NCBI GenBank assembly: GCA_964502345.1
Contig: CAZCWH010000001.1
Coordinates: 167-64,166 of the forward strand
DNA length: 64,000 bases
DNA from: an uncultured Candidatus Saccharibacteria bacterium
GTDB taxonomy: Bacteria; Patescibacteriota; Minisyncoccia; Phycocordibacterales; UBA918
Reading direction: 5' to 3'
Shown here: in pieces, positions 1 through 64,000 of the stretch
Layout of the letters: each line of letters opens with the position of its first letter
Position numbering within the stretch: the stretch's first letter is position 1
The notes under the pieces: model-generated
What the model was told of the DNA's origin: nothing
The model's input: only the letters and a program-made list of their open reading frames with translations
Databases searched by the model: none
Position numbers and translations under genes: made by a program

Positions 1-319
1 CTTTAATAATGGTCTCATTACGTATCGCAAGATTTTCAAGCTCATCAGTTACTTTTCTGAGATGCGTATCAATCAACTGCCGTGTTTCGCCAGTGTCCCC
101 AGTGAGAGTAATTGAAGCGAGGATCTCTTTACGGGTATGCTCAATATCATTTCGGATTTTTTCCATCTCAGCCTCATCTCCTTTTCGAACTGCTTGTGCA
201 AATCTATGTAAATCTTCTTGAATTCTAAGTCTGAATCTGCGCAACTCAGTTTCAAGATTTTCTCTTTCAACACTATCAGAAATATCAATTTCATCCATGA
301 CCGCGGTTGCTGATGTCAT
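1..319 (-). CDS. hypothetical coiled-coil protein, 3' end runs off window start
   Basis: minus-strand frame is open from ATG (plus 317-319) to position 1. The product is charged and heptad-like (MTSATAVMDEIDISDSVERENLETELRRFRLRIQEDLHRFAQAVRKGDEAEMEKIRNDIEHTRKEIL...). The same frame upstream is closed by stops at 428-430, 446-448 and 476-478. No clear SD. Confidence 0.4.
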   Translation of the reverse strand, partial: MTSATAVMDEIDISDSVERENLETELRRFRLRIQEDLHRFAQAVRKGDEAEMEKIRNDIEHTRKEILASITLTGDTGETRQLIDTHLRKVTDELENLAIRNETIIK

Positions 320-475
320 ATAGATTGGAGGAACATTCGATGTGCGAGATGAAGTCCCACTTGATTGCGGTTTGGTAGTTCCTGCGATGTACGTAGTGTC
401 TTCAAGCTCTGCATGAATCTGCTGTATTTCAACAACTTTCGCAGTCTCAGCTTCTGTGTGAACCGGTACAATAGC

Positions 476-2050
476 ATTAACGATTGATGCTGGAATACGT
501 GTGCTTTCCGTCACACCATACTGGTGCTTTACTCGTGCAAATACTTTGTAATTACCATTCGGTGTTTGTTTGGTAGGCCATTTAAACTTCCACGTATCAT
601 CGTTTTGCTTTTGTGCGCGACCTAAGAATAATGGTGTGAGTGCACTTGTTGGTTGAACGTACAACTCAACAAAGGTTGCGTCAGATACAGTGACAAAAAC
701 GTCAACATCACCATCAAGCGGAGAAGGCTTAGGGATCTGAATGAGTATCTGAGGCTCCAGCGCTGCCGTGGCAGTTGTCGTAGCTGTTGAACTAGCGTTT
801 GTCGCAGGGGTCGCATTATCAATTGATGTTGTAACCTCGTTACTTTGATAGGAAGCTCCTGTAAATAGCGCCTGTGCACGAACAGTATAGGTTCCCTTTG
901 GAAAGAGCGCTGTATTCCATTCAAACCGCCATTCTGTACCGTTGTGGTACGTTGCATACCCAAGTAATGAATAATTTGAGCTGCTACCACTTTTTACATA
1001 GAGCTTAACTCCAGTTGCACCTATAACCGTGGTCTCCATGGTTACGTAGCCCTTAAGTGGCGGAGCTTCATTAATGGTGAGCTGTACGAGTGGTGCCGAT
1101 GTTGCAGTAGTAGTTGTTGTCGGAGTTGACACTGTGGTTGTAGCCGAGGGTGGAGTGCTCGTCGTTGATCCAGTGCTAGTACTTGATCCTGTTTCTGCAT
1201 CAGAAGCCATGGAGACTGGGTAATTTTCTACAAAAATATTTGATGATTCCGTATGGTTGTACGTACCATACGCGTTTTTGACAAGTGCTTTAATACGATA
1301 CTCACCATCTGTGTAGCCTCGCGTATCCCAAAAAAATCTCCAGATATCACTACTTACATTGACTGCTCTTCCGAGCGTTATGCTTGTTCCTGTAGTTTTC
1401 TGATACGCATGTACATCAACGCTTGTGGCATAGGGCACAATGATAGTAATTGGAACAATATTTGCATACGGCGAGACTCCCTCAAACAAAAAGTCGACAG
1501 GTGGTGTTGGATCAACACTAGACCCTGTCGTTCCTGAGGTACCCGCTGTTTCATTTGTTGCACAGTACACCGCATCATAATTTGGGCTTGCTGTGTCAGA
1601 GCAGTTGTAGTTTGATCCAGTAGACTGGGCTACCAGACTTGCACTCTCTAGATTTGCATAGGTTCCACCGAAACTTTGCATATGAAAAAGCGTAAATAGA
1701 GCGCCAACGACAACAAAGAACACTCCGGCATAACGCGCAACCTGAGACGCAAGCCTGTCATTATCAATAGGAAGACGAAACGGTGAAAGTAAAGCTAGTT
1801 GTAAATTATTTCGCACCACAATTGCGCTTGGGAGCGCAAACGTAGTTTGAGGGCTATCCGCTTTAACTTTCTTTGAATCACCGCCAACAGTGATTTTCGT
1901 CTTTAAATTTTTTGAGGACTTTTGATCACGATGTGTAGCCTTAGTTAAAGAAACTGTATTCTTAATCTTTTTAGAACGCACTCGTGATGAAGAATCTTTT
2001 ACCTTCAGCAAAACTGCGGGCTTCTTTAATGCAGCTCCGTTCTTTGACAT
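476..2050 (-). CDS. type II membrane protein. Basic cytoplasmic N-terminus (~110 aa), one TM helix (YAGVFFVVVGALFTLF), then three Ig-like repeats each with a W-[RK]-F-x-W motif. 524 aa.
   Basis: manual codon-by-codon translation of the minus strand from ATG at 2050 to TAA at 476-478 found no in-frame stop. It is absent from the supplied ORF track. Track ORFs 622..990, 1378..1578 and 73..294 are other frames. Confidence 0.55.
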
Positions 2051-2100
2051 GCCATCATTATACTTTGATGTCGTCAGTAATTACGTGACTGTGTCGATAA

Positions 2101-4128
2101 CTATTTTGATTTCTTGAGCGACTCAAGTGCACGGATTTCATCTCGGATAATAGCGGCTGTTTCGAAATCAAGTTGCTTAACCGCCTCCTCCATCTGTTCA
2201 CGCTTTTCGATCAGTGTTTGTTTTGGATTCTTACGGTAAAGATCAATATCTACAGCAAGCAGTGTGTCGACGGTCTGCATATGTTCAGTGCGAAGATGCT
2301 CGGTAATGTCTTTAATTTCTTTAGCGATTGTTTGCGGGGTGATATTGTGCTTTTTATTATAGGCGAGTTGTATCTCACGTCTTCGCATTGTCTCATCAAT
2401 TGCATATTTAAGTGCTGGCGTTATTTCATCTGCATAGAGCAAAACTCTACCATTAACATTGCGTGCTGCTCGTCCTATAGTTTGAATAAGTGATGTTTCA
2501 GAACGCAAAAAACCAGCCTTATCTGCATCGAGAATGGCAACGAGCTCAACTTCGGGTAAATCGAGTCCCTCGCGGAGTAAATTGACTCCAACAAGACAAT
2601 CAAAAACACCCTTTCTGAAGTCTGTAAGAATCTGTATTCGCTCGATTGTCTTAATATCACTGTGCAGATACTTTGAATTAATACCTCGCTCAGTAAGAAA
2701 TTCAGAAAGATCTTCGGCCATCTGCTTCGTGAGCGTGGTTACAAGCACACGTGTACCACTCGTAATCACTTTTACGGCTTCCTCGATAAAGTCTTTTACT
2801 TGCCCCTTGTAATTTCCTTTCTCAACAATCGGTCGAAGATCTATAATTGGATCAACAAGTCCTGTTGGGCGAATAATCTGTGAGACGATTTCACCCTGTG
2901 CATTGTCAGCATGCGCAAACTCGTACTTCCCTGGTGTTGCAGAAGTATAAATGCACTGCCCCACGCGCTCCTCAAATTCTGAAAAGTTGAGAGGCCGATT
3001 ATCAATAGCACTCGGGAGTCTAAATCCATGTTCAACGAGTGTTACTTTACGTGAACGATCGCCTGCGTACATACCACCAAGTTGAGGAATGGTCACATGT
3101 GATTCATCAATAATCGTAAGAAAATCAGGAGTACCGTCAGCCTTGTGTGGAAAGTATGAGAGGAGCGTATAGGGTGCTTCTCCTTCTTTTCTTCCATCAA
3201 AATGGCGTGAGTAATTTTCGATACCATTGCAATAGCCAATTTCACGGATAAGTGCGAGATCATGTTCCGTTCTTCGCTTAATACGTTGTGCTTCTATGAG
3301 CTTCTCTTCCTTCTTAAACTTCTTGAGTTGCAAATCAAGCTCAAGCTTAATATCTGCCATAGCTCGCTTGCGCTCATCTTCTGGGGTAACAAAGTGCTTG
3401 GCAGGAAAAAGAAAGAAGACGTCACTTTCTTCAATAATTGCTCGTGAGACGGCATCAATCTTTGTAATGTCGCTTATTTCGTTCCCTTTAAAACCTAAAC
3501 GGAAGATGACTCGCTCATTGGTTGGCATAATTTCAACAGTATTTCCAACAGCTCTAAAGTGTCCTGGGGTTAAATCAGCATTTGTTCTTTCAAAATACAT
3601 CGAGACAAGTAATCTGAGCATTTCAGCGCGTGATATAGAAAAGCCACGCGTGATTTTCTTATGTACTTTCTCATACTCGATTGGTGAACCGAGCCCGTAA
3701 ATACATGACACGGAGGCAACTATGATGACATCCTTGCGTGTGAGTAAGGCCTGAGTCGAAGCATGTCGTAAGCGGTCAATCTCTTCATTTATCATCGCTT
3801 CTTTTTCGATGTACGTATCAGAAATTGGCATGTATGCCTCAGGCTGATAATAGTCATAGTATGAAACGAAGTAGTGAACAGCATTATTTGGGAAGAAATC
3901 TCGATACTCTTGCGCGAGCTGTGCAGCAAGAGTCTTATTGTGTGCAATAACTAGTGTCGGCTTTTGGACATGTGCAATCACATTCGCTGCCGTATAAGTT
4001 TTTCCAGAGCCAGTCACACCAAGTAACGTCTGGTGACGCATACCCGCTTCGTAACCTTTTACCAGCTTTTCTATTGCCTTTGGTTGGTCACCTGCAGGTG
4101 TTTTATCAGTATTAAGCTTGAATTCCAT
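2101..4128 (-). CDS. uvrB: excinuclease ABC subunit B (UvrB)
   Basis: 675 aa with a Walker A motif (GVTGSGKT), helicase motifs, and a C-terminal UVR domain (IRDEIRALESLKK). Full-length UvrB architecture. Confidence 0.95.
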   Translation of the reverse strand: MEFKLNTDKTPAGDQPKAIEKLVKGYEAGMRHQTLLGVTGSGKTYTAANVIAHVQKPTLVIAHNKTLAAQLAQEYRDFFPNNAVHYFVSYYDYYQPEAYMPISDTYIEKEAMINEEIDRLRHASTQALLTRKDVIIVASVSCIYGLGSPIEYEKVHKKITRGFSISRAEMLRLLVSMYFERTNADLTPGHFRAVGNTVEIMPTNERVIFRLGFKGNEISDITKIDAVSRAIIEESDVFFLFPAKHFVTPEDERKRAMADIKLELDLQLKKFKKEEKLIEAQRIKRRTEHDLALIREIGYCNGIENYSRHFDGRKEGEAPYTLLSYFPHKADGTPDFLTIIDESHVTIPQLGGMYAGDRSRKVTLVEHGFRLPSAIDNRPLNFSEFEERVGQCIYTSATPGKYEFAHADNAQGEIVSQIIRPTGLVDPIIDLRPIVEKGNYKGQVKDFIEEAVKVITSGTRVLVTTLTKQMAEDLSEFLTERGINSKYLHSDIKTIERIQILTDFRKGVFDCLVGVNLLREGLDLPEVELVAILDADKAGFLRSETSLIQTIGRAARNVNGRVLLYADEITPALKYAIDETMRRREIQLAYNKKHNITPQTIAKEIKDITEHLRTEHMQTVDTLLAVDIDLYRKNPKQTLIEKREQMEEAVKQLDFETAAIIRDEIRALESLKKSK

Positions 4129-4160
4129 AGTTTTGTGATTTTAACACATCAGAATAGTAA

Positions 4161-4189
4161 TTGACACTATAGCTTTTTTACGACATAAT
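4161..4189 (+). promoter_or_regulatory. sigma70-like promoter, TTGACA-N17-CATAAT
   Basis: -35 TTGACA at 4161-4166, a 17-nt spacer, then -10 CATAAT at 4184-4189. It lies 32 nt upstream of the GTG of the small plus-strand ORF. Confidence 0.4.
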
Positions 4190-4220
4190 AAATTATACGC
4201 TCATTCTGGAGGAACAGGCC

Positions 4221-4400
4221 GTGCTGACGAACATTGCACAGCAACTTGCGGTAGTTAGTTTTGTCCTTTTTGTTCTCCTTACCCCATGTGATTACTTTGG
4301 TTTATCACACTACCTAAAGTGGATGTATTTCACTGCAGTGGTTACTGGCATAGGCGCAGGAGTACTTTTCTTCTGCAACTACCTCCTGCAACGAAAATAA
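4221..4400 (+). CDS. small two-TM membrane protein (59 aa), GTG start
   Basis: GGAGG SD at 4209-4213 sits 7 nt before GTG at 4221. The ORF is VLTNIAQQLAVVSFVLFVLLTPCDYFGLSHYLKWMYFTAVVTGIGAGVLFFCNYLLQRK. It has a promoter upstream and a hairpin plus T-tract downstream. It is not in the ORF track. Confidence 0.45.
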   Translation: MLTNIAQQLAVVSFVLFVLLTPCDYFGLSHYLKWMYFTAVVTGIGAGVLFFCNYLLQRK

Positions 4401-4425
4401 GAAACAAATTACAAGCATGAATGAG

Positions 4426-4455
4426 GCTCCGTCACTGCGGGGCTTTTCTTTATTC
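4426..4455 (+). terminator. intrinsic terminator-like hairpin (GCUCCG/CGGGGC with one G-U wobble) followed by TTTTCTTTATTC
   Basis: stem 4426-4431/4438-4443, 6-nt loop, T-rich tract 4444-4455. The pairing only works in the plus-sense RNA. It overlaps the last codons of tgt. Confidence 0.35.
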
Positions 4456-5643
4456 GGAAAGAATCCTTTCTCTTAGTTTTTTTGTGAAGTTGACGATGAC
4501 GTACAGATTATGAAGAGATGCAAGGTGAGCACCAAGCATTTCATTAGCTCTAAAAAGATGCGCAAGATACGCTCGCGTATAGTGGGTACATACGTAGCAA
4601 TCACATCCTTCATCTGGCTTTCCTAGATCGTTCGTGTACTGTGCATTTTTTAAATTGAGTTTTTTGATTCCCTCATGTGTATGCACATAGATTGCTCCTG
4701 TGCGTGCGATGCGCGTAGGAGCTACACAATCAAATGTGTCACAACCCATACGTACCCCTGCTTCAATATCCTCAGGCTCACCAATACCAAGAAGGTGTCG
4801 AGGCTTGTCTTGAGGGAGTACCTCATTTACAGCTTTCAAAGATCCACCCAAATCCTCCTTACTAAATGAACCGCCAATACCAAATCCATCGAAGTCCATG
4901 TCACTTAAAATGCGTGCACTCTCTTTTCGTAAATCTAAGTGTCGTCCTCCCTGCACCACTCCATAAAGTCCCTGTTTTTGCAGTGCTTCATAGTTACGCT
5001 TATGCGCAAGAATAGAGCGCTTTGCCCAACGATGCGTCCGATTCATCGCTTCTTCTTGGTACTCCCGGGGTGCGGTAGGAGACGTGCATTCATCAAACGC
5101 AACGATGATATCAGCACCTATACTATGCTGAATTTCTATGGAGCGTTCTGCGGTGAACCGATGCATACTCCCATCAATGTGTGATGTGAATGTGACCCCA
5201 TCTTCATCGATGACACAGAGTTTACCGTGGCTCTCCGCAAGTTCTTTTGAGTACACCGTGAGCCCTTCGTCAGCATCTACGGTTTCACCTTTTGCAAACT
5301 TTGTTACTCCTTTACCAAACGCAGCGCCAAGTGAAAATACTTGAAACCCTCCTGAGTCAGTCATCGTTGGGAGCTTCCAGTTAGAAAATGAATGCAGTCC
5401 CCCTGCTTTTTCTATGAGCTCATGCCCAGGCTGAAGATAGAGATGGTAGGTATTTGCGAGCGCCACCTGTGCACCAACATACTCCTCAAGGTCCTCAGGT
5501 TTGAGTGATTTCACCGTCCCCTTTGTACCCACAACAACAAAAGCAGGTGTCAGAATATCACCATGGGGTGTATGAATAACACCAGCCCGTGCAAGAGTGC
5601 CTGGCTGGTGCTTTACTACTTCAAACGTGATGGGTGAAGCCAT
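4450..5643 (-). CDS. tgt: queuine tRNA-ribosyltransferase (tRNA-guanine transglycosylase)
   Basis: 397 aa with a TGT fold and a C-x-C-x2-C...H zinc site (CDCYVCTHY...H). Its ATG overlaps the stop of the upstream FKBP gene as TAATG. Confidence 0.93.
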   Translation of the reverse strand: MASPITFEVVKHQPGTLARAGVIHTPHGDILTPAFVVVGTKGTVKSLKPEDLEEYVGAQVALANTYHLYLQPGHELIEKAGGLHSFSNWKLPTMTDSGGFQVFSLGAAFGKGVTKFAKGETVDADEGLTVYSKELAESHGKLCVIDEDGVTFTSHIDGSMHRFTAERSIEIQHSIGADIIVAFDECTSPTAPREYQEEAMNRTHRWAKRSILAHKRNYEALQKQGLYGVVQGGRHLDLRKESARILSDMDFDGFGIGGSFSKEDLGGSLKAVNEVLPQDKPRHLLGIGEPEDIEAGVRMGCDTFDCVAPTRIARTGAIYVHTHEGIKKLNLKNAQYTNDLGKPDEGCDCYVCTHYTRAYLAHLFRANEMLGAHLASLHNLYVIVNFTKKLRERILSE

Positions 5644-6188
5644 TAATTAATCTTCACGAGTTCGATAGCGAAAATAAGTGTTGATCCTGCTTCAATTGGA
5701 CCTACTTTCCTCTCTCCGTAGCCAAGTGATGGTGGTATTACAAGAATTCGCTGACCACCAACCTGCATCCCAAGAATTCCTTTTTCCCAACCCTGAATGA
5801 CTCGATGATCACCAACGGTGAATGTGAAGGGTTCACCACGAACGTATGAATTATCAAACTGCACACCACTTTGTGTTGAACCAATATAGTGTGCAACAAC
5901 CGTGTCACCTTCCTTGACCTCGGGACCAGTTCCTATCTTTATGTCATCAACAACAAGCTTTTGTAGCTTTCCATCAACAGTTGCCGCATTTCGTAGTGCC
6001 TTCTCGAGATCGCCAGTACCCACTTCAGTATCAGCCTCAACTGCTACAAGCGCTGCCTGAGAGTCTCCTTCGAGCGTTGCGACAGTTGCATTAATGTCTG
6101 TCTGGAACCTAAGAAGACTAAGGGCTACTGCCATGACTGCAACACTCAAAAAGATGCCAATTACCTCAAATTTATTTACTGGACTCAT
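5643..6188 (-). CDS. FKBP-type peptidyl-prolyl cis-trans isomerase, membrane-anchored or secreted
   Basis: N-terminal hydrophobic segment, then an FKBP_C domain (VVAHYIGSTQSGVQFDNSY...FTVGDHRVIQGWEKGILGMQVGGQRILVIPPSLGYG). Confidence 0.85.
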   Translation of the reverse strand: MSPVNKFEVIGIFLSVAVMAVALSLLRFQTDINATVATLEGDSQAALVAVEADTEVGTGDLEKALRNAATVDGKLQKLVVDDIKIGTGPEVKEGDTVVAHYIGSTQSGVQFDNSYVRGEPFTFTVGDHRVIQGWEKGILGMQVGGQRILVIPPSLGYGERKVGPIEAGSTLIFAIELVKIN

Positions 6189-6235
6189 ATATTCATTGAT
6201 TGATTATCGAACCATAATAGCCGTGTTTCCCAAAT

Positions 6236-6470
6236 ATGCAACCTAAAGCGCAACGACCAAAGGGAGTATGCGTTTGGAAGTACTCCTGTGGTACAACCTA
6301 TTTTTTAAGGAGCCTCTGGCGACTATAAAAATGGAAGTACTCTTGTGGCACAACCTAAAGCGCAACGACCAAAGGGAGTATGCGTTTGGAAGTACTCCTG
6401 TGGTACAACCTGATTTTTAAGGAGCCTCTGGCGACTATAAAAATGGAAGTACTCTTGTGGTACAACCTGA
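6236..6470. repeat. tandem repeat, 2 x 112 bp. Each unit is two ~56-bp half-units ending GGAAGTACTCYTGTGGYACAACCT.
   Basis: direct inspection: acctaaagcgcaacgaccaaagggagtatgcgtttggaagtactcctgtggtacaacctRattttttaaggagcctctggcgactataaaaatggaagtactcttgtggY occurs twice head-to-tail, between the CapA-like and FKBP genes. Confidence 0.8.
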
Positions 6471-6547
6471 TAAGAGTTTGAATTTATGAAAACTATCTTA
6501 GAACCTGAACAGCCTCTGTAAGACAGCACTCGATATCCGTTCAATGC

Positions 6548-7576
6548 TTAATCACGCGACACCACAAAGTACGGGTGACCTACTTCGTTATACTTTCCAT
6601 CGGTAATTTTTTCGAAGCGTTTATAAATCTCCATTCGCTCATCACCGGTCACAACATAGGGTTGACTACGGGAATCCTTACTTGAAAATGGGATAAGCGT
6701 ATAGATGACTCGATCTCTCTCAAACATAAGATCTATGCCTAATCCCTTTTGAACTTCATCACTGAAGTACTGATCAAAAATGAAATTTCCAAGGGAATAG
6801 AAAATTGGTTTGTCATTATATATTTCAATATCTTGGATAACATGGGGGTGATGCCCAATAACTGCATCAATACCGTTATCTATTAGGAGATGCGCTAGAC
6901 CCTCCTCCTTATAACTATGGAGTAATTCGTACTCATTACCCCAATGAACAAAAACGATCTGAAAATCTGATTTCTGCTTCAACTCAGTAACTACTGCCTG
7001 GAGCGCGTCAAGATCCGGTTCTGTAAAGAGCGTATGCATAAACAAGAAACCAATCGTAGTATCACCCACTTTTTTTATACTCGTGGATGAGGATGTAACC
7101 GTGAGTGGATGACCAAAACACGAGATACCATACTGTGAGCATACTGATAGCGTATTTTCATAACTCTGAGGACCATAGTCGAGTGCATGATTATTAGCTA
7201 GCGAGAGGACATCAATTCCAGCATTATGTAACTCCTGCATATACTTTTCTTCTATGGAAAAGGTCATTCCAAGAGATTGTGTTGGGATATGATTCTGTGG
7301 AATCGTGCCCTCAAAATTTCCCACTGCAAGATCAGCACTCCTAATGAGTTCTTCGACTTTTCTAAATGAATATGATGTACCGTTTTGCTCACCAAGGACT
7401 TCAACATTCCTACCAAGCATTATGTCTCCAACAAACAGCACATGAGCATCGTCGTAGGTCTCCACAAATTGCCAAAACTCAAATGAAGGGATGCGAAATT
7501 CAGGAAAATTGACTACTGTAAGATGGACACCCGCTCCAACAATTGCAACAAAAAGTATGATTAGAAAAAATTTCAC
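6548..7576 (-). CDS. CapA/PgsA-family metallophosphatase (poly-gamma-glutamate/capsule synthesis protein-like)
   Basis: 342 aa with an N-terminal TM. Calcineurin-like motifs (VGDIMLGR, GNFE, ANNH, GHHPH, LGNF) are typical of PGA_cap. Confidence 0.7.
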   Translation of the reverse strand: MKFFLIILFVAIVGAGVHLTVVNFPEFRIPSFEFWQFVETYDDAHVLFVGDIMLGRNVEVLGEQNGTSYSFRKVEELIRSADLAVGNFEGTIPQNHIPTQSLGMTFSIEEKYMQELHNAGIDVLSLANNHALDYGPQSYENTLSVCSQYGISCFGHPLTVTSSSTSIKKVGDTTIGFLFMHTLFTEPDLDALQAVVTELKQKSDFQIVFVHWGNEYELLHSYKEEGLAHLLIDNGIDAVIGHHPHVIQDIEIYNDKPIFYSLGNFIFDQYFSDEVQKGLGIDLMFERDRVIYTLIPFSSKDSRSQPYVVTGDERMEIYKRFEKITDGKYNEVGHPYFVVSRD

Positions 7577-7594
7577 AGGTACAGTACTTATGCA

Positions 7595-7999
7595 TTATAG
7601 GTAGAATGGTCCAATTTTAAGTATAAACATCGCAATCGTAGAGGTAACCCCAGCAACTATAATCGCGGTCACAAATGTAATTAGTCTATGCACAAATGTT
7701 GCTTCTAAATTTTGAGCCATTTGATACTCGTCATGAGCCCTTGTAGTACTCGTGTGTATATGGATATTGAGAAGTGACAAAACTGCACCAGATGACAGTC
7801 GCGAATCACGATACAACACCTTCGAAGCTTCACTTTCCTCATGTTCTGCCACCACGACACCTCGAAGTGCCCTAAGTGCTTCTACTATGTCACCATCAGT
7901 CCAAGAAAACTTCTTTAGCTCAAGCGTAATTTCAGCATCAGTAGCTGTGCTTGAAATACCATTAATCCTCAAATAATTTTCAACATATTCTCGAGTCAT
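7595..7999 (-). CDS. hypothetical tail-anchored membrane protein
   Basis: 134-aa ORF with a C-terminal hydrophobic helix and no recognisable domain. Confidence 0.4.
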   Translation of the reverse strand: MTREYVENYLRINGISSTATDAEITLELKKFSWTDGDIVEALRALRGVVVAEHEESEASKVLYRDSRLSSGAVLSLLNIHIHTSTTRAHDEYQMAQNLEATFVHRLITFVTAIIVAGVTSTIAMFILKIGPFYL

Positions 8000-8008
8000 A
8001 CTGGGTTG

Positions 8009-9127
8009 CTACGTCTTACGGATTTGAGTTGCATACAATTCAATGAGCACTGTGAAGAAACTGAGAATGACTGGTCCAAGTATGAAACCGATAGGGCCAA
8101 AGAGTGCTATTCCTCCAAGCACAGAAAGTAGAATAAGAAATGGGTGCAGTGAGTTTCCACGACTCATCACGTACGGCCCAATGAAATTATCGATAATTCC
8201 AACTGCAAGCACACCCCACAGTGCAACACCCCCCGCAAGAAAATGTGAGCCAGTAACTATGAGATATATAACTGCAGGTATAAAAACTATTGTTGTTCCG
8301 ATGCCAGGTATGAGTGCACCAATAGCAGCAACACTCCCCCACAAGACTGCACGTTCAAATCCAAACATGTACAAACCAATTCCAGTTAAGGTTCCTTGAA
8401 GGAGCGCGACGAGTACCGTACCCAGCGCTACTGACCTCACTGATGTAGCAAGTCGCTTTAGAATGAGTTCATCCTGCACATTCTTAAGTGGACTAATCTT
8501 AACGAGATATGTAGTAAACAATTTGCCATCACGGAAAAAGTAAAAAGAAGCAATGAGTGCAATGAAAAAGAGAAATATGGTCGAAGCAGTACCAGCAAAA
8601 AGACTTACTATGTGAGTTGCTATAAAACTTGCAACTTGCTCTACAAAACTTGCCACATCAAGTGAAAATCCAGGAATGAACTCCTGCATAAATGATTCAA
8701 TCCGTTCAAGCTGTCCCGAGAATGTGAGGTATGTATTTGAATTGAAAAGTGAATACACCGAAAGCGCCTCACGCAGAATGAATGATGCAAGAACTGAGAG
8801 AGGTAACACAACAATGAGAATGACTGAAAGTACCGCAAGGAGTGATGCAACAGTTTTGTTTCCCCGCGGAACAATACTTAAAAGTCGTTCATAGAGTGGG
8901 TAGCAAATAGTCACAATAATCGCCGCAAGTGCGAGTGCTCCACCAAACGGTGCAAACAGCTTCCACATAAGAAATGCAGAACCTACAAGAACTGCAAAGA
9001 AAAATATGTGCTCAATGAGTTTGTCACTTACCATACGATTACTCCTATTGTACATTGTTCGTGAAAAGAAAAAAGCCAAGCGGATGCCTGGCTTTTTCTC
9101 TTTATTCAAAATTCTGCTTAGAAGCAA
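8009..9127 (-). CDS. AI-2E family transporter (PerM/YhhT-like permease)
   Basis: about 8 TM helices with AI-2E-like topology and a Gly-rich C-terminal half. The true start may be the internal Met (MVSDKLIEH...). Confidence 0.65.
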   Translation of the reverse strand: MLLSRILNKEKKPGIRLAFFFSRTMYNRSNRMVSDKLIEHIFFFAVLVGSAFLMWKLFAPFGGALALAAIIVTICYPLYERLLSIVPRGNKTVASLLAVLSVILIVVLPLSVLASFILREALSVYSLFNSNTYLTFSGQLERIESFMQEFIPGFSLDVASFVEQVASFIATHIVSLFAGTASTIFLFFIALIASFYFFRDGKLFTTYLVKISPLKNVQDELILKRLATSVRSVALGTVLVALLQGTLTGIGLYMFGFERAVLWGSVAAIGALIPGIGTTIVFIPAVIYLIVTGSHFLAGGVALWGVLAVGIIDNFIGPYVMSRGNSLHPFLILLSVLGGIALFGPIGFILGPVILSFFTVLIELYATQIRKT

Positions 9128-9396
9128 TCGCAGCTGCTTCTAATGCCTCAAATGTAGCCTTTCCTGCTACATCAGCGGCTTCAAAACTCTGAGTAAAGAG
9201 GTTGGATACGTACCACAGTACGAATATGAATCCTATGGCTCGAAACATAGTAATATTTTTGCAAATGCATGCTTTCTTTGACGAGAAGAAAGCTGAAAAA
9301 ATCGACATTTGCCCGAGCTCTCAAGAACTGTACTTCTACACTCTATTACAAAAACTATTCTTGTAAAGTTTCAAGCAGTAGTATGGACGAGCTCTG

Positions 9397-9954
9397 CTAT
9401 TCTTGTGGCACTATTCCACTCACATAGTCTTTGAGTTCTTCGCTCGTGAGTGAGCCTCTTTTATGAAATACGAGATTCCCAATTTCATCATAGAAAAGCG
9501 TCTCTGGCATAGCATACCCTTCAATGGTACTAAAAAGGTGATCGTCTTGATCAATGAGGTACTCAATACCCTCTTCTCTACCAATCGTGTTTAGATATGC
9601 AAGCGCAGTTTCCTTGGTCTCCATTCGATTCATTGCGACAACCGAAATCTTATCGCCATATTCTTTTTTAATTTCACCGAGCGCTTTTAGATCACCCTGA
9701 GAAAAAGGACTCCACGAAGCCCACATGTTGATGATAAGTGGCTTACCTTGGAAGTCAGCAATATTGACCGCATTTCCGCTTAAATTAGTGTATGGCAGTG
9801 TTTCATCATGAACAATACTCACAATGTCAGCATTCCTTTTGGCAAAATATCCATTTGGTGACTTAAGCTCATAGATAACAAAGATACCAATGAGTACGAT
9901 AACACCAAGAATCGTGAGTGTTATTAAGGTTGCTTTCGCCGGATGCTTCATCAC
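9397..9954 (-). CDS. TlpA/ResA-like thioredoxin-fold protein, membrane-anchored, with CXXC replaced by SPFS (probably redox-inactive)
   Basis: N-terminal TM. The redoxin motif context INMWASW-SPFS-QGDLKALGEI occupies the place of the canonical WASWCxPC. Confidence 0.7.
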   Translation of the reverse strand: MMKHPAKATLITLTILGVIVLIGIFVIYELKSPNGYFAKRNADIVSIVHDETLPYTNLSGNAVNIADFQGKPLIINMWASWSPFSQGDLKALGEIKKEYGDKISVVAMNRMETKETALAYLNTIGREEGIEYLIDQDDHLFSTIEGYAMPETLFYDEIGNLVFHKRGSLTSEELKDYVSGIVPQE

Positions 9955-10009
9955 TTAATTCTAATACACTCGGGTGGATTTAGGGCGGTCATCTACTTGA
10001 TAACAGTTG

Positions 10010-10489
10010 TTACCCTTTAATAAACAACTCAAAATCATCTGGAGTCTCATCACTACCTGCTGGAATTAAATTAAGCTCAACAGGTCTTCCTTCAAAGGTT
10101 GCTCGCATACTCGCGCCCTGACTTGCTTGAAATTCTACTTTGAATCGTTGATTCGTCACTACTTGGGCACAGGAATCAGATGTATTAATTACATCAAAGT
10201 TAATAGCAACTTGTTCGGGCATAGACTCAGCTACCACACTGTCCCAATTGAGCAAATCACACGCAGTTGGCATAGCAACTTCTCCAACAAGTGTATGTGT
10301 ACCATCTATAAAGAAGTGTTTTGCATCAATTCTCGTAATAGAGTCATATGGACCTGCTACGGGTTCCTCGACAACTGGAGTCACCCCAGTATTCTCAATC
10401 TCAGACTTCTTCAGGTACGCAAACACAAACATACCAATAATAATGAGTATAAAGAGTACAATGGCAACTATAATTCCATTATTTTTCAT
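10010..10489 (-). CDS. hypothetical N-terminally anchored extracytoplasmic protein
   Basis: 159 aa with a TM at residues ~5-25 and two Cys. Confidence 0.45.
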   Translation of the reverse strand: MKNNGIIVAIVLFILIIIGMFVFAYLKKSEIENTGVTPVVEEPVAGPYDSITRIDAKHFFIDGTHTLVGEVAMPTACDLLNWDSVVAESMPEQVAINFDVINTSDSCAQVVTNQRFKVEFQASQGASMRATFEGRPVELNLIPAGSDETPDDFELFIKG

Positions 10490-10551
10490 AGAGGATAGAG
10501 CTAAGCTACTAATGTATACCTAGTATATCACTTATAACTTCAAGCGATATA

Positions 10552-11904
10552 TTACTCTGACGTCGGTGATGGGATGACAGGCTGAGTCTCAAAGTTAGCT
10601 TTAACCTCATCATCAGAAAGTTTTCGTTCCCCATCACCTTCTTTGATCGTTATTTCATAATCTCGTTCTGGTTGAGACGCATCAGAAATATAGAGAACGG
10701 CCCCGACAAACCCGACAATAAGGAGTGCAACTGAAATGAAAAACATTTTATAGTGCACAATGAATGTCCAAATTGTACTGAGCACATCAAGAAATTCAGT
10801 TACTCTACTCAAGCGTCCCCGAAGATCCGCAGCACCACTACGGATCGGGGCTGATACTGCTCGATATGATACAAGCCGGGCAGGCTGCTTTTTAATTTCA
10901 AGTGTTTCCTCTCTCTCATTATTTGATTCTTCTGGGTGTACACCTGCAAGAGCAAGCATTCTGCGAATATACAATTTGATCATCCATGTCACCAATAAGA
11001 TAAATGCAATTACAATTGAAAGGGTTATGAGCGTTGCTTTTACAGGAATAACCCAGAAATACGTAACCGCATCAGTACTTTTAACCCCGTTTTCTCCATA
11101 CGCAAGTGTTACTATCGCCTTGTACCGCCCAATTTCAGTAACTGAGCCCTCTCCCTTCCAGGTAAACCTGAAGTCTCTAATACTTTTTGGTAACACGTTA
11201 CCAAAATGCGATTGGTTATTAATTGGTATGAGGCCTCGCTCAGTTCCCCACATATTGGTGATTACAATATGACCACGTGGCTGTAAATGCACATTGCCCT
11301 TATTTTCAAATCTAAGTGAGAACTCTGCTTCAGGTGTATCTACAATACTGTCGAGCACTCTAAACTCTCGAACTGAACCTAGCTCAGTAACATCTCCTTC
11401 AATACGTACAAAGAAGAGCGAAGTTATAGTTTGTGATGTGAGTAATTGAAGTTTTGCCTCAGAGTTTTTTGGTGGCTGTGTACCAACGAGTATTGCTGCG
11501 AAATGCCCACCAGGGGGTGCATCTTTTGGAATTTCGACAAAAAATGAAAGTTCTCTGCTTTGCTCGGGTGGTATGACATACGGCCCATTTGCAATCTCTA
11601 TCCACTCTGCAAGTGTGTTTCTACTTTCATCCTCGTCTTCTAGAACTGGAATAAATTTTCCTTGTCCCGATTCCCCTGAAGCTGCAAAATTTACAACTTC
11701 TGCATAAACGGTAATTTCGTATGGATTTCCATTCACAACCTTAACTGAGCTTTGCCAGATATCACCTCTTTCAACTGATAGTTGAAAGAGTGGTGGTGTC
11801 ACCGTGAGCACCTGTGCGTTTGATTGAGCATGTACTGAAAATGGTAGTGCAAGAAAAATGCTAAAGATAAAAACTATACTGTTTGTTACAACTCTTTGAC
11901 TCAT
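10552..11904 (-). CDS. DUF916/CscA-like cell-surface protein (signal peptide, beta-rich ectodomain, C-terminal TM helices)
   Basis: signal peptide, then xTVTPPLFQLSV...VKVVNGNP, which resembles the DUF916 N-terminal motif. TM near residue 290 and a second TM near 385. It overlaps the next gene by 4 nt. Confidence 0.45.
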   Translation of the reverse strand: MSQRVVTNSIVFIFSIFLALPFSVHAQSNAQVLTVTPPLFQLSVERGDIWQSSVKVVNGNPYEITVYAEVVNFAASGESGQGKFIPVLEDEDESRNTLAEWIEIANGPYVIPPEQSRELSFFVEIPKDAPPGGHFAAILVGTQPPKNSEAKLQLLTSQTITSLFFVRIEGDVTELGSVREFRVLDSIVDTPEAEFSLRFENKGNVHLQPRGHIVITNMWGTERGLIPINNQSHFGNVLPKSIRDFRFTWKGEGSVTEIGRYKAIVTLAYGENGVKSTDAVTYFWVIPVKATLITLSIVIAFILLVTWMIKLYIRRMLALAGVHPEESNNEREETLEIKKQPARLVSYRAVSAPIRSGAADLRGRLSRVTEFLDVLSTIWTFIVHYKMFFISVALLIVGFVGAVLYISDASQPERDYEITIKEGDGERKLSDDEVKANFETQPVIPSPTSE

Positions 11905-12935
11905 TGTTTTGTAAGATCTATGTCGTGATGGCGGGGGTCTGAACGAGATTCACGTATGCGAAGTGGAATCGGATCAGAATCATCCTGTATATCGTCGTCA
12001 AGATATTTTTTATGCACAAAGAAAGCAAGTACGACTACAAGAAGTGCAAGCGCTGCAAAAATACTCAGAAGCATTTTGAGCGGTATCACATAAAAAAATG
12101 AAGTGTCCTGGACAGAAGCTCGCTCAGTATTTCCATATTCAATATTGAGAAATGCTTTATATTTGCCAAAAAGTCCATCGACAGGTACCTCTACCGCAAA
12201 CTCCTTCTCCTCGCCTGCATTGATTGTCTGATTATCAGTGTTTACTGGAAGTGAAGCAACTTCAACCCCTTTGCTGTCATAGAAGATGATTTCGCCTTTG
12301 GGTGTAAGTGATTCATCTCCTGGATTTTTGATTGTGTACACTGCTGCCTGATTGCCCGCTCCCGTAATAAATCTATCAATTATAAACTTGCCTAGTTTTA
12401 GAAATTCAACCTTATTGTCTGCTATTGTTGCATTAATAATACTTCCAGGAGCATCACCACGCTTTACCTGCTCTGCTGCTTCATCTCTGTTTCTTCCATA
12501 CCCAAATCCTAAAAACGCATGGTATTCGCCAGGGACTGGACTCGGATGAACTCTGAATGTGACTTCTAAGGTTTTTGTCGCACCAATCATAAGATTAATC
12601 CCTTGCCTGCTGAACTCCATCCAGGAAGAGAGGGACGCGGAACGATCACTCTCAATTGGAGAATGATACTCTTCAATCATTCCCCCTTCATTGACAGAGA
12701 TGTTATTGATGCTCGGGTAGATGGTGACCGGAGAATCACCCGTGTTTGTAATGGTTATGATCTTAGTTACAATGTCGCGTGCTTCTAGATCTAAATCAAT
12801 GACTAGTGGAGAAACAAGGTAAGACGGAGCCGCGAAGCTGACCAAAGGAAATAGCAGTGAAAGACAAAAAAGTGTTATCGGAATCCTTGTTACCATACGC
12901 ACAGATAGTATCATACTAAAAAATTGGTACCGCAA
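11901..12935 (-). CDS. DUF916/CscA-like cell-surface protein with C-terminal TM and an acidic/basic tail
   Basis: signal peptide, beta-rich ectodomain, then TM (LLSIFAALALLVVVLAFFV) plus a charged tail. It lies immediately downstream of the 2471-aa giant gene with a 20-nt overlap. Confidence 0.45.
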   Translation of the reverse strand: MRYQFFSMILSVRMVTRIPITLFCLSLLFPLVSFAAPSYLVSPLVIDLDLEARDIVTKIITITNTGDSPVTIYPSINNISVNEGGMIEEYHSPIESDRSASLSSWMEFSRQGINLMIGATKTLEVTFRVHPSPVPGEYHAFLGFGYGRNRDEAAEQVKRGDAPGSIINATIADNKVEFLKLGKFIIDRFITGAGNQAAVYTIKNPGDESLTPKGEIIFYDSKGVEVASLPVNTDNQTINAGEEKEFAVEVPVDGLFGKYKAFLNIEYGNTERASVQDTSFFYVIPLKMLLSIFAALALLVVVLAFFVHKKYLDDDIQDDSDPIPLRIRESRSDPRHHDIDLTKQ

Positions 12936-15900
12936 TATACCTTATACTTGTGCCATATACACCAGCTGGCTGGGACTGACGGACCTTGAGTTTAAAGACG
13001 ATATCGGTTATTTCATTTGTCACGGGGACTGAACTATATGCCACCTCATCGAGAGTTGTGGTACTCATACGAGCGTACGTATCAATGGCAGAAAATCGTG
13101 CATTGCTGTTATATAGTGTGTCATCACCCGAATGGTAACCAGCACAACCAGTAGCCTCAGTGGAGCAACCTGTACTCCAATCTATTGGACTTGCATTTGT
13201 TCCTGTAATAGGTGGAATAATTGCTTCACTTCCACTCATGAAGTCATCTGTTGCTATCATAAAAATTCGATATCCTTCGGTAGCATTTGTAGTAACTCGC
13301 AACCGTTGAACTGCCTCTACATCTGAACCAATCGGAAGTATGCCAAATGGGATTGTTGTTGTACCAGAAGCAACGTCTGTCGTAATACCCTCAGTCGCAG
13401 TCGACGACGCAACGCCACCAACTGAAAATACGAGTGATGCTCCTTCAGTTACAAGTGACGGATACTGTTCACTATTGTTAGTAGACACGGGGACTCCCTG
13501 CACTACATCGTAAAGTCTAAAGTAGTACACAAGGTTTACGCGAGGACCTGCAGATTGAATGGTAAATTCGTATTCTGTAGCATCACCACCTTCATGCCGA
13601 AAACCACTCAACGCTTGAGGGGATTCATTATGCGTTCCACAACCGTTCCCAACACCCGCGACGCAACTGTCTGCATCAGAAAGTGTTCCGGTCGTTATTT
13701 CACTGTTATCGGTACCACCTCCATCTGCATAGCACCAGGTTGAAGTTGCTGTACACGTACTTGTTGCGACCACATCTGCAACAGTTTCGAAATTTGCATA
13801 CTCTGAGTACTGCAGTTTAAAACGCACATCATCACGTGATATATTTTTTACCTCTTTCACTACAACTCGGAGCTTGACCGCTTGACCATTTGCAATATCT
13901 ATTGGTGCAACATTTTCTATTGCAAGTGGTGTAACGGGTGTTTCATTATTTTCATCGTCGTACCAGCGCCAATTTTGCGTTTTGGGAGTAAAACTTGCAG
14001 TTCTAATTTTTGGATGTTGGTAATAATTTCCTAATAGTTCCCCATTTGTTTCAACCATTCGGAAACAGTAGTATGTTTCTGCATTTGCACCATTTTGTTC
14101 AACAATCCAATCATACTCAATGGTCTCATTCACCTGCACTGCATGCGCATTAGCATCAGTATCATTTTCTTCCTCAAGCGTACCAGCTACATCCGAAATG
14201 GAAGGAAGTACGAGATCGCCGAGCGTAGGAGGGTCTCCGGAAAGAAGCGTACCATCAGTTGTTCCTGTGGCATTAAAACCCCTCCAGATTGTACTTGAAG
14301 CAGCGTTCCCAAGTGTGTTCCAGTTTGCTTCACTAATTGCACTACATGTTGAGACCATTGGAGCATACTGGAGCTTAAATGCCTTAGTGCCAGCTGGCCA
14401 TGTGGCATTGAGTGCCTGAAGAGACATGCGAATACGAATCCGTTCTCCTTCACCTAGTGGTTCATCAGTAGCAGTTAAGGTTGTGTCTTCACCAAGATCT
14501 TGACCCCCGACAGGCCACGGGTCTGTTGGCTTGAGTGCATTGTTATCAACAAACAATTGATAATGGAGTTGCTCGAGTGCAAGCCCTGCAGTTGGCCATT
14601 CAACAATCTCCGCACGATACGTAAGCACTGAACCAGTATTACTGCGCCAGATTTCAAATGCAGTAGATGAAGCAATTGTTATACCTGCTATCGCTCGCGG
14701 GAAAATCGTAGTAGTGAGTGACGAACGAGCATTTGCAAATATTGATGCGTTTGTAAGGTCAGTCAGAACCTTTCCATTCGGAAGCGTGACGCTTACCGTA
14801 AGCGGAGCTGTGCCACCGGTCGTAAAACCATTTGACTGAGTGACTTCCATAGCTCCAGCTGCAGTTTGTGTATTTTCAATGATCCATGCGACTGAAGTCT
14901 GTCCAGACGGGGTTGTCGCACCAGCTTGAAGAAAGTACGACACAGAGCCAACACTAGAAAGCCACACCTCAGCACCAAATTCATCTGTTCCATTGAGTAG
15001 TCGATTATTTCTTTTCTGTGTATGTATAAACGTACGAGTTAGATTACCGAGGGCTGTAATTGCCTCAGTTTCAGTAACACCAGCTGCACTGTAGGTGTGT
15101 TCACTTCGTTGAACAACCCAATTCGGACCTTTAAATTCAACTACGGCATAACTTACCCGTACTGCATCCGTGCCGGTTGCTCCTCGCCAGAAATATGGTG
15201 TATCGTTATTTGCATCCCATGCTGAAGTACTCGGTAATGCATCATAGTTTGCCGAACCAGTATCAGGGCTTTGTTGCCCCGTAATAAATACAACTACATC
15301 ATCATCGTTTGTGATACCAGAAACTATACTGCCCGTAGCACTCGTAGAAGCTACTCCATACGCAATAAATGTTTGATCATGCACTATCATTTCATTATCG
15401 GAACCAGGCTCTCCAATAAATTCAATAATTTCCCAATCAACTCGTGTCGATGTTGCGACTCCTGTTCGTGCAATGGTCACTGAAGTCATGATATTTGAAG
15501 GGTTGAGTATATACGCTGTTGTGTTTGTTGCGTTTTGGGCTGCGGTATTCCCCGAAGCGTGACCAGCACCAGTAATACCGATATTTGTGATACGAATAAA
15601 TGCACTCGTTGAAGCGTTTGGTGTTATGTAGTGCACTCCAGCGACAAGTGTTGTTGAGGTAGCTCCCATGAGTATGGTTGCAGAGTTACGCTGGATTTCA
15701 AAATCTCGCTCAGGAGATGTGGTGAGCTCTGCATATTTTGAATACGCGTTAAGCTCAACACTCGAAGCAGCAAGCCTAAAACAATAGGTTATATCATTAC
15801 CCGCATCGACTGTTTGCTCAATACTAAACTCTGCTTCGAGGTACTCCGAACTCGTAATTGATGTAGTTGCAATGATTGATGATGTGTCCTTTATTGCACT

Positions 15901-18900
15901 GTTTGGTGAGAGGAAACTAGAGTTTTCATTTGATACCCCGCCCCCCAGTATAGAAATGTCTGTACTGTCATCACCATCCGTTAAATTAATCGAATCGTAC
16001 ATCTCCCAGGCGCCGCCAGTCGCACCCACATCAGTCCATGATGTTACAGCGCTACAGGTTGTGATTTTTGCTCCATACTCTAATCGTAATGCTCTGGCTA
16101 ATGAAGTAACAGTACCTTCGTTTGAAACTTGTAACCTCAAACGTACGGGAGTTGTCTGTGCAACATTTGAAATTGCCGTATCTTCCGCGTCACCCGAGAG
16201 CGAAGTTGCTGTTGTCTCATCTCCATTATCACTTCTCCAGTGGTAGTGGGTCTGTGTAAGGACTGCTCCTAAAAGTGTCGTTGACCCATTCATATCACGA
16301 GTAATTGAAGGACTTACTGAGCCTCCTCCAGAGACAATTAAATTTGATGATGGGCTTTCCATGATGATATCGATAGTTTCATCATTTTGTGCAGTGTCAG
16401 TCGTATCAAGTACGGTGTACAAACACATGGTCGACGTCGTCGAAATCGAGACTGACCCTGTAAATGTTGAGGTCCCATTGGGTCCTGAAAATCCATCAGT
16501 ATCTGTTGAACCAAACTGGGCTTCCCCTCCCGTATAACTATCACTTGCACAATCATAGGGAGCAGTGGTATCCAAATCATAATGAAGTTCTATATTGTCT
16601 AGATCGGTTTGTGCATCAACAGTCCCATTTTCTGAAATAGTAATGCTGGTAACATTGCGAGTGCTGACATTCTCAGTAATGACAAAAGCGCTCCCCACAT
16701 AGAAATCTGTTGCTGGTATTGTTGTCGTTGCTGTCTGACTTGTGGTTGCAATGGTCACGAGGACATCTGAAGAAATATTTGCACGCGGTATAACTGAATA
16801 CGCTGAGAGCGCTTGTCCTTGATTGGTAACTCTAAAACAGTATGTATTCCCTTCTACCGCGGTTGTTGAAGCTACTATTGAATACTCTAATTCAACAAAC
16901 TCTGATGATGACAGAGTAATTTGGCCGGTTTGAGATACAGTATCTTTTACACCACCATTTGGAGTAAGGAAGGTAGCATTTTCATCTGTCACAGCACCAT
17001 TGATTCCTGATGCTATATTTGTAGTATCTGCACCATCAGTTAAATTTAGTGTGTCGACCATATCAAAATCACCTCCTGCTGAACCAATGTCAGTCCATCC
17101 TGTTGCTGCTTCGCACGTGCTTGGATTTGGCGCATACTCCAAACGATACTGCATTGCTGGAGTTGAACTACTGCCCTCATTTGATACCTCTACACGGAGA
17201 CGTGTGGTTGATCCTTGTCGCATCGCAGTCAGTGAGGTGTCCTCAACTCCGCTCGTCTTTGAAGTGGCAGTCGTTTCATTTCCATCATCATTGCGCCAAT
17301 GATAGTGAACGAGAGTAGGAGTATCGTTATACACCAATGTTGTTCCAGAAAGATCTTGTGAAGCACTTGGCCCGGCACTACTACTCGTAACGGTCACATC
17401 GCTCGCTGGATTTGCAATAGAAATTTCAATTGTTGAACTACTGTCCGCTGAATCAAGCACGTCCATGACGGGATATACACAAAGTGCTTCAGTCGCATCT
17501 ACATTAACAGTCGAACCAGTAAACCCTGATGTACCATCTGCGCCAGAAAAACCATTACCATCCGTTGAACCAAACTGACTTTCACTTCCTCCATACGTGA
17601 CACTTGCACAATCGTATGGCGACACTGTATCGAGCTCATAAAACAACTTTACGTTAGCAATATCTGCCGAACCATCGATTGTTCCAGATTCAGTAATGGT
17701 AATTCCAGTAATATCATATGCTTGCGTTTCATCAGTATTGTAAAGACTAAACACACTACCGACATAGACATTACTCGTGCTTGCGTAGAGTGACGCAATT
17801 TGAGACCCAGTAGTTGCAATTGCAGTGCTTGGTAAATTTGCGAGTGTAGCACCATAGATATCATCGTCTGTATTATCAAACCATGTAACATACAAACGTT
17901 CACTATTGACGAATCCTACATCAACTCCATAGATATCATCTGGACTAGTATTTACTGGACCTTGTTCATATTCCCATGTAGTCATCCCATCAGTTGATCG
18001 TTTCCATAGTACATTCGCTGTGTTGGCTGTGTTTGCTGTGGCCTGTGCGCTATACGCTACATAGACGTCGTCATTGCTTGTATCCAGTGCAATGGCAACA
18101 TTTGTAAGACCAAGTACGACAGATGCACTCACATTAGTTTTTGGAGTCCACGTACCCGCGGAATAGACTGCTGTACGTAGCACGTCGTTCCCTGGTGTAG
18201 CATTATCTGCAATGTACGCGAGATATACATCTCCAGTCGTTGGACTCACAGTAACAGCCATACCTACGTCATATGTCGCATTATCGATTGCGTTTGAATC
18301 AATAGTCGTAGACGCCGCATCCCACGAGCCAGCTCCATTATTCCAAACTTTACTTTCAATATTTTCTGCAGCGGCGCCGACATCGCGATGAATTGCAATA
18401 ATGTTGCCCCCTGGAAGTGGGGCGAGTATTGCATAGTTGTTAGTGAGCCCAAAGGGGTTAGTTCCTGTTTCTGACCAACTTCCCGCAAGATTACAACTCG
18501 CAGAACATTCAACTACAAATGAATCAGATGCATCAATACTGCTTGCATAGATCGTCCCATCAGTTCCCTTCGTTATTGAAATCTGGTTGGTACCTACAGT
18601 AATCGTGCCTCCTTGAGCGTTTGTCGTACTTACCGGTGCACTACCCATAAGCAGTGTGTCGCTCGTCGTATCAAGCCGGTTGTACCAAACATCATCAGGG
18701 TTAGTATCGAGTGTCGCTATATGAATGTAATCTCCTGTATCTCCGGGCGTCCACTGGTCATACCATACTTGAATAGAGATACAGTCGACCTGAGCATCAA
18801 CCGTTGTGGTACCACTCCATGTCTGACCTCCATCAGTTGTTTTGCGGTACACACAGTATCCGGGTGCGTCAACAAAAAATTTGTACCCTGTCTGATCATC

Positions 18901-20331
18901 GGTAAAGACGGTTTGGGAGCCGGCTAACACATGTGATGTACCTGCGGTACTCACATTGCTATCTATTGTGTACTGGGTGTAGGAGTCATTACTATTGATT
19001 TCGTCAAAGGCAGTTGTGCGTACATGGATCCCTGGAAAAATATCAGCGAGAGTTTCTCCAAAAATATCATTATCTGTGTCATCAAACCACGTTGCATAAA
19101 TCCGTTCATCACTGACCAGATTTAAATTGATGCCGTACATATCATCAGCGCTCGTATTGAGTGGCCCCTGCTCATATCCCCAACTTGCCATGTCATCAGT
19201 CGACTTGCGCCAGTAAATATTTCCAGTCGCTAGTGTGAGAGGTGTTGTACGAGCACTATATGCTACGTACACATCGTCATTAGAGGCATCAAGTGCGATA
19301 GCAACATTCGTGATTCCTTTCTCACTATACCTCACAACCTCTTTTGTCGAGGTCCACGTACCACTCGAGTATCGTGCAGTGCGAATCTGATCGTCAGCTC
19401 CAAGGGTCGTATTACGTGCGATATATGCCAAATACACATCTCCTGTCGTCGGACTCACCGTAACAGCCATTCCAACATCATACGTAGTGTTATCTGTTGC
19501 ATTTGCATCTATGGTCGTCGATGCAGCGTCCCATGAGCCTGTGCCATTGTTCCAAACCTTACTCTCAATATTCTCTGCAACCGCAGCAACGTCACGATGA
19601 ATTGCTATGATGTCGCCACCTGGGAGAGGAGCGAGTATTGCATAGTTATTGGTAAGCCCAAATGGATTTGTACCGGTCTCAGACCAACTTCCTGCGACAT
19701 TACAACTTGAAGAACATTCAACAACAAATGAATCGGAGGCATCTATACTGCTTGCATAGATTGTTCCATCTGTTCCCTTCGTAATAGAAATTTGGTTTGC
19801 ACCTGCCGTAATGGTTCCACCCTGCCCCGTAGTCATACTAACTGGTGAGCTCCCCAAGAGGAGTGTATCCCCATTGGTATCAAGACGGTTATACCAAACA
19901 TCATCTGGGTTAGTATCGAGTGTAGCTATATGGATGTAAGTTCCAGTATCCCCTGGTGTCCACTGGTCGTACCAGACTTGCACTGAGATACAGTCAACCT
20001 GTGCATCGACTGTTGTTGTAGCGCTCCAGGTCTGCCCTCCATCCGTTGTTTTACGGTACACACAGTATCCTGGAGCATCAACAAAGAATTTGTATCCTGT
20101 TTGATCATCAATAAATACCGTTTGCGAACCCGACAGTATGTGCGACGTACCAACGGTACTTGCATCAGAATCAATAGTTGCCTGTGCAGCTTCAGCAGTA
20201 GGTACTATCCTCGTTAATAGTGCATCACCAAAACTGCTAAGCAAAAAAACGAGTATAAGAATAGACGCAACAGTCTTCTTCACTCGCAAGAGTTTTTTAA
20301 ATACAATACCTCCCATTGTCACCATTATCAC
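12916..20331 (-). CDS. giant secreted surface protein (2471 aa). It has two tandem BNR/Asp-box sialidase-like beta-propellers, repeated ~190-aa HYHWRxDDG...YCFR modules, and a conserved C-terminal module.
   Basis: signal peptide. Asp-box motifs TTDGGQTW and STDGMTTW occur in two ~390-aa units that are ~85% identical at the DNA level (about 17780-18980 and 19010-20180). The C-terminus ...GTSIRYIAVPIF is shared with the 378-aa protein. Confidence 0.85.
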   Translation of the reverse strand: MIMVTMGGIVFKKLLRVKKTVASILILVFLLSSFGDALLTRIVPTAEAAQATIDSDASTVGTSHILSGSQTVFIDDQTGYKFFVDAPGYCVYRKTTDGGQTWSATTTVDAQVDCISVQVWYDQWTPGDTGTYIHIATLDTNPDDVWYNRLDTNGDTLLLGSSPVSMTTGQGGTITAGANQISITKGTDGTIYASSIDASDSFVVECSSSCNVAGSWSETGTNPFGLTNNYAILAPLPGGDIIAIHRDVAAVAENIESKVWNNGTGSWDAASTTIDANATDNTTYDVGMAVTVSPTTGDVYLAYIARNTTLGADDQIRTARYSSGTWTSTKEVVRYSEKGITNVAIALDASNDDVYVAYSARTTPLTLATGNIYWRKSTDDMASWGYEQGPLNTSADDMYGINLNLVSDERIYATWFDDTDNDIFGETLADIFPGIHVRTTAFDEINSNDSYTQYTIDSNVSTAGTSHVLAGSQTVFTDDQTGYKFFVDAPGYCVYRKTTDGGQTWSGTTTVDAQVDCISIQVWYDQWTPGDTGDYIHIATLDTNPDDVWYNRLDTTSDTLLMGSAPVSTTNAQGGTITVGTNQISITKGTDGTIYASSIDASDSFVVECSASCNLAGSWSETGTNPFGLTNNYAILAPLPGGNIIAIHRDVGAAAENIESKVWNNGAGSWDAASTTIDSNAIDNATYDVGMAVTVSPTTGDVYLAYIADNATPGNDVLRTAVYSAGTWTPKTNVSASVVLGLTNVAIALDTSNDDVYVAYSAQATANTANTANVLWKRSTDGMTTWEYEQGPVNTSPDDIYGVDVGFVNSERLYVTWFDNTDDDIYGATLANLPSTAIATTGSQIASLYASTSNVYVGSVFSLYNTDETQAYDITGITITESGTIDGSADIANVKLFYELDTVSPYDCASVTYGGSESQFGSTDGNGFSGADGTSGFTGSTVNVDATEALCVYPVMDVLDSADSSSTIEISIANPASDVTVTSSSAGPSASQDLSGTTLVYNDTPTLVHYHWRNDDGNETTATSKTSGVEDTSLTAMRQGSTTRLRVEVSNEGSSSTPAMQYRLEYAPNPSTCEAATGWTDIGSAGGDFDMVDTLNLTDGADTTNIASGINGAVTDENATFLTPNGGVKDTVSQTGQITLSSSEFVELEYSIVASTTAVEGNTYCFRVTNQGQALSAYSVIPRANISSDVLVTIATTSQTATTTIPATDFYVGSAFVITENVSTRNVTSITISENGTVDAQTDLDNIELHYDLDTTAPYDCASDSYTGGEAQFGSTDTDGFSGPNGTSTFTGSVSISTTSTMCLYTVLDTTDTAQNDETIDIIMESPSSNLIVSGGGSVSPSITRDMNGSTTLLGAVLTQTHYHWRSDNGDETTATSLSGDAEDTAISNVAQTTPVRLRLQVSNEGTVTSLARALRLEYGAKITTCSAVTSWTDVGATGGAWEMYDSINLTDGDDSTDISILGGGVSNENSSFLSPNSAIKDTSSIIATTSITSSEYLEAEFSIEQTVDAGNDITYCFRLAASSVELNAYSKYAELTTSPERDFEIQRNSATILMGATSTTLVAGVHYITPNASTSAFIRITNIGITGAGHASGNTAAQNATNTTAYILNPSNIMTSVTIARTGVATSTRVDWEIIEFIGEPGSDNEMIVHDQTFIAYGVASTSATGSIVSGITNDDDVVVFITGQQSPDTGSANYDALPSTSAWDANNDTPYFWRGATGTDAVRVSYAVVEFKGPNWVVQRSEHTYSAAGVTETEAITALGNLTRTFIHTQKRNNRLLNGTDEFGAEVWLSSVGSVSYFLQAGATTPSGQTSVAWIIENTQTAAGAMEVTQSNGFTTGGTAPLTVSVTLPNGKVLTDLTNASIFANARSSLTTTIFPRAIAGITIASSTAFEIWRSNTGSVLTYRAEIVEWPTAGLALEQLHYQLFVDNNALKPTDPWPVGGQDLGEDTTLTATDEPLGEGERIRIRMSLQALNATWPAGTKAFKLQYAPMVSTCSAISEANWNTLGNAASSTIWRGFNATGTTDGTLLSGDPPTLGDLVLPSISDVAGTLEEENDTDANAHAVQVNETIEYDWIVEQNGANAETYYCFRMVETNGELLGNYYQHPKIRTASFTPKTQNWRWYDDENNETPVTPLAIENVAPIDIANGQAVKLRVVVKEVKNISRDDVRFKLQYSEYANFETVADVVATSTCTATSTWCYADGGGTDNSEITTGTLSDADSCVAGVGNGCGTHNESPQALSGFRHEGGDATEYEFTIQSAGPRVNLVYYFRLYDVVQGVPVSTNNSEQYPSLVTEGASLVFSVGGVASSTATEGITTDVASGTTTIPFGILPIGSDVEAVQRLRVTTNATEGYRIFMIATDDFMSGSEAIIPPITGTNASPIDWSTGCSTEATGCAGYHSGDDTLYNSNARFSAIDTYARMSTTTLDEVAYSSVPVTNEITDIVFKLKVRQSQPAGVYGTSIRYIAVPIF

Positions 20332-20335
20332 CTAC

Positions 20336-22123
20336 TTACGTGCTCGATGCGACTGTTTCCTGTGAGTCCAGAGTATCAGTAATTGGTTCAACGTACGGAG
20401 TAATAATTAGATCTTCAATATGCGCTACATCCTCCTCAAAGAGAGACTCAACTGAAGGGATAACGACATCTGAAATACTTGATGTGGCTCCATCAGTATC
20501 GAATTCAGTCTCAAGAATTACATCATCGGTCGATGTTGCAAAATGCGTAGGTGGGGGTATAACCACATCCACTAAAGTGCCTGTCTCCGTCGATGTCGCA
20601 TACGTATCATCGGTAGGATCAGGCTCTGGATTAGTTGACGTTGCTATTTTTGTTTTTACTTGAACGGGTGGTTGCACAAGTGCTCGTTCCTCACCAGTTT
20701 GCTCAGGATCTGGAATCTCTTGTGGTACAGATGTGGGAGAGGAATTAAGAGGCATGACCTCACCACTTTCAAGATCGTATCCTTTAGTCTCTACGTCACC
20801 GTTTTCATGCTTTGTATCATACACAAGCACAAAGCGAGGATTATCAACTGATGCTCCATCAGCATCCTCAATAATGCTTACCTGTTTCGTAATCCGATCA
20901 TAGACCTTTACACGCCATGCATTGTTATCAAATGCCTGCCAAATAATGTAGTTACCGTTTATACGTGGTGATACATCACTCGTGGTGTTATCAGTAATCA
21001 TACTGAGTTCACCTTTCTCTTCAAGCATTACTTCCCAATCACTGCCAACCCAACCCTGCCAAACTGTGATGTCACCATACCGAGAAGGCTCCATATTATT
21101 ATAGCGATCGCTCGTAAGTTGCGCTTCCTCTCCTGTCTCAACGTCATAAGAAATAATTTGGTACCGCTCATCTATGAGCCGGTGCCAAACAATTGTATTT
21201 GATACCTCGTCAAAGTAAGGAGCATCATCATCAAGCATATTAAAGGAAATTTGAATGAGTTCGCCATCTCGCTCAACGAAAATTTCTTTATCACCATCCT
21301 GATCTACTGCGGAAAATACTCTATCGGTTCCAAATACTGAAGGTGTCGTCGTTCCAGAAGAGCAGTAAAATGATCCGTCGCCTACACTCACACACTCATC
21401 TTTTGAAAAGGTGAATTTGCTAGCCTCATCAATCGCAAGGCTTATTGCAGTCGTATCTATCTGAACTACTTCTGGGGTTACAGTAGCAACCTCTGAAATG
21501 GGAGCTGTCTCAATATCTATAATATCCTCTGTACTTGATGCGGCAGGTGGTTGCACATCCTCTATAACAGGCGGGATACTTTCTGGAATTATTTCACCCG
21601 TAGTTGTGGCAGACTGATCATCTGATGTTGTTGTAGCTGTTTCTTCACTTTGAGAAATACCTTCGCTTTCAGGATTAGTAGAAGATGATGAGCTACTCAA
21701 TTCAACATCTTGCAGGACAGGCGCTTCTGTTTCCTCATCTTGAGAGATGTCTTCTAAAGTCGTACTAGCTTCACTCTCTTCAATATACTCAAGGCTTTCA
21801 ATGTTAGTTTCTTCTGTCGCGAGTTCGCTGTCAGGCAGTAAGTCATCAATAGCAGCAGTATCCTCATCACTAACTATTTCTTCTACTTTCGCACTTTCAG
21901 TAGTATCAGAAGAAATTTCAGCTTCAGTCACAGACTCAGATTCAACGCCTCCAGCATCTTCCTGAATGGAAGCTGTTTCTAGAGTATCCACTTCAGAAGC
22001 AAACGCAGGCGCCATCGGGAGAAGTACAAGTACACAGAAAAGGAAAGACGCCAAAAGGCGAGACATTTCATATAAAAATCCTCGCGTATTTTTCTTCGCT
22101 TCTTCTTTATGCGACCTGTTCAT
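20336..22123 (-). CDS. secreted protein with an acidic low-complexity N-region and beta-propeller-like repeats (IVWHR.../ITVWQGW.../YIIWQAF...)
   Basis: 595 aa with a signal peptide. An E/S/T-rich stalk is followed by three TolB-like repeat blades. Confidence 0.6.
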   Translation of the reverse strand: MNRSHKEEAKKNTRGFLYEMSRLLASFLFCVLVLLPMAPAFASEVDTLETASIQEDAGGVESESVTEAEISSDTTESAKVEEIVSDEDTAAIDDLLPDSELATEETNIESLEYIEESEASTTLEDISQDEETEAPVLQDVELSSSSSSTNPESEGISQSEETATTTSDDQSATTTGEIIPESIPPVIEDVQPPAASSTEDIIDIETAPISEVATVTPEVVQIDTTAISLAIDEASKFTFSKDECVSVGDGSFYCSSGTTTPSVFGTDRVFSAVDQDGDKEIFVERDGELIQISFNMLDDDAPYFDEVSNTIVWHRLIDERYQIISYDVETGEEAQLTSDRYNNMEPSRYGDITVWQGWVGSDWEVMLEEKGELSMITDNTTSDVSPRINGNYIIWQAFDNNAWRVKVYDRITKQVSIIEDADGASVDNPRFVLVYDTKHENGDVETKGYDLESGEVMPLNSSPTSVPQEIPDPEQTGEERALVQPPVQVKTKIATSTNPEPDPTDDTYATSTETGTLVDVVIPPPTHFATSTDDVILETEFDTDGATSSISDVVIPSVESLFEEDVAHIEDLIITPYVEPITDTLDSQETVASST

Positions 22124-22255
22124 AGCTCTACGTTCAGGGGCGTAGAAATTGACCTAATACCCCTGATACCTGTAATGGTACCAGTATATACACTGCTTCT
22201 CCACAGTTTTATCAACAGAGTAAGTTAATCTCTTTACCAAGCACATCTACGGAGC

Positions 22256-22993
22256 TTACTTAATAAATGAGTCAGCTAGAAGTATTGAAAAATCCTTAAG
22301 CGTCATGCGCCCGTCTCCATTAAAATCAAAAATCTTACCTTTTGTGAACCATGCTGCCATAAAGGCAGAGATGTCTTTAAGGTCCACTTCCCCATTACCG
22401 TCGAGATCAGTCACGAAGGCAACCTCAGCAGTTCCAATAAGCTCACCATCTACACCCGTTATGTAGATTCTTGTCTCGTCGTCCTCAACGTCCGCGACAT
22501 CAACAAGTGTTCCTAATCCATCTCCCGCAACAAATGTAGCGTTATCGGTGGTCACCTTAGCAATACCTGATTCGAGTGCTTTTGCATTGATTCGAGCAAT
22601 CGTATGCTCTCCAATAAAACCCTTTCTAAATGTTCCTCCCCGCATATATATGCGCCCATCCTTTGCATAGGGTTTCTCTGTCCACAGTGTAATGACTGAG
22701 GTCCCCGTATCAACACTTTCGATGCTCATCTGTGATTCTGGATACTTTATGGTTATATCAACAGCATTTACCGGTGTATGTGCTGTTGCGCGTACTTCTA
22801 TGTAAAAATTCTCACCTTCGAGTACTGAAGACGGACTTGTGTGAATTGAAATATATGAAGTATTTTCTGTGATTACAGAAGCAAGGCTTGCAAAGAGTGC
22901 CGTGAGTACAACCAGTGGAAATGCATATCGAACAGTCTTACCAGTTGTAAGCGTATATGATGGAAACATCATTTTCCAAATCTTTTCAAACAT
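22256..22993 (-). CDS. small secreted protein with an N-terminal cohesin-like domain and a C-terminal dockerin-like module
   Basis: cohesin-like segment VLEGENFYIEVRATAHTPVNAVDITIKYPESQMSIESVDTGTSVITLW. The C-terminus DLDGNGEVDLKDISAFMAAW...DFNGDGRMTLKDFSILLADSF is two Ca-binding dockerin-like repeats. Confidence 0.6.
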   Translation of the reverse strand: MFEKIWKMMFPSYTLTTGKTVRYAFPLVVLTALFASLASVITENTSYISIHTSPSSVLEGENFYIEVRATAHTPVNAVDITIKYPESQMSIESVDTGTSVITLWTEKPYAKDGRIYMRGGTFRKGFIGEHTIARINAKALESGIAKVTTDNATFVAGDGLGTLVDVADVEDDETRIYITGVDGELIGTAEVAFVTDLDGNGEVDLKDISAFMAAWFTKGKIFDFNGDGRMTLKDFSILLADSFIK

Positions 22994-22995
22994 AG

Positions 22996-23655
22996 TTACG
23001 TGCCAAGTTCAGCTCGTAAGTTATCAATCTGCTTATCAATAACGTTCAGTGTTTCTGATATGTTTTGTGCAGTACTTGCAAGCCCTTGCACGTTTTTACT
23101 TGATGTTTGCTCACCTTTTATAAGTGCGGTGATAATATCACCTTGTATAGTGGTAAGTTCTGTAAGATATGCACTTCGGTCTTTCTCAAGATCGATAATC
23201 TTCCCCCAGGTATCGAGATTATTGAACGAAACAGTTTTTGGGCTAATAACTTTAAGTAACGCAATACTTTCCTCTAATGATGCATACTCACGTTCGAGAC
23301 GCGACACCATGAGTGCCTTTCTTTCTGCATAGAAACTCCCGCAGCTTTCAAATAATTGTTGAACGATTATGAGATCCTTGTTTGTAAGTGACTCTAGGCG
23401 ACCCAAAAGGAGGTCAAATTCATTTCGTCTTGGACAGTCTTGAATAATTGCCCCAACGACACCATCTGCGCCATTCCAGTCTGTTGTATCAGCAAGTCCA
23501 ACCATGAGCTCGACTTGTGCATCAATGTTTTCTTGAATTTTTTGCACCACTTCTTCTTTTTGGTAATGTGCGACCCACGCACCGGCAGTAATTGCTCCTG
23601 CAATGATACAGAGGTGGATACTTATGAGTAAGTGCGAATTCAGAAAGGATTTCAT
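22996..23655 (-). CDS. hypothetical membrane-anchored coiled-coil protein
   Basis: 219 aa with an N-terminal TM. The remainder is predicted helical/coiled. Confidence 0.5.
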   Translation of the reverse strand: MKSFLNSHLLISIHLCIIAGAITAGAWVAHYQKEEVVQKIQENIDAQVELMVGLADTTDWNGADGVVGAIIQDCPRRNEFDLLLGRLESLTNKDLIIVQQLFESCGSFYAERKALMVSRLEREYASLEESIALLKVISPKTVSFNNLDTWGKIIDLEKDRSAYLTELTTIQGDIITALIKGEQTSSKNVQGLASTAQNISETLNVIDKQIDNLRAELGT

Positions 23656-23659
23656 GCTT

Positions 23660-25405
23660 CTATTGTACTATATGTTCGATATCTGATATTTCCTTTCGTA
23701 TCTTTGACCGTGCGTCAGCGAGATCTGTTTCAATTTGATCTATAAGAGTATTTTCTGCCTGTGTGAGCTTGCCTTTTCGTGACTCTTTCAGCTTTTCAAC
23801 ATTTTTGTGCATGTTGGTCATTACTTCGTCGAGCTCTATCTTCATTATACTCTCTACCTCAAGGGTTTCTTTCTCAACTTTTCGACGCCACACCGCAAGC
23901 CTGTGCCAGAGATACCAGCAACCAAAAATCAGTACAATAGAGAGTGAGATAAGCGGAACAAGTACAGAAAGCACCGTCACAACAAACGAACCAATTCGTA
24001 CGAATCCTGGTTCCTCAACTATAATTCTAATCGGATCTGAGACATCACTTGTTGCGCCGTGCATGTCTGTTGCAATTGCCGTTATGTCATACACACCAAT
24101 TTCAAATGGTGCGTCAGGGATGAATATGAATGCACCTCCCCCGTCGGATTTAAGTGTGTACGTTTTTGTAGCACCATCTGTTGGTGTCACTGACACCTCT
24201 ACCTGTGCGTCAGGACGTGTAGTACCCCTCAGTGCTGGGATTACTTCAGCGTTAATTCGTGATGGATACTCAGTAAAAAGTGGTTTCTCAAATGCTGTAA
24301 TATCAAATGAATATGTAGCAACTCGACTGTTACCTGCACCATCAAATGCTTCTACGATAAGTGTATGGTGTCCTGGCGCTATTGAAGGAAGCACGTACTT
24401 TCTCGTTTCTTCCTCATCTAGATATTCAAAAGGGTCAGTAGCATCAATCTGTATTTTGTATCGTGTTACAGGAGAAATATCTTCCACAGTAAACTGAAGT
24501 GTTCGCTTTGGATTTGATGGATCAAAATCAGTATCTTCTGAAACAGTAAATGCTGACGGCGCCTCACTATCTACCTGGATTTTAAAGTGGGTTACCCTAC
24601 CCCATCCCTCTGCATTTTTAAACTGAATATGGAAATACGATATGCCTTGTGGCAAATCCTCGAGTGTACGTGATCGAATGGGCTCGTCATATACGATGGT
24701 TGGTATTGTACTTGGAGCAGTGTCGAGTAATGTACGTACTGCAATAATTCCACTCGGTAGTTCCCAACTAAGCTCTGCAGCGTCATTCTTGTACCAGGTC
24801 TCCTGATTACCATGAGTCGTTGAAGTGACAACTGGAGCCTTTGGGGTATTGGCTGGTGCAATATACTCAGGCTCTGGATTACTCGTTACTGCAGAAATTG
24901 TATAGGAAGAACCAGTCATTGATGTCAGAACATTTGTTCCAAGTCCATCAGCTGCAAGCACTGAACCACTCTTAAAGGTGACTTTTGGATTACCTGCACC
25001 AAGAGGTCTAAACGTAATTGTTAAAATGTTCCCCGAGGCTCCGGTGTAACCCGTTGGTGATCCTCCTCCAAACGATATTGTGCCTAATGTATTTGAAAAA
25101 CTTGGCTCCTGTGTCCACAAATTAAAAATGGAACTCGCTCGAGAGACACTGACGACAGAAAGCTCCTTTGGGTTATAAGAAAGCTGACCATCTGCAGCAT
25201 TGACTGCTTTGTTTTGAGTATTAATGATCACATTTGCGGTAAATGTCCCTCCAACGGTATACACTCCCGTATCTGGACTCACACGAAGTGTTGCAGCATG
25301 TGCCGACTGTGTCATACAGATATACAACACACTCAAGAGACCAACGATGATGATCGTTCGTAAAAATACTATTCCTATACTATTCGATTTCAACATTGTC
25401 TTCAT
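23660..25405 (-). CDS. cohesin-domain bitopic membrane protein with a cytoplasmic coiled-coil tail
   Basis: signal peptide, then a cohesin-like domain (ATLRVSPDTGVYTVGGTFTANVIINTQNKAVNAADGQLSYNPKELSVVSVS...NLW). Ig-like domains follow, then a TM (IGSFVVTVLSVLVPLISLSIVLIFGCWYLW) and a ~90-aa charged helical tail. Confidence 0.7.
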   Translation of the reverse strand: MKTMLKSNSIGIVFLRTIIIVGLLSVLYICMTQSAHAATLRVSPDTGVYTVGGTFTANVIINTQNKAVNAADGQLSYNPKELSVVSVSRASSIFNLWTQEPSFSNTLGTISFGGGSPTGYTGASGNILTITFRPLGAGNPKVTFKSGSVLAADGLGTNVLTSMTGSSYTISAVTSNPEPEYIAPANTPKAPVVTSTTHGNQETWYKNDAAELSWELPSGIIAVRTLLDTAPSTIPTIVYDEPIRSRTLEDLPQGISYFHIQFKNAEGWGRVTHFKIQVDSEAPSAFTVSEDTDFDPSNPKRTLQFTVEDISPVTRYKIQIDATDPFEYLDEEETRKYVLPSIAPGHHTLIVEAFDGAGNSRVATYSFDITAFEKPLFTEYPSRINAEVIPALRGTTRPDAQVEVSVTPTDGATKTYTLKSDGGGAFIFIPDAPFEIGVYDITAIATDMHGATSDVSDPIRIIVEEPGFVRIGSFVVTVLSVLVPLISLSIVLIFGCWYLWHRLAVWRRKVEKETLEVESIMKIELDEVMTNMHKNVEKLKESRKGKLTQAENTLIDQIETDLADARSKIRKEISDIEHIVQ

Positions 25406-26471
25406 AGAGTGCTAACAGTTTTTGCTTGCGTCGCCAGAGCATGTATACAATAAGCCCACACACAACGATTACGAGCGTCCCCACAACAACCCACGTAATA
25501 ATTGTGCCCAAGGTTAATGTACGCATTGCCTCTGCAGGAACGAGGACCGCAACAGTTTCATTTCCTGCCTTATCAATTGCTTTGACACGTATTGTGCTAT
25601 TAAGTGTTTGATCAGTTAGGACATATGGGCTTTCAGTTGTCACCCATGGCGCATCAGCTCTCCCCCACCTAAATGCATAGAAATCTTCAAAGGGTTCTTC
25701 CATTACTTCATAGTGGTCGATTCCTGATTGTTTATCATGACTATTAAAGGATATGAAGTAGCGTCCACTAAACGCGAAATCATCTTTGAAAAGACTTATT
25801 AAAAAATCTGATGGCTTAGTGGTGTCCGTCTGGACACGATTTTTCCAGTCGTCTTCAGTTGTTTCACCTGCAGTGCCAAGTAGTGTGATTATGGCTCCCT
25901 GTGTACGTAGTGAAGCTGGAGTGCCGAAACCATCATGAATAAGCACTTGCGATGTCTCGTCAACCCAAATATTAGCTGTGGGTGCATCTCCAGCTCCGAT
26001 ACTAAAACCAGGTGACCGGAAGACAAGTTCTGCAATTATATTCGTGAGACTCGGATCACCAGCAATTCTTCCACAGTATCCACCAGGCAAGCCTCCTGCG
26101 AGTGTAATCGTGTGATTTTCTTCATCAATCTTAGGGTCCTCGAGCCAAATATTGAGAATTGAATCACCGCGCGATACATCAACGGCTCTGATGGCTGAAT
26201 CATACTTAATTACAGCATCGACTGCATTGATACATTCCCCTTCATCTGTATCAATTCTTAAACCGACCGTCACAGTATCACCTCGATTTAAATTTATTTC
26301 TCCTGGATCAAAATATAGAAGTGCAGCTTGTGTATGCACACATAACACCAAAAACAGTAGTGAAGAAAATAAAAAATAGGCGAAACCTCGCACGACATGC
26401 TGAATGGCGCTGTGCATATGTACGTATAGTATAACAGTCACTATAGTCTGACATAGCCCCACTACCCACAT
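25380..26471 (-). CDS. cohesin-domain membrane protein (N-terminal signal/anchor, cohesin-like domain, C-terminal TM)
   Basis: LLYFDPGEINLNRGDTVTVGLRIDTDEGECINAVDAVIKYDSAIRAVDVSRGDSILNIW is cohesin-like. The C-terminal TM is TIITWVVVGTLVIVVCGLIVYMLW. Confidence 0.65.
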   Translation of the reverse strand: MWVVGLCQTIVTVILYVHMHSAIQHVVRGFAYFLFSSLLFLVLCVHTQAALLYFDPGEINLNRGDTVTVGLRIDTDEGECINAVDAVIKYDSAIRAVDVSRGDSILNIWLEDPKIDEENHTITLAGGLPGGYCGRIAGDPSLTNIIAELVFRSPGFSIGAGDAPTANIWVDETSQVLIHDGFGTPASLRTQGAIITLLGTAGETTEDDWKNRVQTDTTKPSDFLISLFKDDFAFSGRYFISFNSHDKQSGIDHYEVMEEPFEDFYAFRWGRADAPWVTTESPYVLTDQTLNSTIRVKAIDKAGNETVAVLVPAEAMRTLTLGTIITWVVVGTLVIVVCGLIVYMLWRRKQKLLALYEDNVEIE

Positions 26472-26826
26472 AAAAAACCCATCTCGCTCTAAAGTGACCC
26501 AATGTCACTTTAGAGGAGGTTCTCGATAGTTTAATCCGCCTGAGGGCGGAGAGAACTATCATAGAACCAGAACAGCTTCTGTAAGAAGGTGGCTAGCCAC
26601 CACGAGCTTGGCTTTTCTTTTGAGCAAATCCATTTGCTCAAAAGAAAAACCCGTCTCGTGGTGCGACCCAATTTCTAAGGAGCGAAGCGACTATAGAAAT
26701 GGAAGTACTCCTAGATCAGCTCCGAACATCGCAGAATTCAAACATAGTGTAGCGGGTGGGATAAAAGAAAAACCCGTCTCGTGGTGGGAGATAGGGTTTT
26801 TCTAAACTCTTGTACTGTTGCTTGTT

Positions 26827-27963
26827 TTAGAACGTCGGTGTCGCAATGTAGCGAAGCTCCGTCGTATAGTCGTCGCCTGCTTCTTGGAGCGCCGAGATCT
26901 GAATCTGGTACCCGATGCGTGCGGCGCCTATTCCGGCAGTCACACCATCTGCTGGTCCCGTATGACCCATAACCACTATAGGTGTCGTGCTACCTGATAC
27001 CCATTCATCTGAACCAAACTCTTCTGGTGCAGAACGTGAAGTTGTAGCGTCAGTTGAGGTTAGACCCCAATGACCGTAGGTAGCGATGTCAGCAACAAGA
27101 GCACTTGGCCCTTGCCACGCAGTTGGTGTTTGCGTGTAGGCTCCATCGATGAATCCATCGATTATTCCGCCTGTTGTTGATTCGAGATCACCTGTTTGTT
27201 CTACTGTTACCGTGTAGCCGTGTAGGGCGTTTGTGGTAACAGAAAGATCTTGAGCAAGTGTTTTTGACGTATTGATTTCGAGTGTACCGAACGGTAGCGC
27301 TACATTAGTTGAAGTTGCTGCAGTCGTTGTTGGGCTCCCGTTCACGGTTGAGCTGGCTCCGACGCCAGTGACTGTGAATGTGAGCGAAGCATTGACGCTT
27401 GCAGATACCGTTACTTCATCAATGATAGCGACCCGAACTTGCCCTGAATCGGGCATGGTTCCACCGATTTCAATAAGATGCGATGTCGTTGTTGCAGTCG
27501 GGTTTGAGATCTGAGCATCCCCTCCTCCAAATAGACCAATCTCAATTACGAGTGGTGTACTTGATGCCTGCGGTACGTTACTCGGTGATGTGAGTGTTAG
27601 TACCTGAGCATTGAAGTAGGCTCCCCACACTCCACTTCCATTTACTGCCGCTACTGTTTGTGGAGTAGCTGATGCAGTGATGTCGATATCATCGAATGCC
27701 ATTGCTGGTATCGTGAAATCTACAGGAAATGTAATGGTGATCGTTGAACTTGCGAGCATACCAGTTGGCGTTGTAAACGCAATGGTGTGGTCGGAAGGCA
27801 ACCCTGGTGCAGAACTAGACAACGTATCACTTGCAAAAGTGATTGATGCAGCTTCCGCGGTGCGGAAGATGGTTGGAAGACCTGTACTCCAAAGGAATAC
27901 AGCGATACCAACAATCATTGCAACAGCCTGAAGAGTTCGCACGGTACTTGCCGTGTGAATCAT
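26827..27963 (-). CDS. secreted protein sharing the ~170-aa type-A C-terminal module with the 2471-aa giant protein
   Basis: 378 aa with a signal peptide. Its C-terminal half aligns by eye with the 2471-aa C-terminus (L.F.V.GV.ASST...PFG.L.I...VTTNA..GY... ...RYIA.P.F). Confidence 0.6.
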   Translation of the reverse strand: MIHTASTVRTLQAVAMIVGIAVFLWSTGLPTIFRTAEAASITFASDTLSSSAPGLPSDHTIAFTTPTGMLASSTITITFPVDFTIPAMAFDDIDITASATPQTVAAVNGSGVWGAYFNAQVLTLTSPSNVPQASSTPLVIEIGLFGGGDAQISNPTATTTSHLIEIGGTMPDSGQVRVAIIDEVTVSASVNASLTFTVTGVGASSTVNGSPTTTAATSTNVALPFGTLEINTSKTLAQDLSVTTNALHGYTVTVEQTGDLESTTGGIIDGFIDGAYTQTPTAWQGPSALVADIATYGHWGLTSTDATTSRSAPEEFGSDEWVSGSTTPIVVMGHTGPADGVTAGIGAARIGYQIQISALQEAGDDYTTELRYIATPTF

Positions 27964-28537
27964 AGGCTTTACGTTGTATTAACTACAGTATGTCGACTCT
28001 AATAATGAGCGGTTTGTATTGTTGTGCTCTTTCAACAATATTTACCTAGTAACCATGAGAGTCTCCACCCCTCTTTGATTCACTTTCGAACATACTACAC
28101 TCACCTCGACAACGCTCGGCTGTAAGCATTGGTACAGGATATTAATCCTAATACAAGTATTTCCTTCTCACATGTATGAAGTAAATACCTCGAAATGACT
28201 GTAAGTTCATTGTAACGTGAAGTTTTTTTATGAGCGGTTACTTATACACAAAATGGAGTAAAAATTCTTGTCACGGTAAATTTTTCACAAACCGCCAGCC
28301 TCCCTTGTACTCAAGGACTAAAAAGGCACCCCGTGTAATTGCAACTTATTTAACTAACTTGAGTTCCTTTCATCGCTTTTTCTTCATTGAAAAAGAAAAA
28401 GCGACGAACTCAGAAAATATCGGCCAGTTGCTTATGTCCAAATTGAAAGTTGGAGCAGGGCGTCTCCACAAAGCATCAGGAAAAGCATTGTGGAGACGGA
28501 CTCCTAAAGTATTGTCGCTGCGCTCTGTACTTTAGGG

Positions 28538-29662
28538 TCACCCGGTCCAGTTGAAGAGAAGGATTGAGAAGTCTTCGAGACTGACTCGACCATTTTGATT
28601 AATGTCTGCTGGAGGATTCGAGTTTCCACCTGGCGTATTCCACCAAAAAATCAGGATTGAAAAGTCGATTAGATTTACCTTCCCGTCACGATTGAGATCC
28701 GAGTTACTCGTCGGCCTCCCCTCAACTCCTACAAATAGTGACAGTGCCGTACCATAGGTACTTTCTGTTTTGAGGTTGCCTGTTCCTTCAATGAATCGTG
28801 CCTTTGCGGTGTGTGTATCTGCGGTGACGCTCGATGTATTGAAATCAACACTCCAATTTCCATTCGCGTCTGATGTTGTCCTCAGAGTTTGCTTTCCATT
28901 ATCAATTGATACTTCAACTGCAACACTTGGAACTGTTTGCCCACGCAAAATTATTGTCTCACCGGGATTAGGAGCATTATTGGAAGCACGTATAGTTGGT
29001 GGAATTAGCACACCGTTTACGTTTGTCACTGCACCCTGCGTTATATCAAACGTAGTACTGAATGTTGCAGATCGTGTCCCCGCAGTATCATTTGCCCAAA
29101 AGCTAAGTGATGCTGTACCAGGTTCAGTATCTGTATTAAATAAAAATTCTCCCCTACTATTTGTACGCACAGTCCCCACTGACTCACCATCAATTAAAAT
29201 AGTAACGGTGACATTCGGATACGCTTTCCCCTGCACAGTCACTTGCGTATCGCCAAGTTCGGTATCTCGTCCTCCTGACCCTGAATTTCCACCACCACCG
29301 GTCGATCCTCCTCCTGCATCTGCTTCTTCTTCTGTACAGTCTGCTGCACAAAAATCACCATCGGTATTGTTACCATCATCACACTCCTCTGAATAAATCG
29401 TTTGTAAAATAGCATCACCACAATATGGTGCCCACCTACAAATATCAGTGCACTGTCTTCCTGCGATTGTTGTGCTGTATTCCCCAGTATCTGTTGGGAT
29501 ATCACAGCTTTCTCCTGCATTGACAATAAGGTCACCACAAATACTAATGAGTAGCGAAGTCGTCGCAATACTTGATTGAGACGAAGCAACAAGAGGAACA
29601 AACATGGTGAGCAAACCACATATGCTTAGAATGAAATGATACGCAGGTCGTTTAGCGTACAT
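28538..29662 (-). CDS. secreted dockerin-bearing protein. Myxococcus-type Cys-rich repeats, a Gly-rich linker, two Ig-like domains, and a C-terminal dockerin.
   Basis: CGDxxxxxGEECDDGNNTDGDFCAADC-type repeats. The C-terminus DLNRDGKVNLIDFSILIFWW...DINQNGRVSLEDFSILLFNWTG is a dockerin duplicated-segment motif. Confidence 0.7.
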   Translation of the reverse strand: MYAKRPAYHFILSICGLLTMFVPLVASSQSSIATTSLLISICGDLIVNAGESCDIPTDTGEYSTTIAGRQCTDICRWAPYCGDAILQTIYSEECDDGNNTDGDFCAADCTEEEADAGGGSTGGGGNSGSGGRDTELGDTQVTVQGKAYPNVTVTILIDGESVGTVRTNSRGEFLFNTDTEPGTASLSFWANDTAGTRSATFSTTFDITQGAVTNVNGVLIPPTIRASNNAPNPGETIILRGQTVPSVAVEVSIDNGKQTLRTTSDANGNWSVDFNTSSVTADTHTAKARFIEGTGNLKTESTYGTALSLFVGVEGRPTSNSDLNRDGKVNLIDFSILIFWWNTPGGNSNPPADINQNGRVSLEDFSILLFNWTG

Positions 29663-29665
29663 ATG

Positions 29666-30604
29666 CTAACGTGCTCGCGAGCGTCGTGACTTCCCTATGC
29701 GTATGACAACAAACGCAAACGATATAATAAAGAATAATACTGGTGCAATCACAGAAAGCTTGTGCGGTAATGAAAGTCCACTAAACCCAAAACCAGCAGT
29801 CTGTAATGTTCCATACGGCAAGATACTCACGTTTACTTCACCATTTAACTTAACCTCCTCATCGTTCAATATCTCAAATCGTGCTAGGTAACTTCCTGCA
29901 GGGAGTCTTGTTGGCAATTCAGCGAACACAGTCTCAACTTTAAAAGGATCAACCTCATCTATTTTTCCCTTCTTATGAGTCTCTTCCAAAAGTACCTTGC
30001 CTGTGCTGTCATAGATTCTAAACACAACGTCACTTGGAGCGACTGGAACATTTCCTAAGTTTTCAAGAAGCATTTCAAAACGGATTTTTCCTGGGAAATA
30101 CAACCACCCAACTTTATGTCCTTCGTTTAAATCAGATATGCCAATTTTTCTTACTTTAAAATCTTTAATCTCCTTATCAATGACCGTAATATCTACATCG
30201 ATTTGTGCTCCTAGAGAAATATTTACTGCTCCACCAGACACCTGATCATCGGGGGCACCGGTCTTAATACGAATGTTACCAGTGTAATCCTTAAAATCAG
30301 CATCATCTGGAACCTTTACCCGAACGGTCATTGGAATTTTTTGCGCTCCCTGCGGTAGTAAAAATTCGTTTCCTTCAACAATAGTAAACCACTCATTGAT
30401 ACCAGGAACATCAACACTGATTGTTGCTTTAAGCGCAGTAGTTGGATCACTACGTACGAGATAAATTATTTGCTCATACTCAGAATTTCTTGTAAGACTT
30501 GCGTTCGATACATAGGGAGGCGTAATTCCAAATCCCGCATGAACAGTCGCAGTCACTGAAAAAGCAAGCAGTATAGCCAATAAAAGAGATCTATAGATTC
30601 CCAT
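29666..30604 (-). CDS. DUF916/DUF3324 (CscA)-like membrane-anchored cell-surface protein
   Basis: signal peptide, then GFGITPPYVSN... as a DUF916-like start. Two beta-rich domains, a C-terminal TM, and an RSRRSRAR tail. Confidence 0.5.
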   Translation of the reverse strand: MGIYRSLLLAILLAFSVTATVHAGFGITPPYVSNASLTRNSEYEQIIYLVRSDPTTALKATISVDVPGINEWFTIVEGNEFLLPQGAQKIPMTVRVKVPDDADFKDYTGNIRIKTGAPDDQVSGGAVNISLGAQIDVDITVIDKEIKDFKVRKIGISDLNEGHKVGWLYFPGKIRFEMLLENLGNVPVAPSDVVFRIYDSTGKVLLEETHKKGKIDEVDPFKVETVFAELPTRLPAGSYLARFEILNDEEVKLNGEVNVSILPYGTLQTAGFGFSGLSLPHKLSVIAPVLFFIISFAFVVIRIGKSRRSRAR

Positions 30605-30673
30605 TATTCAAAACGCAGCCGCAAAATGCGTATGCTACCTAATTATCAAACGGTTAAGCCATAAACGCAAGAA

Positions 30674-30699
30674 CCACCGTAGGATAACGGTGGTTTTTT
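30674..30699 (+). terminator. hairpin CCACCGT-aggata-ACGGTGG followed by TTTTTT
   Basis: a perfect 7-bp stem plus a T6 run in plus-sense. It lies just 3' of the stop of minus-strand gene 30718..32601, where the A-run on the other side is weaker. Confidence 0.35.
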
Positions 30700-30717
30700 G
30701 CTGATGGTATTTATAAA

Positions 30718-32601
30718 CTACCAGTCGATTGATTCTCCTACTTTTGCAGTGAAAGTGTTTTCACCGGTATAGTCACCTGCATATGAGATAGTTATTGGAA
30801 CTCTAATACCCCAGAAAGCATCTGCCGTGGCCTGTGATGAGGTTGCTGTAGACTTAGGTACGTTGATTTCAATTTCCTTTGGCGTGGTTGAAGATAGTGT
30901 GAATCCTGCATTAACAGCATCTGTATAGCTTATAGAGCTAGTTGCAAACACCTGCTCACTTTCTGGAATTGTCGATGATGCAGACTGAGGACAGAGAGTT
31001 GATCCAGTATACGTAGTACACATTGATTCACCTGTTACATCTTTATCGAGACCAACGTTTCCAGTTGCAGCTATAGTTGTCTCAGCTACAAGAGGATCCG
31101 TTTGTTGTCCAGGTTCAAGTGCACCATATGGAATCGAAAGCGTGTTGAGAGCGAATGCAAGGAAACTTGTTACCTCAACCCCAGTATCCGCTTCTGAAAG
31201 TGATCCAGTTAATGAGACACCGTTGTTACCTTGTTGCCCATCATCAATAGCACGAACTTGTGCCCTCCAATCGTTCCATGAATACTTGGTAGACGTTGCT
31301 GTTCCATCAGTTGGATCTGCGACATACCAAAGTGGGAATGTACAATTCCAAATCATATCAACGTCTGATGAACCAGTACATGAGGTAGTTGAAGCCGTAC
31401 AATTAAGATTCCAGACAGCACTTGAAACAGAGCTTGGGTAACAATTATTTGGGTCATATGGACCAGTAACTGGGCACGTTGATGATGAACTTGTGATGGT
31501 ACCAGTACCGTTTCTGTAAATACTCAAATCGTAATCAATGACTTCATCTCCAACTCCACCACCAACCGCATCGCAACTATTATTATCTACAGTAGTAAAT
31601 GACAAACTGAAGCCTGTAGTTTCAGCTGCTTCATTCACAAGAACTATATTAGTAGTTGTCGGTTGGACAAGTGAAATAGTCGAGGCAGTAACTGTCGGTG
31701 CAATATTACCTACCGTAAGTATCGAGTTTGTTCCTTGTGTAGTAGTAGCTTCAAATCCGTGACTATCAAAAACATACCCATACGCTCCATAGTTTTGGTC
31801 TTGAGTAGGAACAACTACTGTATACGTAGCGGTTGCATTAGCAGCAACAAATACTGTGGTACTTGCAAGCGTTGTTCCTGTGCATGAGTCAGTTGTCGTA
31901 CTGAAGCCTGCTGTTGCACAAACGAAGAGCTTTACAAAGTCCTGTGTTCCAGATACATCTGCATCAGTTGAAGTACTTGTGAAAACTACAGCATTACCTG
32001 GAGTTGTCGTTGAGTTATCCCAGAATGAAGTAAAGTTTGGTCGGTGATTGATTTCAAATGGTGATGAGTTGGTTGCATTTGTTCCTTGTGTGTATGAGCT
32101 ATTGCATCGTGGTGATACTGAGTTACCGTCGCAAATCCAAGCAAACCAAGCATTGGATTCTGACCAGCTGTGTAGTGATGTGGTTGCAGCTCGTGCCTGT
32201 GTTCCAGAAGTTGTTGTTGCTGAAACTGCATACTGCACACCGTTATTACAGTGTGGCGCGCCATTGCTAGTTGCAGATGCTGTATCGCTTGTACTACATA
32301 TGAGAAGCCAGTAATCCTCAGCGTTCGAGTCTGTAGCGACTGCAACCCACGCAACTACATCCCCTGCATTAGTTGGTGTTGTTGCTGAAGACTCCGTTTC
32401 CTCTGTTGTAGAGGCTGTCCACTGAGGAGGGGTGTTAAGAACAGTAACTGATGTAGTTGCATTTTCCTGAGCAACTACTTGCTTGAGATCATTTGTACCA
32501 AGATTGAAAATAAATACAAATGCAAAAATCAGCACTCCAATGATTGTGGTGTACACAGTGATTTTACCTGCCGTACGTAAATTATCTGTGTTATATGACA
32601 T
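30718..32601 (-). CDS. secreted Cys/Thr/Ser-rich surface protein (627 aa) with the type-B C-terminal module shared with the 7248-aa giant protein
   Basis: N-terminal TM/signal. The last ~330 aa align by eye with the giant protein's C-terminus (PNNCY...DPTDG...WRA...YGALE...FWGI.[IV]P...G[TE]NTF). Confidence 0.65.
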   Translation of the reverse strand: MSYNTDNLRTAGKITVYTTIIGVLIFAFVFIFNLGTNDLKQVVAQENATTSVTVLNTPPQWTASTTEETESSATTPTNAGDVVAWVAVATDSNAEDYWLLICSTSDTASATSNGAPHCNNGVQYAVSATTTSGTQARAATTSLHSWSESNAWFAWICDGNSVSPRCNSSYTQGTNATNSSPFEINHRPNFTSFWDNSTTTPGNAVVFTSTSTDADVSGTQDFVKLFVCATAGFSTTTDSCTGTTLASTTVFVAANATATYTVVVPTQDQNYGAYGYVFDSHGFEATTTQGTNSILTVGNIAPTVTASTISLVQPTTTNIVLVNEAAETTGFSLSFTTVDNNSCDAVGGGVGDEVIDYDLSIYRNGTGTITSSSSTCPVTGPYDPNNCYPSSVSSAVWNLNCTASTTSCTGSSDVDMIWNCTFPLWYVADPTDGTATSTKYSWNDWRAQVRAIDDGQQGNNGVSLTGSLSEADTGVEVTSFLAFALNTLSIPYGALEPGQQTDPLVAETTIAATGNVGLDKDVTGESMCTTYTGSTLCPQSASSTIPESEQVFATSSISYTDAVNAGFTLSSTTPKEIEINVPKSTATSSQATADAFWGIRVPITISYAGDYTGENTFTAKVGESIDW

Positions 32602-32673
32602 GATGCTTATGAACTTGTTAGTACAATTGTACCTAATCCACAGAATATTATAGCCAAGTTATGCACAGGTCGC

Positions 32674-33888
32674 TTATTCATACCGAATGGCATCAAGCGG
32701 GTTGAGAAGTGACGCTCTACGCGCTGGAAAAATTCCAGTTAAATAGCCTACTGCAGCCGAGAAAATCGCAATGAATGTAAGGAAGGTTAGCGGGAAAGAA
32801 AACAAGTTTACTGATTGACCACCGAACTGACTTGCCGCGATGTTCAACAGGATATTCACCACAATCCCCAGCGTTACCCCCATAGCTATCCCCGTCACAC
32901 CTCCCATGAACCCTACGACAATTGACTCGGAAATGAAGAGGAATTTAATGTCACGAGGCGAAGCGCCGAGCGTTCGCATAATCCCAATTTCTTTTGTACG
33001 TTCAAGAAGTGTGACTGTCATTGTGTTGAACATACCGATCGCTGAAACAAGGAGTGCAATACCTCCGAACGTTGCCAAGACTGCCTGCACTCCTTCAAAA
33101 ATCTTTGATGCTTGCTCAACTGTCTTTGAAAGTGCAGTAACCCGATACCCTGCCTTTATGAGTGATTCTTCGGTTACGGTGAGGAATTCATTTGATACCA
33201 CTTTCACTTGAGCACGGTCGTACTCTTCTACCCCCACGTAGTTTTTAAGTTCTTGAAGCATCATGAGTGCATTGAGTACACCTTCTTCCTTTGTAACCCC
33301 TCGAACCTTAAACTGCTTCTCGATTACAATCTCATTGATTGTATCTGTTCCATCGTCTGCAGGAATCAAGAGGCGAAATGAAACCTCCTGTCCTATAAAA
33401 GAATCGATTTTATCATCAGCAATACCGAAAAGCTTTAGAACAGCAGGTGAAATCATCACATCAGTTCCGTTTCCAATATCAGCTTCCTGAAAAACTTCTC
33501 CGTATGTCGCAGTTATACCTGAATATCGTATATATGCAGGTTCTGCTCCTTGAAGGAAGACATTACCAGTTAGACCTTTATAGGTAATGAGCGCAGGATA
33601 CCGTGCGAGCGGAGCAGCATCTTGAATATTTGGGTCCTTTTCAAATTCAGCGATAACCTCGTCAGTGATTGAAAGATTTCGTGCCCCCGTTGCCGAGACG
33701 CCAAGTGAGAGAAGACTGTCACCGAAGACAATCTGTTCAAGAATGATCTGCTGAAGACCAAACCCGAGTCCAACAAGCACAACGACTGCCCCGGTTCCCA
33801 CTCCCATACCAAGAATAGTAAGCCACGTACGAAGTGGATTCGTCTTAAACATTCTCGTTGAGAGTCGAGCGAGATCAGCAACTTGCAT
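32674..33888 (-). CDS. ABC transporter permease, FtsX/MacB-like, with a large extracytoplasmic domain
   Basis: 404 aa with TM1, an ~220-aa periplasmic-type domain, then a 3-TM FtsX domain with TLGAS...G motif context. Confidence 0.85.
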   Translation of the reverse strand: MQVADLARLSTRMFKTNPLRTWLTILGMGVGTGAVVVLVGLGFGLQQIILEQIVFGDSLLSLGVSATGARNLSITDEVIAEFEKDPNIQDAAPLARYPALITYKGLTGNVFLQGAEPAYIRYSGITATYGEVFQEADIGNGTDVMISPAVLKLFGIADDKIDSFIGQEVSFRLLIPADDGTDTINEIVIEKQFKVRGVTKEEGVLNALMMLQELKNYVGVEEYDRAQVKVVSNEFLTVTEESLIKAGYRVTALSKTVEQASKIFEGVQAVLATFGGIALLVSAIGMFNTMTVTLLERTKEIGIMRTLGASPRDIKFLFISESIVVGFMGGVTGIAMGVTLGIVVNILLNIAASQFGGQSVNLFSFPLTFLTFIAIFSAAVGYLTGIFPARRASLLNPLDAIRYE

Positions 33889-33982
33889 ACTGTAGTGTAA
33901 TAGTAAACAAAAAACACCGAATACGAAACCTGGTTGCTCGCATAACTAGCACTCAAAGCTAAAAGCGCACTTTGAGCGTGCA

Positions 33983-35305
33983 TTAATTTTTGTAACTCAC
34001 ATCAACACCGAGTGCGATGAGTTTCTCCATATAGCGAGCAATATCATCTGCTACTTTTTCCTTAAGACCAAGACCTCCTGTTTTTTCGCTTTCCATGAGC
34101 CCTTGATGGAACTGTACATCACCGTAAATACCCGAGAGCCTATCTGCAATGAGTCCAGCCATATTTTCATTTGTCTTTTTTGAAAGCGGTATATTATGAC
34201 ACTGGAGTAAATATTCCCGTACCCGTTCAGCAAATTTATGCTGTTGAAAGAATGCGGCATCTGATGTGTTATCACTTCGGTATCGTCGAACATCATCTGC
34301 CTGTGTTACGAGTGTGACTGAAAGGTCAGACATTCGCTCAGCCGTCACACGATCAATCCCAATACCTCCTTCTTCATACTTGCGGATGAGTGTCTGCGTA
34401 AAGAGTTTTTTATGTATTTTGCCTGAGATAAGCAGTCGAATCGCCTTTTCAAGTCGCACGAGTTGGTCAAATGTATAGTCTTGCGTGAGAAAGTTCGTGA
34501 GGCTTTTCACTCGAAGTGTTTCAACAGAGTCGTACGGAAAAAGACGAGCAAGTTGTTCAAGTTCAGTCACAATAGTCTCGCCTTCCATAACTGGTTTAAT
34601 CTGCTTACGTTGTGGATTAACAACCTCACGAACAATAAATCCATCTTTGAGATAGTACACGCGGTGCGCATATGCAAGGTGTGCTGCATTATGGGAAACC
34701 ATGATGATAGTACGCATATCAAATGTATTGATTTCATCAATCTTATCCATCACTTGCTGTGTCGAAACACTATCGAGATTCCCTGTCGGTTCATCCGCAA
34801 GAAGAATCTGAGGATCATTCACCATGGATCGAGCCACCGATACACGTTGCTGTTGTCCTCCAGAAAGCATAGAAGGAATTTTGTGCGATACCCCTCCCAC
34901 ACCAAAGCGATCAAGGAGCGACTGCGCTCGACGTTCACGAGTTGCCTTATTTGCATCACAAAAAATCATTGGGAGTGCCACATTATCAAGAACTGAGAGC
35001 GAACCAATGAGGTTAAATGACTGGAAGATAATACCCATGACGTATCGTTGAAAAAACACACGTTCTGCTGGTGGATACGCATATACATCATCACCACGAA
35101 TAAGCAGTGTTCCGTCCCCAGGCGGGAGTGAGCCTTGAATCGAATACATGAGTGTAGATTTACCACACCCTGATGGACCGAACAGAATGATATATTCACC
35201 CTCGTAGATATCAGTATTAACGCCTTGGAGTGCTTTAAACTCATTCGACTTACCTTTGTTGTAGGTAATCGTGAGATCTCGACAGACGATGAGTGGTTTA
35301 GCCAT
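33983..35305 (-). CDS. ABC transporter ATP-binding protein (FtsE/LolD/MacB family) with an unusual ~200-aa C-terminal extension
   Basis: Walker A GPSGCGKST, signature LSGGQQQRV, Walker B ILLADEPT, H-loop. The protein is 440 aa against ~230 for typical FtsE. Confidence 0.9.
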   Translation of the reverse strand: MAKPLIVCRDLTITYNKGKSNEFKALQGVNTDIYEGEYIILFGPSGCGKSTLMYSIQGSLPPGDGTLLIRGDDVYAYPPAERVFFQRYVMGIIFQSFNLIGSLSVLDNVALPMIFCDANKATRERRAQSLLDRFGVGGVSHKIPSMLSGGQQQRVSVARSMVNDPQILLADEPTGNLDSVSTQQVMDKIDEINTFDMRTIIMVSHNAAHLAYAHRVYYLKDGFIVREVVNPQRKQIKPVMEGETIVTELEQLARLFPYDSVETLRVKSLTNFLTQDYTFDQLVRLEKAIRLLISGKIHKKLFTQTLIRKYEEGGIGIDRVTAERMSDLSVTLVTQADDVRRYRSDNTSDAAFFQQHKFAERVREYLLQCHNIPLSKKTNENMAGLIADRLSGIYGDVQFHQGLMESEKTGGLGLKEKVADDIARYMEKLIALGVDVSYKN

Positions 35306-35311
35306 AGTGTG

Positions 35312-36823
35312 TTATCCACCGATATTCTTAACCCAACCAAAGGTGCCTTGGAAGTTTTCAATGATTATATCAATGATATTTTTCTCCTGTATTGGAGTAA
35401 AAAGTACGTAGTTCTCGGAATCCACTGCATTCTTCGCTTCATCTTCACAATTAAGCCAAAACTGATACACAGTAGCTGGTGCAAATTCAACAATAACTTC
35501 AACGTGTTGTTCACTGTAGCTGACATCTTTTGCTTCAACTAAGGTTGGGTCTACTCCTCCCACGATACCTTCTCGATAGAAAAGCTTACAAAAAGCTGGT
35601 TCATCAGTACTCCACTCAATGATAGTCTGAATACGCGATTCACCTCCTGGAAAAAGAGTTGACTCGTTTGTTACGTTACTGATTATTGGTGCAGCAGTGT
35701 CCTTAACGGTAATAAATGTAATCGGATTACTTTTTACACGATCACCACCAGCATTTTCTGCAATAACGAATGCGACATATCGTGTCCCAAGCGTGAGGTC
35801 AGCAATACGCATCTGATGTGTCGAAGCAAGTGTTGGACGCCCAATTGAATTTTGTGTACCGGTAGTAAGGTCTTGATACTCAATGAGTGCTTTTGCGGGG
35901 ACTGTTGTGTCCCACGCGAGTGTTGCTGAGTTTTCTTCAACTTTGACGATACGTAGATTTTTAATTTCTGGAAGCGAAGCCTTCGTCATAAATGTGTAAT
36001 CACGACTTTCTCCCAGAATCCCATATGTGTCCTTCGAGCGAACCTTAAAGTGATATTCGGTATATGCTTCAAGGCCAATGAGTCGAACTTCGTGCTCTGT
36101 TGTATTACCACCTGGGTCAGCTTGAGAAAAACTATACTGATCTGGGACATATGAATCAGTTGGTGAAAAAACGACTTCAGAACTTGATTCACGATCTGTG
36201 GTCCACTTGACGATAGCGCTCGTGGTCTCGGCAATAACGGTTGGAGGACCAACAATAGTAAGATCTTCGGTGATACCCTCAATTGCCTTCACGGTCTCAT
36301 TGAGGATTTCCTGCAAAATTTCAGGAGATTGAATTTGTTCAATTTGTTCAACAATTTCCTGTGTTGTCTGTGATTGAGATTGTGATTCACTCTGTACTGT
36401 TTGTTCAGTTTGAGTTTGTGACTCTGCGCCTTCCCCAGCTTCTGCACCAACCTGTGGTGTTCCTTCGGTCAGCACTTTATAGTTAGCTGAAATACCTTGG
36501 TTTCCATCTTCATCAGAAGAAACTACACGAAAATAGTATGTGCGCCCTGGTTCAAGACCGTTGAGGGTGATGGTGTGCTCCGTTTTATCAACTTGAGGAA
36601 CACGAACGATACCGTAATCCTCTTGAAGACCATAATTCACGAGTGAATCTGCATTTTCATCTGTCTCCCAGGTAATCGTTACTGTATCCTCCGCAACATT
36701 CGTAATTTGCACATTGGTTATATCAGGCGGAATTGCGTCAGCAGCACGAACGACTGGTGACACCTGTATGTAGTAAATCAACACAAAAAGCGTGAGCGCT
36801 ACTGAAGAGAGCGAACGTAACAT
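35312..36823 (-). CDS. secreted protein with tandem fibronectin type III domains
   Basis: signal peptide. Four FN3-like units (ITWETDENADSLVNYG..., IVKWTTDRESSSEVVF..., TLAWDTTVPAKALIEYQ..., IIEWSTDEPAFCKLFY...). Confidence 0.7.
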   Translation of the reverse strand: MLRSLSSVALTLFVLIYYIQVSPVVRAADAIPPDITNVQITNVAEDTVTITWETDENADSLVNYGLQEDYGIVRVPQVDKTEHTITLNGLEPGRTYYFRVVSSDEDGNQGISANYKVLTEGTPQVGAEAGEGAESQTQTEQTVQSESQSQSQTTQEIVEQIEQIQSPEILQEILNETVKAIEGITEDLTIVGPPTVIAETTSAIVKWTTDRESSSEVVFSPTDSYVPDQYSFSQADPGGNTTEHEVRLIGLEAYTEYHFKVRSKDTYGILGESRDYTFMTKASLPEIKNLRIVKVEENSATLAWDTTVPAKALIEYQDLTTGTQNSIGRPTLASTHQMRIADLTLGTRYVAFVIAENAGGDRVKSNPITFITVKDTAAPIISNVTNESTLFPGGESRIQTIIEWSTDEPAFCKLFYREGIVGGVDPTLVEAKDVSYSEQHVEVIVEFAPATVYQFWLNCEDEAKNAVDSENYVLFTPIQEKNIIDIIIENFQGTFGWVKNIGG

Positions 36824-36858
36824 ATGTAATCAAAGTGTAGCATCCGACTACTCAAGAG

Positions 36859-36885
36859 CTGATGCATGTTATTAACATGCATCAG
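36859..36885. promoter_or_regulatory. perfect 27-nt palindrome CTGATGCATGTTA-T-TAACATGCATCAG
   Basis: direct inspection. It lies between the giant gene stop (37020) and the FN3 gene start (36823). There is no adjacent U-tract, so it looks more like an operator than a terminator. Confidence 0.4.
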
Positions 36886-37019
36886 TCCCCAATCGCATAG
36901 AACGTGACCAGAAAATAATGAGCGTAGCGATTATATTTTCTGAGTCCATCTTCATGAGCTTTTCCTATGCCTCATGAAGATGCCGTAATCAAACGCTCAA
37001 TAAAATATGGAAGTAGTAT

Positions 37020-40000
37020 CTAATCTCCAATTGCGTAAAACGTATTCGTCCCCTGGTGTGGATTCCCTGCAACTCCAAATGGAATTGCTATACCCCAGAA
37101 AAGTTGATCACTCACAGAAGGTGTCGTAGAAGTCGGCTTTGTGAGGTCAAGTTCATAATTCGTAGAACTTGCAGAAAGCTGGCTACAGAACGTACACGTG
37201 GTGTATGTAAATGTTGACGTTGCAAAGATTTGCTCATTAACAGGAATGAGTGAGGAATTACCATCAGTAAGGTCAGTTCCTGCTATCGCAATATCGAGAG
37301 CGTCATTTCCGATATTTTCAACCGTTGTTGTTGCATTATAAGAACCTGTGTCGTTATTAACTTCTAGAGCCCCATAGTTAATAGTGCTGTCTACTGTAAT
37401 TGCACGCAAAGTGAGTAGATCTATCGAAGGTGCTGTGCCTGTCGCAATAGCACCGCTTTGATCACTCACCGAAAGTTCTGCGCGCCATGTTTGACCAGCG
37501 TAGGTACCAACATCTGTTGGGTCTGCATGGTAATAGAAATCTGCCGAACACGTTACGTCACATGAACTTCCACTACAATTTTCAAACACGCACTGTGTTG
37601 GAGAAGCTATGTAGCAGTTATTTGGATCACTCGTACATGACGAGAGCACACTTGAGCGGAACATGGTAGTTGTTGCGAGATTCAAATCACCATACCCGTT
37701 GAGGTCCGAGACTGTCCCTGTTGCGTAAATTGTCGTTGTCGCACCAGGTGAAAGAGTGATGTCATTTCCACCATTAAGTGAGAGTGAGGTTACGACCGGT
37801 GTAAACACAAGACTCAATTCTGCAACCTTTGTGTATGCGTCGAGCTCTGCCCCTTCGTTTGTCACACGGAAACAATAGTTCGAATCACTCACGTTAATTG
37901 TGGGTGCGATTACATACTCAAGTTCTGTAAACTCACCTGAATCGACATCTAGGCTTCCTGTGTTATTGCTTGAATCTTCCACTACCTGTCCTGGTGTAAA
38001 CACACCCGAGCCTCCGAGGAGGTCAGTCGTACTTTCCAAGTCTGTAATATTGGAAGAAGACACCATACAAATATCACTCGTACCGCAACTTGCGACATTC
38101 GGAACCTCTACATAGTCATTGTAATCAACAGATTCACAGCTCGGTGCTGCACCCTTTGGTGCAAACTCAATCTCATAATTTTGCGCACTCACTGGAGTTC
38201 CGCTATTTTCTACGAGGAATCGAACGCGAGCAGTTTCCCCTATATCAATTCCAGAAGCAGGGGTATTACGAGCAGAAGTCCATGTTGCACCACCAGGAAC
38301 CTGTTCACCACCTAAGCTCGTAGTTGCAGCGGTTGCCATGAGCGGACGAGCTGAGTAAATATCCCATCCACCGTGGTATCCCCAAAGTGTAAATCCAACA
38401 CCTCCCGAGGTGTAGCTACTGTCCGTCGCACTGGTTGTTGCAACCACACTGCCATTTTTCGATAGCCGTACATATATTGAGTCATCGGTATCCCAATCAA
38501 CTTCAACTTCATACCAACCTGTACTGTACGTTACTGTTGTTGATGCAAGTACGGTACCACTCGTATCACGATGGGTTGCATTTTCAGAAATAGAGAGTCG
38601 ATCAACACCGAAAAGTTCGAGACATACCGCATAACTTGTCGCTCCTGTCTGAACACCAAAGTGGGTACATGATTCGTCCGCTGCTCCACTCACAGTATCA
38701 ATGTATTGGAGCCATCTAAGTGTCTGCCCTTGCGCTACCGTCACGCCAAGATTACGCATGTTCTGATCTGTCTTTGAATTGGTTTGATCAAACGCTTCAA
38801 GCCTATATGTTCGCTCATATGCGCTACTTCCCACCACACTAAAGTCTCCAGTGTCACCAGTGTACTCACTGATATTTCCATCTTCAAAGTTGTCCATGAA
38901 GTCAAACGTCGATGTTGCACTTCCATCACTCACCGTACCTTCCCCGTAGTACATGTATACAGTTGCTGTTGTTGACGTTGCAAGTGTTGGTACCTTGACC
39001 CACACAACAGCTTGTGTACTTGCAGTATATGATTCGGTGAAGTGTTCTACCGCAGTGAGCCCATCTTCTTCTGTAAATCTTAGATCATCAAAATCGGCCT
39101 GCATATCACTGTCATATGGCACGATGACCTTCACGGCGACGTCATGATAGGTTACTGGATCAGAATTTGTTACCGTGACACGCTTTCGCTTACTCCAGTC
39201 AAAGTCAAACCACTCTGAATTTGGTACGCCTTCCCCACCATCGTCGTTTCGGAATCGATACGCTGATTGCTCAATGAGTATACAGTTGCTATCGTCCCAT
39301 CGTATTGAACCACAGGCATCCCCACCATCAATATCGAATGCTTCACCATCAAAGTTTCCTGTATGTGACACAAATGTCCATGCACTCGGCGTAGAGCCAC
39401 TCAACTCTACGTTTGCTCCAGTGATAGCCGTTGTTGTTGCAAAGGCAACTCCAGTCACAAAGAGTCCTGCGTTGTAGTTGAGTGTTGTTGAGGAGAGCGT
39501 TATGAGTGAACCTCCATTTACCGCAAGCGTGAAGTTACCTTCGGTGAGTGAACTTACGGTCGTGAGACCACTTAATTTTAGTCCGTCAACATTCATATTT
39601 GCGAAGCTGTAGTAGAGTGCATTGAGTGTGCCTCCAAGAATATCAATCGCATAGGTACCGCTTCCTTGATTAGAAATAGTTGTATCAAATCCACTTGCTC
39701 CTACGATATTGAGTGATCCACCCTGAAGTGTCGTGGTTGCATTCGCCGCAATGTACACAAATACCTGTCTTGAACTTCCGCCAAGCGCGGTGCCATCGAA
39801 ATCAGTTGCATAGCTCCAGTAGTCAGCACCTGCGGTTCGCTCATAATCTCCATAGATGTAGAGGACACCACTTACACCTGCATGATCTTGTGAGTAAAAT
39901 GAACTTTCTGAATCAGTGATTGTAATCGTGCCCGTACTATCCCACGCACGAAGCTCCGTACTTGAACCAACGCGGATATTGTTGTAGGTATCTCCACCCG

Positions 40001-43000
40001 CACTCTTACTGTTAATTGTGTACGAACTGCCTGAATTGATAACGAGCGTACTACCCGTCCAAGTCGTTGGGGCACCACCTACAAGATTCGTAAAGACTCC
40101 ACCAACATATAGTCGTGTACTAGAGCTCTGCGTAAAGCTCGACGCTGAAGTTAGTGAGAAATTCCCTGTTGTTGTCGCATTAGCTGATATGGTCCATCCA
40201 CCACCGCCACTCGCAAGCGTCACATTGTGGAATAATGAATTGCCTGGATTAATAATTTCACCAGTATCACTCGAATTGAAGAGTATACTGCCTGATGCAT
40301 TATTGAATGAGCCTCCAGTATTTAGAAGTGATCCTCCAATAGACATGGTTCCAGTCGCCAAAGTCACTGCACCACTCTGGATAGTTAAACTACCAAGCAA
40401 AGCAACATTTGTATTAGTGAATGTATATGCCCCTCCTCCGGCAAAGGTTGTGCTGTAGAGATCGGAGGTACTTGCGGTCACAACGACTGCACCTGCACTA
40501 GTGAATCGGAGTTCCCCACTGCCGTGCACAAAGACATCACTATTTATAAAGTTACCGCCTATCGTCAAGGTACCCGTTGCACTGGTGAATGATCCATCAA
40601 CGATTCGTACATCTCCCGTCGTAGTTGCATACCCTCCTTGGAGTGAGAAACTACCCACCCCATTCACGACGAGGGTACCGAAACTGGAACTACGTGGGCG
40701 AATAGTCTCAGCACTTCCTGAGTTAAAGACCATTGTTCCACCGCTCGAGGTGAATGAGCCTCCGGTGACACTCAATGAACCTGTGACTGTCGTCGTCGCA
40801 GATGGAAGTGTTACAGTACCCTGTGCAACAGTAAAATCATTACCAATATCAAACGTGGTATTGGTAACAGTCCAGCTACCTGATCCGTTAAATGTGGCAT
40901 CATACAAACTACTCGAATTAGTATCGACGGTCCGTCCTGCTCCTGATGTTGTAAATACAAATGTAGAGGTCTCATCATCGATACTTGCTCCAGTGCCACT
41001 AATGAGGCTTCCTCCAATTGAGTGTGTCTCACTACCCGTCGCATCAAATACTGCATTTGTATACAATTCAAGCGTTCCATCGTATGCACTGCCACCCCCA
41101 CCACCCGTTACCGTGATGTTTCCGTTTGGTTCAAACTCTTTCCCTGTCCATACAATAAGCTTACGATTTGCAGGTAGGGTAAGTGTGTCCGGAGTACCAT
41201 CGACAGCAGTAAATGGAATATCAGCGTCATCACTTGAGTCCCAAAGTGACATATCAACAATTGAGAGTGGGTCGCTACTCTCATGACGAACAATCACACG
41301 ATTTTCATAGAGATCGAGACCAGTTATGTTTGAAACTGGGTCTTCAGTAACAGTTGCTGCCTTTTCAGTCTCACCATCAATATATACAACGAGTGAATCA
41401 TTCGGACTATAGAGCACTCCTGGAATTGAATAAAGGCCTGAACCATTACATGAGCCAGTATATGACGTAAGACCACCAACACGCAGATGAATGCTTTGAG
41501 TCGAACCATCACACACAGACACACCCATTGGAGTAGTACCCTCATCGCTATATACCGTTCCCGAAACAGTAATACTTGACGACGAATTATCCCATACGAT
41601 ATAACCTGGGTTACCATCTGGATCCACATCAAAATCTTCACCATCAATTGATCCTGCATGATTCGTAAATCTCCACGAACTAGCCGTAGTACCTGTTGCA
41701 GTGACGTTATACGCAGGAGTAATTCCTGTTGAAGTTGCAAAGTAATTATTTGTGAATGTTTTTGCAGGATTTTGTGTAATGACAGTCCCCCCTACGGTCA
41801 TTGCTGTACCGCTATTTTGAGAAACAGTGATGTCACCATACGCGAGTGTTACCACATTCGGTGTACCGCTCAAGGTAAGTCCAGATGCATCCATATCTTG
41901 CATGTCGTAATACGACCATGTTGTTGATGCGCTACCACCAATACGGAATGAGTACGTACCACTTCCCTGATTCTGAATTGTTGTAGAAGCGCTGTCTAAA
42001 CCGAGTACAGAAAGTCCTCCACCCGTATAAAGAACGCTACCACCACCTCGAATGTATACGTCGACGTTACGTGGTGTACCGCTGATATTTGTGCCATCAA
42101 AGTCTGTTGTATAGCTCCAGTAGTCAGTACCAGATGTTTTGCTGTATGCACCATATATATACAAGTCTCCATTCACTCCCCCATGATCTTGTGAGTACAG
42201 TGAACCATTTGCATGTGTATCATATGTACCCGCAGTACTATTCCACATACGTATTTGTGTCCCACTGCCGACACTCAGTTTCTCATAGGTGTCACTCGTC
42301 GTAGAGGCATTTATAGAGTAGCTTCCACTTCCATAGAAATGGAGCACGGAACTAGTCCATGTGGTGACTCCACCACCTTGTCCGTTCGTAAAGAGACCAC
42401 CCACCGCGAGTGATTGACCGCTTGCGAGCGTAAATGATCCTGCATTGGTGAGCGAAAATGCACCTGTCGTTGTTGCCGGTTCGGATACCGTAAATGCTCC
42501 CGAGCCATTAATCGTGAGATTCGCAAAAGGTGAGTTACCTGCAGCGATTGATGGAGTACCTGCACCATCAAAGGTAACTGTTCCACTACTTCCAGTATAA
42601 GTACCATTATTATCCCAACTGCCAGCAACAGTGAAGTTTGCACTTGCACTTCCTATGAGCGTTCCTGTGGAATCAATGGTGATGTTTCCATTTACATCAA
42701 ACGCCGGATCACTTGTATCCAGTGTAAACGTTGTTGCATTAGGACCTCCCACAGTGAGATTGTTGCTCACAATAATACCAAGACCTGTTCCGGTATATGT
42801 TGGTGAGCTTCCCTGTGCCTTCAAGTCGAGATTATAGTAAGTCGTTGAAATAACATTGGTTGCGCCAGCACCGCTATATCGCACCGTACTTGTATCCTCA
42901 AGGAAAGTACCGCTCTCAACAAATACATTTCCTGTTCCAGAAAGATTCCAGAGCGAACTTCCTGCATCAAGGTAATGTGCAGTATTTATTGTGAGTTTTC

Positions 43001-46000
43001 CGAGAATCGTAGTTGTTGCGTTACTTCCAGGTGTTGTGGTCCCAATGATACTTCCGTTACCAAGGACGAGGTTTGCGAGAGTCCATGCAGTTGTACCTCC
43101 AAGCGTATTTGTTTGGTAGATTGTTGTTGTACCACTTCCCATTGAGAGGACTCCATTTCCAGAAAGTGAGCCATTTACCACCGTGATATCAGCCGTTCCT
43201 GTGACCGTACCAAGCGTTACATCAATGTCCTGTAATGCTCTAATATCACCATTAATATTCCATCCACCACCAAGACCATTGAACTCAATTGTATTAAATG
43301 TAATCTCCTGAGTTCCAGTAGTGGTGATAGTCTTCCCCGTAGTCGTTGCATTCATAATGACCGTCGTTGAAGCACTCGCGAATGTTGCACCATCATCCAT
43401 AGTGAAACTTCCTCCAATTGTGTATGTAGATGAGGCAGATCCTGTAAAGATTGCATTATTGTCAATATGCAAAGATCCATCAAACGCGGTGGACGAGGCA
43501 TTCCCGTTAATGGTGATATTACCGTCTGGTGCAAACGTACTGCTCGAAGCAATGTGGAGCTCAGTATTAGCGAGCACGGTAAGTGTGCCTGTCGCGGCAA
43601 CAAACGAGATGTCACTATCGTTATCATTGTCATATGCTGACATCTTTAGAATGGTCATTGGCTCCGTATCCTCATGACGCGTAATAACTCTATTCTGATA
43701 GATATCAAGATCAGTGATATCTGAAATTGGTGTACGTGTTACTACTGTCCCCTTTGCACCACCGTTTGTATTGAGGTACACAGTTACCACCGGATCCCCC
43801 ACAACAACGACACCAGGAATACTAAATGAACCGTTTGCTGAGGCACAGGTACCTGTATACGAACTTCCACCTTGCACGACGATACGAATATTTGCTGTCA
43901 CATCATCACACACTGGATTTCCCATTCGGGTAACCCCGTCATCACTGTAGACGACACCAGAAACAGTAATGACAAGTGAGCTATCGTCCCATCTGACTGA
44001 ACCTGGGTCACCAGTATCATTATCAAATGCTTCACCATCAATATTTCCTGTTGAGTCTCGGAACCACCAGTACGATGTCGGTGTACCATCTGTCTGCGTT
44101 ACATTGGTCGCTGAAATTGCGGTCGTTGTTGAGAAATTGACTCGATATATTTGGAACCCTGGATTTGCGTTGATTGATGAGGAGGCAACAGTAAATCCAG
44201 TTCCTGCAGATATTCCTGGTTTTACAAAACCATCGTTCAGTGAAGATATGGTGCCTGCTCCTCTAAAAGTTACCCCTGCTGTCCCAAGATTACTAAATTC
44301 ATAATTATTGAATGTCGTCGCCGTTGAAGAAGCGATTACAACATACGTACCGCTTCCTTGATTAGCAACTGTTGTCGTAGCTGTCGAAGATCCAATCATT
44401 GAGAAAGTACTTCCAGAGAGTGTCGCACTCGTTCCTGAAGCAAGTCGTACATCAACTTGGCGTGAACTTCCACCAAGCGCTGTGCCATCAAAATCAGTTG
44501 CATAGCTCCAATGCTCAGTACCGGACGTTCGTGTATAGTCACCAAAAATATAGAGATCCCCGTCTACTGCAGAGTGATCCTGTGAGTAAATTGATGCTGT
44601 ATCGAGTGTTGAATATGTGTTTGCACTTGAATTCCACATGGAGATGTCAGTATCACCAACAACGAGAAGCGTGCCGTACACATCTCCCGCGTGACTCTTA
44701 CTATTAAGGGCACTGTCTCCACCAGTGAGTCGAAGCGTTGATCCTGTCCATGTTGTATTGCTGCCATTTGCTGCATGTGTAAATGTTCCACTTGCAGTAA
44801 GTGTCAGACCACTATTGAGCGTAAACTGGGACACATTGGTCAAAGACACTGCTACTGTTCCTGTTGCAGACTCGGTGACGGTGAAGTCTCCGGACGCACT
44901 ATTAAAATCAAGAGTTGAAAATGCTGAAGTACCAGCTGCAATAGTTTCACTGCCTCCAGAAGAATTGAATCTGACAGTGCCCCCATTTGCATCAAATATT
45001 GCATTATTGTCAAACGAACCACCTATCGACAGCACCCCTGTTGGGAATACAGCATCTCCACCGAGCTCAGAAATATAGTTTCCGAGAATCGTAGTATTCG
45101 TATCGCTAAATCTGCGTGAGCGAGAGCTCTCTTCTCCGCCAGCGGTGTAAAACGATGTCGAGGTTGCCATGTTGCGGTATTCTGCATCACGCCATGCATC
45201 AGCTCGAGTAGTTGTTGATACGCGCACCTCGTCAATTCGACCATCAAATGAAATAGGTGGTACACGATTCGGTCGAAGCCCAGATATGGTGAAGTTTGCA
45301 GTTGGGTCTGAATTGCCGGCTGTAAAACTACCGCGAGCAACACCGTTTACGCGGGTCGTGACAGTACTATTTCTCACTGCATTAATTGAGACATGGTACC
45401 AATTTCCTGCAACTAGATCAGCACCAGTTGTCACATTACACGTCGTCACGGTAGTAAATGCACGCACGCACACTTCATCAGGAGCCGGTGTGCCACCAAC
45501 TGATGTCCAGTCATAAACTCCCGCTGTTGAAACTCCGTACAAACTATACCCATAGGTATTAGTCTCCTGAGGTGCAGCTCCTGCGAGCGTATCAGGATTA
45601 AACCACATTGATACGTTGTACTGCGTCTGCCCATTGAGGAAGCTGCCTGTGTATTGAATCGGTGTTGTATCAAAGGATTGTGCTTTCTTTACACGCCCAG
45701 TTGAAACCTCGAGCGGGTTGTTCGAAACGGGGCTACCCGCTGTGTCTGTCTTAACACCAGTGATTGTACGAACACTATTCTGTACCACGCTCGTCGTGAG
45801 ATCATTCATGTGACTGACGAGTGTATAGCCATTACTCCATACACTTCGTGCTCCATATGGAGAAGTTGATGCGTAGGCACTCGCACCACTGTTACCATAG
45901 TAGATATAGAATGTCGTATCAGTCGTTGAAGAGACTGAAGTCGCTCTAAAGTAGAGTTCACCATCAGTGCCACTCGTGTCAATTGATACGAGTTCGATTG

Positions 46001-49000
46001 GTACTTCAGTCACTCCGTCACTCTCCGTGACACGGATATCACTACCATCGGTCTTTACGGTACTGAAGAATGCGGATGAGAGGTCGTCGAGATTGACGTA
46101 GACTGGGAAATTCGTGAGTCCTGCATCTATTTGGGAGGCTTGGATGGTGATCGGAATACGTCGAGTCCAAGAATCATTGTACCAAGAGGTCGCGATACCG
46201 CCTCGCGTACGTACATTATTAAATGAAGAACCATTTGTACTCACTGTCTTAGAGTTTTGTACAACAAAGATTACTTCGCCCGAATTATGTGTGAAGGCAC
46301 CAGTACCAGTGGTAGTAAAATCACCACTTACCGTAAGCGTACCTGATGGGAGTGTCACGGTACCAGCCTGGATACGGAATGTGTTGGATGTTGTTGCATT
46401 ACTTTCTGTAAATGCCCATGAACCAGAACCAGTGAAGACGAGATTATAAAAAGCATTAAGGAATGTTCCGCCACTCTGCGTAATCGAACGACCACCAGCA
46501 GTACTACTCATGACGACTGTCCCGTTATTGTGAGCAAACACACCCCCTGTATTAAGGAAGGATCCTGCGACTGTTGTCGTTGCTGTTGGTAACGTTACCG
46601 TCCCTGTTGCAATCGTGAGATGGTTACTTACCGTGAGTGTTGGAGCAGTGAATGACCATGAACCACCAACCCCAGAGAAGGTTAAGTTATAGAATGCACT
46701 CGAGCCGGTCGTAATGATTCTGTTCGTTGTTGTTGCAATGAAGGAAACAGTTCCAGTTCGAGCAGTAAAGGTATTATTGTTGATCCAATCTTCGTATACG
46801 GAAGCACTGAATCCTGTGATTGAAGCATCAAAGGCATCGTTTGCTCCAATAGTCATTGATTGCATGGTCACATTACTTCCCAGGACAAGTGTCTTTGTCG
46901 TACCATCAACAAGCACACGTCCAACATTTTGTTTAACAGCATTATTATCTGTCCATGTCGATGGGTTAATTCCATCAAATGTAGTCGTCCCCATACCGGT
47001 CCAATAACCACTTGCACCTATCGTGAGGTTGCCAGCGACGAAAATAGATGTGGTTCCTCGAGCAAGTGTTCCAAACGACACTCCTAAGTTACCATCCACA
47101 TCAAGTGTCGAAAGCGTATTCCATGTTGCTGTTCCACTCGTCTCACCAAAGGTTACGTTATTGAATCCACTAGTCACTGATCCAGTCTCATCTATTGATT
47201 CAGTTGATGAGGTGGCAGTGAATATGACCGTCGAGCCAGTCATGGTCGTTGTCGCATTATTGTCCCATGAACCACTCACTCGAATACTGTTACTACCTGC
47301 AGTAAAGGTGCCATAATTCCTAAGATCATGTGTAGTGACATCAGCTCCAGTTCCTGGTGCATACGTATTTCGTGTAAGTACAACAATACTTGCATCAGTA
47401 CAACCAGTATCAGCACACATAGTGAGATCATTCCCTGCATTCACATCAAAGAAGAGATCTTCATCATTCGTGTAATCGTACATACCAATCTGTGTATTCG
47501 TAGCAGTCACAAAGTCATTTGAACCAATGGTGAGATGACGTTTTTGAAGACGCATACCTGTCACGTCAGGCGTACCATCAAATACGGTGACCCCTACAGC
47601 TTCATCCACGTCATTCGCCCCACTTATAAATGTAGTAATTACATCCCCACTGAAGAGTGGGATATTCTCAATCTCCCATGTGCCGTCTCCAAGAATTGCA
47701 CCCGTCGCGCCAGACTGAAGTACTCCATTTACTGCTACTGCAACAGTACCCGCTGTGGTAGATGATACCCCGTCATACTCAAGCGCAGTACCCGATACCG
47801 TGAAGCCAGCTATCCATGTGACTGTCCAATCATCAAGTGTTGGACAATTTGCTCCACTACAATTGAGATTTCCAACAATCCGTATCTGGTTGTATGTTGT
47901 TGTATTAAGCGCTTCTAGATCAATAGGTGATGTGGTAAATCCTGTTGAATTCCCCGGAAGTGCACTATCAGGAATGAGTCCCCATACGCCAAGTCCATTA
48001 AGGAACTCGATCTGATATCGCACTTCACTTCCGCCTGGCTCAGAATCTCGCCATGACAATTCTCCCCACCCTGGTCCACTACCATCATCAAAATCTATAG
48101 TATCTGATTTAATACTACCCGAACTCAATACTGCTGGATTAACTGCGAATTGGAATCCTGTTGCACTATCGGCGACGCTCAAGCCAACAGTTGCTGCTCC
48201 TGTTCCTCCGGCACTTGCCACCAATTGAGTTCCCCATACTCCAGACGCATTAGCAGTTCCGCCTCCTGCCTGTATTTCATCACTCTCAGTCCAGCCTGTT
48301 CCTGAAACAGTGAATGGGTATACATCTCCACCGTCTCCACTTAAGAGATAGAATGCCAACGACTGGTCTTCTGTCGTCGTAATACCAGTAACTGCATGAC
48401 TGGCAGCACTTCCTCCATTATAGTCAGCACCAATAACATTTATAGGATCCGTGGTACTTGCTCCGGTTACTCTAATGTAGAATCCCCAGAAATCATCCGA
48501 TGATTGTGCGGGAACATTAATTGTTGTCCCCTCTGAACCATTTGCAACACGATAGAATGCTGCTGCATGAGCATCTGATACAGTGTCATTTCCTGATTCA
48601 TTAATGAGTGTGAACCCAGACGGCTTGAGTGTCGTATCATTCCACTGCGCTGTTGCAGAGTTATCATCACTTCCTACCAAAATAAGGAGGAGGTCACCTG
48701 AGACCACTCCGGATGGCTTCGTGAGTGTAAGCGAACTGCCAGGAATTGCTGTATTTGATGTCCAGCCACTTTCAACCACAATCCCTCCACCGATTCCTAC
48801 ACTATTTGTCGCTGCATCAACTCCTGAGAGTGTACCCTTATCAAACTGAAGTCCAAGAGTTTGGAACCAAGTTGACACTTGCACTGGTTCACCTGACGTT
48901 GCAGTCGTAAAACTCCATGGCTCTGACCATGTTGAAAAATTATCGCTTCCGCTTGGATCTTTAGCGCGAGCACGCCACCAGTACGTTGTACTTGCAGAAA

Positions 49001-52000
49001 GTGCGTCTCCTGGTTGAATTTTATACGAAATCGTGTCCCCTGAATCAAATGGGTTTGTGTCCCCACCATTAACAAGATTCACGAATCCTGTTGGTGAAGT
49101 GCTTGAGTTTCTTGTAGTGCTTCCCGTAGCGAAATTGTAATCTGTTGACCACGATACTTCGTACTCAATGTCGTCATTCTCTGGGTCAGAAGAAGAGAAG
49201 CCGAACGTTGGAGATGTTGTTGCAAATTTTTCATTATCAAATGGAGCACTGAGCGTTGGTACTTCTATACTTTCTGCCCATGCAAGTGTCCAATCAAGAA
49301 GTGTTGGCGCTCCAGTTCTAAAGTTTGCTCGAATGCGTATGACGTCGTACAGTGTGACATCAAGCCCACTAAGGTCAACGGGTGATGAGTCGTATCCAGC
49401 CGCATTTCCAGAGAGCGCACTGTCTGGAATCAAGAACCAGTCCCCATCATTTTCGTATTCAATATGGTAGAGAATATCATTTGCAGAACCTGTCTCGTTA
49501 AATGAAAGCTCCCCCCACACATTACCAATTGTTGCGTCGCTAAAATCAATCGCTGTTGATGTAGTCGTCGCGACCGTAGATCCACTTGCAAAAGCGACGA
49601 GATCGCTCGCAGTTGCTTCAGTACCATCATGAGTGTTTGTTTCAAACTGCTCCTCAGTTGTTTGGTACCACGTAGAGACAGTGAGTGATGTGTCTACTGT
49701 AAAACTCTGTGGAGTAGACCAGTCTCCATATGCAGCAGATCCACTCGCATCCTTAGAACGCACTCGCCACCAATACGTGACCCCATTGCTGAGTGACGAC
49801 GGAATTGTGTAACGCATTCTTGCATAATTATTAAACGGTGTTTTGTCTGAAGGAGTAGCAATGTTAAGGAAATCATCCAAATTAGTCTCTGAATCAGTAT
49901 CTATCACTGTGGAACTGAAAGCATAGTCATTATCAATCTGAATCTGATAATCAACTTCATCACCATTTTCATCGTAGCCAATAAACTCAAACCATGGTGA
50001 TGTGCTTGCAAGCTTTTCATTATCAAATGGCGCAAACATGTCTTCGATCAGTGGAGAAGCGTTTGTTACAAGTGTCGGAAACTGGGTGTAGGTATCAAGT
50101 TCTGTCCCGTCTGCATTAACCATTCTGAAACAGTACTGTGCTCCCGGTGTTGCATCATTATTTTGTAAAGCAAAATCCCACTCGGCAGCTTCACCAACAT
50201 TAATAGCATTTGGATTGGGTACTGTTGGATTTCCTTCCTCATAGGTTTCGAGTACATCTGAGTCAGTGAGCAATAGTGAGGTGAGCTCATACCCATCAGC
50301 GCTTCCACCCATCGATTCATCCGAAACGGTATAGAAATCCGTAGAGGTCGCCATATTGCGATACTCAGCGTCTCGCCATGCATCAGCTCGAGTCGTTGTC
50401 GATACACGGACCTCATCAATTCGTCCATCAAAACCGATGTTTCGTTGGGGTGTACCACGTAGATCACCGATAGTGAAGTTTGCACCCACGTTGTTCTCAC
50501 TACCATTAATATACGATAGTCGCTGTACTCCATTGACTCGAACAGTAGTGGTACCTCCGTCAATTGCATTCACCGATGTGTGGTACCAGTTACCTGTAGC
50601 TAGCCCTGCGCCACTTGTTGGCACACATGTGGTGGCTGTATCTTCATACGCACAGAGACGTAGCTCAGTGAGATTACCTGTACCCCCTGCAGTAAGCCAT
50701 TGATATGGTGCGGCTGTTGGTGAAATACCGTAGAGTGACAATCCATAGGTGCCCAAGTCTCCACCCCCGGTGAGTGCATCGGGATTAAACCAGAGTGAGA
50801 CAGCGTATTGGGTTGCATTTGTGAGCATGGTACCGGTGTACTGTATGAGATCAAGGCTAAAGTCTTGAGCCTCTGAAACAGGACCTGTACTTACTTCTGC
50901 AGGATTTCCAGCACTCGTCTTTACTCCATTGAGCGTCCCGGCACTATTCTCGACGACACTCGTCGTGAGATCATTCATATGGCTCACGAGAATGTATCCA
51001 TTACTCCATACACTTCGTGCTCCATATGGAGAAGTTGATGCGTAGGCACTCGCACCACTGTTACCATAGTAGATATAGAATGTCGTATCAGTCGTTGAAG
51101 AGACTGAAGTCGCTCTAAAGTAGAGTTCACCATCAGTGCCACTCGTGTCAATTGATACGAGTTCGATTGGTACTTCAGTCACTCCGTCACTCTCCGTGAC
51201 ACGGATATCACTACCATCGGTCTTTACGGTACTGAAGAATGCGGATGAGAGGTCGTCGAGATTGACGTAGACTGGGAAATTCGTGAGTCCTGCATCTATT
51301 TGGGAGGCTTGGATGGTGATGCGAGTCCTACTACTCCAATTTTCGTCGTACCAATCATCCATCGCAATACCATTTTCATATCCGCGCCAGAGCGCTGTAG
51401 TACTTGCAGCATCACCCACGTCGTACCATGTGAGATCAACGCTACATGTATCCCCTTCAGCATACTGTAAATTGAAGAGCTCAGAATCTGCACTTGCATT
51501 TGTACTCGAACCAACAAGTGACATGCGAAGCCGGAGTACATCAGCATTGAGTACTGCACTCGATGAGTCAATCGCTTCATTTTCATTTAGATCTACGCCT
51601 CCAACCGGCCATATGTCCGTTGGTGTGGTTGAAGCAGCATTTACATACCATTGGTAATCTTGCTGTACAAATTGGGGCGAGAGCACCCAACTCACGGTCC
51701 AATCTTCTAGTATTGGCGAGGTACTCGCACTGTCTTGCTGTAACTCCATCTGAAGACAAATACGATTGTAAGTCGTTGTAGATAGTGTTGAGATATCAAG
51801 TGGGCTCGTATCACTGGTAAAGCCTGTACTGTTTCCAGGAAGCGCTCCGTCAGTGATGATGGTGTCGCACACAGTAGTACTCGAGTAATACAAGCGCATG
51901 CGCGTCTCAGAACCTGCTGGCTCAGTGACGCTCCAACTCACCTCTCCCCATGTGCTTTGATTTGGCACTGAATCATGATCAACTTCAGTTGACATTATGG

Positions 52001-55000
52001 TTCCTTGGCTACCGGTACCTGCAACCTTTAAACTGATACCACTCATTGAATCATGCGTACCAGCGGCACTCGCGGTATGTCCGGAGGCTTCTGTCCCCGC
52101 CGTCGTGACGTTCCGATTATTGATATGGAATCCAAGACCCCAGTTAGTACCCGGTACATACGTTGCCGCAACAGACGATGGACTCGGCCAGGTTGCATTT
52201 GACCATGTGGTTACTGTACGTACACCAGCACCAGCTGTTGAACGTGCGAGATTAATGACCTCAATTGCTTGATCTCCTTGATTGATAGTGAGACCAGCTG
52301 AGAATGGACCTACTGTGGCATTTGCAGTGGCGCCACTGAAGTAGTTGCGTGCATCAGTCACTACAGTTGTTTGATCAACTCCTGCAAAAACAGCTGCATA
52401 TACGTAATTGTAATAGGAGGTTCCACCAGTAATGGTCACATCGAGGTCGTCCCCCGAGGCAGCAGCAATTCCCGCATCATTGAGGTAGAAAATGTACGTA
52501 TGATTTCGGTTGGTAGCATTTGTCGCATCCCCCACAGCAAGGGTCATAGCCTGACCGCCGTACGTCACACTCACGGACTGTGTCCCTACTGTGGTTCGAG
52601 TAGAACCAATTGCAACTACGAGCATTCGGTCAGTGCCTGCTGCTATTGCATAGCTCGCATTAACTGTTCCTGCTGGGTACGCAGTACTTGCGTACTGTTG
52701 CAGCCAGTCTGCTTGAGTCGTGATGACCGTTGAAGGAGTTCCGATGGTCTCAATCTCAACACTGTCTCCACTTGTCGTTGCATTTGAAAGTGTGGCTTCA
52801 TCAAACTGTGCATCAGTGGTTTGGTACCATTCAGGTACTCCTATAAACGTATTAACCGACATACTACGTGCAGTTGAAGTAGCACTCCATGTGTTGGTAC
52901 CAGAAGGATCTCGTGCGCGTACTGCCCACCAATAGGTTGTGCCTACCGTAAGCTCATCTCCAGCCTGGAGTGCATAGGTTGTCGTCGCCCCTGAGGCAAA
53001 TGTTGATGCACTCCATCCTGCATCAGTCGGATAATTTGAAGACTGCTTCGTCAAGATTGGCGAAGTGAGATTTGAACTTGTACTTACAATAAGCTCAAAT
53101 TCCATTGCGTCACCCTCAAAGTCAGTCGCAGCAAAACCTCCAAGTGTCGGTCGTGTTGTCGTGGCACGAAGATTATTAAACGCAGGATAAAGCGCGAGAT
53201 TTGGCGTATACGGTATCTGATTTGGAACCGCCCAGTCCACAGTCCAATCATTAAGCGACGGTGAGGTGGTACCAAAACCTAGATCGAAGGTCATCCGCAG
53301 ACAGATGCGATTATAGGTCGTCGTTGAAAGTGTATTGATGAACAACTCTGACGCCGTAACATCAAATCCAGTACTATTTCCTGGAAGTGCCGAGTCAGGA
53401 AGTATGGTGTCGCAGGCAAGCGTACTCGTATAGAACAACTGGAGTCGTGTATCGGTATGCGTTGGCTCAGTCGTATTCCAAGTCACTACTCCCCAGTCAC
53501 TCTGTCCGGATACAGAGTCAAAATCTACTTCAGGCGACATTACGGTACCTTTCACGTGTGAAGGATTAATAGCGAACTGGAATCCAGATGAGCTATCGTT
53601 CACAGAGAATGCAACCGTGGCAGCACCAGTTGCGCCCGCAGTCACCATCGAACGTGTTCCCCACGTACCAGCAGATCCATTTCCTCCAGCCCCTACCTGA
53701 ACTTCTGCACTCTCACTCCATCCAGTTCCTGAAACACTAAATGGGTATGTATCATCCCCATCACCAGAGATGACGTAGAATGCGAGCGTATTATTGACCG
53801 TTGTATTGACGCTTGTAACGGCGTGACTGACAGCTCCTGCATCGTCATTATCTGCTCCGACTACATTGATTGGATTTGTTGTTGATGCTCCCGTTACTCG
53901 AATATAGTATCCCCAATAATCGGCTGAGATTTGAGCAGGAACACTCGTTGTCGCTCCTTCTGTTCCGTCTGCAACTCGATAAAATGCAGCGGTGTGTGTA
54001 TCGGATGTGGTGTTTCCCGATTCATTGATGAGCGTGAATCCTGTTGGTTTAAGTGTCGTGTTATTCCACTGCGCGTTTGCAGTATTGTCATCATTACCCA
54101 CGATGATCATCAAAAGGTCCCCGATTTCTACATTTGATGGCTTCGTGAGTACGAGTGATGCACCTGGAGATGTGGTAGCTACTCTCCAGCCACTCACAAC
54201 GGTCGGGACAGCAGTACTTGTTGTCGCGAGCTGTGCAGTACCGGAGGTCGAAGCTGTATTTGTGAGTGTTCCTCTCTCAAATTGGCTACCTTCAGTCTGG
54301 AACCACGTCGATGGATCAATACCAGTCGTATACGTAAAACTTCGGACACTACTCCATTCACCCCAAATATTACCAACTGTTTCTTTCGCTCGAACACGCC
54401 AATAGTACGTCACTCCATTTGTAAGCGCAGTCTGTATGGTAAAGCGCATCTGTTCATTTTCGGTATACGGATGTGTATCGGTCGATGAGGCGGTATTGCT
54501 AAAACAATTCGGTGTACATCCGCTTTCATTGTCTGATGTCCGATCTCCAACAGGTGAAGTACCTACATCAACATCATCATCCCATTGGAACTGGTATACC
54601 AAGGTATCACTACCGTCAGGATCATTTGCAGTAAATGTGAAGGATGGTGTTGAAGTACCAGTCTGTTCATTATCAAAAAGCGCAATAGTAGTAGGTGCCT
54701 CAGGCACAGCACCTCCTACATCTCGCTTTGCAAACACTGCAGTTCTGAATGGAGGTATCGTTGCTACCGCTGAGAAGTTTGTGACGTCGACTTGATGCGT
54801 ATGTGCATTAGTCGTGACTGTATTATCAATAGTCACAAGGTCACGAGTCTGTGTACCACTTGGCCCCTGCGAGGTTACGGTAATGTTACTGTGAGTCGTC
54901 GTTGCAGCTCCGCCAGTGCCTCCATAAGTCGTGCTCGCTTTTACAAAGCGATTTTCAAATGGATCAGATGGTCCTGAGAGATCACCCCACCCGAGCGGTG

Positions 55001-58000
55001 CTTCATCTGTCCACATTGCAATCATTGCATCGGTTGGAGATGACGTTGCATTTAGTTTTCCGAGTACTGCTTCTCGATATGGTGGTTCATGGTTGACTGT
55101 ACCAGTGACAGAACTCACGATGTGTGTGTGGTTAGCAGACGCAGTATTTACCAAATTGTCACCTGCCGCTGCGGTAGTAAAGTTTCCTGTCGCCACAAGA
55201 CTTCCGGTAATACTGTGCGTGTGTGTATTAGAACTACTTGCGGTTCCTACCGTCGTTGTTGCTGCACCTCGTATATACCTTCCATCTTGTGCGGAATACT
55301 GTGTCCAACCAGTTGGAACGGCCGCATCAAAAATCGCAATGGCTCCCGCTGGGATTGTTGGTGGTGAACCAGCAGAATTGTACTGAATCACTACTAATTC
55401 CCGATAGGCGGGAAGATTGTTATCAGTTGAAATTGTGGGAGTATATGTGTGTGCGTGAGCAACTGTAGGCACATTCGTAGCACCTCCACCACCAGAGTTT
55501 ATTGACGTACTTGAAGCAGAGGCGGTAACTCCACCCGTTGCAGTGTGTGTGTGTGTCGAGACCCCACCATTAGTACCTGCAGTAGAAGAACCCTGAATGA
55601 ATCGTTGATAGAACACGTCCCCTGGCAGACACGATACACAGGTCCATCCTGATGGGATGTTTGTCCCGTCCCAGTACAAGAGCATATTTCCTGTCGCATC
55701 TGAAGCAATCTGCCACTGTCGGTGTTCAACAAATACAATATTTGTGGATGTAGCAACAACAAGAGGGGCGTCCCCAGTCGCAACTTCATCAAGAACAACG
55801 GTGCTGGTAGCCGTTTCTACATCTTCTTCCATTTCAACACCAGTATCTTCCGGGATTATTTCTTCTTCTAACAAAGGTACAGATTCATCTTCCACCTCAG
55901 TAGTAAACTCTGTTGTTTCAGCTTGTGTGAATAAGAACTTACCGATAACTTTCTTAAAGACCGAGACATACGATGATTCGTCACCCTCAGTCTGAAGAGA
56001 TGATTCGGTTGGTTCGGGAGCTACTTCCTCTTCTGGAGCCTCAGCTTCAGACTCAGTCGAAGGAACAGGTTCTGGTTCTACAGGGGTTTGCTCAGGTGTG
56101 ATTTCACCTGTCTCGCTCTCAACTGTAGACGAATCATCTGTTGGCACAGGCTCTGATGTTTCAGGAGTTACTGGCTCTACCGGAGACTCGTCTACCACTG
56201 GAGTGGATGATGCTTCAGGCTCGATAGGACTCTGTGTATCAGGTTCCATAGAACCTGATACATCAACCGGACCCTGACCTTCCGTGCCCTCCTCTATGAC
56301 TTCTGGTGACTGCACTTCCTCCCCAGTAACGGCAGCAACTGGCTCAATTTCATTTGAAATAAGTTGAGCGGGGCCAAGCTCATAGAGATATGGTGATATA
56401 TCGGGAGCATCAAATTCATACGAGACCGTAAGGCTCGAACTACTCGCCATATCCACCTTCCAGACGAGTTCAGTGTAGCTTTCCTGTGGTCTGATCTCTG
56501 CATCAGTATTAAATATTGCAAAACTTTTTGGTACACGCTCGACTATCTCACCAGTAAATGATCGACGCAGTGCATGGACGGTGAGTTCCATTGCGTATGG
56601 TGACGGTGGATAAATTCGAGTTGGCCCACTGCGCTCAATCACAATAGGTTGATTGCTTGCTACAAAGAACGTCTCTAGCGTATGTGAAATTACACTTCCA
56701 GACTCATCGACTCGCTCAAGGTACATTTCGTATTCACCTGGAACTCCTGTTACAAATTGGCTGCTGTAGTCCGGAACATCAATGACATTGTTTCCATTAC
56801 AGTAACCCGAAGGGAGAACTTGTGTGCTCGATATAAAGCCATTTGGGTCAGAAATGTATAGATTGAGATTTGCGTCACAGAGTGTATTTCCATTTGAGGT
56901 AAGCGCACCCATTGAAATATCTGCAACATCACCACTTTCATAGGTCGTTTGATTGCTGTTGATTGAGAGAAGTCCCCACTGGAATTCAAATGTATCAGTC
57001 GAGACGAGTCCTCCTTCATTGATTTCGAGCTCAACGGTGTAGATACCCGGGAAAAGCTGTTCTTTATCAGCCTCTGTCAACACAACTGAAATGAGCCCCT
57101 CTTGTGTGACCGTTACCTCAGGTGAGATCTCAACTTCCTCCCCTTCATTGTGGACAAATTCCACAGACTCTACTGTTGCCAGATCTCGTCCAAAGAAACT
57201 CCTAAACGCCTGCACGAGGAAATTACGTTGTGAGTTGTACCGGAGATTAAATTGTGGCAATTCCTCACGAAGGAAATCAAGTTTCTCACTCAAGAGTTCC
57301 ATACTCACAGGGCCATCCAAGTGCTTCAACATTTCATCAGATGAAAATCGTTCCTTGAGAAGTTCCTTATCAAATACGACCGTCCCAACCTCAAGCCACG
57401 CAGCATCTATGTAGAGAGACTGAAGTTGTTTCACGTCTCCATCAAATGAAATCGTGATGACAAGTTGCTTGAGAAGCTCTGGGTCTGTTATTGATGGGAG
57501 TGGAATGAGGTAATAGCCACCATTAATCGCATTCGATATTTCAGCATCAAGTAATATGCTTCCCGCATCTCGAGAGAATTCTCCAAACGAATATTCTACA
57601 GAAACGAACCCGGGCTTCTGTCCATTACTCATGTCATATTGACCAGCGAGCGAGAGACGAAGTTGTAAATTATTAATAAACTGTCCGGAAGCGAGCCCTG
57701 GGATACCAAAATTACTCAAAGTAATCTGTGGAGCAGCATTTGTTTCTTGTATAGGTTGAGCAACTGTTTGTCCACCAGTAGGTGCAGGTTCTTCGTCCTC
57801 GATTGAAGAGGTCGCTTCTTCAGCTGCTGGCAATATTTCTTCAGTCTCAGTTACGACTTCATCAGAAATAGTTTCTTCGGGTATTGAACTACTGGTCTCT
57901 TCCTCTGCAATAGGGATCTCTTCAGATGTTAATTCCTCCTCATTCAAAGGCTCGGAAGATTCCTCGTTAGTTTCCAAGATAAGTTCAGTCGTTTCAGCTT

Positions 58001-58766
58001 GCGTGAACAAGAACTTACCGACAACTTTCTTAAACACTGAGAAATAGGAAACTTCCTCCGGTGCTATTTCAGGAGAATCATTACTTGATTGCGAATCAGA
58101 TTCCTCGACAGCTGGAACGACTGTTTCTGTGACTGGGTCTTCTTCAGGTATTTCAGGAGAAACATCATCCTGCGGAGCTTGAGTATCACCTTCTGCATCT
58201 GGTAAATTCTCATTCTGCTCTGCATTACCCTCCTCAGTGCTATCTACTGACTCAGACTCGACCGAAGTATCCTCATCTGCTGTTCCAGAGTTTGAATCAG
58301 CATGTTGCAGCGCATACTCCCGATCAATGTGTGCAGAATTACTCGTATTAAACTCATGCGTAAGTGACTGCTCACTCAAATCCTGATTATTCACTGTCTG
58401 CACATTCAACCATCCTTGAGAAGAAATATCTGAAGGATACACATCAATGGACTCATTCTGAGGTTTAAAACTGCTTTCCTTTTTGGCTTGTGCAACAGAT
58501 GCATCGAATGAAGAGAGAAGCGTAAATGAAAGCAGAACACAGAAAGCAACGCATGCGAAGAGGACTTTTCTCTTACTGCGCTGAATATTTGTAACATGAG
58601 AAAAATTAAAAATTTCAACAAAATTTGTTACATACTTAATTTTTTGTGTACTAAAATCAACAAAACGCCACAGCTTTGATTCCAGCGCTCTAAATATGAT
58701 TATTTTATTGTCCGCTCTTGTTTTTCTTGAGAAAAATCTCATCAACTCAACAAGCAACCCGACCAC
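37020..58766 (-). CDS. giant secreted surface protein (7248 aa, 21.7-kb ORF). Signal peptide, acidic low-complexity stalks, phage-tail-collar-like HxH repeats, FN3/Ig-like domains, DUF2341+LamG pairs, long beta-helix-like repeat region, and the type-B C-terminal module.
   Basis: uninterrupted ORF. DUF2341-like W..R..ItI......LtNFPV.V.L...........dG.D.R....dg...P.E...........YF......YIYYGN followed by LamG_3-like ...DEVRVSTTTRADAWRDAEYRNM (twice). HTHT/NHTHI/NAHTHQ repeats each ending PPYR/PPFR. The start codon is uncertain because a 75-aa basic leader precedes the signal peptide. Confidence 0.9.
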   Translation of the reverse strand: MVGLLVELMRFFSRKTRADNKIIIFRALESKLWRFVDFSTQKIKYVTNFVEIFNFSHVTNIQRSKRKVLFACVAFCVLLSFTLLSSFDASVAQAKKESSFKPQNESIDVYPSDISSQGWLNVQTVNNQDLSEQSLTHEFNTSNSAHIDREYALQHADSNSGTADEDTSVESESVDSTEEGNAEQNENLPDAEGDTQAPQDDVSPEIPEEDPVTETVVPAVEESDSQSSNDSPEIAPEEVSYFSVFKKVVGKFLFTQAETTELILETNEESSEPLNEEELTSEEIPIAEEETSSSIPEETISDEVVTETEEILPAAEEATSSIEDEEPAPTGGQTVAQPIQETNAAPQITLSNFGIPGLASGQFINNLQLRLSLAGQYDMSNGQKPGFVSVEYSFGEFSRDAGSILLDAEISNAINGGYYLIPLPSITDPELLKQLVITISFDGDVKQLQSLYIDAAWLEVGTVVFDKELLKERFSSDEMLKHLDGPVSMELLSEKLDFLREELPQFNLRYNSQRNFLVQAFRSFFGRDLATVESVEFVHNEGEEVEISPEVTVTQEGLISVVLTEADKEQLFPGIYTVELEINEGGLVSTDTFEFQWGLLSINSNQTTYESGDVADISMGALTSNGNTLCDANLNLYISDPNGFISSTQVLPSGYCNGNNVIDVPDYSSQFVTGVPGEYEMYLERVDESGSVISHTLETFFVASNQPIVIERSGPTRIYPPSPYAMELTVHALRRSFTGEIVERVPKSFAIFNTDAEIRPQESYTELVWKVDMASSSSLTVSYEFDAPDISPYLYELGPAQLISNEIEPVAAVTGEEVQSPEVIEEGTEGQGPVDVSGSMEPDTQSPIEPEASSTPVVDESPVEPVTPETSEPVPTDDSSTVESETGEITPEQTPVEPEPVPSTESEAEAPEEEVAPEPTESSLQTEGDESSYVSVFKKVIGKFLFTQAETTEFTTEVEDESVPLLEEEIIPEDTGVEMEEDVETATSTVVLDEVATGDAPLVVATSTNIVFVEHRQWQIASDATGNMLLYWDGTNIPSGWTCVSCLPGDVFYQRFIQGSSTAGTNGGVSTHTHTATGGVTASASSTSINSGGGGATNVPTVAHAHTYTPTISTDNNLPAYRELVVIQYNSAGSPPTIPAGAIAIFDAAVPTGWTQYSAQDGRYIRGAATTTVGTASSSNTHTHSITGSLVATGNFTTAAAGDNLVNTASANHTHIVSSVTGTVNHEPPYREAVLGKLNATSSPTDAMIAMWTDEAPLGWGDLSGPSDPFENRFVKASTTYGGTGGAATTTHSNITVTSQGPSGTQTRDLVTIDNTVTTNAHTHQVDVTNFSAVATIPPFRTAVFAKRDVGGAVPEAPTTIALFDNEQTGTSTPSFTFTANDPDGSDTLVYQFQWDDDVDVGTSPVGDRTSDNESGCTPNCFSNTASSTDTHPYTENEQMRFTIQTALTNGVTYYWRVRAKETVGNIWGEWSSVRSFTYTTGIDPSTWFQTEGSQFERGTLTNTASTSGTAQLATTSTAVPTVVSGWRVATTSPGASLVLTKPSNVEIGDLLMIIVGNDDNTANAQWNNTTLKPTGFTLINESGNTTSDTHTAAFYRVADGTEGATTSVPAQISADYWGYYIRVTGASTTNPINVVGADNDDAGAVSHAVTSVNTTVNNTLAFYVISGDGDDTYPFSVSGTGWSESAEVQVGAGGNGSAGTWGTRSMVTAGATGAATVAFSVNDSSSGFQFAINPSHVKGTVMSPEVDFDSVSGQSDWGVVTWNTTEPTHTDTRLQLFYTSTLACDTILPDSALPGNSTGFDVTASELFINTLSTTTYNRICLRMTFDLGFGTTSPSLNDWTVDWAVPNQIPYTPNLALYPAFNNLRATTTRPTLGGFAATDFEGDAMEFELIVSTSSNLTSPILTKQSSNYPTDAGWSASTFASGATTTYALQAGDELTVGTTYWWAVRARDPSGTNTWSATSTARSMSVNTFIGVPEWYQTTDAQFDEATLSNATTSGDSVEIETIGTPSTVITTQADWLQQYASTAYPAGTVNASYAIAAGTDRMLVVAIGSTRTTVGTQSVSVTYGGQAMTLAVGDATNATNRNHTYIFYLNDAGIAAASGDDLDVTITGGTSYYNYVYAAVFAGVDQTTVVTDARNYFSGATANATVGPFSAGLTINQGDQAIEVINLARSTAGAGVRTVTTWSNATWPSPSSVAATYVPGTNWGLGFHINNRNVTTAGTEASGHTASAAGTHDSMSGISLKVAGTGSQGTIMSTEVDHDSVPNQSTWGEVSWSVTEPAGSETRMRLYYSSTTVCDTIITDGALPGNSTGFTSDTSPLDISTLSTTTYNRICLQMELQQDSASTSPILEDWTVSWVLSPQFVQQDYQWYVNAASTTPTDIWPVGGVDLNENEAIDSSSAVLNADVLRLRMSLVGSSTNASADSELFNLQYAEGDTCSVDLTWYDVGDAASTTALWRGYENGIAMDDWYDENWSSRTRITIQASQIDAGLTNFPVYVNLDDLSSAFFSTVKTDGSDIRVTESDGVTEVPIELVSIDTSGTDGELYFRATSVSSTTDTTFYIYYGNSGASAYASTSPYGARSVWSNGYILVSHMNDLTTSVVENSAGTLNGVKTSAGNPAEVSTGPVSEAQDFSLDLIQYTGTMLTNATQYAVSLWFNPDALTGGGDLGTYGLSLYGISPTAAPYQWLTAGGTGNLTELRLCAYEDTATTCVPTSGAGLATGNWYHTSVNAIDGGTTTVRVNGVQRLSYINGSENNVGANFTIGDLRGTPQRNIGFDGRIDEVRVSTTTRADAWRDAEYRNMATSTDFYTVSDESMGGSADGYELTSLLLTDSDVLETYEEGNPTVPNPNAINVGEAAEWDFALQNNDATPGAQYCFRMVNADGTELDTYTQFPTLVTNASPLIEDMFAPFDNEKLASTSPWFEFIGYDENGDEVDYQIQIDNDYAFSSTVIDTDSETNLDDFLNIATPSDKTPFNNYARMRYTIPSSLSNGVTYWWRVRSKDASGSAAYGDWSTPQSFTVDTSLTVSTWYQTTEEQFETNTHDGTEATASDLVAFASGSTVATTTSTAIDFSDATIGNVWGELSFNETGSANDILYHIEYENDGDWFLIPDSALSGNAAGYDSSPVDLSGLDVTLYDVIRIRANFRTGAPTLLDWTLAWAESIEVPTLSAPFDNEKFATTSPTFGFSSSDPENDDIEYEVSWSTDYNFATGSTTRNSSTSPTGFVNLVNGGDTNPFDSGDTISYKIQPGDALSASTTYWWRARAKDPSGSDNFSTWSEPWSFTTATSGEPVQVSTWFQTLGLQFDKGTLSGVDAATNSVGIGGGIVVESGWTSNTAIPGSSLTLTKPSGVVSGDLLLILVGSDDNSATAQWNDTTLKPSGFTLINESGNDTVSDAHAAAFYRVANGSEGTTINVPAQSSDDFWGFYIRVTGASTTDPINVIGADYNGGSAASHAVTGITTTEDQSLAFYLLSGDGGDVYPFTVSGTGWTESDEIQAGGGTANASGVWGTQLVASAGGTGAATVGLSVADSATGFQFAVNPAVLSSGSIKSDTIDFDDGSGPGWGELSWRDSEPGGSEVRYQIEFLNGLGVWGLIPDSALPGNSTGFTTSPIDLEALNTTTYNQIRIVGNLNCSGANCPTLDDWTVTWIAGFTVSGTALEYDGVSSTTAGTVAVAVNGVLQSGATGAILGDGTWEIENIPLFSGDVITTFISGANDVDEAVGVTVFDGTPDVTGMRLQKRHLTIGSNDFVTATNTQIGMYDYTNDEDLFFDVNAGNDLTMCADTGCTDASIVVLTRNTYAPGTGADVTTHDLRNYGTFTAGSNSIRVSGSWDNNATTTMTGSTVIFTATSSTESIDETGSVTSGFNNVTFGETSGTATWNTLSTLDVDGNLGVSFGTLARGTTSIFVAGNLTIGASGYWTGMGTTTFDGINPSTWTDNNAVKQNVGRVLVDGTTKTLVLGSNVTMQSMTIGANDAFDASITGFSASVYEDWINNNTFTARTGTVSFIATTTNRIITTGSSAFYNLTFSGVGGSWSFTAPTLTVSNHLTIATGTVTLPTATTTVAGSFLNTGGVFAHNNGTVVMSSTAGGRSITQSGGTFLNAFYNLVFTGSGSWAFTESNATTSNTFRIQAGTVTLPSGTLTVSGDFTTTGTGAFTHNSGEVIFVVQNSKTVSTNGSSFNNVRTRGGIATSWYNDSWTRRIPITIQASQIDAGLTNFPVYVNLDDLSSAFFSTVKTDGSDIRVTESDGVTEVPIELVSIDTSGTDGELYFRATSVSSTTDTTFYIYYGNSGASAYASTSPYGARSVWSNGYTLVSHMNDLTTSVVQNSVRTITGVKTDTAGSPVSNNPLEVSTGRVKKAQSFDTTPIQYTGSFLNGQTQYNVSMWFNPDTLAGAAPQETNTYGYSLYGVSTAGVYDWTSVGGTPAPDEVCVRAFTTVTTCNVTTGADLVAGNWYHVSINAVRNSTVTTRVNGVARGSFTAGNSDPTANFTISGLRPNRVPPISFDGRIDEVRVSTTTRADAWRDAEYRNMATSTSFYTAGGEESSRSRRFSDTNTTILGNYISELGGDAVFPTGVLSIGGSFDNNAIFDANGGTVRFNSSGGSETIAAGTSAFSTLDFNSASGDFTVTESATGTVAVSLTNVSQFTLNSGLTLTASGTFTHAANGSNTTWTGSTLRLTGGDSALNSKSHAGDVYGTLLVVGDTDISMWNSSANTYSTLDTASIYSQDHSAVDGDLYIFGDYTRTSGTEHWSYATDFDGTALGGSSRQVDVRLASGTSATLSGSTFSMIGSSTATTTVANQGSGTYVVIASSTATTFNNYEFSNLGTAGVTFRGAGTISSLNDGFVKPGISAGTGFTVASSSINANPGFQIYRVNFSTTTAISATNVTQTDGTPTSYWWFRDSTGNIDGEAFDNDTGDPGSVRWDDSSLVITVSGVVYSDDGVTRMGNPVCDDVTANIRIVVQGGSSYTGTCASANGSFSIPGVVVVGDPVVTVYLNTNGGAKGTVVTRTPISDITDLDIYQNRVITRHEDTEPMTILKMSAYDNDNDSDISFVAATGTLTVLANTELHIASSSTFAPDGNITINGNASSTAFDGSLHIDNNAIFTGSASSTYTIGGSFTMDDGATFASASTTVIMNATTTGKTITTTGTQEITFNTIEFNGLGGGWNINGDIRALQDIDVTLGTVTGTADITVVNGSLSGNGVLSMGSGTTTIYQTNTLGGTTAWTLANLVLGNGSIIGTTTPGSNATTTILGKLTINTAHYLDAGSSLWNLSGTGNVFVESGTFLEDTSTVRYSGAGATNVISTTYYNLDLKAQGSSPTYTGTGLGIIVSNNLTVGGPNATTFTLDTSDPAFDVNGNITIDSTGTLIGSASANFTVAGSWDNNGTYTGSSGTVTFDGAGTPSIAAGNSPFANLTINGSGAFTVSEPATTTGAFSLTNAGSFTLASGQSLAVGGLFTNGQGGGVTTWTSSVLHFYGSGSYSINASTTSDTYEKLSVGSGTQIRMWNSTAGTYDTHANGSLYSQDHGGVNGDLYIYGAYSKTSGTDYWSYTTDFDGTNISGTPRNVDVYIRGGGSVLYTGGGLSVLGLDSASTTIQNQGSGTYSFRIGGSASTTWSYYDMQDMDASGLTLSGTPNVVTLAYGDITVSQNSGTAMTVGGTVITQNPAKTFTNNYFATSTGITPAYNVTATGTTASSWRFTNHAGSIDGEDFDVDPDGNPGYIVWDNSSSSITVSGTVYSDEGTTPMGVSVCDGSTQSIHLRVGGLTSYTGSCNGSGLYSIPGVLYSPNDSLVVYIDGETEKAATVTEDPVSNITGLDLYENRVIVRHESSDPLSIVDMSLWDSSDDADIPFTAVDGTPDTLTLPANRKLIVWTGKEFEPNGNITVTGGGGGSAYDGTLELYTNAVFDATGSETHSIGGSLISGTGASIDDETSTFVFTTSGAGRTVDTNSSSLYDATFNGSGSWTVTNTTFDIGNDFTVAQGTVTLPSATTTVTGSLSVTGGSFTSSGGTMVFNSGSAETIRPRSSSFGTLVVNGVGSFSLQGGYATTTGDVRIVDGSFTSATGTLTIGGNFINSDVFVHGSGELRFTSAGAVVVTASTSDLYSTTFAGGGAYTFTNTNVALLGSLTIQSGAVTLATGTMSIGGSLLNTGGSFNNASGSILFNSSDTGEIINPGNSLFHNVTLASGGGGWTISANATTTGNFSLTSASSFTQSSSTRLYVGGVFTNLVGGAPTTWTGSTLVINSGSSYTINSKSAGGDTYNNIRVGSSTELRAWDSTGTITITDSESSFYSQDHAGVSGVLYIYGDYERTAGADYWSYATDFDGTALGGSSRQVFVYIAANATTTLQGGSLNIVGASGFDTTISNQGSGTYAIDILGGTLNALYYSFANMNVDGLKLSGLTTVSSLTEGNFTLAVNGGSLITLSSTTLNYNAGLFVTGVAFATTTAITGANVELSGSTPSAWTFVSHTGNFDGEAFDIDGGDACGSIRWDDSNCILIEQSAYRFRNDDGGEGVPNSEWFDFDWSKRKRVTVTNSDPVTYHDVAVKVIVPYDSDMQADFDDLRFTEEDGLTAVEHFTESYTASTQAVVWVKVPTLATSTTATVYMYYGEGTVSDGSATSTFDFMDNFEDGNISEYTGDTGDFSVVGSSAYERTYRLEAFDQTNSKTDQNMRNLGVTVAQGQTLRWLQYIDTVSGAADESCTHFGVQTGATSYAVCLELFGVDRLSISENATHRDTSGTVLASTTVTYSTGWYEVEVDWDTDDSIYVRLSKNGSVVATTSATDSSYTSGGVGFTLWGYHGGWDIYSARPLMATAATTSLGGEQVPGGATWTSARNTPASGIDIGETARVRFLVENSGTPVSAQNYEIEFAPKGAAPSCESVDYNDYVEVPNVASCGTSDICMVSSSNITDLESTTDLLGGSGVFTPGQVVEDSSNNTGSLDVDSGEFTELEYVIAPTINVSDSNYCFRVTNEGAELDAYTKVAELSLVFTPVVTSLSLNGGNDITLSPGATTTIYATGTVSDLNGYGDLNLATTTMFRSSVLSSCTSDPNNCYIASPTQCVFENCSGSSCDVTCSADFYYHADPTDVGTYAGQTWRAELSVSDQSGAIATGTAPSIDLLTLRAITVDSTINYGALEVNNDTGSYNATTTVENIGNDALDIAIAGTDLTDGNSSLIPVNEQIFATSTFTYTTCTFCSQLSASSTNYELDLTKPTSTTPSVSDQLFWGIAIPFGVAGNPHQGTNTFYAIGD
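45831..46150. repeat. intragenic direct repeat, copy 2 (about 320 bp, 100% identical to 51000..51320) inside a ~1.1-kb diverged duplication
   Basis: direct comparison of the two stretches encoding DUF2341 unit 2. Flanking sequence is ~80% identical. Confidence 0.8.
51000..51320. repeat. intragenic direct repeat, copy 1 (identical to 45831..46150)
   Basis: same as above. It encodes ...IQASQIDAGLTNFPVYVNLDDLSSAFFSTVKTDGSDIRVTESDGVTEVPIELVSIDTSGTDGELYFRATSVSSTTDTTFYIYYGNSGASAYASTSPYGARSVWSNGY. Confidence 0.8.
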
Positions 58767-58794
58767 TTTATTAGAGTGGGGGCTAATTGTAATT

Positions 58795-58826
58795 ATAGCG
58801 CGCTAAACGTTCGTTTAGTGCGCTAT
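58795..58826. promoter_or_regulatory. 15-bp inverted repeat (one mismatch) ATAGCGCGCTAAACG-tt-CGTTTAGTGCGCTAT
   Basis: direct inspection. It lies between the cohesin gene stop (58850) and the giant gene start region. Confidence 0.35.
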
Positions 58827-58849
58827 GACTGTGGATTGGAATGTATTTG

Positions 58850-60379
58850 TTACTTTAGAATTTTATTGACGTCACTTATTTCCTTTTCTATAAGCGTCTC
58901 AGAGACTTCGAGTGCCTGATTGAGGCCTTCTACAGCTTCACGCTCCTTCTTTGATAGTCGTTGTTTCTTAGTAATGAGGTTAATCTGATCGTAAATTTCG
59001 TCACGAAGTGCAGAGAATATCTTTTCCATCTGGTCCTGAATTTCCTTCGTCTCTTTACGAAGTTTGTGCTCCTTCTGGTCATGCTGCTTTCGTAGATAAA
59101 TCATATACCCTGTCTGGCAGAAGAAAAGGATTATGAGGAGCATAATTATGAGATTCTTTCCCTTGAAGAAATCCCAAATTGAACTTTCATCAATAACCGC
59201 TGATGGAGGAAGCCATCCGGCAGTAATAAGGACAGGGACAGTTGAACGCATCTTATTGCCTGCAAAGTCATATGCTACAACCTCAACAGTATATGTTCCG
59301 TCCTCGAGCTTATTGAGAAGGTAACCAAGTTTCGCCTCATCAGGCGTTACTTCAATCATCTCTTGGTCGGCGATGGTCATTTCGTATCGCTCAATACCTG
59401 AAGTTTCATCTTTTGCTTCAAAGGTGAGCATCGGGAATGATGTAGGTGAGTTGCCAGCACGCACATTTATCGTAAATGGCTGCGGAGGTTGCGTATCAAT
59501 CTTCAACATTCGATGCAGAATACCTCCCCACCCAACCTGATTCTTAAATTGAAGCGTCAAGTACTGCACTCCTTCAAAAAGTACTTCATCATTAGTTGTA
59601 AACTCTTCAATCGGAGGGTCATATCGGGTGACTGGTGTAAAGTCTGATGACGTTGCAATATCGAGCGCTACTTCAGTAACATCAAATGGAAGCGTCCAGG
59701 TAAAAATACCAGTCTTGGTTGAATACCATAATTCAGGATCTAAAAATGTGGTTGAGCCTGCCTCTGGAGCGCGGGGTGGATCACCAAATGTAATAGTTGC
59801 ATCGTCAGATGGCTCTTCTGCAACAGGCTCTTCTTCGGATGGTGGAGGTGTTACCGGTGCGGTTGCCGCGGTTACTGTATAGCTTGCTGGATTTCCACGT
59901 GTATAGACATCAGTGCCGAGGCCGTCAGCCGCAAGCACTGAAGCTGACGCAACAGTGGCTGCGCCTGTTCCTTCCGCAAGTGTTTTAAAGGTTACAGCAA
60001 TCAGGGTTGACCGTGCAGTGAACGGTGTCGGACTTCCTCCTCCAAAGTCAATGGTACCAGCACTGTTTGAAAAGGTTGGTTCTGTTGTCCATAGTGAAAA
60101 TACTGAACCAGTTTTTGAAACACTTACCACCGAGAGCTTTGTATTATCAAATGACAATTTCGCTTCAACCGCATTGACACTTTTACCCTGTGGATCAACC
60201 TGCACCGTCACCGTGAACGATTGTCCAATTGCATAACTGCCCGTTGATGGCGAAAAGTTGATTTCCGCCGCATGTGCAAACGTCGCTGCACCAAAAAAAC
60301 CGAGTGCAAGCACCGTGAGGTAAAATATTTTTCTAAATTGATTTAAATGAACTGAAAGAACCATAAACGTAAGACACAT
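58850..60379 (-). CDS. cohesin-domain bitopic membrane protein with a cytoplasmic coiled-coil tail
   Basis: signal peptide. Cohesin-like AEINFSPSTGSYAIGQSFTVTVQVDPQGKSVNAVEAKLSFDNTKLSVVSVS...SLW. TM (IIMLLIILFFCQTGYMIY) plus a ~100-aa charged helical tail. The likely start is ATG at 60379 with an AAGGAG SD. The track start 60382 is GTG. Confidence 0.7.
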   Translation of the reverse strand: MCLTFMVLSVHLNQFRKIFYLTVLALGFFGAATFAHAAEINFSPSTGSYAIGQSFTVTVQVDPQGKSVNAVEAKLSFDNTKLSVVSVSKTGSVFSLWTTEPTFSNSAGTIDFGGGSPTPFTARSTLIAVTFKTLAEGTGAATVASASVLAADGLGTDVYTRGNPASYTVTAATAPVTPPPSEEEPVAEEPSDDATITFGDPPRAPEAGSTTFLDPELWYSTKTGIFTWTLPFDVTEVALDIATSSDFTPVTRYDPPIEEFTTNDEVLFEGVQYLTLQFKNQVGWGGILHRMLKIDTQPPQPFTINVRAGNSPTSFPMLTFEAKDETSGIERYEMTIADQEMIEVTPDEAKLGYLLNKLEDGTYTVEVVAYDFAGNKMRSTVPVLITAGWLPPSAVIDESSIWDFFKGKNLIIMLLIILFFCQTGYMIYLRKQHDQKEHKLRKETKEIQDQMEKIFSALRDEIYDQINLITKKQRLSKKEREAVEGLNQALEVSETLIEKEISDVNKILK

Positions 60380-60840
60380 CACTGCTCCTTTGTACGTGCT
60401 CGACTTATCTTTAAACGAACCTTCTCCTTTTCTTCAGGTCGCAGAAGAGGAAGGATAAGGACCAGTACTCCATTCTTAATCTTTGCCTCTGCACCCTCAA
60501 TATCAACACTTTCTGGTAAGATGATTCGTCTATAAAAATCGCCCCAGACGCATTCTTCAGTAAAGAAAGCACCTTCAGGCTTTTTCTTTGGGAATGCCAA
60601 ATGTTCTGGGCGCAACCGCTTACCCTCAATAAGCACAACATCGGCATCACCCTCAATAGACACATGAATATCGGTGAGCTCAGCCCCGGCAGCTTGTGCA
60701 TATACGGTAATAAGATCAGTCGTCTGAAATACATCGACATCGAGTTGCACAATCTTATCAAGTGCCGTTTCTTCTTCGCTCGATTGCAGACGTTGTTCAG
60801 TTCGAATACCTCTTCCCTTGAGTCTTTGCAAAAAGGACAT
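60379..60840 (-). CDS. Hsp20/alpha-crystallin family small heat-shock protein
   Basis: 153 aa with an alpha-crystallin domain (LDVDVFQTTDLITVYAQAAGAE...IEGKRL...GDFYRRIILPESVDIEGAEAKIKNGVLVLILP). Its stop TGA overlaps the ATG of the downstream cohesin gene as TGATG. Confidence 0.85.
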   Translation of the reverse strand: MSFLQRLKGRGIRTEQRLQSSEEETALDKIVQLDVDVFQTTDLITVYAQAAGAELTDIHVSIEGDADVVLIEGKRLRPEHLAFPKKKPEGAFFTEECVWGDFYRRIILPESVDIEGAEAKIKNGVLVLILPLLRPEEKEKVRLKISRARTKEQ

Positions 60841-61030
60841 ACGATATCATTCTACTTGAAATGTTCAAAATATTACTGCGACTTATACACAAATGTTGCT
60901 TTAAGAAGATATCAGAAAAATGCTGACAGAAATTACTATCGCTGCAACTCCGAGGGGCGGTACACCTTTCGCAGAGATTGGCCCAGGCCACTCTCTCTGC
61001 CTACTGCATTCACCTTGTGTTCAAGGTCCT

Positions 61031-61053
61031 AAAAAAGCACCCCGTGCTTTTTT
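61031..61053. terminator. bidirectional intrinsic terminator AAAAAAGCAC-ccc-GTGCTTTTTT
   Basis: perfect 10-nt complementary arms with a GC core, flanked by an A-run and a T-run. A degenerate copy sits at ~28321-28345. Confidence 0.55.
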
Positions 61054-61084
61054 AGCCCGTCCAGTTGAAGATCATGATTGAAAA
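61052..61084 (-). pseudogene. orphan remnant of a dockerin C-terminus (encodes FSIMIFNWTG-stop) without an upstream ORF
   Basis: reverse-complement reads ttt tca atc atg atc ttc aac tgg acg ggc taa. That is 10/10 aa identical to the end of the 61171..63042 protein and ~70% nt identical to the 3' ends of both dockerin genes. The frame is closed a few codons upstream. Confidence 0.4.
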
Positions 61085-61170
61085 ATTAAATGAAGAAATG
61101 AAAGTAATGAATATTCTGAATTTATGTCCCGATTTTCCCCTTTCAAGGGAAAATCGCTGGACCACGCCAA

Positions 61171-63042
61171 TTATCCAGTCCAATTAAAGATCATGATCGA
61201 GAAGTCCGTCAAAGATACCTTTCCGTCACGATTGATGTCTGCAGGTGGATTTGAAGCACCTCCGTTTGAATTCCACCAGTAGAGAAGAATAGAAAAGTCG
61301 ATTAGATTTACCTTGCCGTCACGATTCAGGTCTGATGTTTGTGGTACTTGCGCCTGTGCACCTACTCCGTAATATGTAAAGTCAGAAAAATTAGTCGAGA
61401 CACCTCCATCCTGGCGAGCTTTTGCCCTTACCTTGTACGTACCTGTTTGAAAACCTGAAGTACTTAAATCGATTGACCACGCACCATTTGCGTCGGATGT
61501 AGCGGTGAGTGTTTTAAGACTGGCACTTGATTTATCATTTTGATTTTCAATAGTAATGGTAGCGTCTGGAATCGCAAATCCTGATATTTGGACTATACTA
61601 TTAGGATCGACAGGGTTTGGGGTCACCTTGATTGAAGGCATTACATTAATGTTAGAAAGTGTCGAACCACGAGCCCCTGAGACGGTAAATGTTGTCGAGA
61701 AAGTACTTGAACGAGTGCCGTTTTTATCTACAGCATACACACCAAAGGTATATACGCCACGGGCAATAAGATCAATGAGTACAGAAAATTCTCCTGTTGT
61801 CCCTGCTGTATCCTGCTCAGCAATCTGACCGTCGACGAGTACATACACCGTACTACGCGGGAAGGCGTACCCATTAACAATAACCCTACCATCGCCACTC
61901 TGGTACACTTTCTCTGACCCCTCCAGTCCACCTCCGCCATCGTCTCCACCACTTGATGATCCTGTACCCCCTCCGCCACCTCCACCTCCGCCTCCGCCAG
62001 AAGAGCCACCACTCGAGTCATCACCACCGGAAGGATCTCCCCCACCATCATCTACATCCCCCGAACCTTCTCCTGTACCAGAGCCCTCTCCTTCATCTTC
62101 ACCCTCTGCTCCTGGTGTTCCTTCCGGATATTCAGGCACAGTAAAGGTGAGTACATAGTCATCAATATTTACGTTCCCTTCATCGTCAATACAACGAATG
62201 AAAAACGTGTAGGTGGTACTTGTGGACACAGATATTGTTTCAGGATGAATCGTCGTAAAATTTGAAGTAAACTCAGACCCCATTGAAAAGTATGGCGTGC
62301 CTGAGGCAGTGCTATATCGACATTTCGAAAACTCATCAGTCTCAACGGAAATTTGCACTGCAAGTGAAGTACCTGAAATAGTTCCTGAAGGAGCCCCATT
62401 GAAGCGGACTGGTGGGTCAGTCTCCGTCGTGTCAAGATTAGGAACCGAGACTCTATCGACAGTAGCCACATGTCCTCTCACTCGCTCATCAGTACCTCCA
62501 CCTCCTGCCTCAATATGAAACTCAAATGTACCTGTTGCTGATGGATTAAGTAAACCAACATCTGTAGTAGTCGCATTTGTTGTGTGTGAACCAATAAGTA
62601 GACGAATGTATCTATTTGCTGGAATCCCAGTGGTCGAATTGAGTGTCACTTCAATATTCCCTGAAGTCCCAGTCGTAATTGCCACACCATCATCCACGGC
62701 ATCAGGAGTCACTGTTGCTGTACGAAGCGTATACCCTGACTCTGCTGAAGCTGATACATACATTTCAACATTATCAATATCAAAATCAGATACAGGTACA
62801 GTAAACGCTCCATCCTCAGGTATGAATCGTACATAGCCACCAGGTGGAATAGCAACGGTCGTCTTAAACTGTATGGTGTGGTTTGAATACTCACTCGGAA
62901 CAGAGTTAGAAAGTGTGTCCTTGTACTCGTGTATTGTTGCAGCAAAAACTGCATGTACTACAAATAAAAAAGACAAAACGCTCAGTGCAACAAAAGCGAG
63001 TTTAAATAAATCTTTATATAAAAAACGGCCCCATACATCCAT
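61171..63042 (-). CDS. secreted dockerin-bearing protein (623 aa). N-terminal head domain, long Gly/Ser/Asp linker (G13 run), two Ig-like domains, and a C-terminal dockerin.
   Basis: signal peptide. The C-terminal ~200 aa are paralogous to the 28538..29662 protein and end DLNRDGKVNLIDFSILLYWW...DINRDGKVSLTDFSIMIFNWTG. Confidence 0.7.
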   Translation of the reverse strand: MDVWGRFLYKDLFKLAFVALSVLSFLFVVHAVFAATIHEYKDTLSNSVPSEYSNHTIQFKTTVAIPPGGYVRFIPEDGAFTVPVSDFDIDNVEMYVSASAESGYTLRTATVTPDAVDDGVAITTGTSGNIEVTLNSTTGIPANRYIRLLIGSHTTNATTTDVGLLNPSATGTFEFHIEAGGGGTDERVRGHVATVDRVSVPNLDTTETDPPVRFNGAPSGTISGTSLAVQISVETDEFSKCRYSTASGTPYFSMGSEFTSNFTTIHPETISVSTSTTYTFFIRCIDDEGNVNIDDYVLTFTVPEYPEGTPGAEGEDEGEGSGTGEGSGDVDDGGGDPSGGDDSSGGSSGGGGGGGGGGGTGSSSGGDDGGGGLEGSEKVYQSGDGRVIVNGYAFPRSTVYVLVDGQIAEQDTAGTTGEFSVLIDLIARGVYTFGVYAVDKNGTRSSTFSTTFTVSGARGSTLSNINVMPSIKVTPNPVDPNSIVQISGFAIPDATITIENQNDKSSASLKTLTATSDANGAWSIDLSTSGFQTGTYKVRAKARQDGGVSTNFSDFTYYGVGAQAQVPQTSDLNRDGKVNLIDFSILLYWWNSNGGASNPPADINRDGKVSLTDFSIMIFNWTG

Positions 63043-63342
63043 GGTACTTGCTTATTGTACCGTACGTAACCACTGATTATTGACTCCCGGTGCGTATAAA
63101 TCCATCCTCAGTGCTCATTTGTATAGAACATGCTTCCCTGAGCAAAGTTCGAGATAAAAGAAGCATTAGGAAAAGCATTATCGCTAATATTCTTATATTT
63201 CAGTTATTTTGAGACGTCTAGCCCTTTCATCATGAACGATGAAAGGGAGACGGAAGTTCGCAATAGTCGCTACTTCTTACAGAAGCTGTTTAGGTTGTTG
63301 CAAGTTTGTCTCCAGAGTCACAAACTTGCTAACAACCTCTTG

Positions 63343-63364
63343 CAAAAGTGCACAGCACTTTTTC
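63343..63364. terminator. intrinsic terminator-like hairpin AAAAGTGC-aca-GCACTTTT with a flanking T-run
   Basis: 8-nt complementary arms, plus-sense TTTTT at 63359-63363, and an A-run on the other side so it is bidirectional. It lies in the 460-bp intergenic region upstream of the dockerin gene. Confidence 0.45.
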
Positions 63365-63504
63365 ACTCGTTGCTCACTTTTTATAAAACCTGATTTCCTG
63401 AGCAAAGTTCGAGGCAAAACTAAGTTTTTGATTAAGCCCTACTTGGCGTAGGGTGAGATGAAAAACTGACGTTTTAACGAGGAAATTTGCCAGGAAAGCA
63501 GGTT

Positions 63505-64000
63505 TTATTTCACACATCTAAAGCCGATACCTATACTCGCAGACGTAGGGAGTGTATCGGCATGAATTGAATAGGTACCTGCATCTTTACCACTATCGTA
63601 GTAACCGCCACGGATCATACCGTAAGCACCTGTCTCATTAACCCAGAAATAGTCTTCCCCAAAAAGTGACTGGGGGATATCAGTTGAAACGATAGCGACT
63701 CCTCCAACATCGACTTGTGCAACATACCCTTCCTGAGGCAGTAATCGTTCTTTATATTTTCCATCGATTATGTCATCACTTACCCACTCCCACACATTAC
63801 CCACAAAATCATATGCACCATGTGGAGAAACACATTCTGCATAGGCACCTGTTTTTGAAACTTGTTTAGAATTTACATTACATGCTGCTTCTACAGTGGT
63901 CATACCAAGACTGAGTTGATACCACTCCTCTGCGGTCGGTAAGCGCTTACCAGCCCGTGCACACATCTGCATCGCCTGATCACGAGTGACAAACCCCCAT
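63505..64000 (-). CDS. formylglycine-generating-enzyme (FGE-sulfatase/SUMF1) domain protein, 5' end beyond window
   Basis: ...WGFVTRDQAMQMCARAGKRLPTAEEWYQLS...GNVWEWVSD...RGG matches conserved FGE-sulfatase motifs. The frame stays open to the last base of the window. Confidence 0.75.
   Translation of the reverse strand, partial: WGFVTRDQAMQMCARAGKRLPTAEEWYQLSLGMTTVEAACNVNSKQVSKTGAYAECVSPHGAYDFVGNVWEWVSDDIIDGKYKERLLPQEGYVAQVDVGGVAIVSTDIPQSLFGEDYFWVNETGAYGMIRGGYYDSGKDAGTYSIHADTLPTSASIGIGFRCVK

Follow-up and report, generated by a model that had tools for sequence, protein, structure and literature searches.

A putative enzyme-free, non-cellulosomal cohesin-dockerin locus in a Patescibacteria genome

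We report that a 64,000 nucleotide stretch of the genome of an ultrasmall Patescibacteria bacterium of Kaiserbacteria/Paceibacteria type (in the following the window, meaning the whole stretch analysed) encodes two secreted dockerin proteins, named here A and B, together with four cohesin proteins, and that the locus is, as far as its sequence tells, a non-cellulosomal variant of the cohesin-dockerin systems. The explanation we prefer, to which we assign a probability of roughly 65%, is that of an enzyme-free "plug and socket" which would display variable heads on the cell surface. The cellulosome-style look of this arrangement is due to the combination of genuine dockerins with membrane-anchored cohesins encoded just downstream of them. 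The coordinates of all relevant features are given in Table 1.

Table 1. Features of the dockerin and cohesin genes and their neighbours in the window
Feature	Position	Strand	Evidence or remark
Dockerin protein A, 374 aa	28538..29662	-	ORF; Pfam and NCBIfam domains; full-length orthologue family of ~374 aa
A, N-terminal signal peptide, ~aa 1-28	29579..29662	-	hydrophobic aa 6-29 behind a K/R-containing N-region
A, Cys-rich acidic repeats, aa 40-113, 8 Cys	29324..29545	-	DUF4215/TIGR02232 type
A, two Ig-like stalk domains, aa 137-312	28727..29254	-	Big_6 and Big_13 (Pfam); pLDDT ~90
A, dockerin, aa 318-374	28541..28711	-	segments DLNRDGKVNLID.. and DINQNGRVSLED..; reaches the C-terminus
Dockerin protein B, 623 aa	61171..63042	-	ORF; Pfam; orthologue family of ~620 aa
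B, head domain 1, aa 35-200	62443..62940	-	homologue of the N-domain of the 378-aa protein (26827..27963)
B, head domain 2, aa 201-305	62128..62442	-	weak Y_Y_Y-like beta domain
B, acidic Gly/Ser/Asp linker, aa 306-382	61897..62127	-	sequence; G11 run
B, two Ig-like stalk domains, aa 383-560	61363..61896	-	aligns with the Ig pair of A
B, dockerin, aa 567-623	61174..61344	-	segments DLNRDGKVNLID.. and DINRDGKVSLTD..
Coh510	58850..60382	-	Cohesin 30.4 bits (cut-off 24.1)
Coh581	23660..25405	-	Cohesin 33.2 bits (cut-off 24.1)
Coh363	25380..26471	-	signal peptide, divergent cohesin, C-terminal TM aa 321-345
CohDoc245	22256..22993	-	N-terminal hydrophobic anchor or signal, cohesin aa 59-165, own dockerin
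CohDoc245, two-segment dockerin, aa 196-245	22259..22408	-	
Hsp20 gene between B and Coh510	60379..60840	-	HSP20 40.1 bits; position conserved
312-aa protein	29666..30604	-	beta-rich ectodomain between signal peptide and C-terminal TM; A orthologues have it directly upstream too
378-aa secreted protein, between A and the cohesin genes	26827..27963	-	N-domain similar to B head; C-domain weakly Pam-pilin-like

The open reading frames of A and B had been proposed in the earlier note and are both real. From the N- to the C-terminus A is composed of a signal peptide, a Cys-rich head, a Gly/Ser linker, two Ig-like domains and the dockerin, and the same order is found in B, where the head has two domains and the linker is acidic. 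The signal peptide of A was called from hydrophobicity, and residues 5-20 of this region form a helix in the AlphaFold model; a candidate lipoprotein motif in A, "LSIC", was dropped since it is atypical and its position is not kept in the orthologue consensus. The head of A scores above the family cut-offs of both DUF4215 (34.7 bits against 27; Pfam) and myxo_disulf_rpt (TIGR02232, 39.3 bits against 20.8; NCBIfam) and its repeats align with those of pappalysin-1 and -2 among the PDB sequences, while AlphaFold gave a pLDDT of 30-50 in this part. The Cys-rich repeats of Myxococcus type which had been suggested for A are therefore upheld; their wording needs correction, as the motif reads CGDAILQ..EECDDGNNTDGDFC and the first repeat is degenerate. 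In B the first head domain and the N-domain of the 378-aa protein are homologues (32% identity, E 2e-6; BLASTP), and the second head domain reaches 24.2 bits with Y_Y_Y, under the Pfam cut-off of 26.6. A phmmer search of the PDB with B and with the 378-aa protein returned no match for the heads. The Gly/Ser linker of B had been recognised correctly, with the difference that its longest glycine run is of 11 and not 13 residues.

Residues 137-374 of A and 383-623 of B correspond to each other (41% identity over 247 columns, E 1e-54 by BLASTP; 44% by MAFFT) and form a C-terminal cassette in which two Ig-like domains are followed by a two-segment dockerin. The cassette measures ~240 aa instead of the ~200 aa first estimated. 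Big_6 and Big_13 are both found in A and in B (Big_6 in B, 30.1 bits), and a Foldseek search with the model of A, which gave generic Ig-stalk matches only, related the Ig pair to the stalks of the adhesins Bap, MpIBP and SiiE. Outside the cassette BLASTP detected no significant similarity, and the two heads are thus unrelated, as had been claimed. The idea of a recent swap of heads did not hold, since A and B are old paralogous families conserved over their full length: orthologues share 66-86% identity for A and 53-70% for B, and the two families co-occur in the same genomes. Together with the Coh510 family (66-80% identity) they are found on the same contigs. Recent gene conversion between the two dockerins was also considered and discarded; these share 74% of their residues and only 66% of their nucleotides, and just 21 of the 43 identical residues use the same codon. 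Both families are already annotated at the domain level in metagenome-assembled genomes (MAGs) of Kaiserbacteria and Paceibacteria.

In the survey of relatives the cassette was joined to three or more classes of head and to no enzyme. Head classes were assigned by module-specific phmmer searches, as single-linkage BLAST clustering placed 99 of 111 heads in one component and was uninformative. The first head domain of B was detected in 48 of the 111 cassette representatives, in 45 of them alongside the second. For the 41 cassette proteins which remained otherwise unclassified, the heads contained only Ig, fn3, MG2 or Flg_new_2 folds, and 35 of the 41 matched Dockerin_1 at E <= 0.001. Neither A nor B nor any of these 41 proteins carries a glycoside hydrolase, lyase, esterase, carbohydrate-binding module (CBM) or other enzyme domain, in agreement with the initial proposal of a cargo-on-dockerin logic devoid of glycoside hydrolases. 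The combination of the two-Ig-plus-dockerin cassette and this head repertoire appears to be mostly confined to Patescibacteria. In some relatives the cassette Ig pair is repeated 10-27 times in tandem within giant proteins; no such pair was found in the giant proteins of the window.

By sequence the C-terminal tails of A and B are genuine type-I-like dockerin modules. They score 34.1 and 36.6 bits, respectively, with Dockerin_1 (PF00404; cut-off 22.9), and are each composed of two tandem segments of ~22 residues in which a 12-residue Ca-binding loop is followed by a helix. The segments start at residues 322 and 353 of A and 571 and 602 of B, a spacing of 31 residues which is fixed in all orthologues, and in both proteins segment 2 stops exactly at the C-terminus. 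At loop positions 1/3/5/9/12 segment 1 reads D/N/D/N/D in both A and B, and segment 2 reads D/N/N/S/D in A and D/N/D/S/D in B. The Asp/Asn pattern which had been set as a check is accordingly present at positions 1, 3, 5 and 12 of all four segments, and these positions are essentially invariant in 120 orthologues each of A and B. Position 9 is Asn in segment 1 and Ser in segment 2, where most A orthologues have Gly, and at loop position 6 about 45% of A orthologues have Ala in place of Gly; segment 1 is hence fully canonical and segment 2 slightly degenerate, and these departures may weaken the second Ca site. A profile built from 25 diverse tails matched solved type-I dockerins over both segments (best match 2y3n_B, E 1.3e-6) and also the dockerins of NagH and Amy12. 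The AlphaFold model of the dockerin region of A (residues 311-374), predicted without Ca2+ and from a shallow alignment, has a pLDDT of only 37-52, so that the fold is assigned here from sequence. Classical type-I dockerins carry a Ser-Thr pair at the contact positions 10/11, in place of which hydrophobic residues are found here (L-I, L-E and L-T); the binding mode of the classical pairs can therefore not be transferred to these dockerins.

Cohesin partners, which the earlier note had asked for, were found within the window itself in the form of four mutually homologous proteins, three of which are type-I membrane proteins. Coh510 is composed of a signal peptide, a cohesin (aa 38-172), a disordered Pro/Glu linker, two beta-sandwich domains, a transmembrane (TM) helix (aa 409-431) and a cytoplasmic coiled coil. 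It is the one protein of the four for which the cohesin fold was modelled; the AlphaFold model reaches a pLDDT of 90-95 over the cohesin (residues 40-170) and superposes on the type-I cohesins 6kgf, 1g1k and 2vn5 with TM scores of 0.70-0.75 and an rmsd of 2.3-2.9 A (Foldseek); its top match is a non-cellulosomal structure, the cohesin-FnIII pair of C. perfringens GH84C. When PDB sequences were searched with a Coh510 family profile no solved cohesin was retrieved, and the cohesins were found by fold comparison alone. Coh581 is a paralogue of Coh510 (36% identity, E 1e-70) in which signal peptide and cohesin are followed by middle domains with a Big_13, a TM helix (aa 474-500) and a coiled-coil tail. 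The other two proteins score under the cohesin cut-off of 24.1 bits (Coh363 17.9 bits, CohDoc245 24.0 bits) and are homologous to Coh510 and Coh581 at E 1e-10 to 1e-13; with its own family HMM Coh363 scores 51.9 bits. CohDoc245 contains in addition a dockerin of its own, which remains under the cut-off (Dockerin_1 17.9 bits against 22.9) and has D/D/N/D/D and D/N/D/T/D at the Ca positions; both modules are present in its orthologues at four loci (L007, L008, L010 and L011). The receptor topology, with an N-terminal extracellular cohesin and a C-terminal TM helix, recurs in 73 of the 75 cohesin ORFs of relatives. Every cohesin ORF at 80 genome loci, like the four proteins of the window, has a single cohesin match and no CBM. 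The window cohesin proteins gave no match to SLH domains, their anchoring being by the C-terminal TM helix.

The association of the two kinds of genes is conserved. Where enough sequence was available, 13/13 A-type and 39/41 B-type loci (52/54 in total) have a cohesin ORF on the downstream side of the dockerin gene, and none of 51 loci has one upstream. In distant Patescibacteria (a Yanofskybacteria locus, L074, and loci L056, L082 and L084) dockerin and cohesin ORFs are separated by just 3-52 bp, and the spacing of these genes in the window is operon-like as well. Coh510 keeps its position downstream of B orthologues and is a candidate receptor for B; the Hsp20 gene placed between the two overlaps the start of Coh510 by 4 bp. 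On the other side of the locus the stop codon of the 312-aa protein, for which domain HMM scans found no family, is located 3 nt before the start codon of A. The order B, Hsp20, Coh510, giant protein, fn3 protein, ABC ATPase, MacB/FtsX, a protein of ~625 aa, one of ~310 aa and A is kept in relatives, and Kaiserbacteria, Paceibacteria, Nomurabacteria and Yanofskybacteria share the components in conserved form. No dockerin or cohesin was detected in the 7,248-aa giant protein. The C-domain of the 378-aa protein matches the Pam pilin C-domain NF058581 over model positions 5-148 of 148 at 19.5 bits (E 8e-4), which is below the cut-off of 55 and does not make it a member of that family; B has no such C-domain. 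The giant protein, the ABC transporter and the weakly Pam-pilin-like gene suggest that the neighbourhood belongs to a larger surface apparatus.

In the plug-and-socket reading A and B are both exported by the Sec pathway and consist of a variable head, a flexible Gly/Ser linker, a rigid two-Ig stalk and a Ca2+-binding type-I-like dockerin. The latter would plug non-covalently into the product of a gene just downstream, a type-I membrane protein with one cohesin. In this receptor the cohesin forms the end remote from the membrane, and a linker, two beta-sandwich spacers, the TM helix and the cytoplasmic coiled coil come after it. Going by gene neighbourhood, the partner of B would be Coh510 and that of A would be one of Coh363, Coh581 and CohDoc245, the last being a possible adaptor because it joins both modules in one protein. 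The outcome would be the surface display of enzyme-free heads, plausibly serving attachment to a host cell or substrate. This supports the display system suggested in the earlier note, all of whose proposed checks had a favourable outcome. That the heads of A and B are adhesive binding modules is a conjecture, and their conservation counts against adhesins which determine host range, as these are usually expected to be less conserved.

Comparison with cellulosomal type-I pairs (C. cellulolyticum and C. acetobutylicum CohA2-Doc; 2vn5, 6kgf, 1g1k) shows shared features in the C-terminal two-segment Ca-loop dockerin on a secreted protein, the dockerin profile match, the beta-sandwich fold of the cohesin and the modular cargo-on-dockerin design, and CohDoc245 resembles the adaptor scaffoldins of cellulosomes in having a cohesin and a dockerin in one protein. 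In contrast to cellulosomes there are here no enzymes or CBMs, each protein has one cohesin, a C-terminal TM helix followed by a cytoplasmic coiled coil takes the place of SLH or sortase anchoring, the genes for dockerin and cohesin form pairs within one operon region, and the organism belongs to a Patescibacteria lineage with a genome of ~1 Mb, unlike the cellulosome producers. Cohesin-dockerin systems outside cellulosomes were reportedly surveyed by Peer and co-workers in 2009. The toxin complexes of C. perfringens GH84C/NagH (2w1n, 2ozn/2jnk) and the amylosome of Ruminococcus bromii (9qfa) also use the interaction for purposes beyond cellulose degradation, but they link enzymes (glycosidases and amylases), whereas the cargo in the window is non-enzymatic and the receptor an integral membrane protein. 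Giant Ca-dependent adhesins such as Bap, MpIBP and SiiE have stalks to which the two Ig-like domains of the cassette are similar; in A and B, unlike these, there are just two Ig copies, which form a spacer between head and dockerin, and no T1SS or RTX signature.

Dockerins have been described on envelope proteins of other host-dependent ultrasmall bacteria, with a role in adhesion proposed, among them the essential dockerin protein SEML1_0315 of a Saccharibacterium (PMC10633639) and an Omnitrophota giant ORF with nine dockerins (PMC10066038). Compared by description, these reports and a further one (PMC9123182) mention no cognate membrane-anchored cohesins, no conserved pairing and no two-Ig-dockerin cassette. 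A literature search for dockerins in Kaiserbacteria or Paceibacteria found nothing specific. The Pam pili are specific to the candidate phyla radiation (CPR) and composed of Sec-exported beta-sandwich proteins assembled by donor-strand exchange, with assembly and anchor proteins held in the membrane by a C-terminal TM; they are reported mainly in Saccharimonadia and Microgenomatia and not in Paceibacteria (Troman et al., 2026, bioRxiv 10.64898/2026.03.03.709456). The weak similarity of the 378-aa C-domain to the Pam pilin C-domain, and the N-domain which the 378-aa protein shares with the head of B, are points of resemblance between the locus and these pili, from which it differs in that the match is far under the family cut-off and donor-strand exchange is a mode of joining distinct from cohesin-dockerin.

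These observations bear on three other explanations. The dockerin-cohesin pairs could be assembly or anchoring joints of a larger surface apparatus made of the giant protein, the fn3 protein, the MacB-type ABC transporter, the 627-aa and 312-aa proteins and the Pam-pilin-like protein, with A and B as structural parts, e.g., the base or tip of a fibre or pilus tethered by the TM cohesins. The conserved gene order from B to A, the near-contact of A with the gene for the 312-aa membrane protein, and heads as highly conserved as those of structural subunits would fit such a role, as would the homology of the first B head domain to the 378-aa protein, whose match to the pilin model is weak but whole-length, and the reliance of Pam pili on chaperones and anchors which C-terminal TM helices hold in the membrane. 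We nevertheless regard this explanation as unlikely, given the distance of the pilin match from its curated cut-off, a PapD-like chaperone for which HMM searches gave no support, and a giant protein with no detectable dockerin, cohesin or cassette Ig pair; moreover, dockerin and cohesin genes form a compact pair in distant lineages, where the comparison covered the pair itself, and this suggests that the pair can exist without the rest. A bolder version, which we consider speculative and rather improbable, would have A and B and the four window cohesins couple the parts of a surface organelle, encoded by ~41 kb and conserved in Kaiserbacteria and Paceibacteria. Its giant adhesin, its MacB-type ABC exporter and a donor-strand fibre resembling Pam pili would be tethered to, or signal via, single-pass cohesin receptors whose conserved cytoplasmic coiled coils would link docking to the cell interior, the whole acting as a host-attachment machine in episymbiotic bacteria.

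It could also be argued that the tails are Ca2+-binding modules of EF-hand type which do not bind cohesins and serve stability, a carbohydrate or host ligand or some other function, their co-location reflecting a shared island of surface proteins. Weak Pfam EF-hand matches over segment 2, the low pLDDT of the dockerin and the atypical contact residues point this way, and the partners of non-cellulosomal dockerins are mostly presumed, with the CPR reports mentioning dockerins in passing and speculatively. Such a reading we hold to be quite doubtful, because it is difficult to explain the one-sided, almost universal gene arrangement and the 3-52 bp spacing in distant lineages without a functional link, because the similarity to dockerins extends over the whole two-segment module and not to single EF-hands, and because CohDoc245 joins both modules in the manner of adaptor scaffoldins. 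A true cellulosome-like system for polysaccharide degradation has a precedent in that cohesin and dockerin expression in Shapirobacterales, also of the CPR, was read as a cellulosome (PMC9123182). For the window we rejected it as extremely improbable on the lack of enzymes and CBMs in A, B and the 41 further cassette proteins; likewise no recognisable carbohydrate-active enzyme was found among the scanned window genes, the single cohesin per protein leaves no multi-cohesin scaffoldin, and the dockerin-bearing enzymes, the multi-cohesin or CBM scaffoldin and the SLH or sortase anchoring typical of cellulosomes are all missing.

Apart from type IV pili and the Pam pili of the recent report, little is known about host attachment in Patescibacteria, and the locus offers concrete candidate interactions, with three dockerins facing four cohesins and the likely pairs indicated by gene neighbourhood. 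Should the pairs fail to bind, this would be a caution against calling cellulosomes from Pfam matches in CPR metagenomes, as has already happened. Should they bind, they would provide compact, orthogonal plug-and-socket pairs for protein engineering, and would represent a cohesin-dockerin system that has lost any link to polysaccharide degradation and whose interchangeable heads, none of them enzymes, are displayed by a monoderm cell of ~1 Mb genome size.

Two secreted dockerin proteins, A (374 aa) and B (623 aa), are encoded in the window, as an earlier note on this DNA had reported. Since BLASTP returned a single significant alignment between them, which joins A137-374 to B383-623 (41% identity over 247 columns, E 1e-54), the two proteins share a C-terminal cassette and carry unrelated N-terminal heads, as had been described; the sizes required minor correction, with the cassette extending over about 240 aa and the Gly run in the Gly/Ser linker of B being of 11 residues and not 13. 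In Pfam searches Dockerin_1 falls at the very C-terminal end of A (34.1 bits) and of B (36.6 bits; cut-off 22.9), preceded in each by the Ig-like domains Big_6 and Big_13. The Myxococcus-type Cys-rich repeats announced for one of the heads were recovered in A by DUF4215 (34.7 bits; cut-off 27) and by the NCBIfam model TIGR02232, the myxococcal cysteine-rich acidic repeat (39.3 bits; cut-off 20.8), and among PDB entries this repeat aligns to pappalysin.

Features of the locus (the Pfam cut-off for cohesin is 24.1 bits; TM, transmembrane)
Feature	Position	Strand	Length (aa)	Characteristics
Second surface-protein block	10552..22123	-		tightly packed
CohDoc245	22256..22993	-	245	cohesin 24.0 bits; own two-segment dockerin (D/D/N/D/D, D/N/D/T/D)
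Coh581	23660..25405	-	581	cohesin 33.2 bits; TM helix, cytoplasmic coiled coil
Coh363	25380..26471	-	363	cohesin 17.9 bits; TM helix
378-aa secreted protein	26827..27963	-	378	between A and cohesin genes
A	28538..29662	-	374	dockerin protein
312-aa protein	29666..30604	-	312	signal peptide, beta-rich ectodomain, C-terminal TM helix
627-aa protein	30718..32601	-	627	Cys/Thr-rich; in conserved block upstream of A with MacB-type pair
MacB-type ABC pair	32674..35305	-	440; 404	ATPase; MacB_PCD/FtsX permease
Giant ORF	37020..58766	-	7,248	N-terminal TM segment; DUF2341 and Ig_Rha78A_N matches
Coh510	58850..60382	-	510	cohesin 30.4 bits; TM helix, cytoplasmic coiled coil
Hsp20	60379..60840	-		small heat-shock protein; between B and Coh510
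B	61171..63042	-	623	dockerin protein
FGE-sulfatase ORF	63505..63972	-	155	formylglycine-generating-enzyme-like domain; just upstream of B

The dockerin consists in both proteins of a pair of 22-residue segments exactly 31 residues apart, the second of which reaches the stop codon. Calcium positions 1, 3, 5, 9 and 12 read D/N/D/N/D in segment 1 of both A and B, and D/N/N/S/D (A) or D/N/D/S/D (B) in segment 2; the coordinating pattern expected of a dockerin holds among 120 A and 120 B orthologues, in which positions 1, 3, 5 and 12 are essentially invariant and position 9 of segment 2 is G or S. In about 45% of the A orthologues loop position 6 of segment 2 is Ala and not the canonical Gly, the segment then reading DINxNAKVGLED with Gly at position 9 (orthologues P0003-P0118), and judging from these sequences A-type dockerins may have a degenerating second calcium site beside a segment 1 that is still canonical. 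A profile built from 25 diverse tails matched solved type-I dockerins across both segments, and dockerins were its leading matches (best 2y3n_B, E 1.3e-6; also CelS, CelD, Ruminococcus bromii Amy12 and Clostridium perfringens NagH). Assignment of the fold rests on these comparisons, because the AlphaFold model of A (from a 50-sequence alignment) gave a pLDDT of 30-50 for the dockerin and the Cys-rich head, against about 90 for both Ig domains. The A and B dockerins are identical at 74% of residues and at 66% of nucleotides, with the same codon used at 21 of the 43 identical residues; these values rule out recent conversion between the two and point to long-term constraint. Fixed differences are found at position 11 of segment 2 (E in A, T in B) and at positions 16-17 (LL and MI, respectively), and could encode partner specificity.

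The earlier note would have counted a lack of cohesin partners against its cohesin-dockerin system; on the contrary, candidate partners are at hand, with four mutually homologous cohesin proteins (E 1e-10 to 1e-70) encoded in the window. Coh510, Coh581 and Coh363 have a signal peptide, an N-terminal cohesin, spacers, a single C-terminal TM helix and a basic cytoplasmic tail, which in the first two forms a long coiled coil. Modelled by AlphaFold, Coh510 (mean pLDDT 80.9; cohesin 90-95) superposes on solved type-I cohesins with TM scores of 0.70-0.75 and rmsd of 2.3-2.9 A at about 20% identity, the top structural match being the non-cellulosomal cohesin-FnIII module of C. perfringens GH84C. CohDoc245 resembles an adaptor scaffoldin in combining cohesin and dockerin in one protein, and orthologues with both modules were found in four relatives (loci L007, L008, L010 and L011).

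The families of A, B and Coh510 are all large and well conserved over the full length, with 1,953, 666 and 1,141 matches, respectively, at E <= 1e-5 and identities of 66-86%, 53-70% and 66-80% among the best 120. Members come from MAGs of Minisyncoccia or Candidatus Kaiserbacteria, and NCBI names include "DUF4215 domain-containing", "dockerin type I domain-containing" and "cohesin domain-containing protein". Orthologues of A and B occur together on the same contigs. Synteny is kept in relatives, in the order B, Hsp20, Coh510, a giant protein (5.6-7 thousand aa, with DUF2341), an fn3 protein, an ABC ATPase, a MacB/FtsX permease, proteins of about 625 and 310 aa, and A. Gene pairing was addressed by searching profiles built from the sequences of this analysis against 80 GTDB genome loci of Kaiserbacteria, Paceibacteria, Nomurabacteria, Parcubacteria, Yanofskybacteria and others. 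Where enough sequence was available, the dockerin gene had a cohesin ORF on its downstream side in 13 of 13 A-type and 39 of 41 B-type loci, and on its upstream side in none of 51; in distant lineages one or two cohesin ORFs come after the dockerin ORF at a gap of only 3-52 bp. Of the 75 cohesin ORFs in these relatives that reach 300 aa, 73 have a TM segment C-terminal to the cohesin. The spacing of genes in the window indicates operons for Hsp20/Coh510 (overlapping by 4 bp), for the 312-aa gene and A (stop 3 nt before the start codon) and for Coh363, Coh581, a 219-aa gene and CohDoc245 (gaps of -26, +4 and +2 bp).

The diversity of heads was surveyed among relatives, as the earlier note had suggested. 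At E <= 1e-3 the cassette profile matched 4,842 cluster representatives, of which 556 passed E <= 1e-30; among the best 150 listed, every full-cassette match has its dockerin at the C-terminus, and total lengths are 255-905 aa. Classification of 111 heads gave several groups: 45 have both B-type domains, seven have one of them, 18 have A-type Cys-rich repeats, and 41, many of them Cys-rich, were left unclassified. Pfam searches of the latter proteins detected no enzyme domains, only Ig, fn3, MG2, Flg_new_2 and similar folds. Giant proteins of 1.5-4.4 thousand aa (representatives P0246, P0255, P0257-P0259, P0377 etc.) contain the Ig pair of the cassette 10-27 times in tandem, and in these the match stops short of the dockerin part of the profile; from this similarity the cassette stalk and repeat adhesins seem to share ancestry.

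The best-supported reading of the A/B locus, to which we give a probability of roughly two in three, is a non-cellulosomal cohesin-dockerin surface system. A and B would leave the cell by Sec export, and their calcium-dependent C-terminal modules would dock onto the single-cohesin type-I membrane receptors encoded downstream, with the outcome that enzyme-free heads would be displayed at the tip of an Ig stalk; CohDoc245 could serve as adaptor. The modules themselves, their topology and the pairing of the genes are demonstrated; docking, the choice of partner and what the heads do are inferred. A role of the dockerin other than cohesin binding is improbable, as the directional pairing of the genes speaks against it, and a cellulosome, which fails on enzymes, scaffoldin and anchoring, can practically be dismissed.

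The main rival, unlikely though somewhat less so than a non-cohesin role, holds that the dockerin-cohesin joints are parts of a larger conserved surface apparatus. Head domain 1 of B (aa 35-200) and the N-domain of the 378-aa protein adjoining A are homologous (E 2e-6), and the C-domain of that protein (aa 222-378) matches the NCBIfam model NF058581, "CPR_Pam_pilin_C", over its whole length but weakly, at 19.5 bits (cut-off 55). Pam pili, which are specific to CPR, are fibres formed by donor-strand exchange and have chaperones anchored in the membrane (bioRxiv 10.64898/2026.03.03.709456); the 378-aa protein could be a remote pilin of the Pam type from a lineage without reported Pam pili. The 312-aa membrane protein, whose gene is directly upstream of A orthologues in relatives too, has the general architecture of the membrane-anchored PamC/D chaperones but no HMM support as one.

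The giant ORF sits between both dockerin/cohesin modules, a position kept in relatives, one with Laminin_G_3; no dockerin, cohesin or cassette Ig pair was found in it. Relatives likewise keep Hsp20 between B and Coh510; it is odd that the gene of a cytoplasmic chaperone should be coupled to that of a membrane cohesin. The MacB-type pair and the 627-aa protein may serve in export or in extracting a component of the surface. The second surface-protein block recalls WxL/DUF916-type surface complexes of Firmicutes. It encodes a protein of 595 aa in which beta-propeller repeats are weakly recognised, one of 2,471 aa with a weak BNR_2 match, and two more (344 and 450 aa) that match WxLIP_PGBD weakly and have a C-terminal TM helix. 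In relative L004 an FGE-sulfatase gene of 267 aa stands at the place of the FGE-sulfatase ORF, which as listed may be a truncated start call. Nearly all long ORFs of the window are on the minus strand, every 4-kb block of 1..64000 has a negative GC skew, and the 64 kb contain no tRNA genes, which fits a single replichore arm whose genes strongly favour one strand.

The domains of A, B and the cohesins are already annotated in public records, and non-cellulosomal cohesin and dockerin modules have been catalogued before (Peer et al., 2009, as cited in PMC10066038). In CPR and other ultrasmall bacteria they have had no more than passing mentions, which concern an essential dockerin protein in a Saccharibacterium (PMC10633639), expressed cohesin and dockerin genes in Shapirobacterales, read there as a cellulosome (PMC9123182), and a giant ORF with nine dockerins in Omnitrophota (PMC10066038). 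Our search of the Paceibacteria/Kaiserbacteria literature found no account of the two-Ig and dockerin cassette, of membrane-anchored single cohesins with coiled-coil tails, or of conserved dockerin-cohesin gene pairing. A cohesin-dockerin surface system in Patescibacteria is no surprise in principle; the locus provides a concrete, testable hypothesis on the surface architecture, and possibly the host attachment, of a major uncultured lineage.

What the first reader, a model, noticed from the sequence alone, without database searches (positions are those of the whole stretch)
30718..31710. Type-B conserved C-terminal module shared by the 627-aa protein and the 7248-aa giant (37020..38010)
The last ~330 aa of both contain a Cys-rich region (PNNCY...C..C...DPTDG.....WRA) followed by YGALE...FATS...FWGI.[IV]P......G[TE]NTF near the C-terminus. 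Together with type-A this defines two families of C-terminal cassettes appended to surface proteins in this island. Each family pairs one giant and one small protein.
Basis: seen in the sequence. Interest (0 to 1): 0.55.

Follow-up and report, generated by a model that had tools for sequence, protein, structure and literature searches.

The report
Shared anchor module of surface proteins
A two-domain C-terminal module is truly shared by a 627-aa protein and a 7248-aa giant; across ultra-small (CPR/Paceibacteria) bacteria a small subunit, a size-variable large adhesin and a membrane-anchored chaperone-like protein recur together, which suggests how these cells mount giant proteins on their surface.

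Summary
The last 330 aa of the 627-aa protein and the last 260 aa of the giant are homologous (BLASTP 4e-17; a profile built only from small proteins scores the giant's end at 174 bits, against 7.8 at most for 500 shuffles). AlphaFold2 (pLDDT 93) gives a Cys-rich Ig-like domain, an extended linker and a beta-sandwich C-terminal domain. No Pfam, NCBIfam or PDB sequence match was found, and fold matches are only generic Ig-like.

Context is the strongest evidence. In 79 Paceibacteria genomes the order is large protein ending in the module, fn3 protein, MacB-type ABC pair, small protein, 312-aa protein. More distant CPR clades keep a minimal triad: large protein, small protein, two-beta-sandwich membrane-anchored protein. 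The module sits at the extreme C-terminus in 148 of 150 representatives, on proteins of 172 to 7622 aa.

This triad has the same layout as Firmicute WxL clusters (small WxL, large WxL, WxLIP) and resembles CPR Pam pili. The neighbouring type-A module weakly matches the Pam pilin C-domain model. A low-confidence model of the 312-aa protein best matches WxLIP and PapD-like chaperones.

Best reading: an assembly and anchoring module working by beta-strand complementation. The small protein is the major subunit and the giant is the adhesin. Whether it polymerises is inferred, not shown. I rate it a new variant of a known kind.

The parts
30718..32601 (-). Small type-B protein (627 aa). Layout: signal peptide or anchor, conserved N-terminal strand motif, about 250 aa of N-terminal beta domains, then the type-B module.
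   Evidence: ORF. A family of about 550-627-aa CPR proteins with no Pfam domain. HMM mapping gives B_nterm, B_ig and B_ctd in that order.
31237..31710 (-). Type-B module, domain 1, in the small protein (residues 298-455): a Cys-rich Ig-like beta-sandwich carrying PNNCY, C..C, FPLWY-ADPTD and W.A.
   Evidence: AF2 model with pLDDT 93.4 and seven strands in module residues 13-156. Invariant Cys, ADPT and Trp columns.
31147..31182 (-). Conserved extended linker GVEVTSFLAFAL between the two module domains. In the giant it reads SIDLLTLRAITV, at 37392..37427.
   Evidence: Conserved in both small and large versions. In the AF2 monomer it is mostly non-regular or isolated beta-bridges, with pLDDT 86-95. 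Coordinates.
30718..31146 (-). Type-B module, C-terminal beta-sandwich domain (CTD), in the small protein (residues 486-627): IPYGALEPG, TGNVGLD, Q.FATS, FWGI.VP, G.YTG.NTF.A and the terminal W.
   Evidence: AF2 strands at module residues 186-325. Conserved columns. Coordinates.
37020..37802 (-). Type-B module at the C-terminus of the giant (residues 6989-7248): Ig-like domain 37455..37802, linker, then CTD 37020..37391.
   Evidence: for the homology. maps B_ig and B_ctd to the giant's last ~260 aa; residue numbers and coordinates are.
37020..58766 (-). Giant protein (7248 aa): signal peptide, a passenger that is mostly unannotated (DUF2341 x3, Ig_Rha78A_N), then the type-B module.
32425..32460 (-). 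N-terminal motif ATTSVTVLNTPP just after the predicted signal-peptide cleavage site of the small protein. It is a candidate orphan or donor strand.
   Evidence: It is the second most conserved 12-residue window of the whole small protein. Found in 70 of 84 small-type proteins and 0 of 83 large-type proteins.
30672..30695 (-). Terminator-like hairpin (AACCACCG-loop-CGGTGGTT plus a T-rich tail) between the small type-B gene and the 312-aa gene.
   Evidence: Present at the same place in 74 of 79 loci, with stem sequences that differ between loci while staying complementary. A stem of 9 bp or more follows 63 of 80 small-B genes, against 0-10% for the other genes of the locus.
29666..30604 (-). 312-aa partner protein: signal peptide, two beta-sandwich domains and a C-terminal transmembrane helix (WxLIP / PapD-like).
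32674..35305 (-). MacB/LolC-type ABC permease (32674..33888) and ABC ATPase with a long C-terminal extension (33983..35305).
   Evidence: NCBIfam hits. The permease lies directly before small B in 72 of 74 loci. These are the most conserved genes of the locus, about 75% median identity. Both are absent from the distant-clade triads.
35312..36823 (-). Secreted protein with several fn3 domains, lying between the giant and the ABC genes.
   Evidence: Pfam fn3 in three stretches. Conserved position. Median identity 69%.
26827..27963 (-). Small type-A protein (378 aa): N-terminal domain, linker and CTD. It belongs to the sister module family in the same island.
   Evidence: Weak match to NCBIfam NF058581 CPR_Pam_pilin_C (E=8e-4; 8 of 28 homologues match at E<=0.01, best 2.3e-10; where scores were shown they lie below the cut-off of 55). 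1044 homologues, of which the top 120 are at least 63% identical.
12916..20331 (-). Large type-A protein (2471 aa) ending in the type-A CTD.
   Evidence: Its C-terminal 148 aa match NF058581 at E=1.9e-9 and 37.8 bits, below the cut-off of 55. A_ctd HMM hit at residues 2294-2471.
10552..12935 (-). Two further proteins with the layout signal peptide, two beta-sandwich domains, transmembrane helix: 344 aa (11901..12935) and 450 aa (10552..11904), both downstream of the type-A giant.
   Evidence: Both hit Pfam PF06030 WxLIP_PGBD (DUF916) below threshold, at E=0.0028 and 6.1e-5. The 312-aa protein against the 450-aa protein gives BLASTP E=0.004. Sequence.

Best explanation
The type-B module is a Cys-rich Ig-like domain, a linker and a beta-sandwich CTD. 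I read it as the assembly and anchoring unit of a CPR cell-surface structure. The minimal gene set of that structure is a triad:
(i) a small protein that is all structure and is probably made in excess;
(ii) a large or giant protein with a hypervariable N-terminal passenger that ends in the same module;
(iii) a membrane-anchored protein of two beta-sandwich domains, related in fold to WxLIP and PapD.

Proposed mechanism. All three proteins are exported by Sec. The membrane-anchored protein binds and stabilises the module's CTD by beta-strand complementation. Modules are then joined to one another by strand donation, as in CPR Pam pili and chaperone-usher pili, so that small subunits build a stalk or filament. 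The large protein carries the acceptor module but lacks the small-specific N-terminal strand motif, so it ends up distal as the adhesin, following the FimH/PapG logic of passenger plus pilin domain. In Paceibacteria a conserved MacB-type ABC pair and an fn3 protein were added to the triad, possibly to power or scaffold assembly.

Shown here: the homology of the two modules; their two-domain all-beta fold; their strictly C-terminal position; hypervariable passenger size; the conserved triad; and the conserved terminator-like hairpin after the small gene.

Inferred, not shown: strand complementation, polymerisation, which strand is donated (the N-terminal TSVTVLN motif or the linker), the distal position of the giant, and the role of the ABC pair.
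For: Homology.
Fold: pLDDT 93.4, two beta domains joined by an extended conserved segment.
Position: the module is at the extreme C-terminus in 148 of 150 representatives, on proteins of 172-7622 aa, 13 of them 5000 aa or longer.
Synteny: large(B), fn3, ABC, ABC, small(B), 312-aa across 79 species-level genomes.
Minimal triad: large(B), then one or two small(B), then a homologue of the 312-aa protein, in distant clades without the ABC pair.
The sister type-A module weakly matches the NCBIfam Pam pilin C-domain model.
Pam pili are experimentally shown donor-strand filaments of CPR, and membrane-anchored PapD-like chaperones are proposed for them (preprint 10.64898/2026.03.03.709456).
WxL clusters have the same layout, and a predicted WxLIP strand inserts into the WxL domain (PMC10599100, PMC9772566).
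Small-only features fit a polymerising major subunit: the N-terminal strand motif is among the most conserved segments and is absent from all 83 large proteins, and a conserved terminator-like hairpin follows specifically the small gene.
Against: No sequence link ties type B to Pam pilins (0 of 64 members hit NF058581 even at E<=10), to WxL (no Pfam hit at E<=1) or to type A (hhalign probability 0.4-3%).
In the monomer model the CTD appears to have about seven strands, so an open groove is not evident. I could not inspect coordinates.
The giant keeps the conserved linker, so if the linker is the donor strand the giant need not be a tip subunit.
There is no expression, proteomic or imaging evidence for a filament in these organisms.
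Confidence: 0.5

Rival explanations
1. A non-polymeric surface complex of the WxL type. The module is a non-covalent anchor that binds the cell wall and/or the membrane-anchored 312-aa protein. The small protein is a platform or competitor subunit, the large protein displays adhesin domains, and no filament forms.
For: The layout is identical to WxL clusters: small, large with a C-terminal domain, and a partner of two Ig-like domains plus a transmembrane helix. The best structural match of the 312-aa protein is WxLIP itself. The 344-aa and 450-aa paralogues hit WxLIP_PGBD. The CTD looks like a complete sandwich in the monomer model.
Against: No Pfam WxL match and no pair of WxL motifs. A small-specific, highly conserved N-terminal strand and a dedicated terminator-like hairpin are easier to explain for a polymerising major subunit. 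The adjacent type-A family is related, weakly, to proven pilins.
Confidence: 0.3
2. The module is a C-terminal sorting or secretion signal domain, recognised and perhaps removed by the adjacent MacB-type ABC transporter. This would be analogous to the C-terminal signals of type I secreted giant adhesins or to the type IX secretion system (T9SS) C-terminal domains.
For: It is strictly C-terminal on giant proteins. The ABC pair sits between the two module-bearing genes in 72 of 74 Paceibacteria loci and is the most conserved part of the locus.
Against: Both proteins have N-terminal Sec-type signal peptides. The ABC is of the MacB/LolC type, not a type I exporter. The ABC pair is absent from the distant-clade triads, which keep the module and the 312-aa homologue. 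A module of 260-330 aa and two domains, with disulfide-type Cys pairs, is large for a signal.
Confidence: 0.08
3. The module is a ligand-binding (lectin or host-binding) domain shared because both proteins recognise the same host surface molecule.
Against: Binding domains of adhesins are normally distal and variable. Here the module is the conserved, membrane-proximal (last-exported) end, while the passengers vary. The tight linkage to a membrane-anchored partner argues for assembly.
Confidence: 0.07

Closest known systems
WxL / Csc cell-surface clusters of Firmicutes (small WxL protein, large WxL protein, WxLIP = DUF916-DUF3324-TM helix)
   Same: The gene layout is the same: a small protein that is little more than the shared domain, a large protein with N-terminal adhesin-like domains and the shared domain always at the C-terminus, and a signal-peptide protein of two Ig-like domains with a C-terminal transmembrane helix (PMC9772566, PMC10599100). 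Here the 312-aa protein's best PDB fold match is WxLIP, and its 344-aa and 450-aa paralogues hit WxLIP_PGBD weakly. The last strand of the module (G.Y.G.NTF.A) recalls the distal WxL motif Y...LTW.L. That resemblance comes from my own recollection of the motif and is a lead, not a test.
   Different: There is no match to the Pfam WxL model and no pair of WxL motifs. The shared unit has two domains and is Cys-rich. Passengers reach more than 7000 aa, against 500-1000 aa for large WxL proteins. No LPXTG protein was noted among the proteins examined (not specifically searched). In Paceibacteria an ABC pair and an fn3 protein are part of the conserved locus. The host lineage is CPR, not Firmicutes.
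Pam pili of CPR bacteria (PamA/PamB pilins, PamC/PamD membrane-anchored PapD-like chaperones, PamT tip; Troman et al. 2026 preprint)
   Same: It occurs in the same superphylum. Pam pilins are built as a beta-sandwich N-terminal domain, a linker strand and a truncated Ig-like CTD, with paired cysteines, which matches the size and layout of the type-B module (about 330 aa). The proposed chaperones carry a C-terminal transmembrane helix like the 312-aa protein. The sister type-A module of this island weakly matches the NCBIfam Pam pilin C-domain model.
   Different: Type B does not match that model at all. The small type-B protein has about 250 extra N-terminal residues. Giant proteins that carry the pilin-like unit are not mentioned in the preprint text: the words giant, adhesin, ABC and Paceibacteria give no hits. 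In its text the preprint highlights Pam homologues mainly in Saccharimonadia and Microgenomatia. No ATP-synthase linkage is seen here.
Two-domain tip adhesins of chaperone-usher pili (FimH, PapG, CupB6, CfaE)
   Same: The logic is the same: an N-terminal binding passenger and a C-terminal pilin domain that accepts a strand but lacks the donor extension of the shaft subunits. Here the large proteins lack the small-specific N-terminal strand motif. CU pilins, adhesins and chaperones appear among the fold hits.
   Different: There is no usher and no outer membrane. There is no sequence similarity, and the fold hits are not specific. The passenger can be 7000 aa.
Giant RTX/BAP adhesins exported by type I secretion
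   Same: A giant surface protein with a conserved C-terminal element and an ABC transporter encoded nearby.
   Different: Sec signal peptides are present. The ABC is of the MacB/LolC type. The element is a folded two-domain unit shared with a small structural protein. The ABC pair is dispensable in other clades.

Membership tests
WxL domain family (Pfam PF13731) / WxL cluster | Match to the WxL domain profile | tested here: not met
   Pfam scans of the 627-aa protein and of the giant's last 699 aa at E<=1 returned no WxL hit.
WxL domain family (Pfam PF13731) / WxL cluster | Two conserved Trp-x-Leu motifs on adjacent C-terminal strands | tested here: not met
   The conserved C-terminal strands read [FY]WGI..P and G.NTF.A. 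That is one W-x-I and no second WxL.
WxL domain family (Pfam PF13731) / WxL cluster | [quoted passage not shown] | tested here: met
   148 of 150 representative proteins end with the module.
WxL domain family (Pfam PF13731) / WxL cluster | A cluster of at least one small and one large bearer plus a WxLIP-type protein (two Ig-like domains and a transmembrane helix) | tested here: met
Pam pilins (NCBIfam NF058581 CPR_Pam_pilin_C) | Match to the Pam pilin C-domain model | tested here: not met
   0 of 64 type-B sequences match at E<=10. For comparison, type A matches below the cut-off: 37.8 and 19.5 bits against 55.
Pam pilins (NCBIfam NF058581 CPR_Pam_pilin_C) | Beta-sandwich N-terminal domain, single linker strand and truncated Ig-like CTD | tested here: inconclusive
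   AF2 gives two beta domains joined by a conserved extended segment. I could not inspect coordinates to see whether the CTD is open, and the Pam structures were not in the searchable libraries.
Pam pilins (NCBIfam NF058581 CPR_Pam_pilin_C) | Polymerisation by donor-strand exchange | not testable with these tools
Pam pilins (NCBIfam NF058581 CPR_Pam_pilin_C) | An operon-encoded PapD-like chaperone with a C-terminal transmembrane helix | tested here: inconclusive
Chaperone-usher pilins | An usher and a periplasmic chaperone, with a pilin fold lacking the G strand | not tested
   No usher-like gene turned up among the window proteins scanned against Pfam, but not every ORF was scanned and no dedicated usher search was run. 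The link to the pilin fold is not specific.
Type I secretion substrates | A C-terminal secretion signal, no Sec signal peptide, and a dedicated type I ABC exporter | tested here: not met
   N-terminal signal peptides are present. The ABC pair is of the MacB/LolC type.

The most novel reading that the evidence does not exclude
The giant surface proteins typical of CPR/Paceibacteria are not free-standing adhesins. They would be subunits of an usher-less, strand-complemented filament: their C-terminal two-domain unit is a pilin core that plugs them into a stalk built from the small protein, under control of a membrane-anchored PapD/WxLIP-like protein. If so, this system, the CPR Pam pili and the Firmicute WxL/Csc clusters would be branches of one ancient monoderm 'chaperone without usher' assembly superfamily. 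WxL clusters would then need reinterpreting as pilus-like machines.
Probability: 0.25. Interest if true: 0.8.

Novelty: new variant of a known kind. Interest (0 to 1): 0.6.

Why it matters
CPR bacteria make up a large share of bacterial diversity and are thought to live attached to hosts. Yet how most of them, Paceibacteria in particular, build their attachment apparatus is unknown, and their giant genes are unexplained.

This finding defines a widespread family: more than 1200 representative clusters at 50% identity. It also defines a minimal three-gene unit that says which end of the giant proteins is the conserved mounting end and which proteins they must interact with.

That makes the question testable by complex prediction, by heterologous co-expression of the triad, and by cryo-EM of enrichment cultures. 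It also links two systems described separately, WxL clusters and Pam pili.

Tried and rejected
- Pfam and NCBIfam scans of the module: no family.
- Profile search of PDB sequences: only E about 0.6 noise.
- The afdb50 library was unavailable.
- hhalign of type B against type A, as whole alignments and as CTD only with enriched alignments: not significant. I do not claim that A and B are homologous.
- hmmsearch of the whole 7248-aa giant with the family profile returned nothing, even with --max --nobias. Searching the last 350-700 aa alone recovered the match; I did not establish why the whole-protein search failed. All later mapping used 500-aa windows.
A narrower alignment worked.
- Look-up of the window's own contig by exact protein failed.
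- I considered a sortase/LPXTG anchor, a T9SS-like CTD and a type I secretion signal. They were rejected for lack of motifs, because Sec signals are present, and because the ABC pair is absent in other clades.
- The PamA and PamB sequences and structures (PDB 25PZ, 25QA) could not be obtained for a direct comparison.
Full report
**1. Observation**

The window is almost entirely coded on the minus strand. It contains a 627-aa ORF (30718..32601) and a 7248-aa ORF (37020..58766). Their C-termini align by BLASTP at 32% identity over 239 aa, E=4e-17 with compositional adjustment.

I built a profile only from small-type proteins: the 627-aa protein plus 32 full-length homologues found in a 5.8-billion-protein search. 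It matches the giant's last 260 aa over profile positions 280-547, at E about 3e-54 in that two-sequence search. The real segment scores 173.8 bits; 500 residue shuffles reach 7.8 at most. So the similarity is homology, not Ser/Thr-rich composition.

A search of the whole giant with the same profile returned nothing, even with the filters off. Searching the C-terminal 350-700 aa alone recovered the match; I did not establish why. All later mapping used 500-aa windows.

In the giant it is residues 6989-7248, or 37020..37802. That is 260 aa rather than 330 aa.

I aligned 84 small-type and 55 large-type modules taken from other genomes.

**2. Anatomy**

AlphaFold2 on a 64-sequence alignment gives a very confident model (pLDDT 93.4, pTM 0.87) that is all-beta:
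- a seven-strand Cys-rich Ig-like domain (module residues about 13-156);
- a conserved extended segment (about 160-190, containing GVEVTSFLAFAL);
- a second beta-sandwich of six to seven strands (186-325).

**3. Distribution**

The small-type family (about 530-630 aa, signal peptide, no Pfam domain) is found only in CPR/Patescibacteria assemblies wherever a source names the organism.

A search with the giant's module against 1.84 billion representative proteins finds 1204 clusters at E<=1e-3 and 858 at E<=1e-10. In 148 of the best 150 the module lies at the extreme C-terminus. Those proteins range from 172 to 7622 aa; 63 are at least 1000 aa and 13 are at least 5000 aa, and many are truncated by contig ends. 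Only 5 have the small-type N-terminal region.

So the module is a strictly C-terminal unit on passengers of very variable size.

**4. Context**

A scan of one genome per species found 99 relatives. The 80 loci kept are almost all from MAGs labelled as CPR (Kaiserbacteria, Nomurabacteria, Azambacteria, Parcubacteria, Minisyncoccia, and a batch labelled generically as Saccharibacteria); two carry non-CPR labels (Acidimicrobiales, Azotimanducaceae).

Mapping profiles of every island gene onto these loci shows near-invariant synteny:
- large protein ending in the B module
- fn3 protein
- ABC ATPase
- MacB/LolC-type permease
- small B protein
- 312-aa protein
- dockerin protein
- small type-A protein
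- two cohesin proteins with transmembrane helices
- 219-aa, 245-aa and 595-aa proteins

Counts:
- The 312-aa homologue directly follows small B in 71 of 77 loci.
- The permease directly precedes small B in 72 of 74 loci.
- A large protein ending in the B module lies upstream in 56 of 58 loci with at least 6.5 kb of flank.
- Eight of these large proteins are complete, at 688-1286 aa. The rest run off the flank, at up to more than 2902 aa.

In more distant CPR clades the small B protein is only about 33% identical, and the ABC and fn3 genes are absent. A triad still remains:
- L003, L084, L085 and L086 read: large protein ending in the B module, then one or two small B genes, then a homologue of the 312-aa protein.
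- L001 and L087 have two small B genes followed by that homologue.

The conserved functional unit is therefore large(B) + small(B) + the 312-aa-type protein.

**5. The partner protein**

The 312-aa protein has a signal peptide, two beta-rich regions and a C-terminal helix. It is very strongly conserved: 1581 homologues, and the best 120 clusters are all at least 73% identical.

There is independent support. Two further proteins of the island share the same layout of signal peptide, two beta domains and a transmembrane helix: 344 aa and 450 aa, both downstream of the type-A giant. Both hit Pfam WxLIP_PGBD (DUF916) just below threshold (E=0.0028 and 6.1e-5). The 312-aa protein resembles the 450-aa one weakly (E=0.004).

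**6. Comparison with known systems**

*WxL clusters.* Firmicute WxL/Csc clusters are defined by three proteins. One is a small WxL protein. [quoted passage not shown] The third is WxLIP (DUF916-DUF3324-TM helix), a strand of which is predicted to insert into the WxL domain (PMC9772566, PMC10599100). The layout here is identical.

*Pam pili.* In CPR, a 2026 preprint solved Pam pili. PamA and PamB are built as a beta-sandwich N-terminal domain, a linker strand and a truncated Ig-like CTD. They polymerise by donor-strand exchange. The preprint predicts membrane-anchored PapD-like chaperones PamC and PamD and a CTD-only tip pilin (10.64898/2026.03.03.709456).

*Type A.* The island's type-A module matches the NCBIfam Pam pilin C-domain model weakly. 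The 2471-aa protein scores E=1.9e-9 and 37.8 bits against a cut-off of 55, and 8 of 28 small-A homologues match at E<=0.01.

*Type B.* It matches neither that model (0 of 64), nor Pfam WxL, nor type A by profile-profile comparison. Type B therefore shares the layout, size and context of these systems but is not a demonstrable member of either family.

**7. Features that separate small from large**

The small proteins alone carry, right after the predicted signal-peptide cleavage site, a motif (ATTSVTVLNTPP; 'SVTTSVTVGNSAP' in other clades). It is the second most conserved 12-residue window of the whole protein. It occurs in 70 of 84 small proteins and in none of 83 large proteins.

The motif resembles the strand-plus-'N.AP' boundaries that precede the protein's internal domains (FEINHRPNF, LTVGNIAPTV). 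It therefore looks like a terminal strand without a domain of its own, which makes it a candidate donor strand. That is inference.

The linker inside the module is conserved in both small and large versions, so it is the alternative donor, as in Pam pilins.

A terminator-like hairpin with a 9-12-bp stem follows the small gene in 74 of 79 loci, with stem sequences that differ between loci while staying complementary. It is specific to that gene: a stem of at least 9 bp follows 63 of 80 small-B genes, against 0-10% of the other genes. This fits a major structural subunit made in excess of its partner.

**8. Mechanism and confidence**

I commit to the module being the assembly and anchoring unit of a strand-complemented surface structure. 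In this model the small protein forms the stalk or filament, the large protein is the adhesin, and the 312-aa protein acts as a membrane-anchored chaperone or anchor. The Paceibacteria-specific ABC pair and fn3 protein would be accessory.

That the module serves for assembly or anchoring rather than ligand binding seems likely, at about 0.75-0.8. That it polymerises in a Pam-like way is about 0.45-0.5. The main rival is a non-polymeric complex of the WxL type (0.3). A secretion-signal role (0.08) and a lectin role (0.07) are less likely.

**9. Novelty**

I rate this a new variant of a known kind. It is a sequence-distinct family with the WxL/Pam layout, found in a lineage (Paceibacteria) that the Pam preprint's text does not mention. 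It is fused to passengers of up to about 7600 aa and, in Paceibacteria, is coupled to a MacB-type ABC transporter.

Noticed in passing
window 30672..30695 (-), and the same position in L004-L083: A conserved intrinsic-terminator-like hairpin lies about 22-35 nt after the stop of the small type-B gene. Stem sequences differ between loci while staying complementary, and the loop is often GTTATCC. It is present in 74 of 79 loci. A stem of 9 bp or more follows 63 of 80 small-B genes, against 0-10% of the other genes in the locus.
   Followed up: yes
window 10552..12935 (-): Two adjacent genes (344 aa and 450 aa) downstream of the type-A giant encode proteins built as signal peptide, two beta-sandwich domains and a transmembrane helix. 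Both hit Pfam WxLIP_PGBD (DUF916) just below threshold. With the 312-aa protein, the island has three such proteins, which recalls the two chaperones PamC and PamD.
   Followed up: partly
window 45748..46168 and 50917..51337: A 420-nt direct repeat inside the giant gene: 93% identical, with a 323-nt exact run, spaced 5169 nt apart. It duplicates a DUF2341-containing segment of about 115 aa. This could reflect recent duplication or gene conversion, or it could be an assembly hazard.
   Followed up: partly
giant residues about 2878 and 6964 (the latter about window 37870..38000); 2471-aa protein residues about 1164, 1516, 2088 and 2269: Both giants, type A and type B, share a repeated domain ending in 'Y[CY]FR...L..Y' ('YCFR domain'). 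One copy sits immediately upstream of each C-terminal module.
   Followed up: no
window 22256..29662 and 58850..63042 (-): The island holds a set of cohesin-like proteins with C-terminal transmembrane helices (363, 581 and 510 aa) and dockerin-bearing proteins (374, 245 and 623 aa; the 245-aa protein has both domains). This suggests a second, cellulosome-style anchoring network. The four inside the syntenic block (363, 581, 374 and 245 aa) are conserved in position with the type-A and type-B genes.
   Followed up: partly
window 26827..27963 and 29666..30604 (-): The small type-A protein and the 312-aa protein are very strongly conserved in public data. The top 120 clusters at 90% identity are at least 63% and at least 73% identical to them, out of 1044 and 1581 hits. 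That is far more hits than for the small type-B protein (93 hits). Many small type-A homologues sit on contigs of only about 1.3-1.4 kb.
   Followed up: no
L003, L084, L085, L086: In distant CPR clades the homologue of the 312-aa protein is longer (418-476 aa). After the transmembrane region it carries a C-terminal SH3-type domain.
   Followed up: no
window 37020..58766 (-): A method note. hmmsearch of the whole 7248-aa protein with the family profile reports no hit, even with --max --nobias, although the C-terminal 350 aa alone score 172 bits. Giant proteins therefore need to be searched in windows.
   Followed up: yes

Follow-up and report, generated by a model that had tools for sequence, protein, structure and literature searches.

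A conserved Patescibacteria gene module encoding an FN3-tail protein, an extended ABC ATPase and a MacB-type permease

Gene order at the locus

The window, a 64-kb stretch of the genome of an uncultured Candidatus Saccharibacteria bacterium, was compared with 20-kb pieces of related genomes. The original prediction placed a giant gene, a palindrome, an FN3 protein, an ABC ATPase and a permease here in that order, and all were found, with the genes on the minus strand. The giant gene (37020-58766) is an open reading frame encoding a surface protein of 7248 amino acids with three DUF2341 matches as well as Ig-like ones. It is separated from the FN3 gene by a 196-nt spacer, which holds a hairpin, computed from the sequence, with a perfect 12-bp stem and a 12-nt loop (36947-36982), and a perfect 27-nt palindrome (13+1+13; 36859-36885) that precedes the start codon of the FN3 gene by 35 nt. 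The palindrome has no T-run after it and its sequence is not kept among the relatives; at one related locus, L029, another 13-1-13 palindrome occupies the same spacer.

Downstream of the spacer are genes for a secreted protein with four FN3 domains (503 aa; 35312-36823), an ABC ATPase with a C-terminal extension (440 aa; 33983-35305) and a MacB_PCD/FtsX permease (404 aa; 32674-33888). All three were identified from their reading frames and Pfam matches, together with domain profiles and hydropathy for the FN3 protein, NCBIfam for the ATPase, and NCBIfam, PDB matches and hydropathy for the permease. The FN3 stop codon is 6 nt from the ATPase start, an operon layout, and gaps of 94 nt and 72 nt separate the ATPase from the permease and the permease from the next gene. 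Three syntenic surface-protein genes follow on the same strand: p627 (30718-32601), p312 (29666-30604) and p374 (28538-29662), the last with DUF4215, Ig-like domains and a dockerin. These belong to the context of the Kaiserbacteria-type lineage and lie outside the deep core module.

The four FN3-type domains that had been predicted were recovered by Pfam (fn3/Pur_ac_phosph_N), and profiles built for each domain cross-matched all four positions. They span approximately residues 30-120, 190-282, 283-372 and 373-478, with an acidic, Q-rich linker at residues 121-189. By hydropathy the only hydrophobic segment of the protein is N-terminal and signal-like, which bears out the prediction that it is secreted. 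Such N-terminal signal or anchor segments, which are also present on its large relatives described below, imply export by the Sec pathway. The protein ends in a C-terminal tail, residues 479-503 (IQEKNIIDIIIENFQGTFGWVKNIGG; 35315-35389, minus strand), delimited by column identity and a pattern search. The consensus of the tail is FTPIQEKNIIDLILENFESTFGWVKNI, and the version in the window is IIDIIIENFQGTFGW. Its hydrophobic moment indicates an amphipathic segment, and its hydropathy is below the transmembrane threshold. No part of the protein is better kept than the tail, whose mean column identity is 0.93, compared to 0.76-0.89 for the FN3 domains; about 74 Kaiserbacteria-type loci carry it in near-invariant form, and it can still be recognised in four loci that are more distant.

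The extended ATPase and the permease

Residues 1-227 of the ATPase (34625-35305, minus strand) form a nucleotide-binding domain (NBD) of the MacB/LolD/FtsE clade, as judged from Pfam, NCBIfam and PDB matches and from motif conservation. The core is complete, as predicted: Pfam ABC_tran matches residues 26-174 and all catalytic motifs are intact. Walker A lies at G43-T51, and Q95, the LSGGQ signature (147-151), D171-E172 and H205 are invariant in 43 homologues. Clade membership and conservation of Walker A, Q-loop, LSGGQ, Walker B-E and H-loop are the features expected of a type VII ABC NBD. The top NCBIfam matches were DarD, LolD, MacB and FtsE, at 164-184 bits. The closest solved chains were Spr0694, MJ0796, MacB and BceA, the best being 5xu1_A (E 5e-45). 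All NCBIfam equivalog cut-offs were missed by a wide margin, for the ATPase and the permease alike.

The NCBIfam models for LolD, FtsE and DarD stop at about residues 222-227, leaving about 213 residues unmatched, in agreement with the roughly 200 extra residues that had been noted. This extension consists of a lead segment (residues 228-275, VVNPQRKQIKPV.EGETIVTELEQLARLFPYDS...; 34481-34624), delimited by column identity, and two helical modules delimited by hhalign and AF2: module 1 at residues ~270-339 (34289-34498), ending in EEGGIGIDRVTAERM, and module 2 at residues ~363-436 (33998-34219), ending in KTGGLGLKEKVADDI, all on the minus strand. When compared with each other by hhalign, the modules matched with a probability of 95% (E 3e-8); by this profile comparison, a helical module of about 75 aa has been duplicated in tandem to form the extension. 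The modules are helical in AF2 models (pLDDT 83-94), and the extension is soluble by hydropathy. The motif ...LD.P...GG.GL....A is repeated in both modules in 42 distant homologues, and both end in a GG-x-G-h-x3-4-A turn resembling that of a helix-hairpin-helix. A helix-hairpin-helix domain was considered; neither a family profile nor a fold match of that type was obtained.

Searches with the extension matched nothing in Pfam or among PDB sequences and no fold significantly, and in 253 protein clusters it always follows an ATPase domain of the MacB/LolD class. The prediction that it has no counterpart in FtsE or LolD therefore holds, and extends to every solved ABC ATPase. Importer ATPases are known to carry C-terminal domains of the NIL, TOBE and CBS fold types. 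Alignments with MetN (C2/NIL), MalK and ProV (CBS) covered at most 269 of the 440 residues, thus essentially the NBD. Unlike these domains, to which it is unrelated, the window extension is all-helical and duplicated, and it rides on an NBD of the exporter/mechanotransducer class rather than the importer class. Judged by these searches, the extension domain is novel. In 74 orthologues the mean column identity of the lead segment is 0.94, compared to 0.93 for the NBD, and many of its columns are invariant. This constraint equals that of the ATPase domain, and the lead segment is probably an interaction surface.

The permease matches Pfam MacB_PCD at residues 21-212 (E 7e-16) and FtsX at 273-394 (E 5e-16). 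Hydropathy places TM1 at residues 23-41, followed by an outside domain of about 220 aa and three hydrophobic regions corresponding to TM2-4. The permease thus has both features that characterise type VII ABC permeases, a C-terminal FtsX domain and, inserted after TM1 and before TM2, a large extracytoplasmic domain. Its best NCBIfam matches were lolCE, over the full length, and MacB, and the closest solved chains were YtrF, Spr0695, MacB and LolF/C/E. Of the FtsX/MacB-like permease with a large periplasmic domain that was originally described, the MacB/LolC/YtrF-like character and the large ectodomain were upheld and the likeness to FtsX was not. Pfam, NCBIfam and PDB matches together confirm the assignment of the pair to the MacB/LolCDE/FtsEX (type VII) class.

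Distribution of the module

The order FN3 protein, ATPase, permease recurs in about 80 loci from species-level genomes, and the ATPase reading frame of about 440 aa is intact in 73 of 82 related loci. The three genes are therefore real and their order is not due to chance. The extension is present in 101 GTDB species. Spacing between the FN3 and ATPase genes is tight (2-12 nt) across the loci compared. At 70-89% identity, the ATPase and permease are the best-kept proteins of the cluster, compared to about 50% for the C-terminal 600 aa of the giant protein, which is syntenic in about 80 loci. In some lineages that lack a nearby giant gene, the extended ATPase and a MacB-type permease are surrounded by genes for ribosomal proteins and EF-P and by hrcA-grpE-dnaK. 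The suggestion that the pair is specific to a surface-protein island was therefore not borne out; linkage to the giant gene is lineage-specific and lies outside the core module. In some relatives unrelated genes lie between ATPase and permease.

More distant lineages, with ATPases only 33-38% identical to that of the window, retain a recognisable tail. There the homologous four FN3 domains and tail form the C-terminus of proteins of 1,100-2,800 aa encoded in the same operon. Such a gene was found in the ATPase operon in six of seven informative distant lineages: directly upstream at L083, L087/88, L089, L090 and L093/94, and two genes downstream of the permease at L092. At L084 the pair has no FN3-tail gene nearby, and at L093/L094 it is adjoined by a second, plain ABC/FtsX pair.

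To test the link from the other side, metagenomes were searched with a degenerate DNA pattern that represents the tail. It gave 120 matches, at least 109 of them genuine FN3 C-termini, in every one of which the protein finishes with an FN3 domain and then the tail. Among the 77 tail-bearing loci with at least 1.4 kb of downstream sequence, the next gene was the extended ATPase in 43, and 24 of these ATPases are less than 60% identical to that of the window. The other 34 continued into unrelated housekeeping genes, which counts against the link; in these the ABC pair may sit upstream of its partner, in a rearranged order as at L092. The presence of the FN3-tail gene in the same operon of distant lineages indicates that the conserved unit is the FN3-tail protein, the extended ATPase and the MacB-type permease, an undescribed module of Patescibacteria. 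A functional link between the ABC pair and the FN3 protein is thus strongly suggested by comparative genomics. The proposed connection with neighbouring surface proteins stands specifically for the FN3 protein, which co-travels deeply and has a near-invariant tail.

Possible functions of the module

Our preferred reading, to which we give roughly even odds (about 0.5), is that the module is a new, Patescibacteria-specific type VII ABC mechanotransmission system, with the FN3-tail protein as its putative extracytoplasmic partner or substrate. Each characterised type VII system is reported to have a dedicated partner, EnvC, LolA, MacA-TolC or TesA (PMC12646458), which provides a precedent for an FN3 partner.

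The pair could instead be this lineage's equivalent of FtsEX, a housekeeping envelope motor with the extension directed to the divisome and the FN3 protein as adaptor, the surface-gene neighbours being incidental in Kaiserbacteria-type genomes. FtsEX with EnvC, PcsB, CwlO or RipC shares the logic of a type VII mechanotransducer with a dedicated outside partner and an ATPase that faces cytoplasmic partners. FtsE ranks within the first four NCBIfam matches, the pair contains the most conserved genes of the cluster, the lead segment is as constrained as the NBD, and other lineages carry the module amid housekeeping genes; such conservation and neighbourhood suit an essential role in the envelope or in division just as well as they suit the preferred reading. 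However, the permease ectodomain is of the MacB_PCD type, and that of FtsX is about half its size. The models FtsX_actino, FtsX_Gpos and FtsX_Gneg have cut-offs of 250, 225 and 255 bits but reached 41.6, 40.9 and 31.6, matching the C-terminal TM region only, and the PDB sequence matches to the permease at E<=1e-3 included YtrF, MacB and LolC/E/F and no FtsX chain. The permease is thus not an FtsX equivalog, which would measure about 300 aa and carry an ectodomain of the FtsX type. Nor is the ATPase an FtsE equivalog: the 440-aa protein scored 164.2 bits with TIGR02673, a model of 214 positions whose cut-off is 264.85. Conservation of the extension in the division FtsE of relatives had been named as a sign of a housekeeping role. 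Relatives do keep the extension, yet the neighbouring permease is in every case of the MacB_PCD type and in none of the FtsX type. Unlike FtsEX, the locus has an FN3 array as partner and no hydrolase or coiled-coil activator; the scanned window ORFs included no peptidoglycan hydrolase or EnvC/PcsB-like gene, and Pfam scans of window ORFs of at least 150 aa and of the giant protein found no M23, CHAP, NlpC or amidase family, though domains that escaped these scans may be present. Genes annotated as ftsE and ftsX have been reported in other Patescibacteria lineages (PMC11809585; bioRxiv 10.1101/2024.03.08.584096). We consider a division role of this kind unlikely.

It is also rather improbable that the pair is an ordinary efflux or resistance pump of the MacB, YknYZ or BceAB kind, acting on a peptide, toxin or lipid-like compound, with the FN3 and giant genes as unrelated neighbours. 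The ATPase is matched best by NBDs of exporters (DarD, bacteriocin and MacB), source annotations label homologues 'ABC-type multidrug transport system ATPase', and a plain ABC/FtsX pair adjoins the module at L093/L094. MacB of MacAB-TolC and Streptococcus pneumoniae Spr0693-0695 (5xu1) share the NBD clade and the permease layout of TM1, MacB_PCD and TM2-4/FtsX domain, with 5xu1_M and MacB near the top of the permease matches. In contrast to MacB pumps, the window locus encodes the NBD as a separate polypeptide and has the 213-aa extension, an FN3-array partner and no membrane-fusion gene. No HlyD-type family was found in flanking ORFs or related loci, and with NBD and permease in separate genes the locus does not encode a MacAB-TolC tripartite pump. 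A pump would leave the conserved cytoplasmic extension unexplained; also against it are the lack of a conserved membrane-fusion or sensor-kinase partner, and an FN3-tail gene kept in the operon, tightly spaced from the ATPase gene, across lineages so divergent.

RTX-adhesin/type 1 secretion loci likewise have a large repetitive surface-protein gene followed by ABC genes, and the conserved tail is at the extreme C-terminus, where an uncleaved secretion signal could lie; export of the upstream large protein by the pair is nevertheless highly improbable, as the permease fold is that of MacB (4 TM plus periplasmic domain) rather than an HlyB-type exporter domain, MacB-type dimers are not known to have a channel for substrates through the membrane, N-terminal segments on the FN3 protein and on its large relatives imply Sec export, and there is no membrane-fusion gene.

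For the mechanotransmission reading, other systems offer points of comparison. LolCDE would resemble the proposed system in concept, both extracting an outer-leaflet-anchored protein by a hydrophobic or amphipathic anchor; the handle is an N-terminal lipid in LolCDE and would be a C-terminal amphipathic helix here. LolCDE supplies the best NCBIfam permease match and one of the best for the ATPase, yet the pair does not belong to the LolC/E and LolD equivalogs (lolCE 86.1 bits, cut-off 362; LolD 165.8, cut-off 307.75). No LolA or LolB was seen among the scanned ORFs, and to our knowledge a patescibacterium is expected to have no outer membrane. Among solved chains, Bacillus subtilis YtrF (9o9x/9o9y) matches the permease sequence most closely (E 9e-30), an alignment that spans residues 241-404, TM2-4 only. 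YtrE has, as far as we know, no C-terminal extension, and YtrEF differs from the window system in having no FN3 partner. YtrEF is described as a monoderm MacB-like system tied to cell-wall phenotypes (PMC8060467, PMC12772383). YbbAP-TesA, a type VII ABC system that has been proposed to pull hydrophobic compounds out of the membrane (PMC12646458), has a dedicated co-encoded extracytoplasmic partner, as proposed here; TesA is a lipid hydrolase, unlike the FN3 protein, and YbbP is a duplicated 804-aa permease that matches the window permease weakly (E 4.6e-4).

In the proposed mechanism, the exported FN3 protein, or the FN3-tail end of a 1,100-2,800-aa surface protein, would engage the permease through its C-terminal amphipathic helix, at the extracytoplasmic domain or in an outer-leaflet groove between TM helices. 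The tail helix is a candidate docking or recognition element, probably gripped by the ABC motor. On the cytoplasmic side, the ATPase would bind and hydrolyse ATP and so drive a long-range conformational change, with no substrate passing through the membrane. This change might hold and work on a surface fibre, in the manner of FtsEX-EnvC/PcsB, or pull the helix-anchored protein from the membrane for release to the wall or surface layer, as in LolCDE; the pair may remodel or release surface proteins, as originally suggested. The cytoplasmic extension would serve as a regulatory or adaptor domain.

More tentatively, the module may represent a fifth class of type VII ABC mechanotransducer, specific to Patescibacteria. 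Its permease would grip the tail helix of a surface protein, be it an FN3 array or a giant, and hydrolyse ATP to anchor, tension or release the host-attachment fibres of these ultrasmall episymbionts; the extension would couple this to a signal from the cytoplasm, perhaps nucleic acid or a response regulator. If so, the FN3 tail would act as a C-terminal signal of a new kind, for sorting or docking.

Gene order and class of the ABC pair

ORF calling on the minus strand of the window placed a giant ORF of 7248 aa (37020–58766) ahead of a 503-aa FN3 protein (35312–36823; Pfam fn3 and Pur_ac_phosph_N), a 440-aa ABC ATPase (33983–35305; ABC_tran at residues 26–174) and a 404-aa permease (32674–33888; MacB_PCD at 21–212 and FtsX at 273–394). 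Downstream of the permease, on the same strand, are genes for surface proteins of 627 aa (p627, 30718–32601), 312 aa (p312, 29666–30604) and 374 aa (p374, 28538–29662, with a dockerin). Six nucleotides separate the FN3 stop codon from the ATPase start, and the gap between ATPase and permease genes is 94 nt. The original prediction had described this gene order, with a palindrome, four FN3 domains, a 440-aa ATPase and a permease, and each of these elements was seen where it had been placed. The count of four FN3 domains holds, since four positions are cross-matched by the profiles that were made from the individual domains of 67 orthologues. Hydropathy analysis gave a single signal-like segment, at the N terminus, in the FN3 protein, no hydrophobic segments in the ATPase, and TM1, a gap of ~220 aa and TM2–4 in the permease.

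The 196-nt spacer between the giant and FN3 genes contains a perfect 13+1+13 palindrome (36859–36885) and a second hairpin (36947–36982). The 27-nt palindrome sequence was absent from this spacer in every relative searched, and therefore lies outside the conserved module. The spacer could be delimited in 15 relatives, and most of these are 17–94 nt long and without an inverted repeat. One relative, L029, also has a perfect 13-1-13 palindrome here, of unrelated sequence. The two palindromes suggest a lineage-variable structural hairpin, acting as RNA or operator. Scans of the window for tRNAs and Rfam families gave no matches. Further downstream, in the same orientation, is a second very large ORF of 2471 aa (12916–20331) with a weak BNR-repeat match.

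The ATPase and permease belong to the type VII ABC class. The permease had been described as FtsX-like or MacB-like with a large periplasmic domain, and only the second description fits. FtsX equivalog models match TM2–4 alone, at 31–42 bits against cut-offs of 225–255, and the ectodomain, which fills the interval between TM1 and TM2, is instead MacB_PCD. Sequence matches in the PDB were YtrF (9e-30), Spr0695, MacB, LolF/C/E and YbbP; FtsX chains were absent from these matches. Identity with MacAB-TolC or with LolCDE was rejected, as the scanned window ORFs include neither an HlyD-type adaptor nor a LolA-like gene.

Conservation of the FN3 protein with the pair

Named homologues of the window proteins belong to Candidatus Kaiserbacteria/Paceibacteria, within Patescibacteria. 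With the C-terminal extension of the ATPase as query, a word-indexed search found 87 homologues, and 253 clusters matched at E<=1e-3 when 1.84 billion representatives were searched exhaustively with a profile; in full-length proteins the extension was always preceded by an ABC nucleotide-binding domain (NBD). When one genome per GTDB species was scanned, 101 species carried the extension, and 80 loci were kept. These species are patescibacterial by title, save for a few likely mis-binned MAGs.

Neighbourhood conservation had been proposed as a check on the locus. In tblastn comparisons of window proteins with the kept loci, the whole cluster was near-perfectly syntenic across related loci, in the order giant C terminus, FN3 protein, ATPase, permease, p627, p312, p374, p378, p363 (the last two again neighbour proteins named by length) and a cohesin protein. 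Identity to the window was 70–89% for the ATPase, 72–89% for the permease, about 50% for the giant C terminus and about 45% for p627. In several relatives, L004 and L010 among them, insertions of 2–4 kb with unrelated genes separate ATPase and permease. The genes inserted in L008 (10637–13818) encode a trypsin-like peptidase, a sugar transferase and a 428-aa protein of unknown type, and those in L013 (7451–11694) a histidine kinase with a PAS domain and a pair of response regulators.

The ATPase is an intact single ORF of ~440 aa in 73 of 82 loci. It is split at different positions in L001 and L002, and in L002 the permease and p627 are frame-broken as well; these observations led us to reject a programmed frameshift. 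L001 (9520–10843) and L040 each have a single break, at positions other than that of L002, and L002 carries a 23S-rRNA-IVP-family gene between the FN3 and ATPase genes and a Y1 transposase further on (1645–2043 and 10527–11192). Sequencing errors or local decay probably account for the breaks. The many shortened database homologues (351, 295, 280 and 255 aa) were likewise taken as artefacts, because they start at internal methionines and lie mostly on contigs of ~1–7 kb; one on a 65-kb contig, L054, is the frame-broken L001.

In the distant lineages examined the ATPase is only 33–38% identical to that of the window. Here the gene 2–12 nt upstream of the ATPase encodes a protein of 1,152 to 2,764 aa, whose last ~480 residues (~300–480 in L089) are homologous to most or all of the mature FN3 protein. 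This arrangement was found in L083, L087/L088, L089, L090 (as a partial ORF) and L093/L094. In L092 the gene for the corresponding protein lies downstream, two genes past the permease; a LamG/DUF2341 giant and a separate 2,277-aa protein are encoded upstream. Only L084 had no such gene nearby; its pair lies between EF-P and the CCA-adding enzyme. The L084 permease (9387–11315) is 642 aa long, with a 240-aa N-terminal extension containing additional hydrophobic segments. In L089 a response-regulator gene lies just upstream of the giant. In L093 (8641–10556) and L094 (4566–6481) the module is immediately followed by a second pair, with an FtsX-type permease of 409 aa and a plain 231-aa ABC ATPase that lacks the extension.

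All of these distant proteins end in the same C-terminal tail of ~25 aa as the FN3 protein of the window: ...FTPIQEKNIIDIIIENFQGTFGWVKNIGG in the window, ...FTPRKEQSVLELIIGNFEETFGFIRNRGQ in L083, ...LTPNRSDSIFQVIVKTFEDTFGWMKVW in L089 and ...LTPQQKQTILDIMINNFEQVFGWTKKITG in L093. The tail is amphipathic, with hydropathy under the TM threshold, and near-invariant in Kaiserbacteria-type genomes. Its column identity of 0.93 is the highest in the FN3 protein, whose FN3 domains have values of 0.76–0.89 and whose linker has 0.54. A protein with four FN3 domains and this tail is thus conserved in the operon of the ABC pair across deep divergence.

The association was also approached from the tail. 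A metagenome scan with a degenerate DNA pattern encoding 'P-x9-I-I-x-N-F-[EQ]-x-x-F-G' found at least 120 stretches. In at least 109 of these an FN3 domain is followed by 'LTP' and the tail, with a stop codon reached within 20–32 codons. Among the stretches listed, 77 had at least 1.4 kb of downstream sequence. The next ORF matched the NBD and extension profiles in 43 of these, and a MacB-type permease was also visible in 27 of the 30 with enough remaining sequence; 24 of the 43 ATPases were less than 60% identical to that of the window, and 17 less than 45%. In the other 34 listed, unrelated housekeeping genes follow. The large ORF with the tail extends past the upstream edge of the sequence in these loci, which leaves only its downstream side visible, and the ABC genes may precede it as in L092. 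The association of tail and ATPase is therefore strong, while the gene order is not universal.

We put at roughly one half the probability that the FN3-tail protein is the extracytoplasmic partner or substrate of the pair. That the pair is instead a division or housekeeping equivalent of FtsEX appears unlikely. The setting of L087/L088, where the module has ribosomal-protein genes on one side and hrcA-grpE-dnaK-dnaJ on the other, and the position of the L084 pair beside EF-P are in its favour, but the permease is not FtsX-like and the scanned window ORFs contain no peptidoglycan-hydrolase gene. Certain other Patescibacteria are reported to carry ftsE and ftsX at the level of annotation (PMC11809585; bioRxiv 10.1101/2024.03.08.584096). 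A generic efflux pump is an improbable identity for a pair that has kept the gene for the FN3 domains and tail in its operon across such divergence. Secretion of the FN3-tail protein by the pair in a type-1-like manner is very improbable, as that protein has its own N-terminal signal and the permease is not of HlyB type; a type 1 secretion system was rejected on the same grounds.

The C-terminal extension of the ATPase

The NCBIfam models for LolD, FtsE, DarD and the MacB NBD all stop near residue 222–227 of the ATPase, which scores far under each family cut-off. Residues 228–440 have no Pfam match, and even at a permissive E<=10 no Pfam family recurred among 16 sequences of the extension. Comparison with PDB sequences, using the extension alone or a 16-sequence profile, gave nothing meaningful (best E 0.09, to ribosomal L20), and Foldseek found no match to its fold in the PDB. 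The earlier statement that the extension has no obvious counterpart in FtsE or LolD is thus upheld.

Profile-to-profile comparison identified an internal duplication, residues ~270–339 matching 363–436 (95% probability, E 3e-8). AlphaFold2 predicted two helical bundles, with pLDDT 73.7 for the extension alone and, with a more diverse alignment, 87.5 for the full-length ATPase (83–94 for the modules). The full-length model overlaps solved ABC ATPases in the NBD only, over at most 269 of 440 residues. Both modules end in a '...LD.P...GG-x-G-L-x4-A' turn, also present in distant homologues. This turn looks like a helix-hairpin-helix; we report it as a resemblance only, since neither profile nor fold tests place it in that family. 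The lead segment of the extension, its first 48 residues (VVNPQRKQIKPV.EGETIVTELEQLARLFPYDS...), has a mean column identity of 0.94 across 74 orthologues, compared with 0.93 for the NBD and 0.65–0.71 for the modules. Some extended ATPases reach 545–775 aa, with additional low-complexity tails. The extension is therefore a conserved, duplicated, soluble and helical part of the ATPase.

Surface proteins and a possible mode of action

The original prediction was that the pair may remodel or release the neighbouring surface proteins. In Kaiserbacteria-type genomes the module lies inside a conserved cluster with a giant DUF2341 protein and cohesin and dockerin proteins, and a role in serving a surface apparatus therefore remains plausible; linkage to the giant gene is, however, lineage-specific. 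In the window, the giant gene is flanked by genes for cohesin-domain proteins (58850–60382, 23660–25405 and 22256–22993) and dockerin-domain proteins (61171–63042 and 28538–29662), whose sequences imply a surface structure assembled by cohesin and dockerin in a patescibacterium. The C-terminal ~260 aa of p627 are homologous to the giant C terminus (37020–37800) at about 28–36% identity, an indication that the two proteins share a domain for anchoring or assembly. p312 begins with a signal-like segment, ends in a TM anchor and a basic tail, and has only a faint S-layer-type match. A 450-aa protein (10552–11904) weakly matches the WxL-interacting-protein peptidoglycan-binding domain, and the cluster may resemble Gram-positive cell-surface-complex loci.

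If the FN3-tail protein is the partner of the pair, the tail would be the handle by which the system takes it. In the manner of FtsEX-EnvC/PcsB, the permease could grip the fibre and pass force on to it. If LolCDE and YbbAP-TesA are the better analogy, the permease could extract the amphipathic helix from the outer leaflet and so release the protein to the wall or the surface layer. Anchoring of an exported protein by a C-terminal amphipathic helix is known from E. coli PBP5. The extension would be a cytoplasmic control or adaptor domain, with the lead segment as its likely interface.

Few type VII ABC systems exist, and all fulfil a key job in the envelope. The systems named in PMC12646458 each work through a dedicated partner: FtsEX-EnvC, LolCDE-LolA, MacAB-TolC and YbbAP-TesA. 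The module, extension and tail were undescribed in the literature found on MacB-like or type VII ABC systems in Patescibacteria and on cohesin/dockerin giants, and neither Pfam nor NCBIfam has a model for extension or tail. The module would be a new partner-dependent type VII ABC system, not a categorically new mechanism. It contributes a candidate new type of partner, namely FN3 arrays or giant surface proteins that would be recognised by a C-terminal helix of ~25 aa, and a new cytoplasmic domain on a type VII-class ATPase. Tail and extension are simple sequence signatures that could serve to annotate hundreds of genes now labelled 'hypothetical' or 'multidrug ABC', and they turn the partner idea into a testable hypothesis. 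Patescibacteria have a biology reliant on surface attachment, and very few of their machines are characterised. Were the pair the division motor of this lineage, it would be informative on how these bacteria divide.
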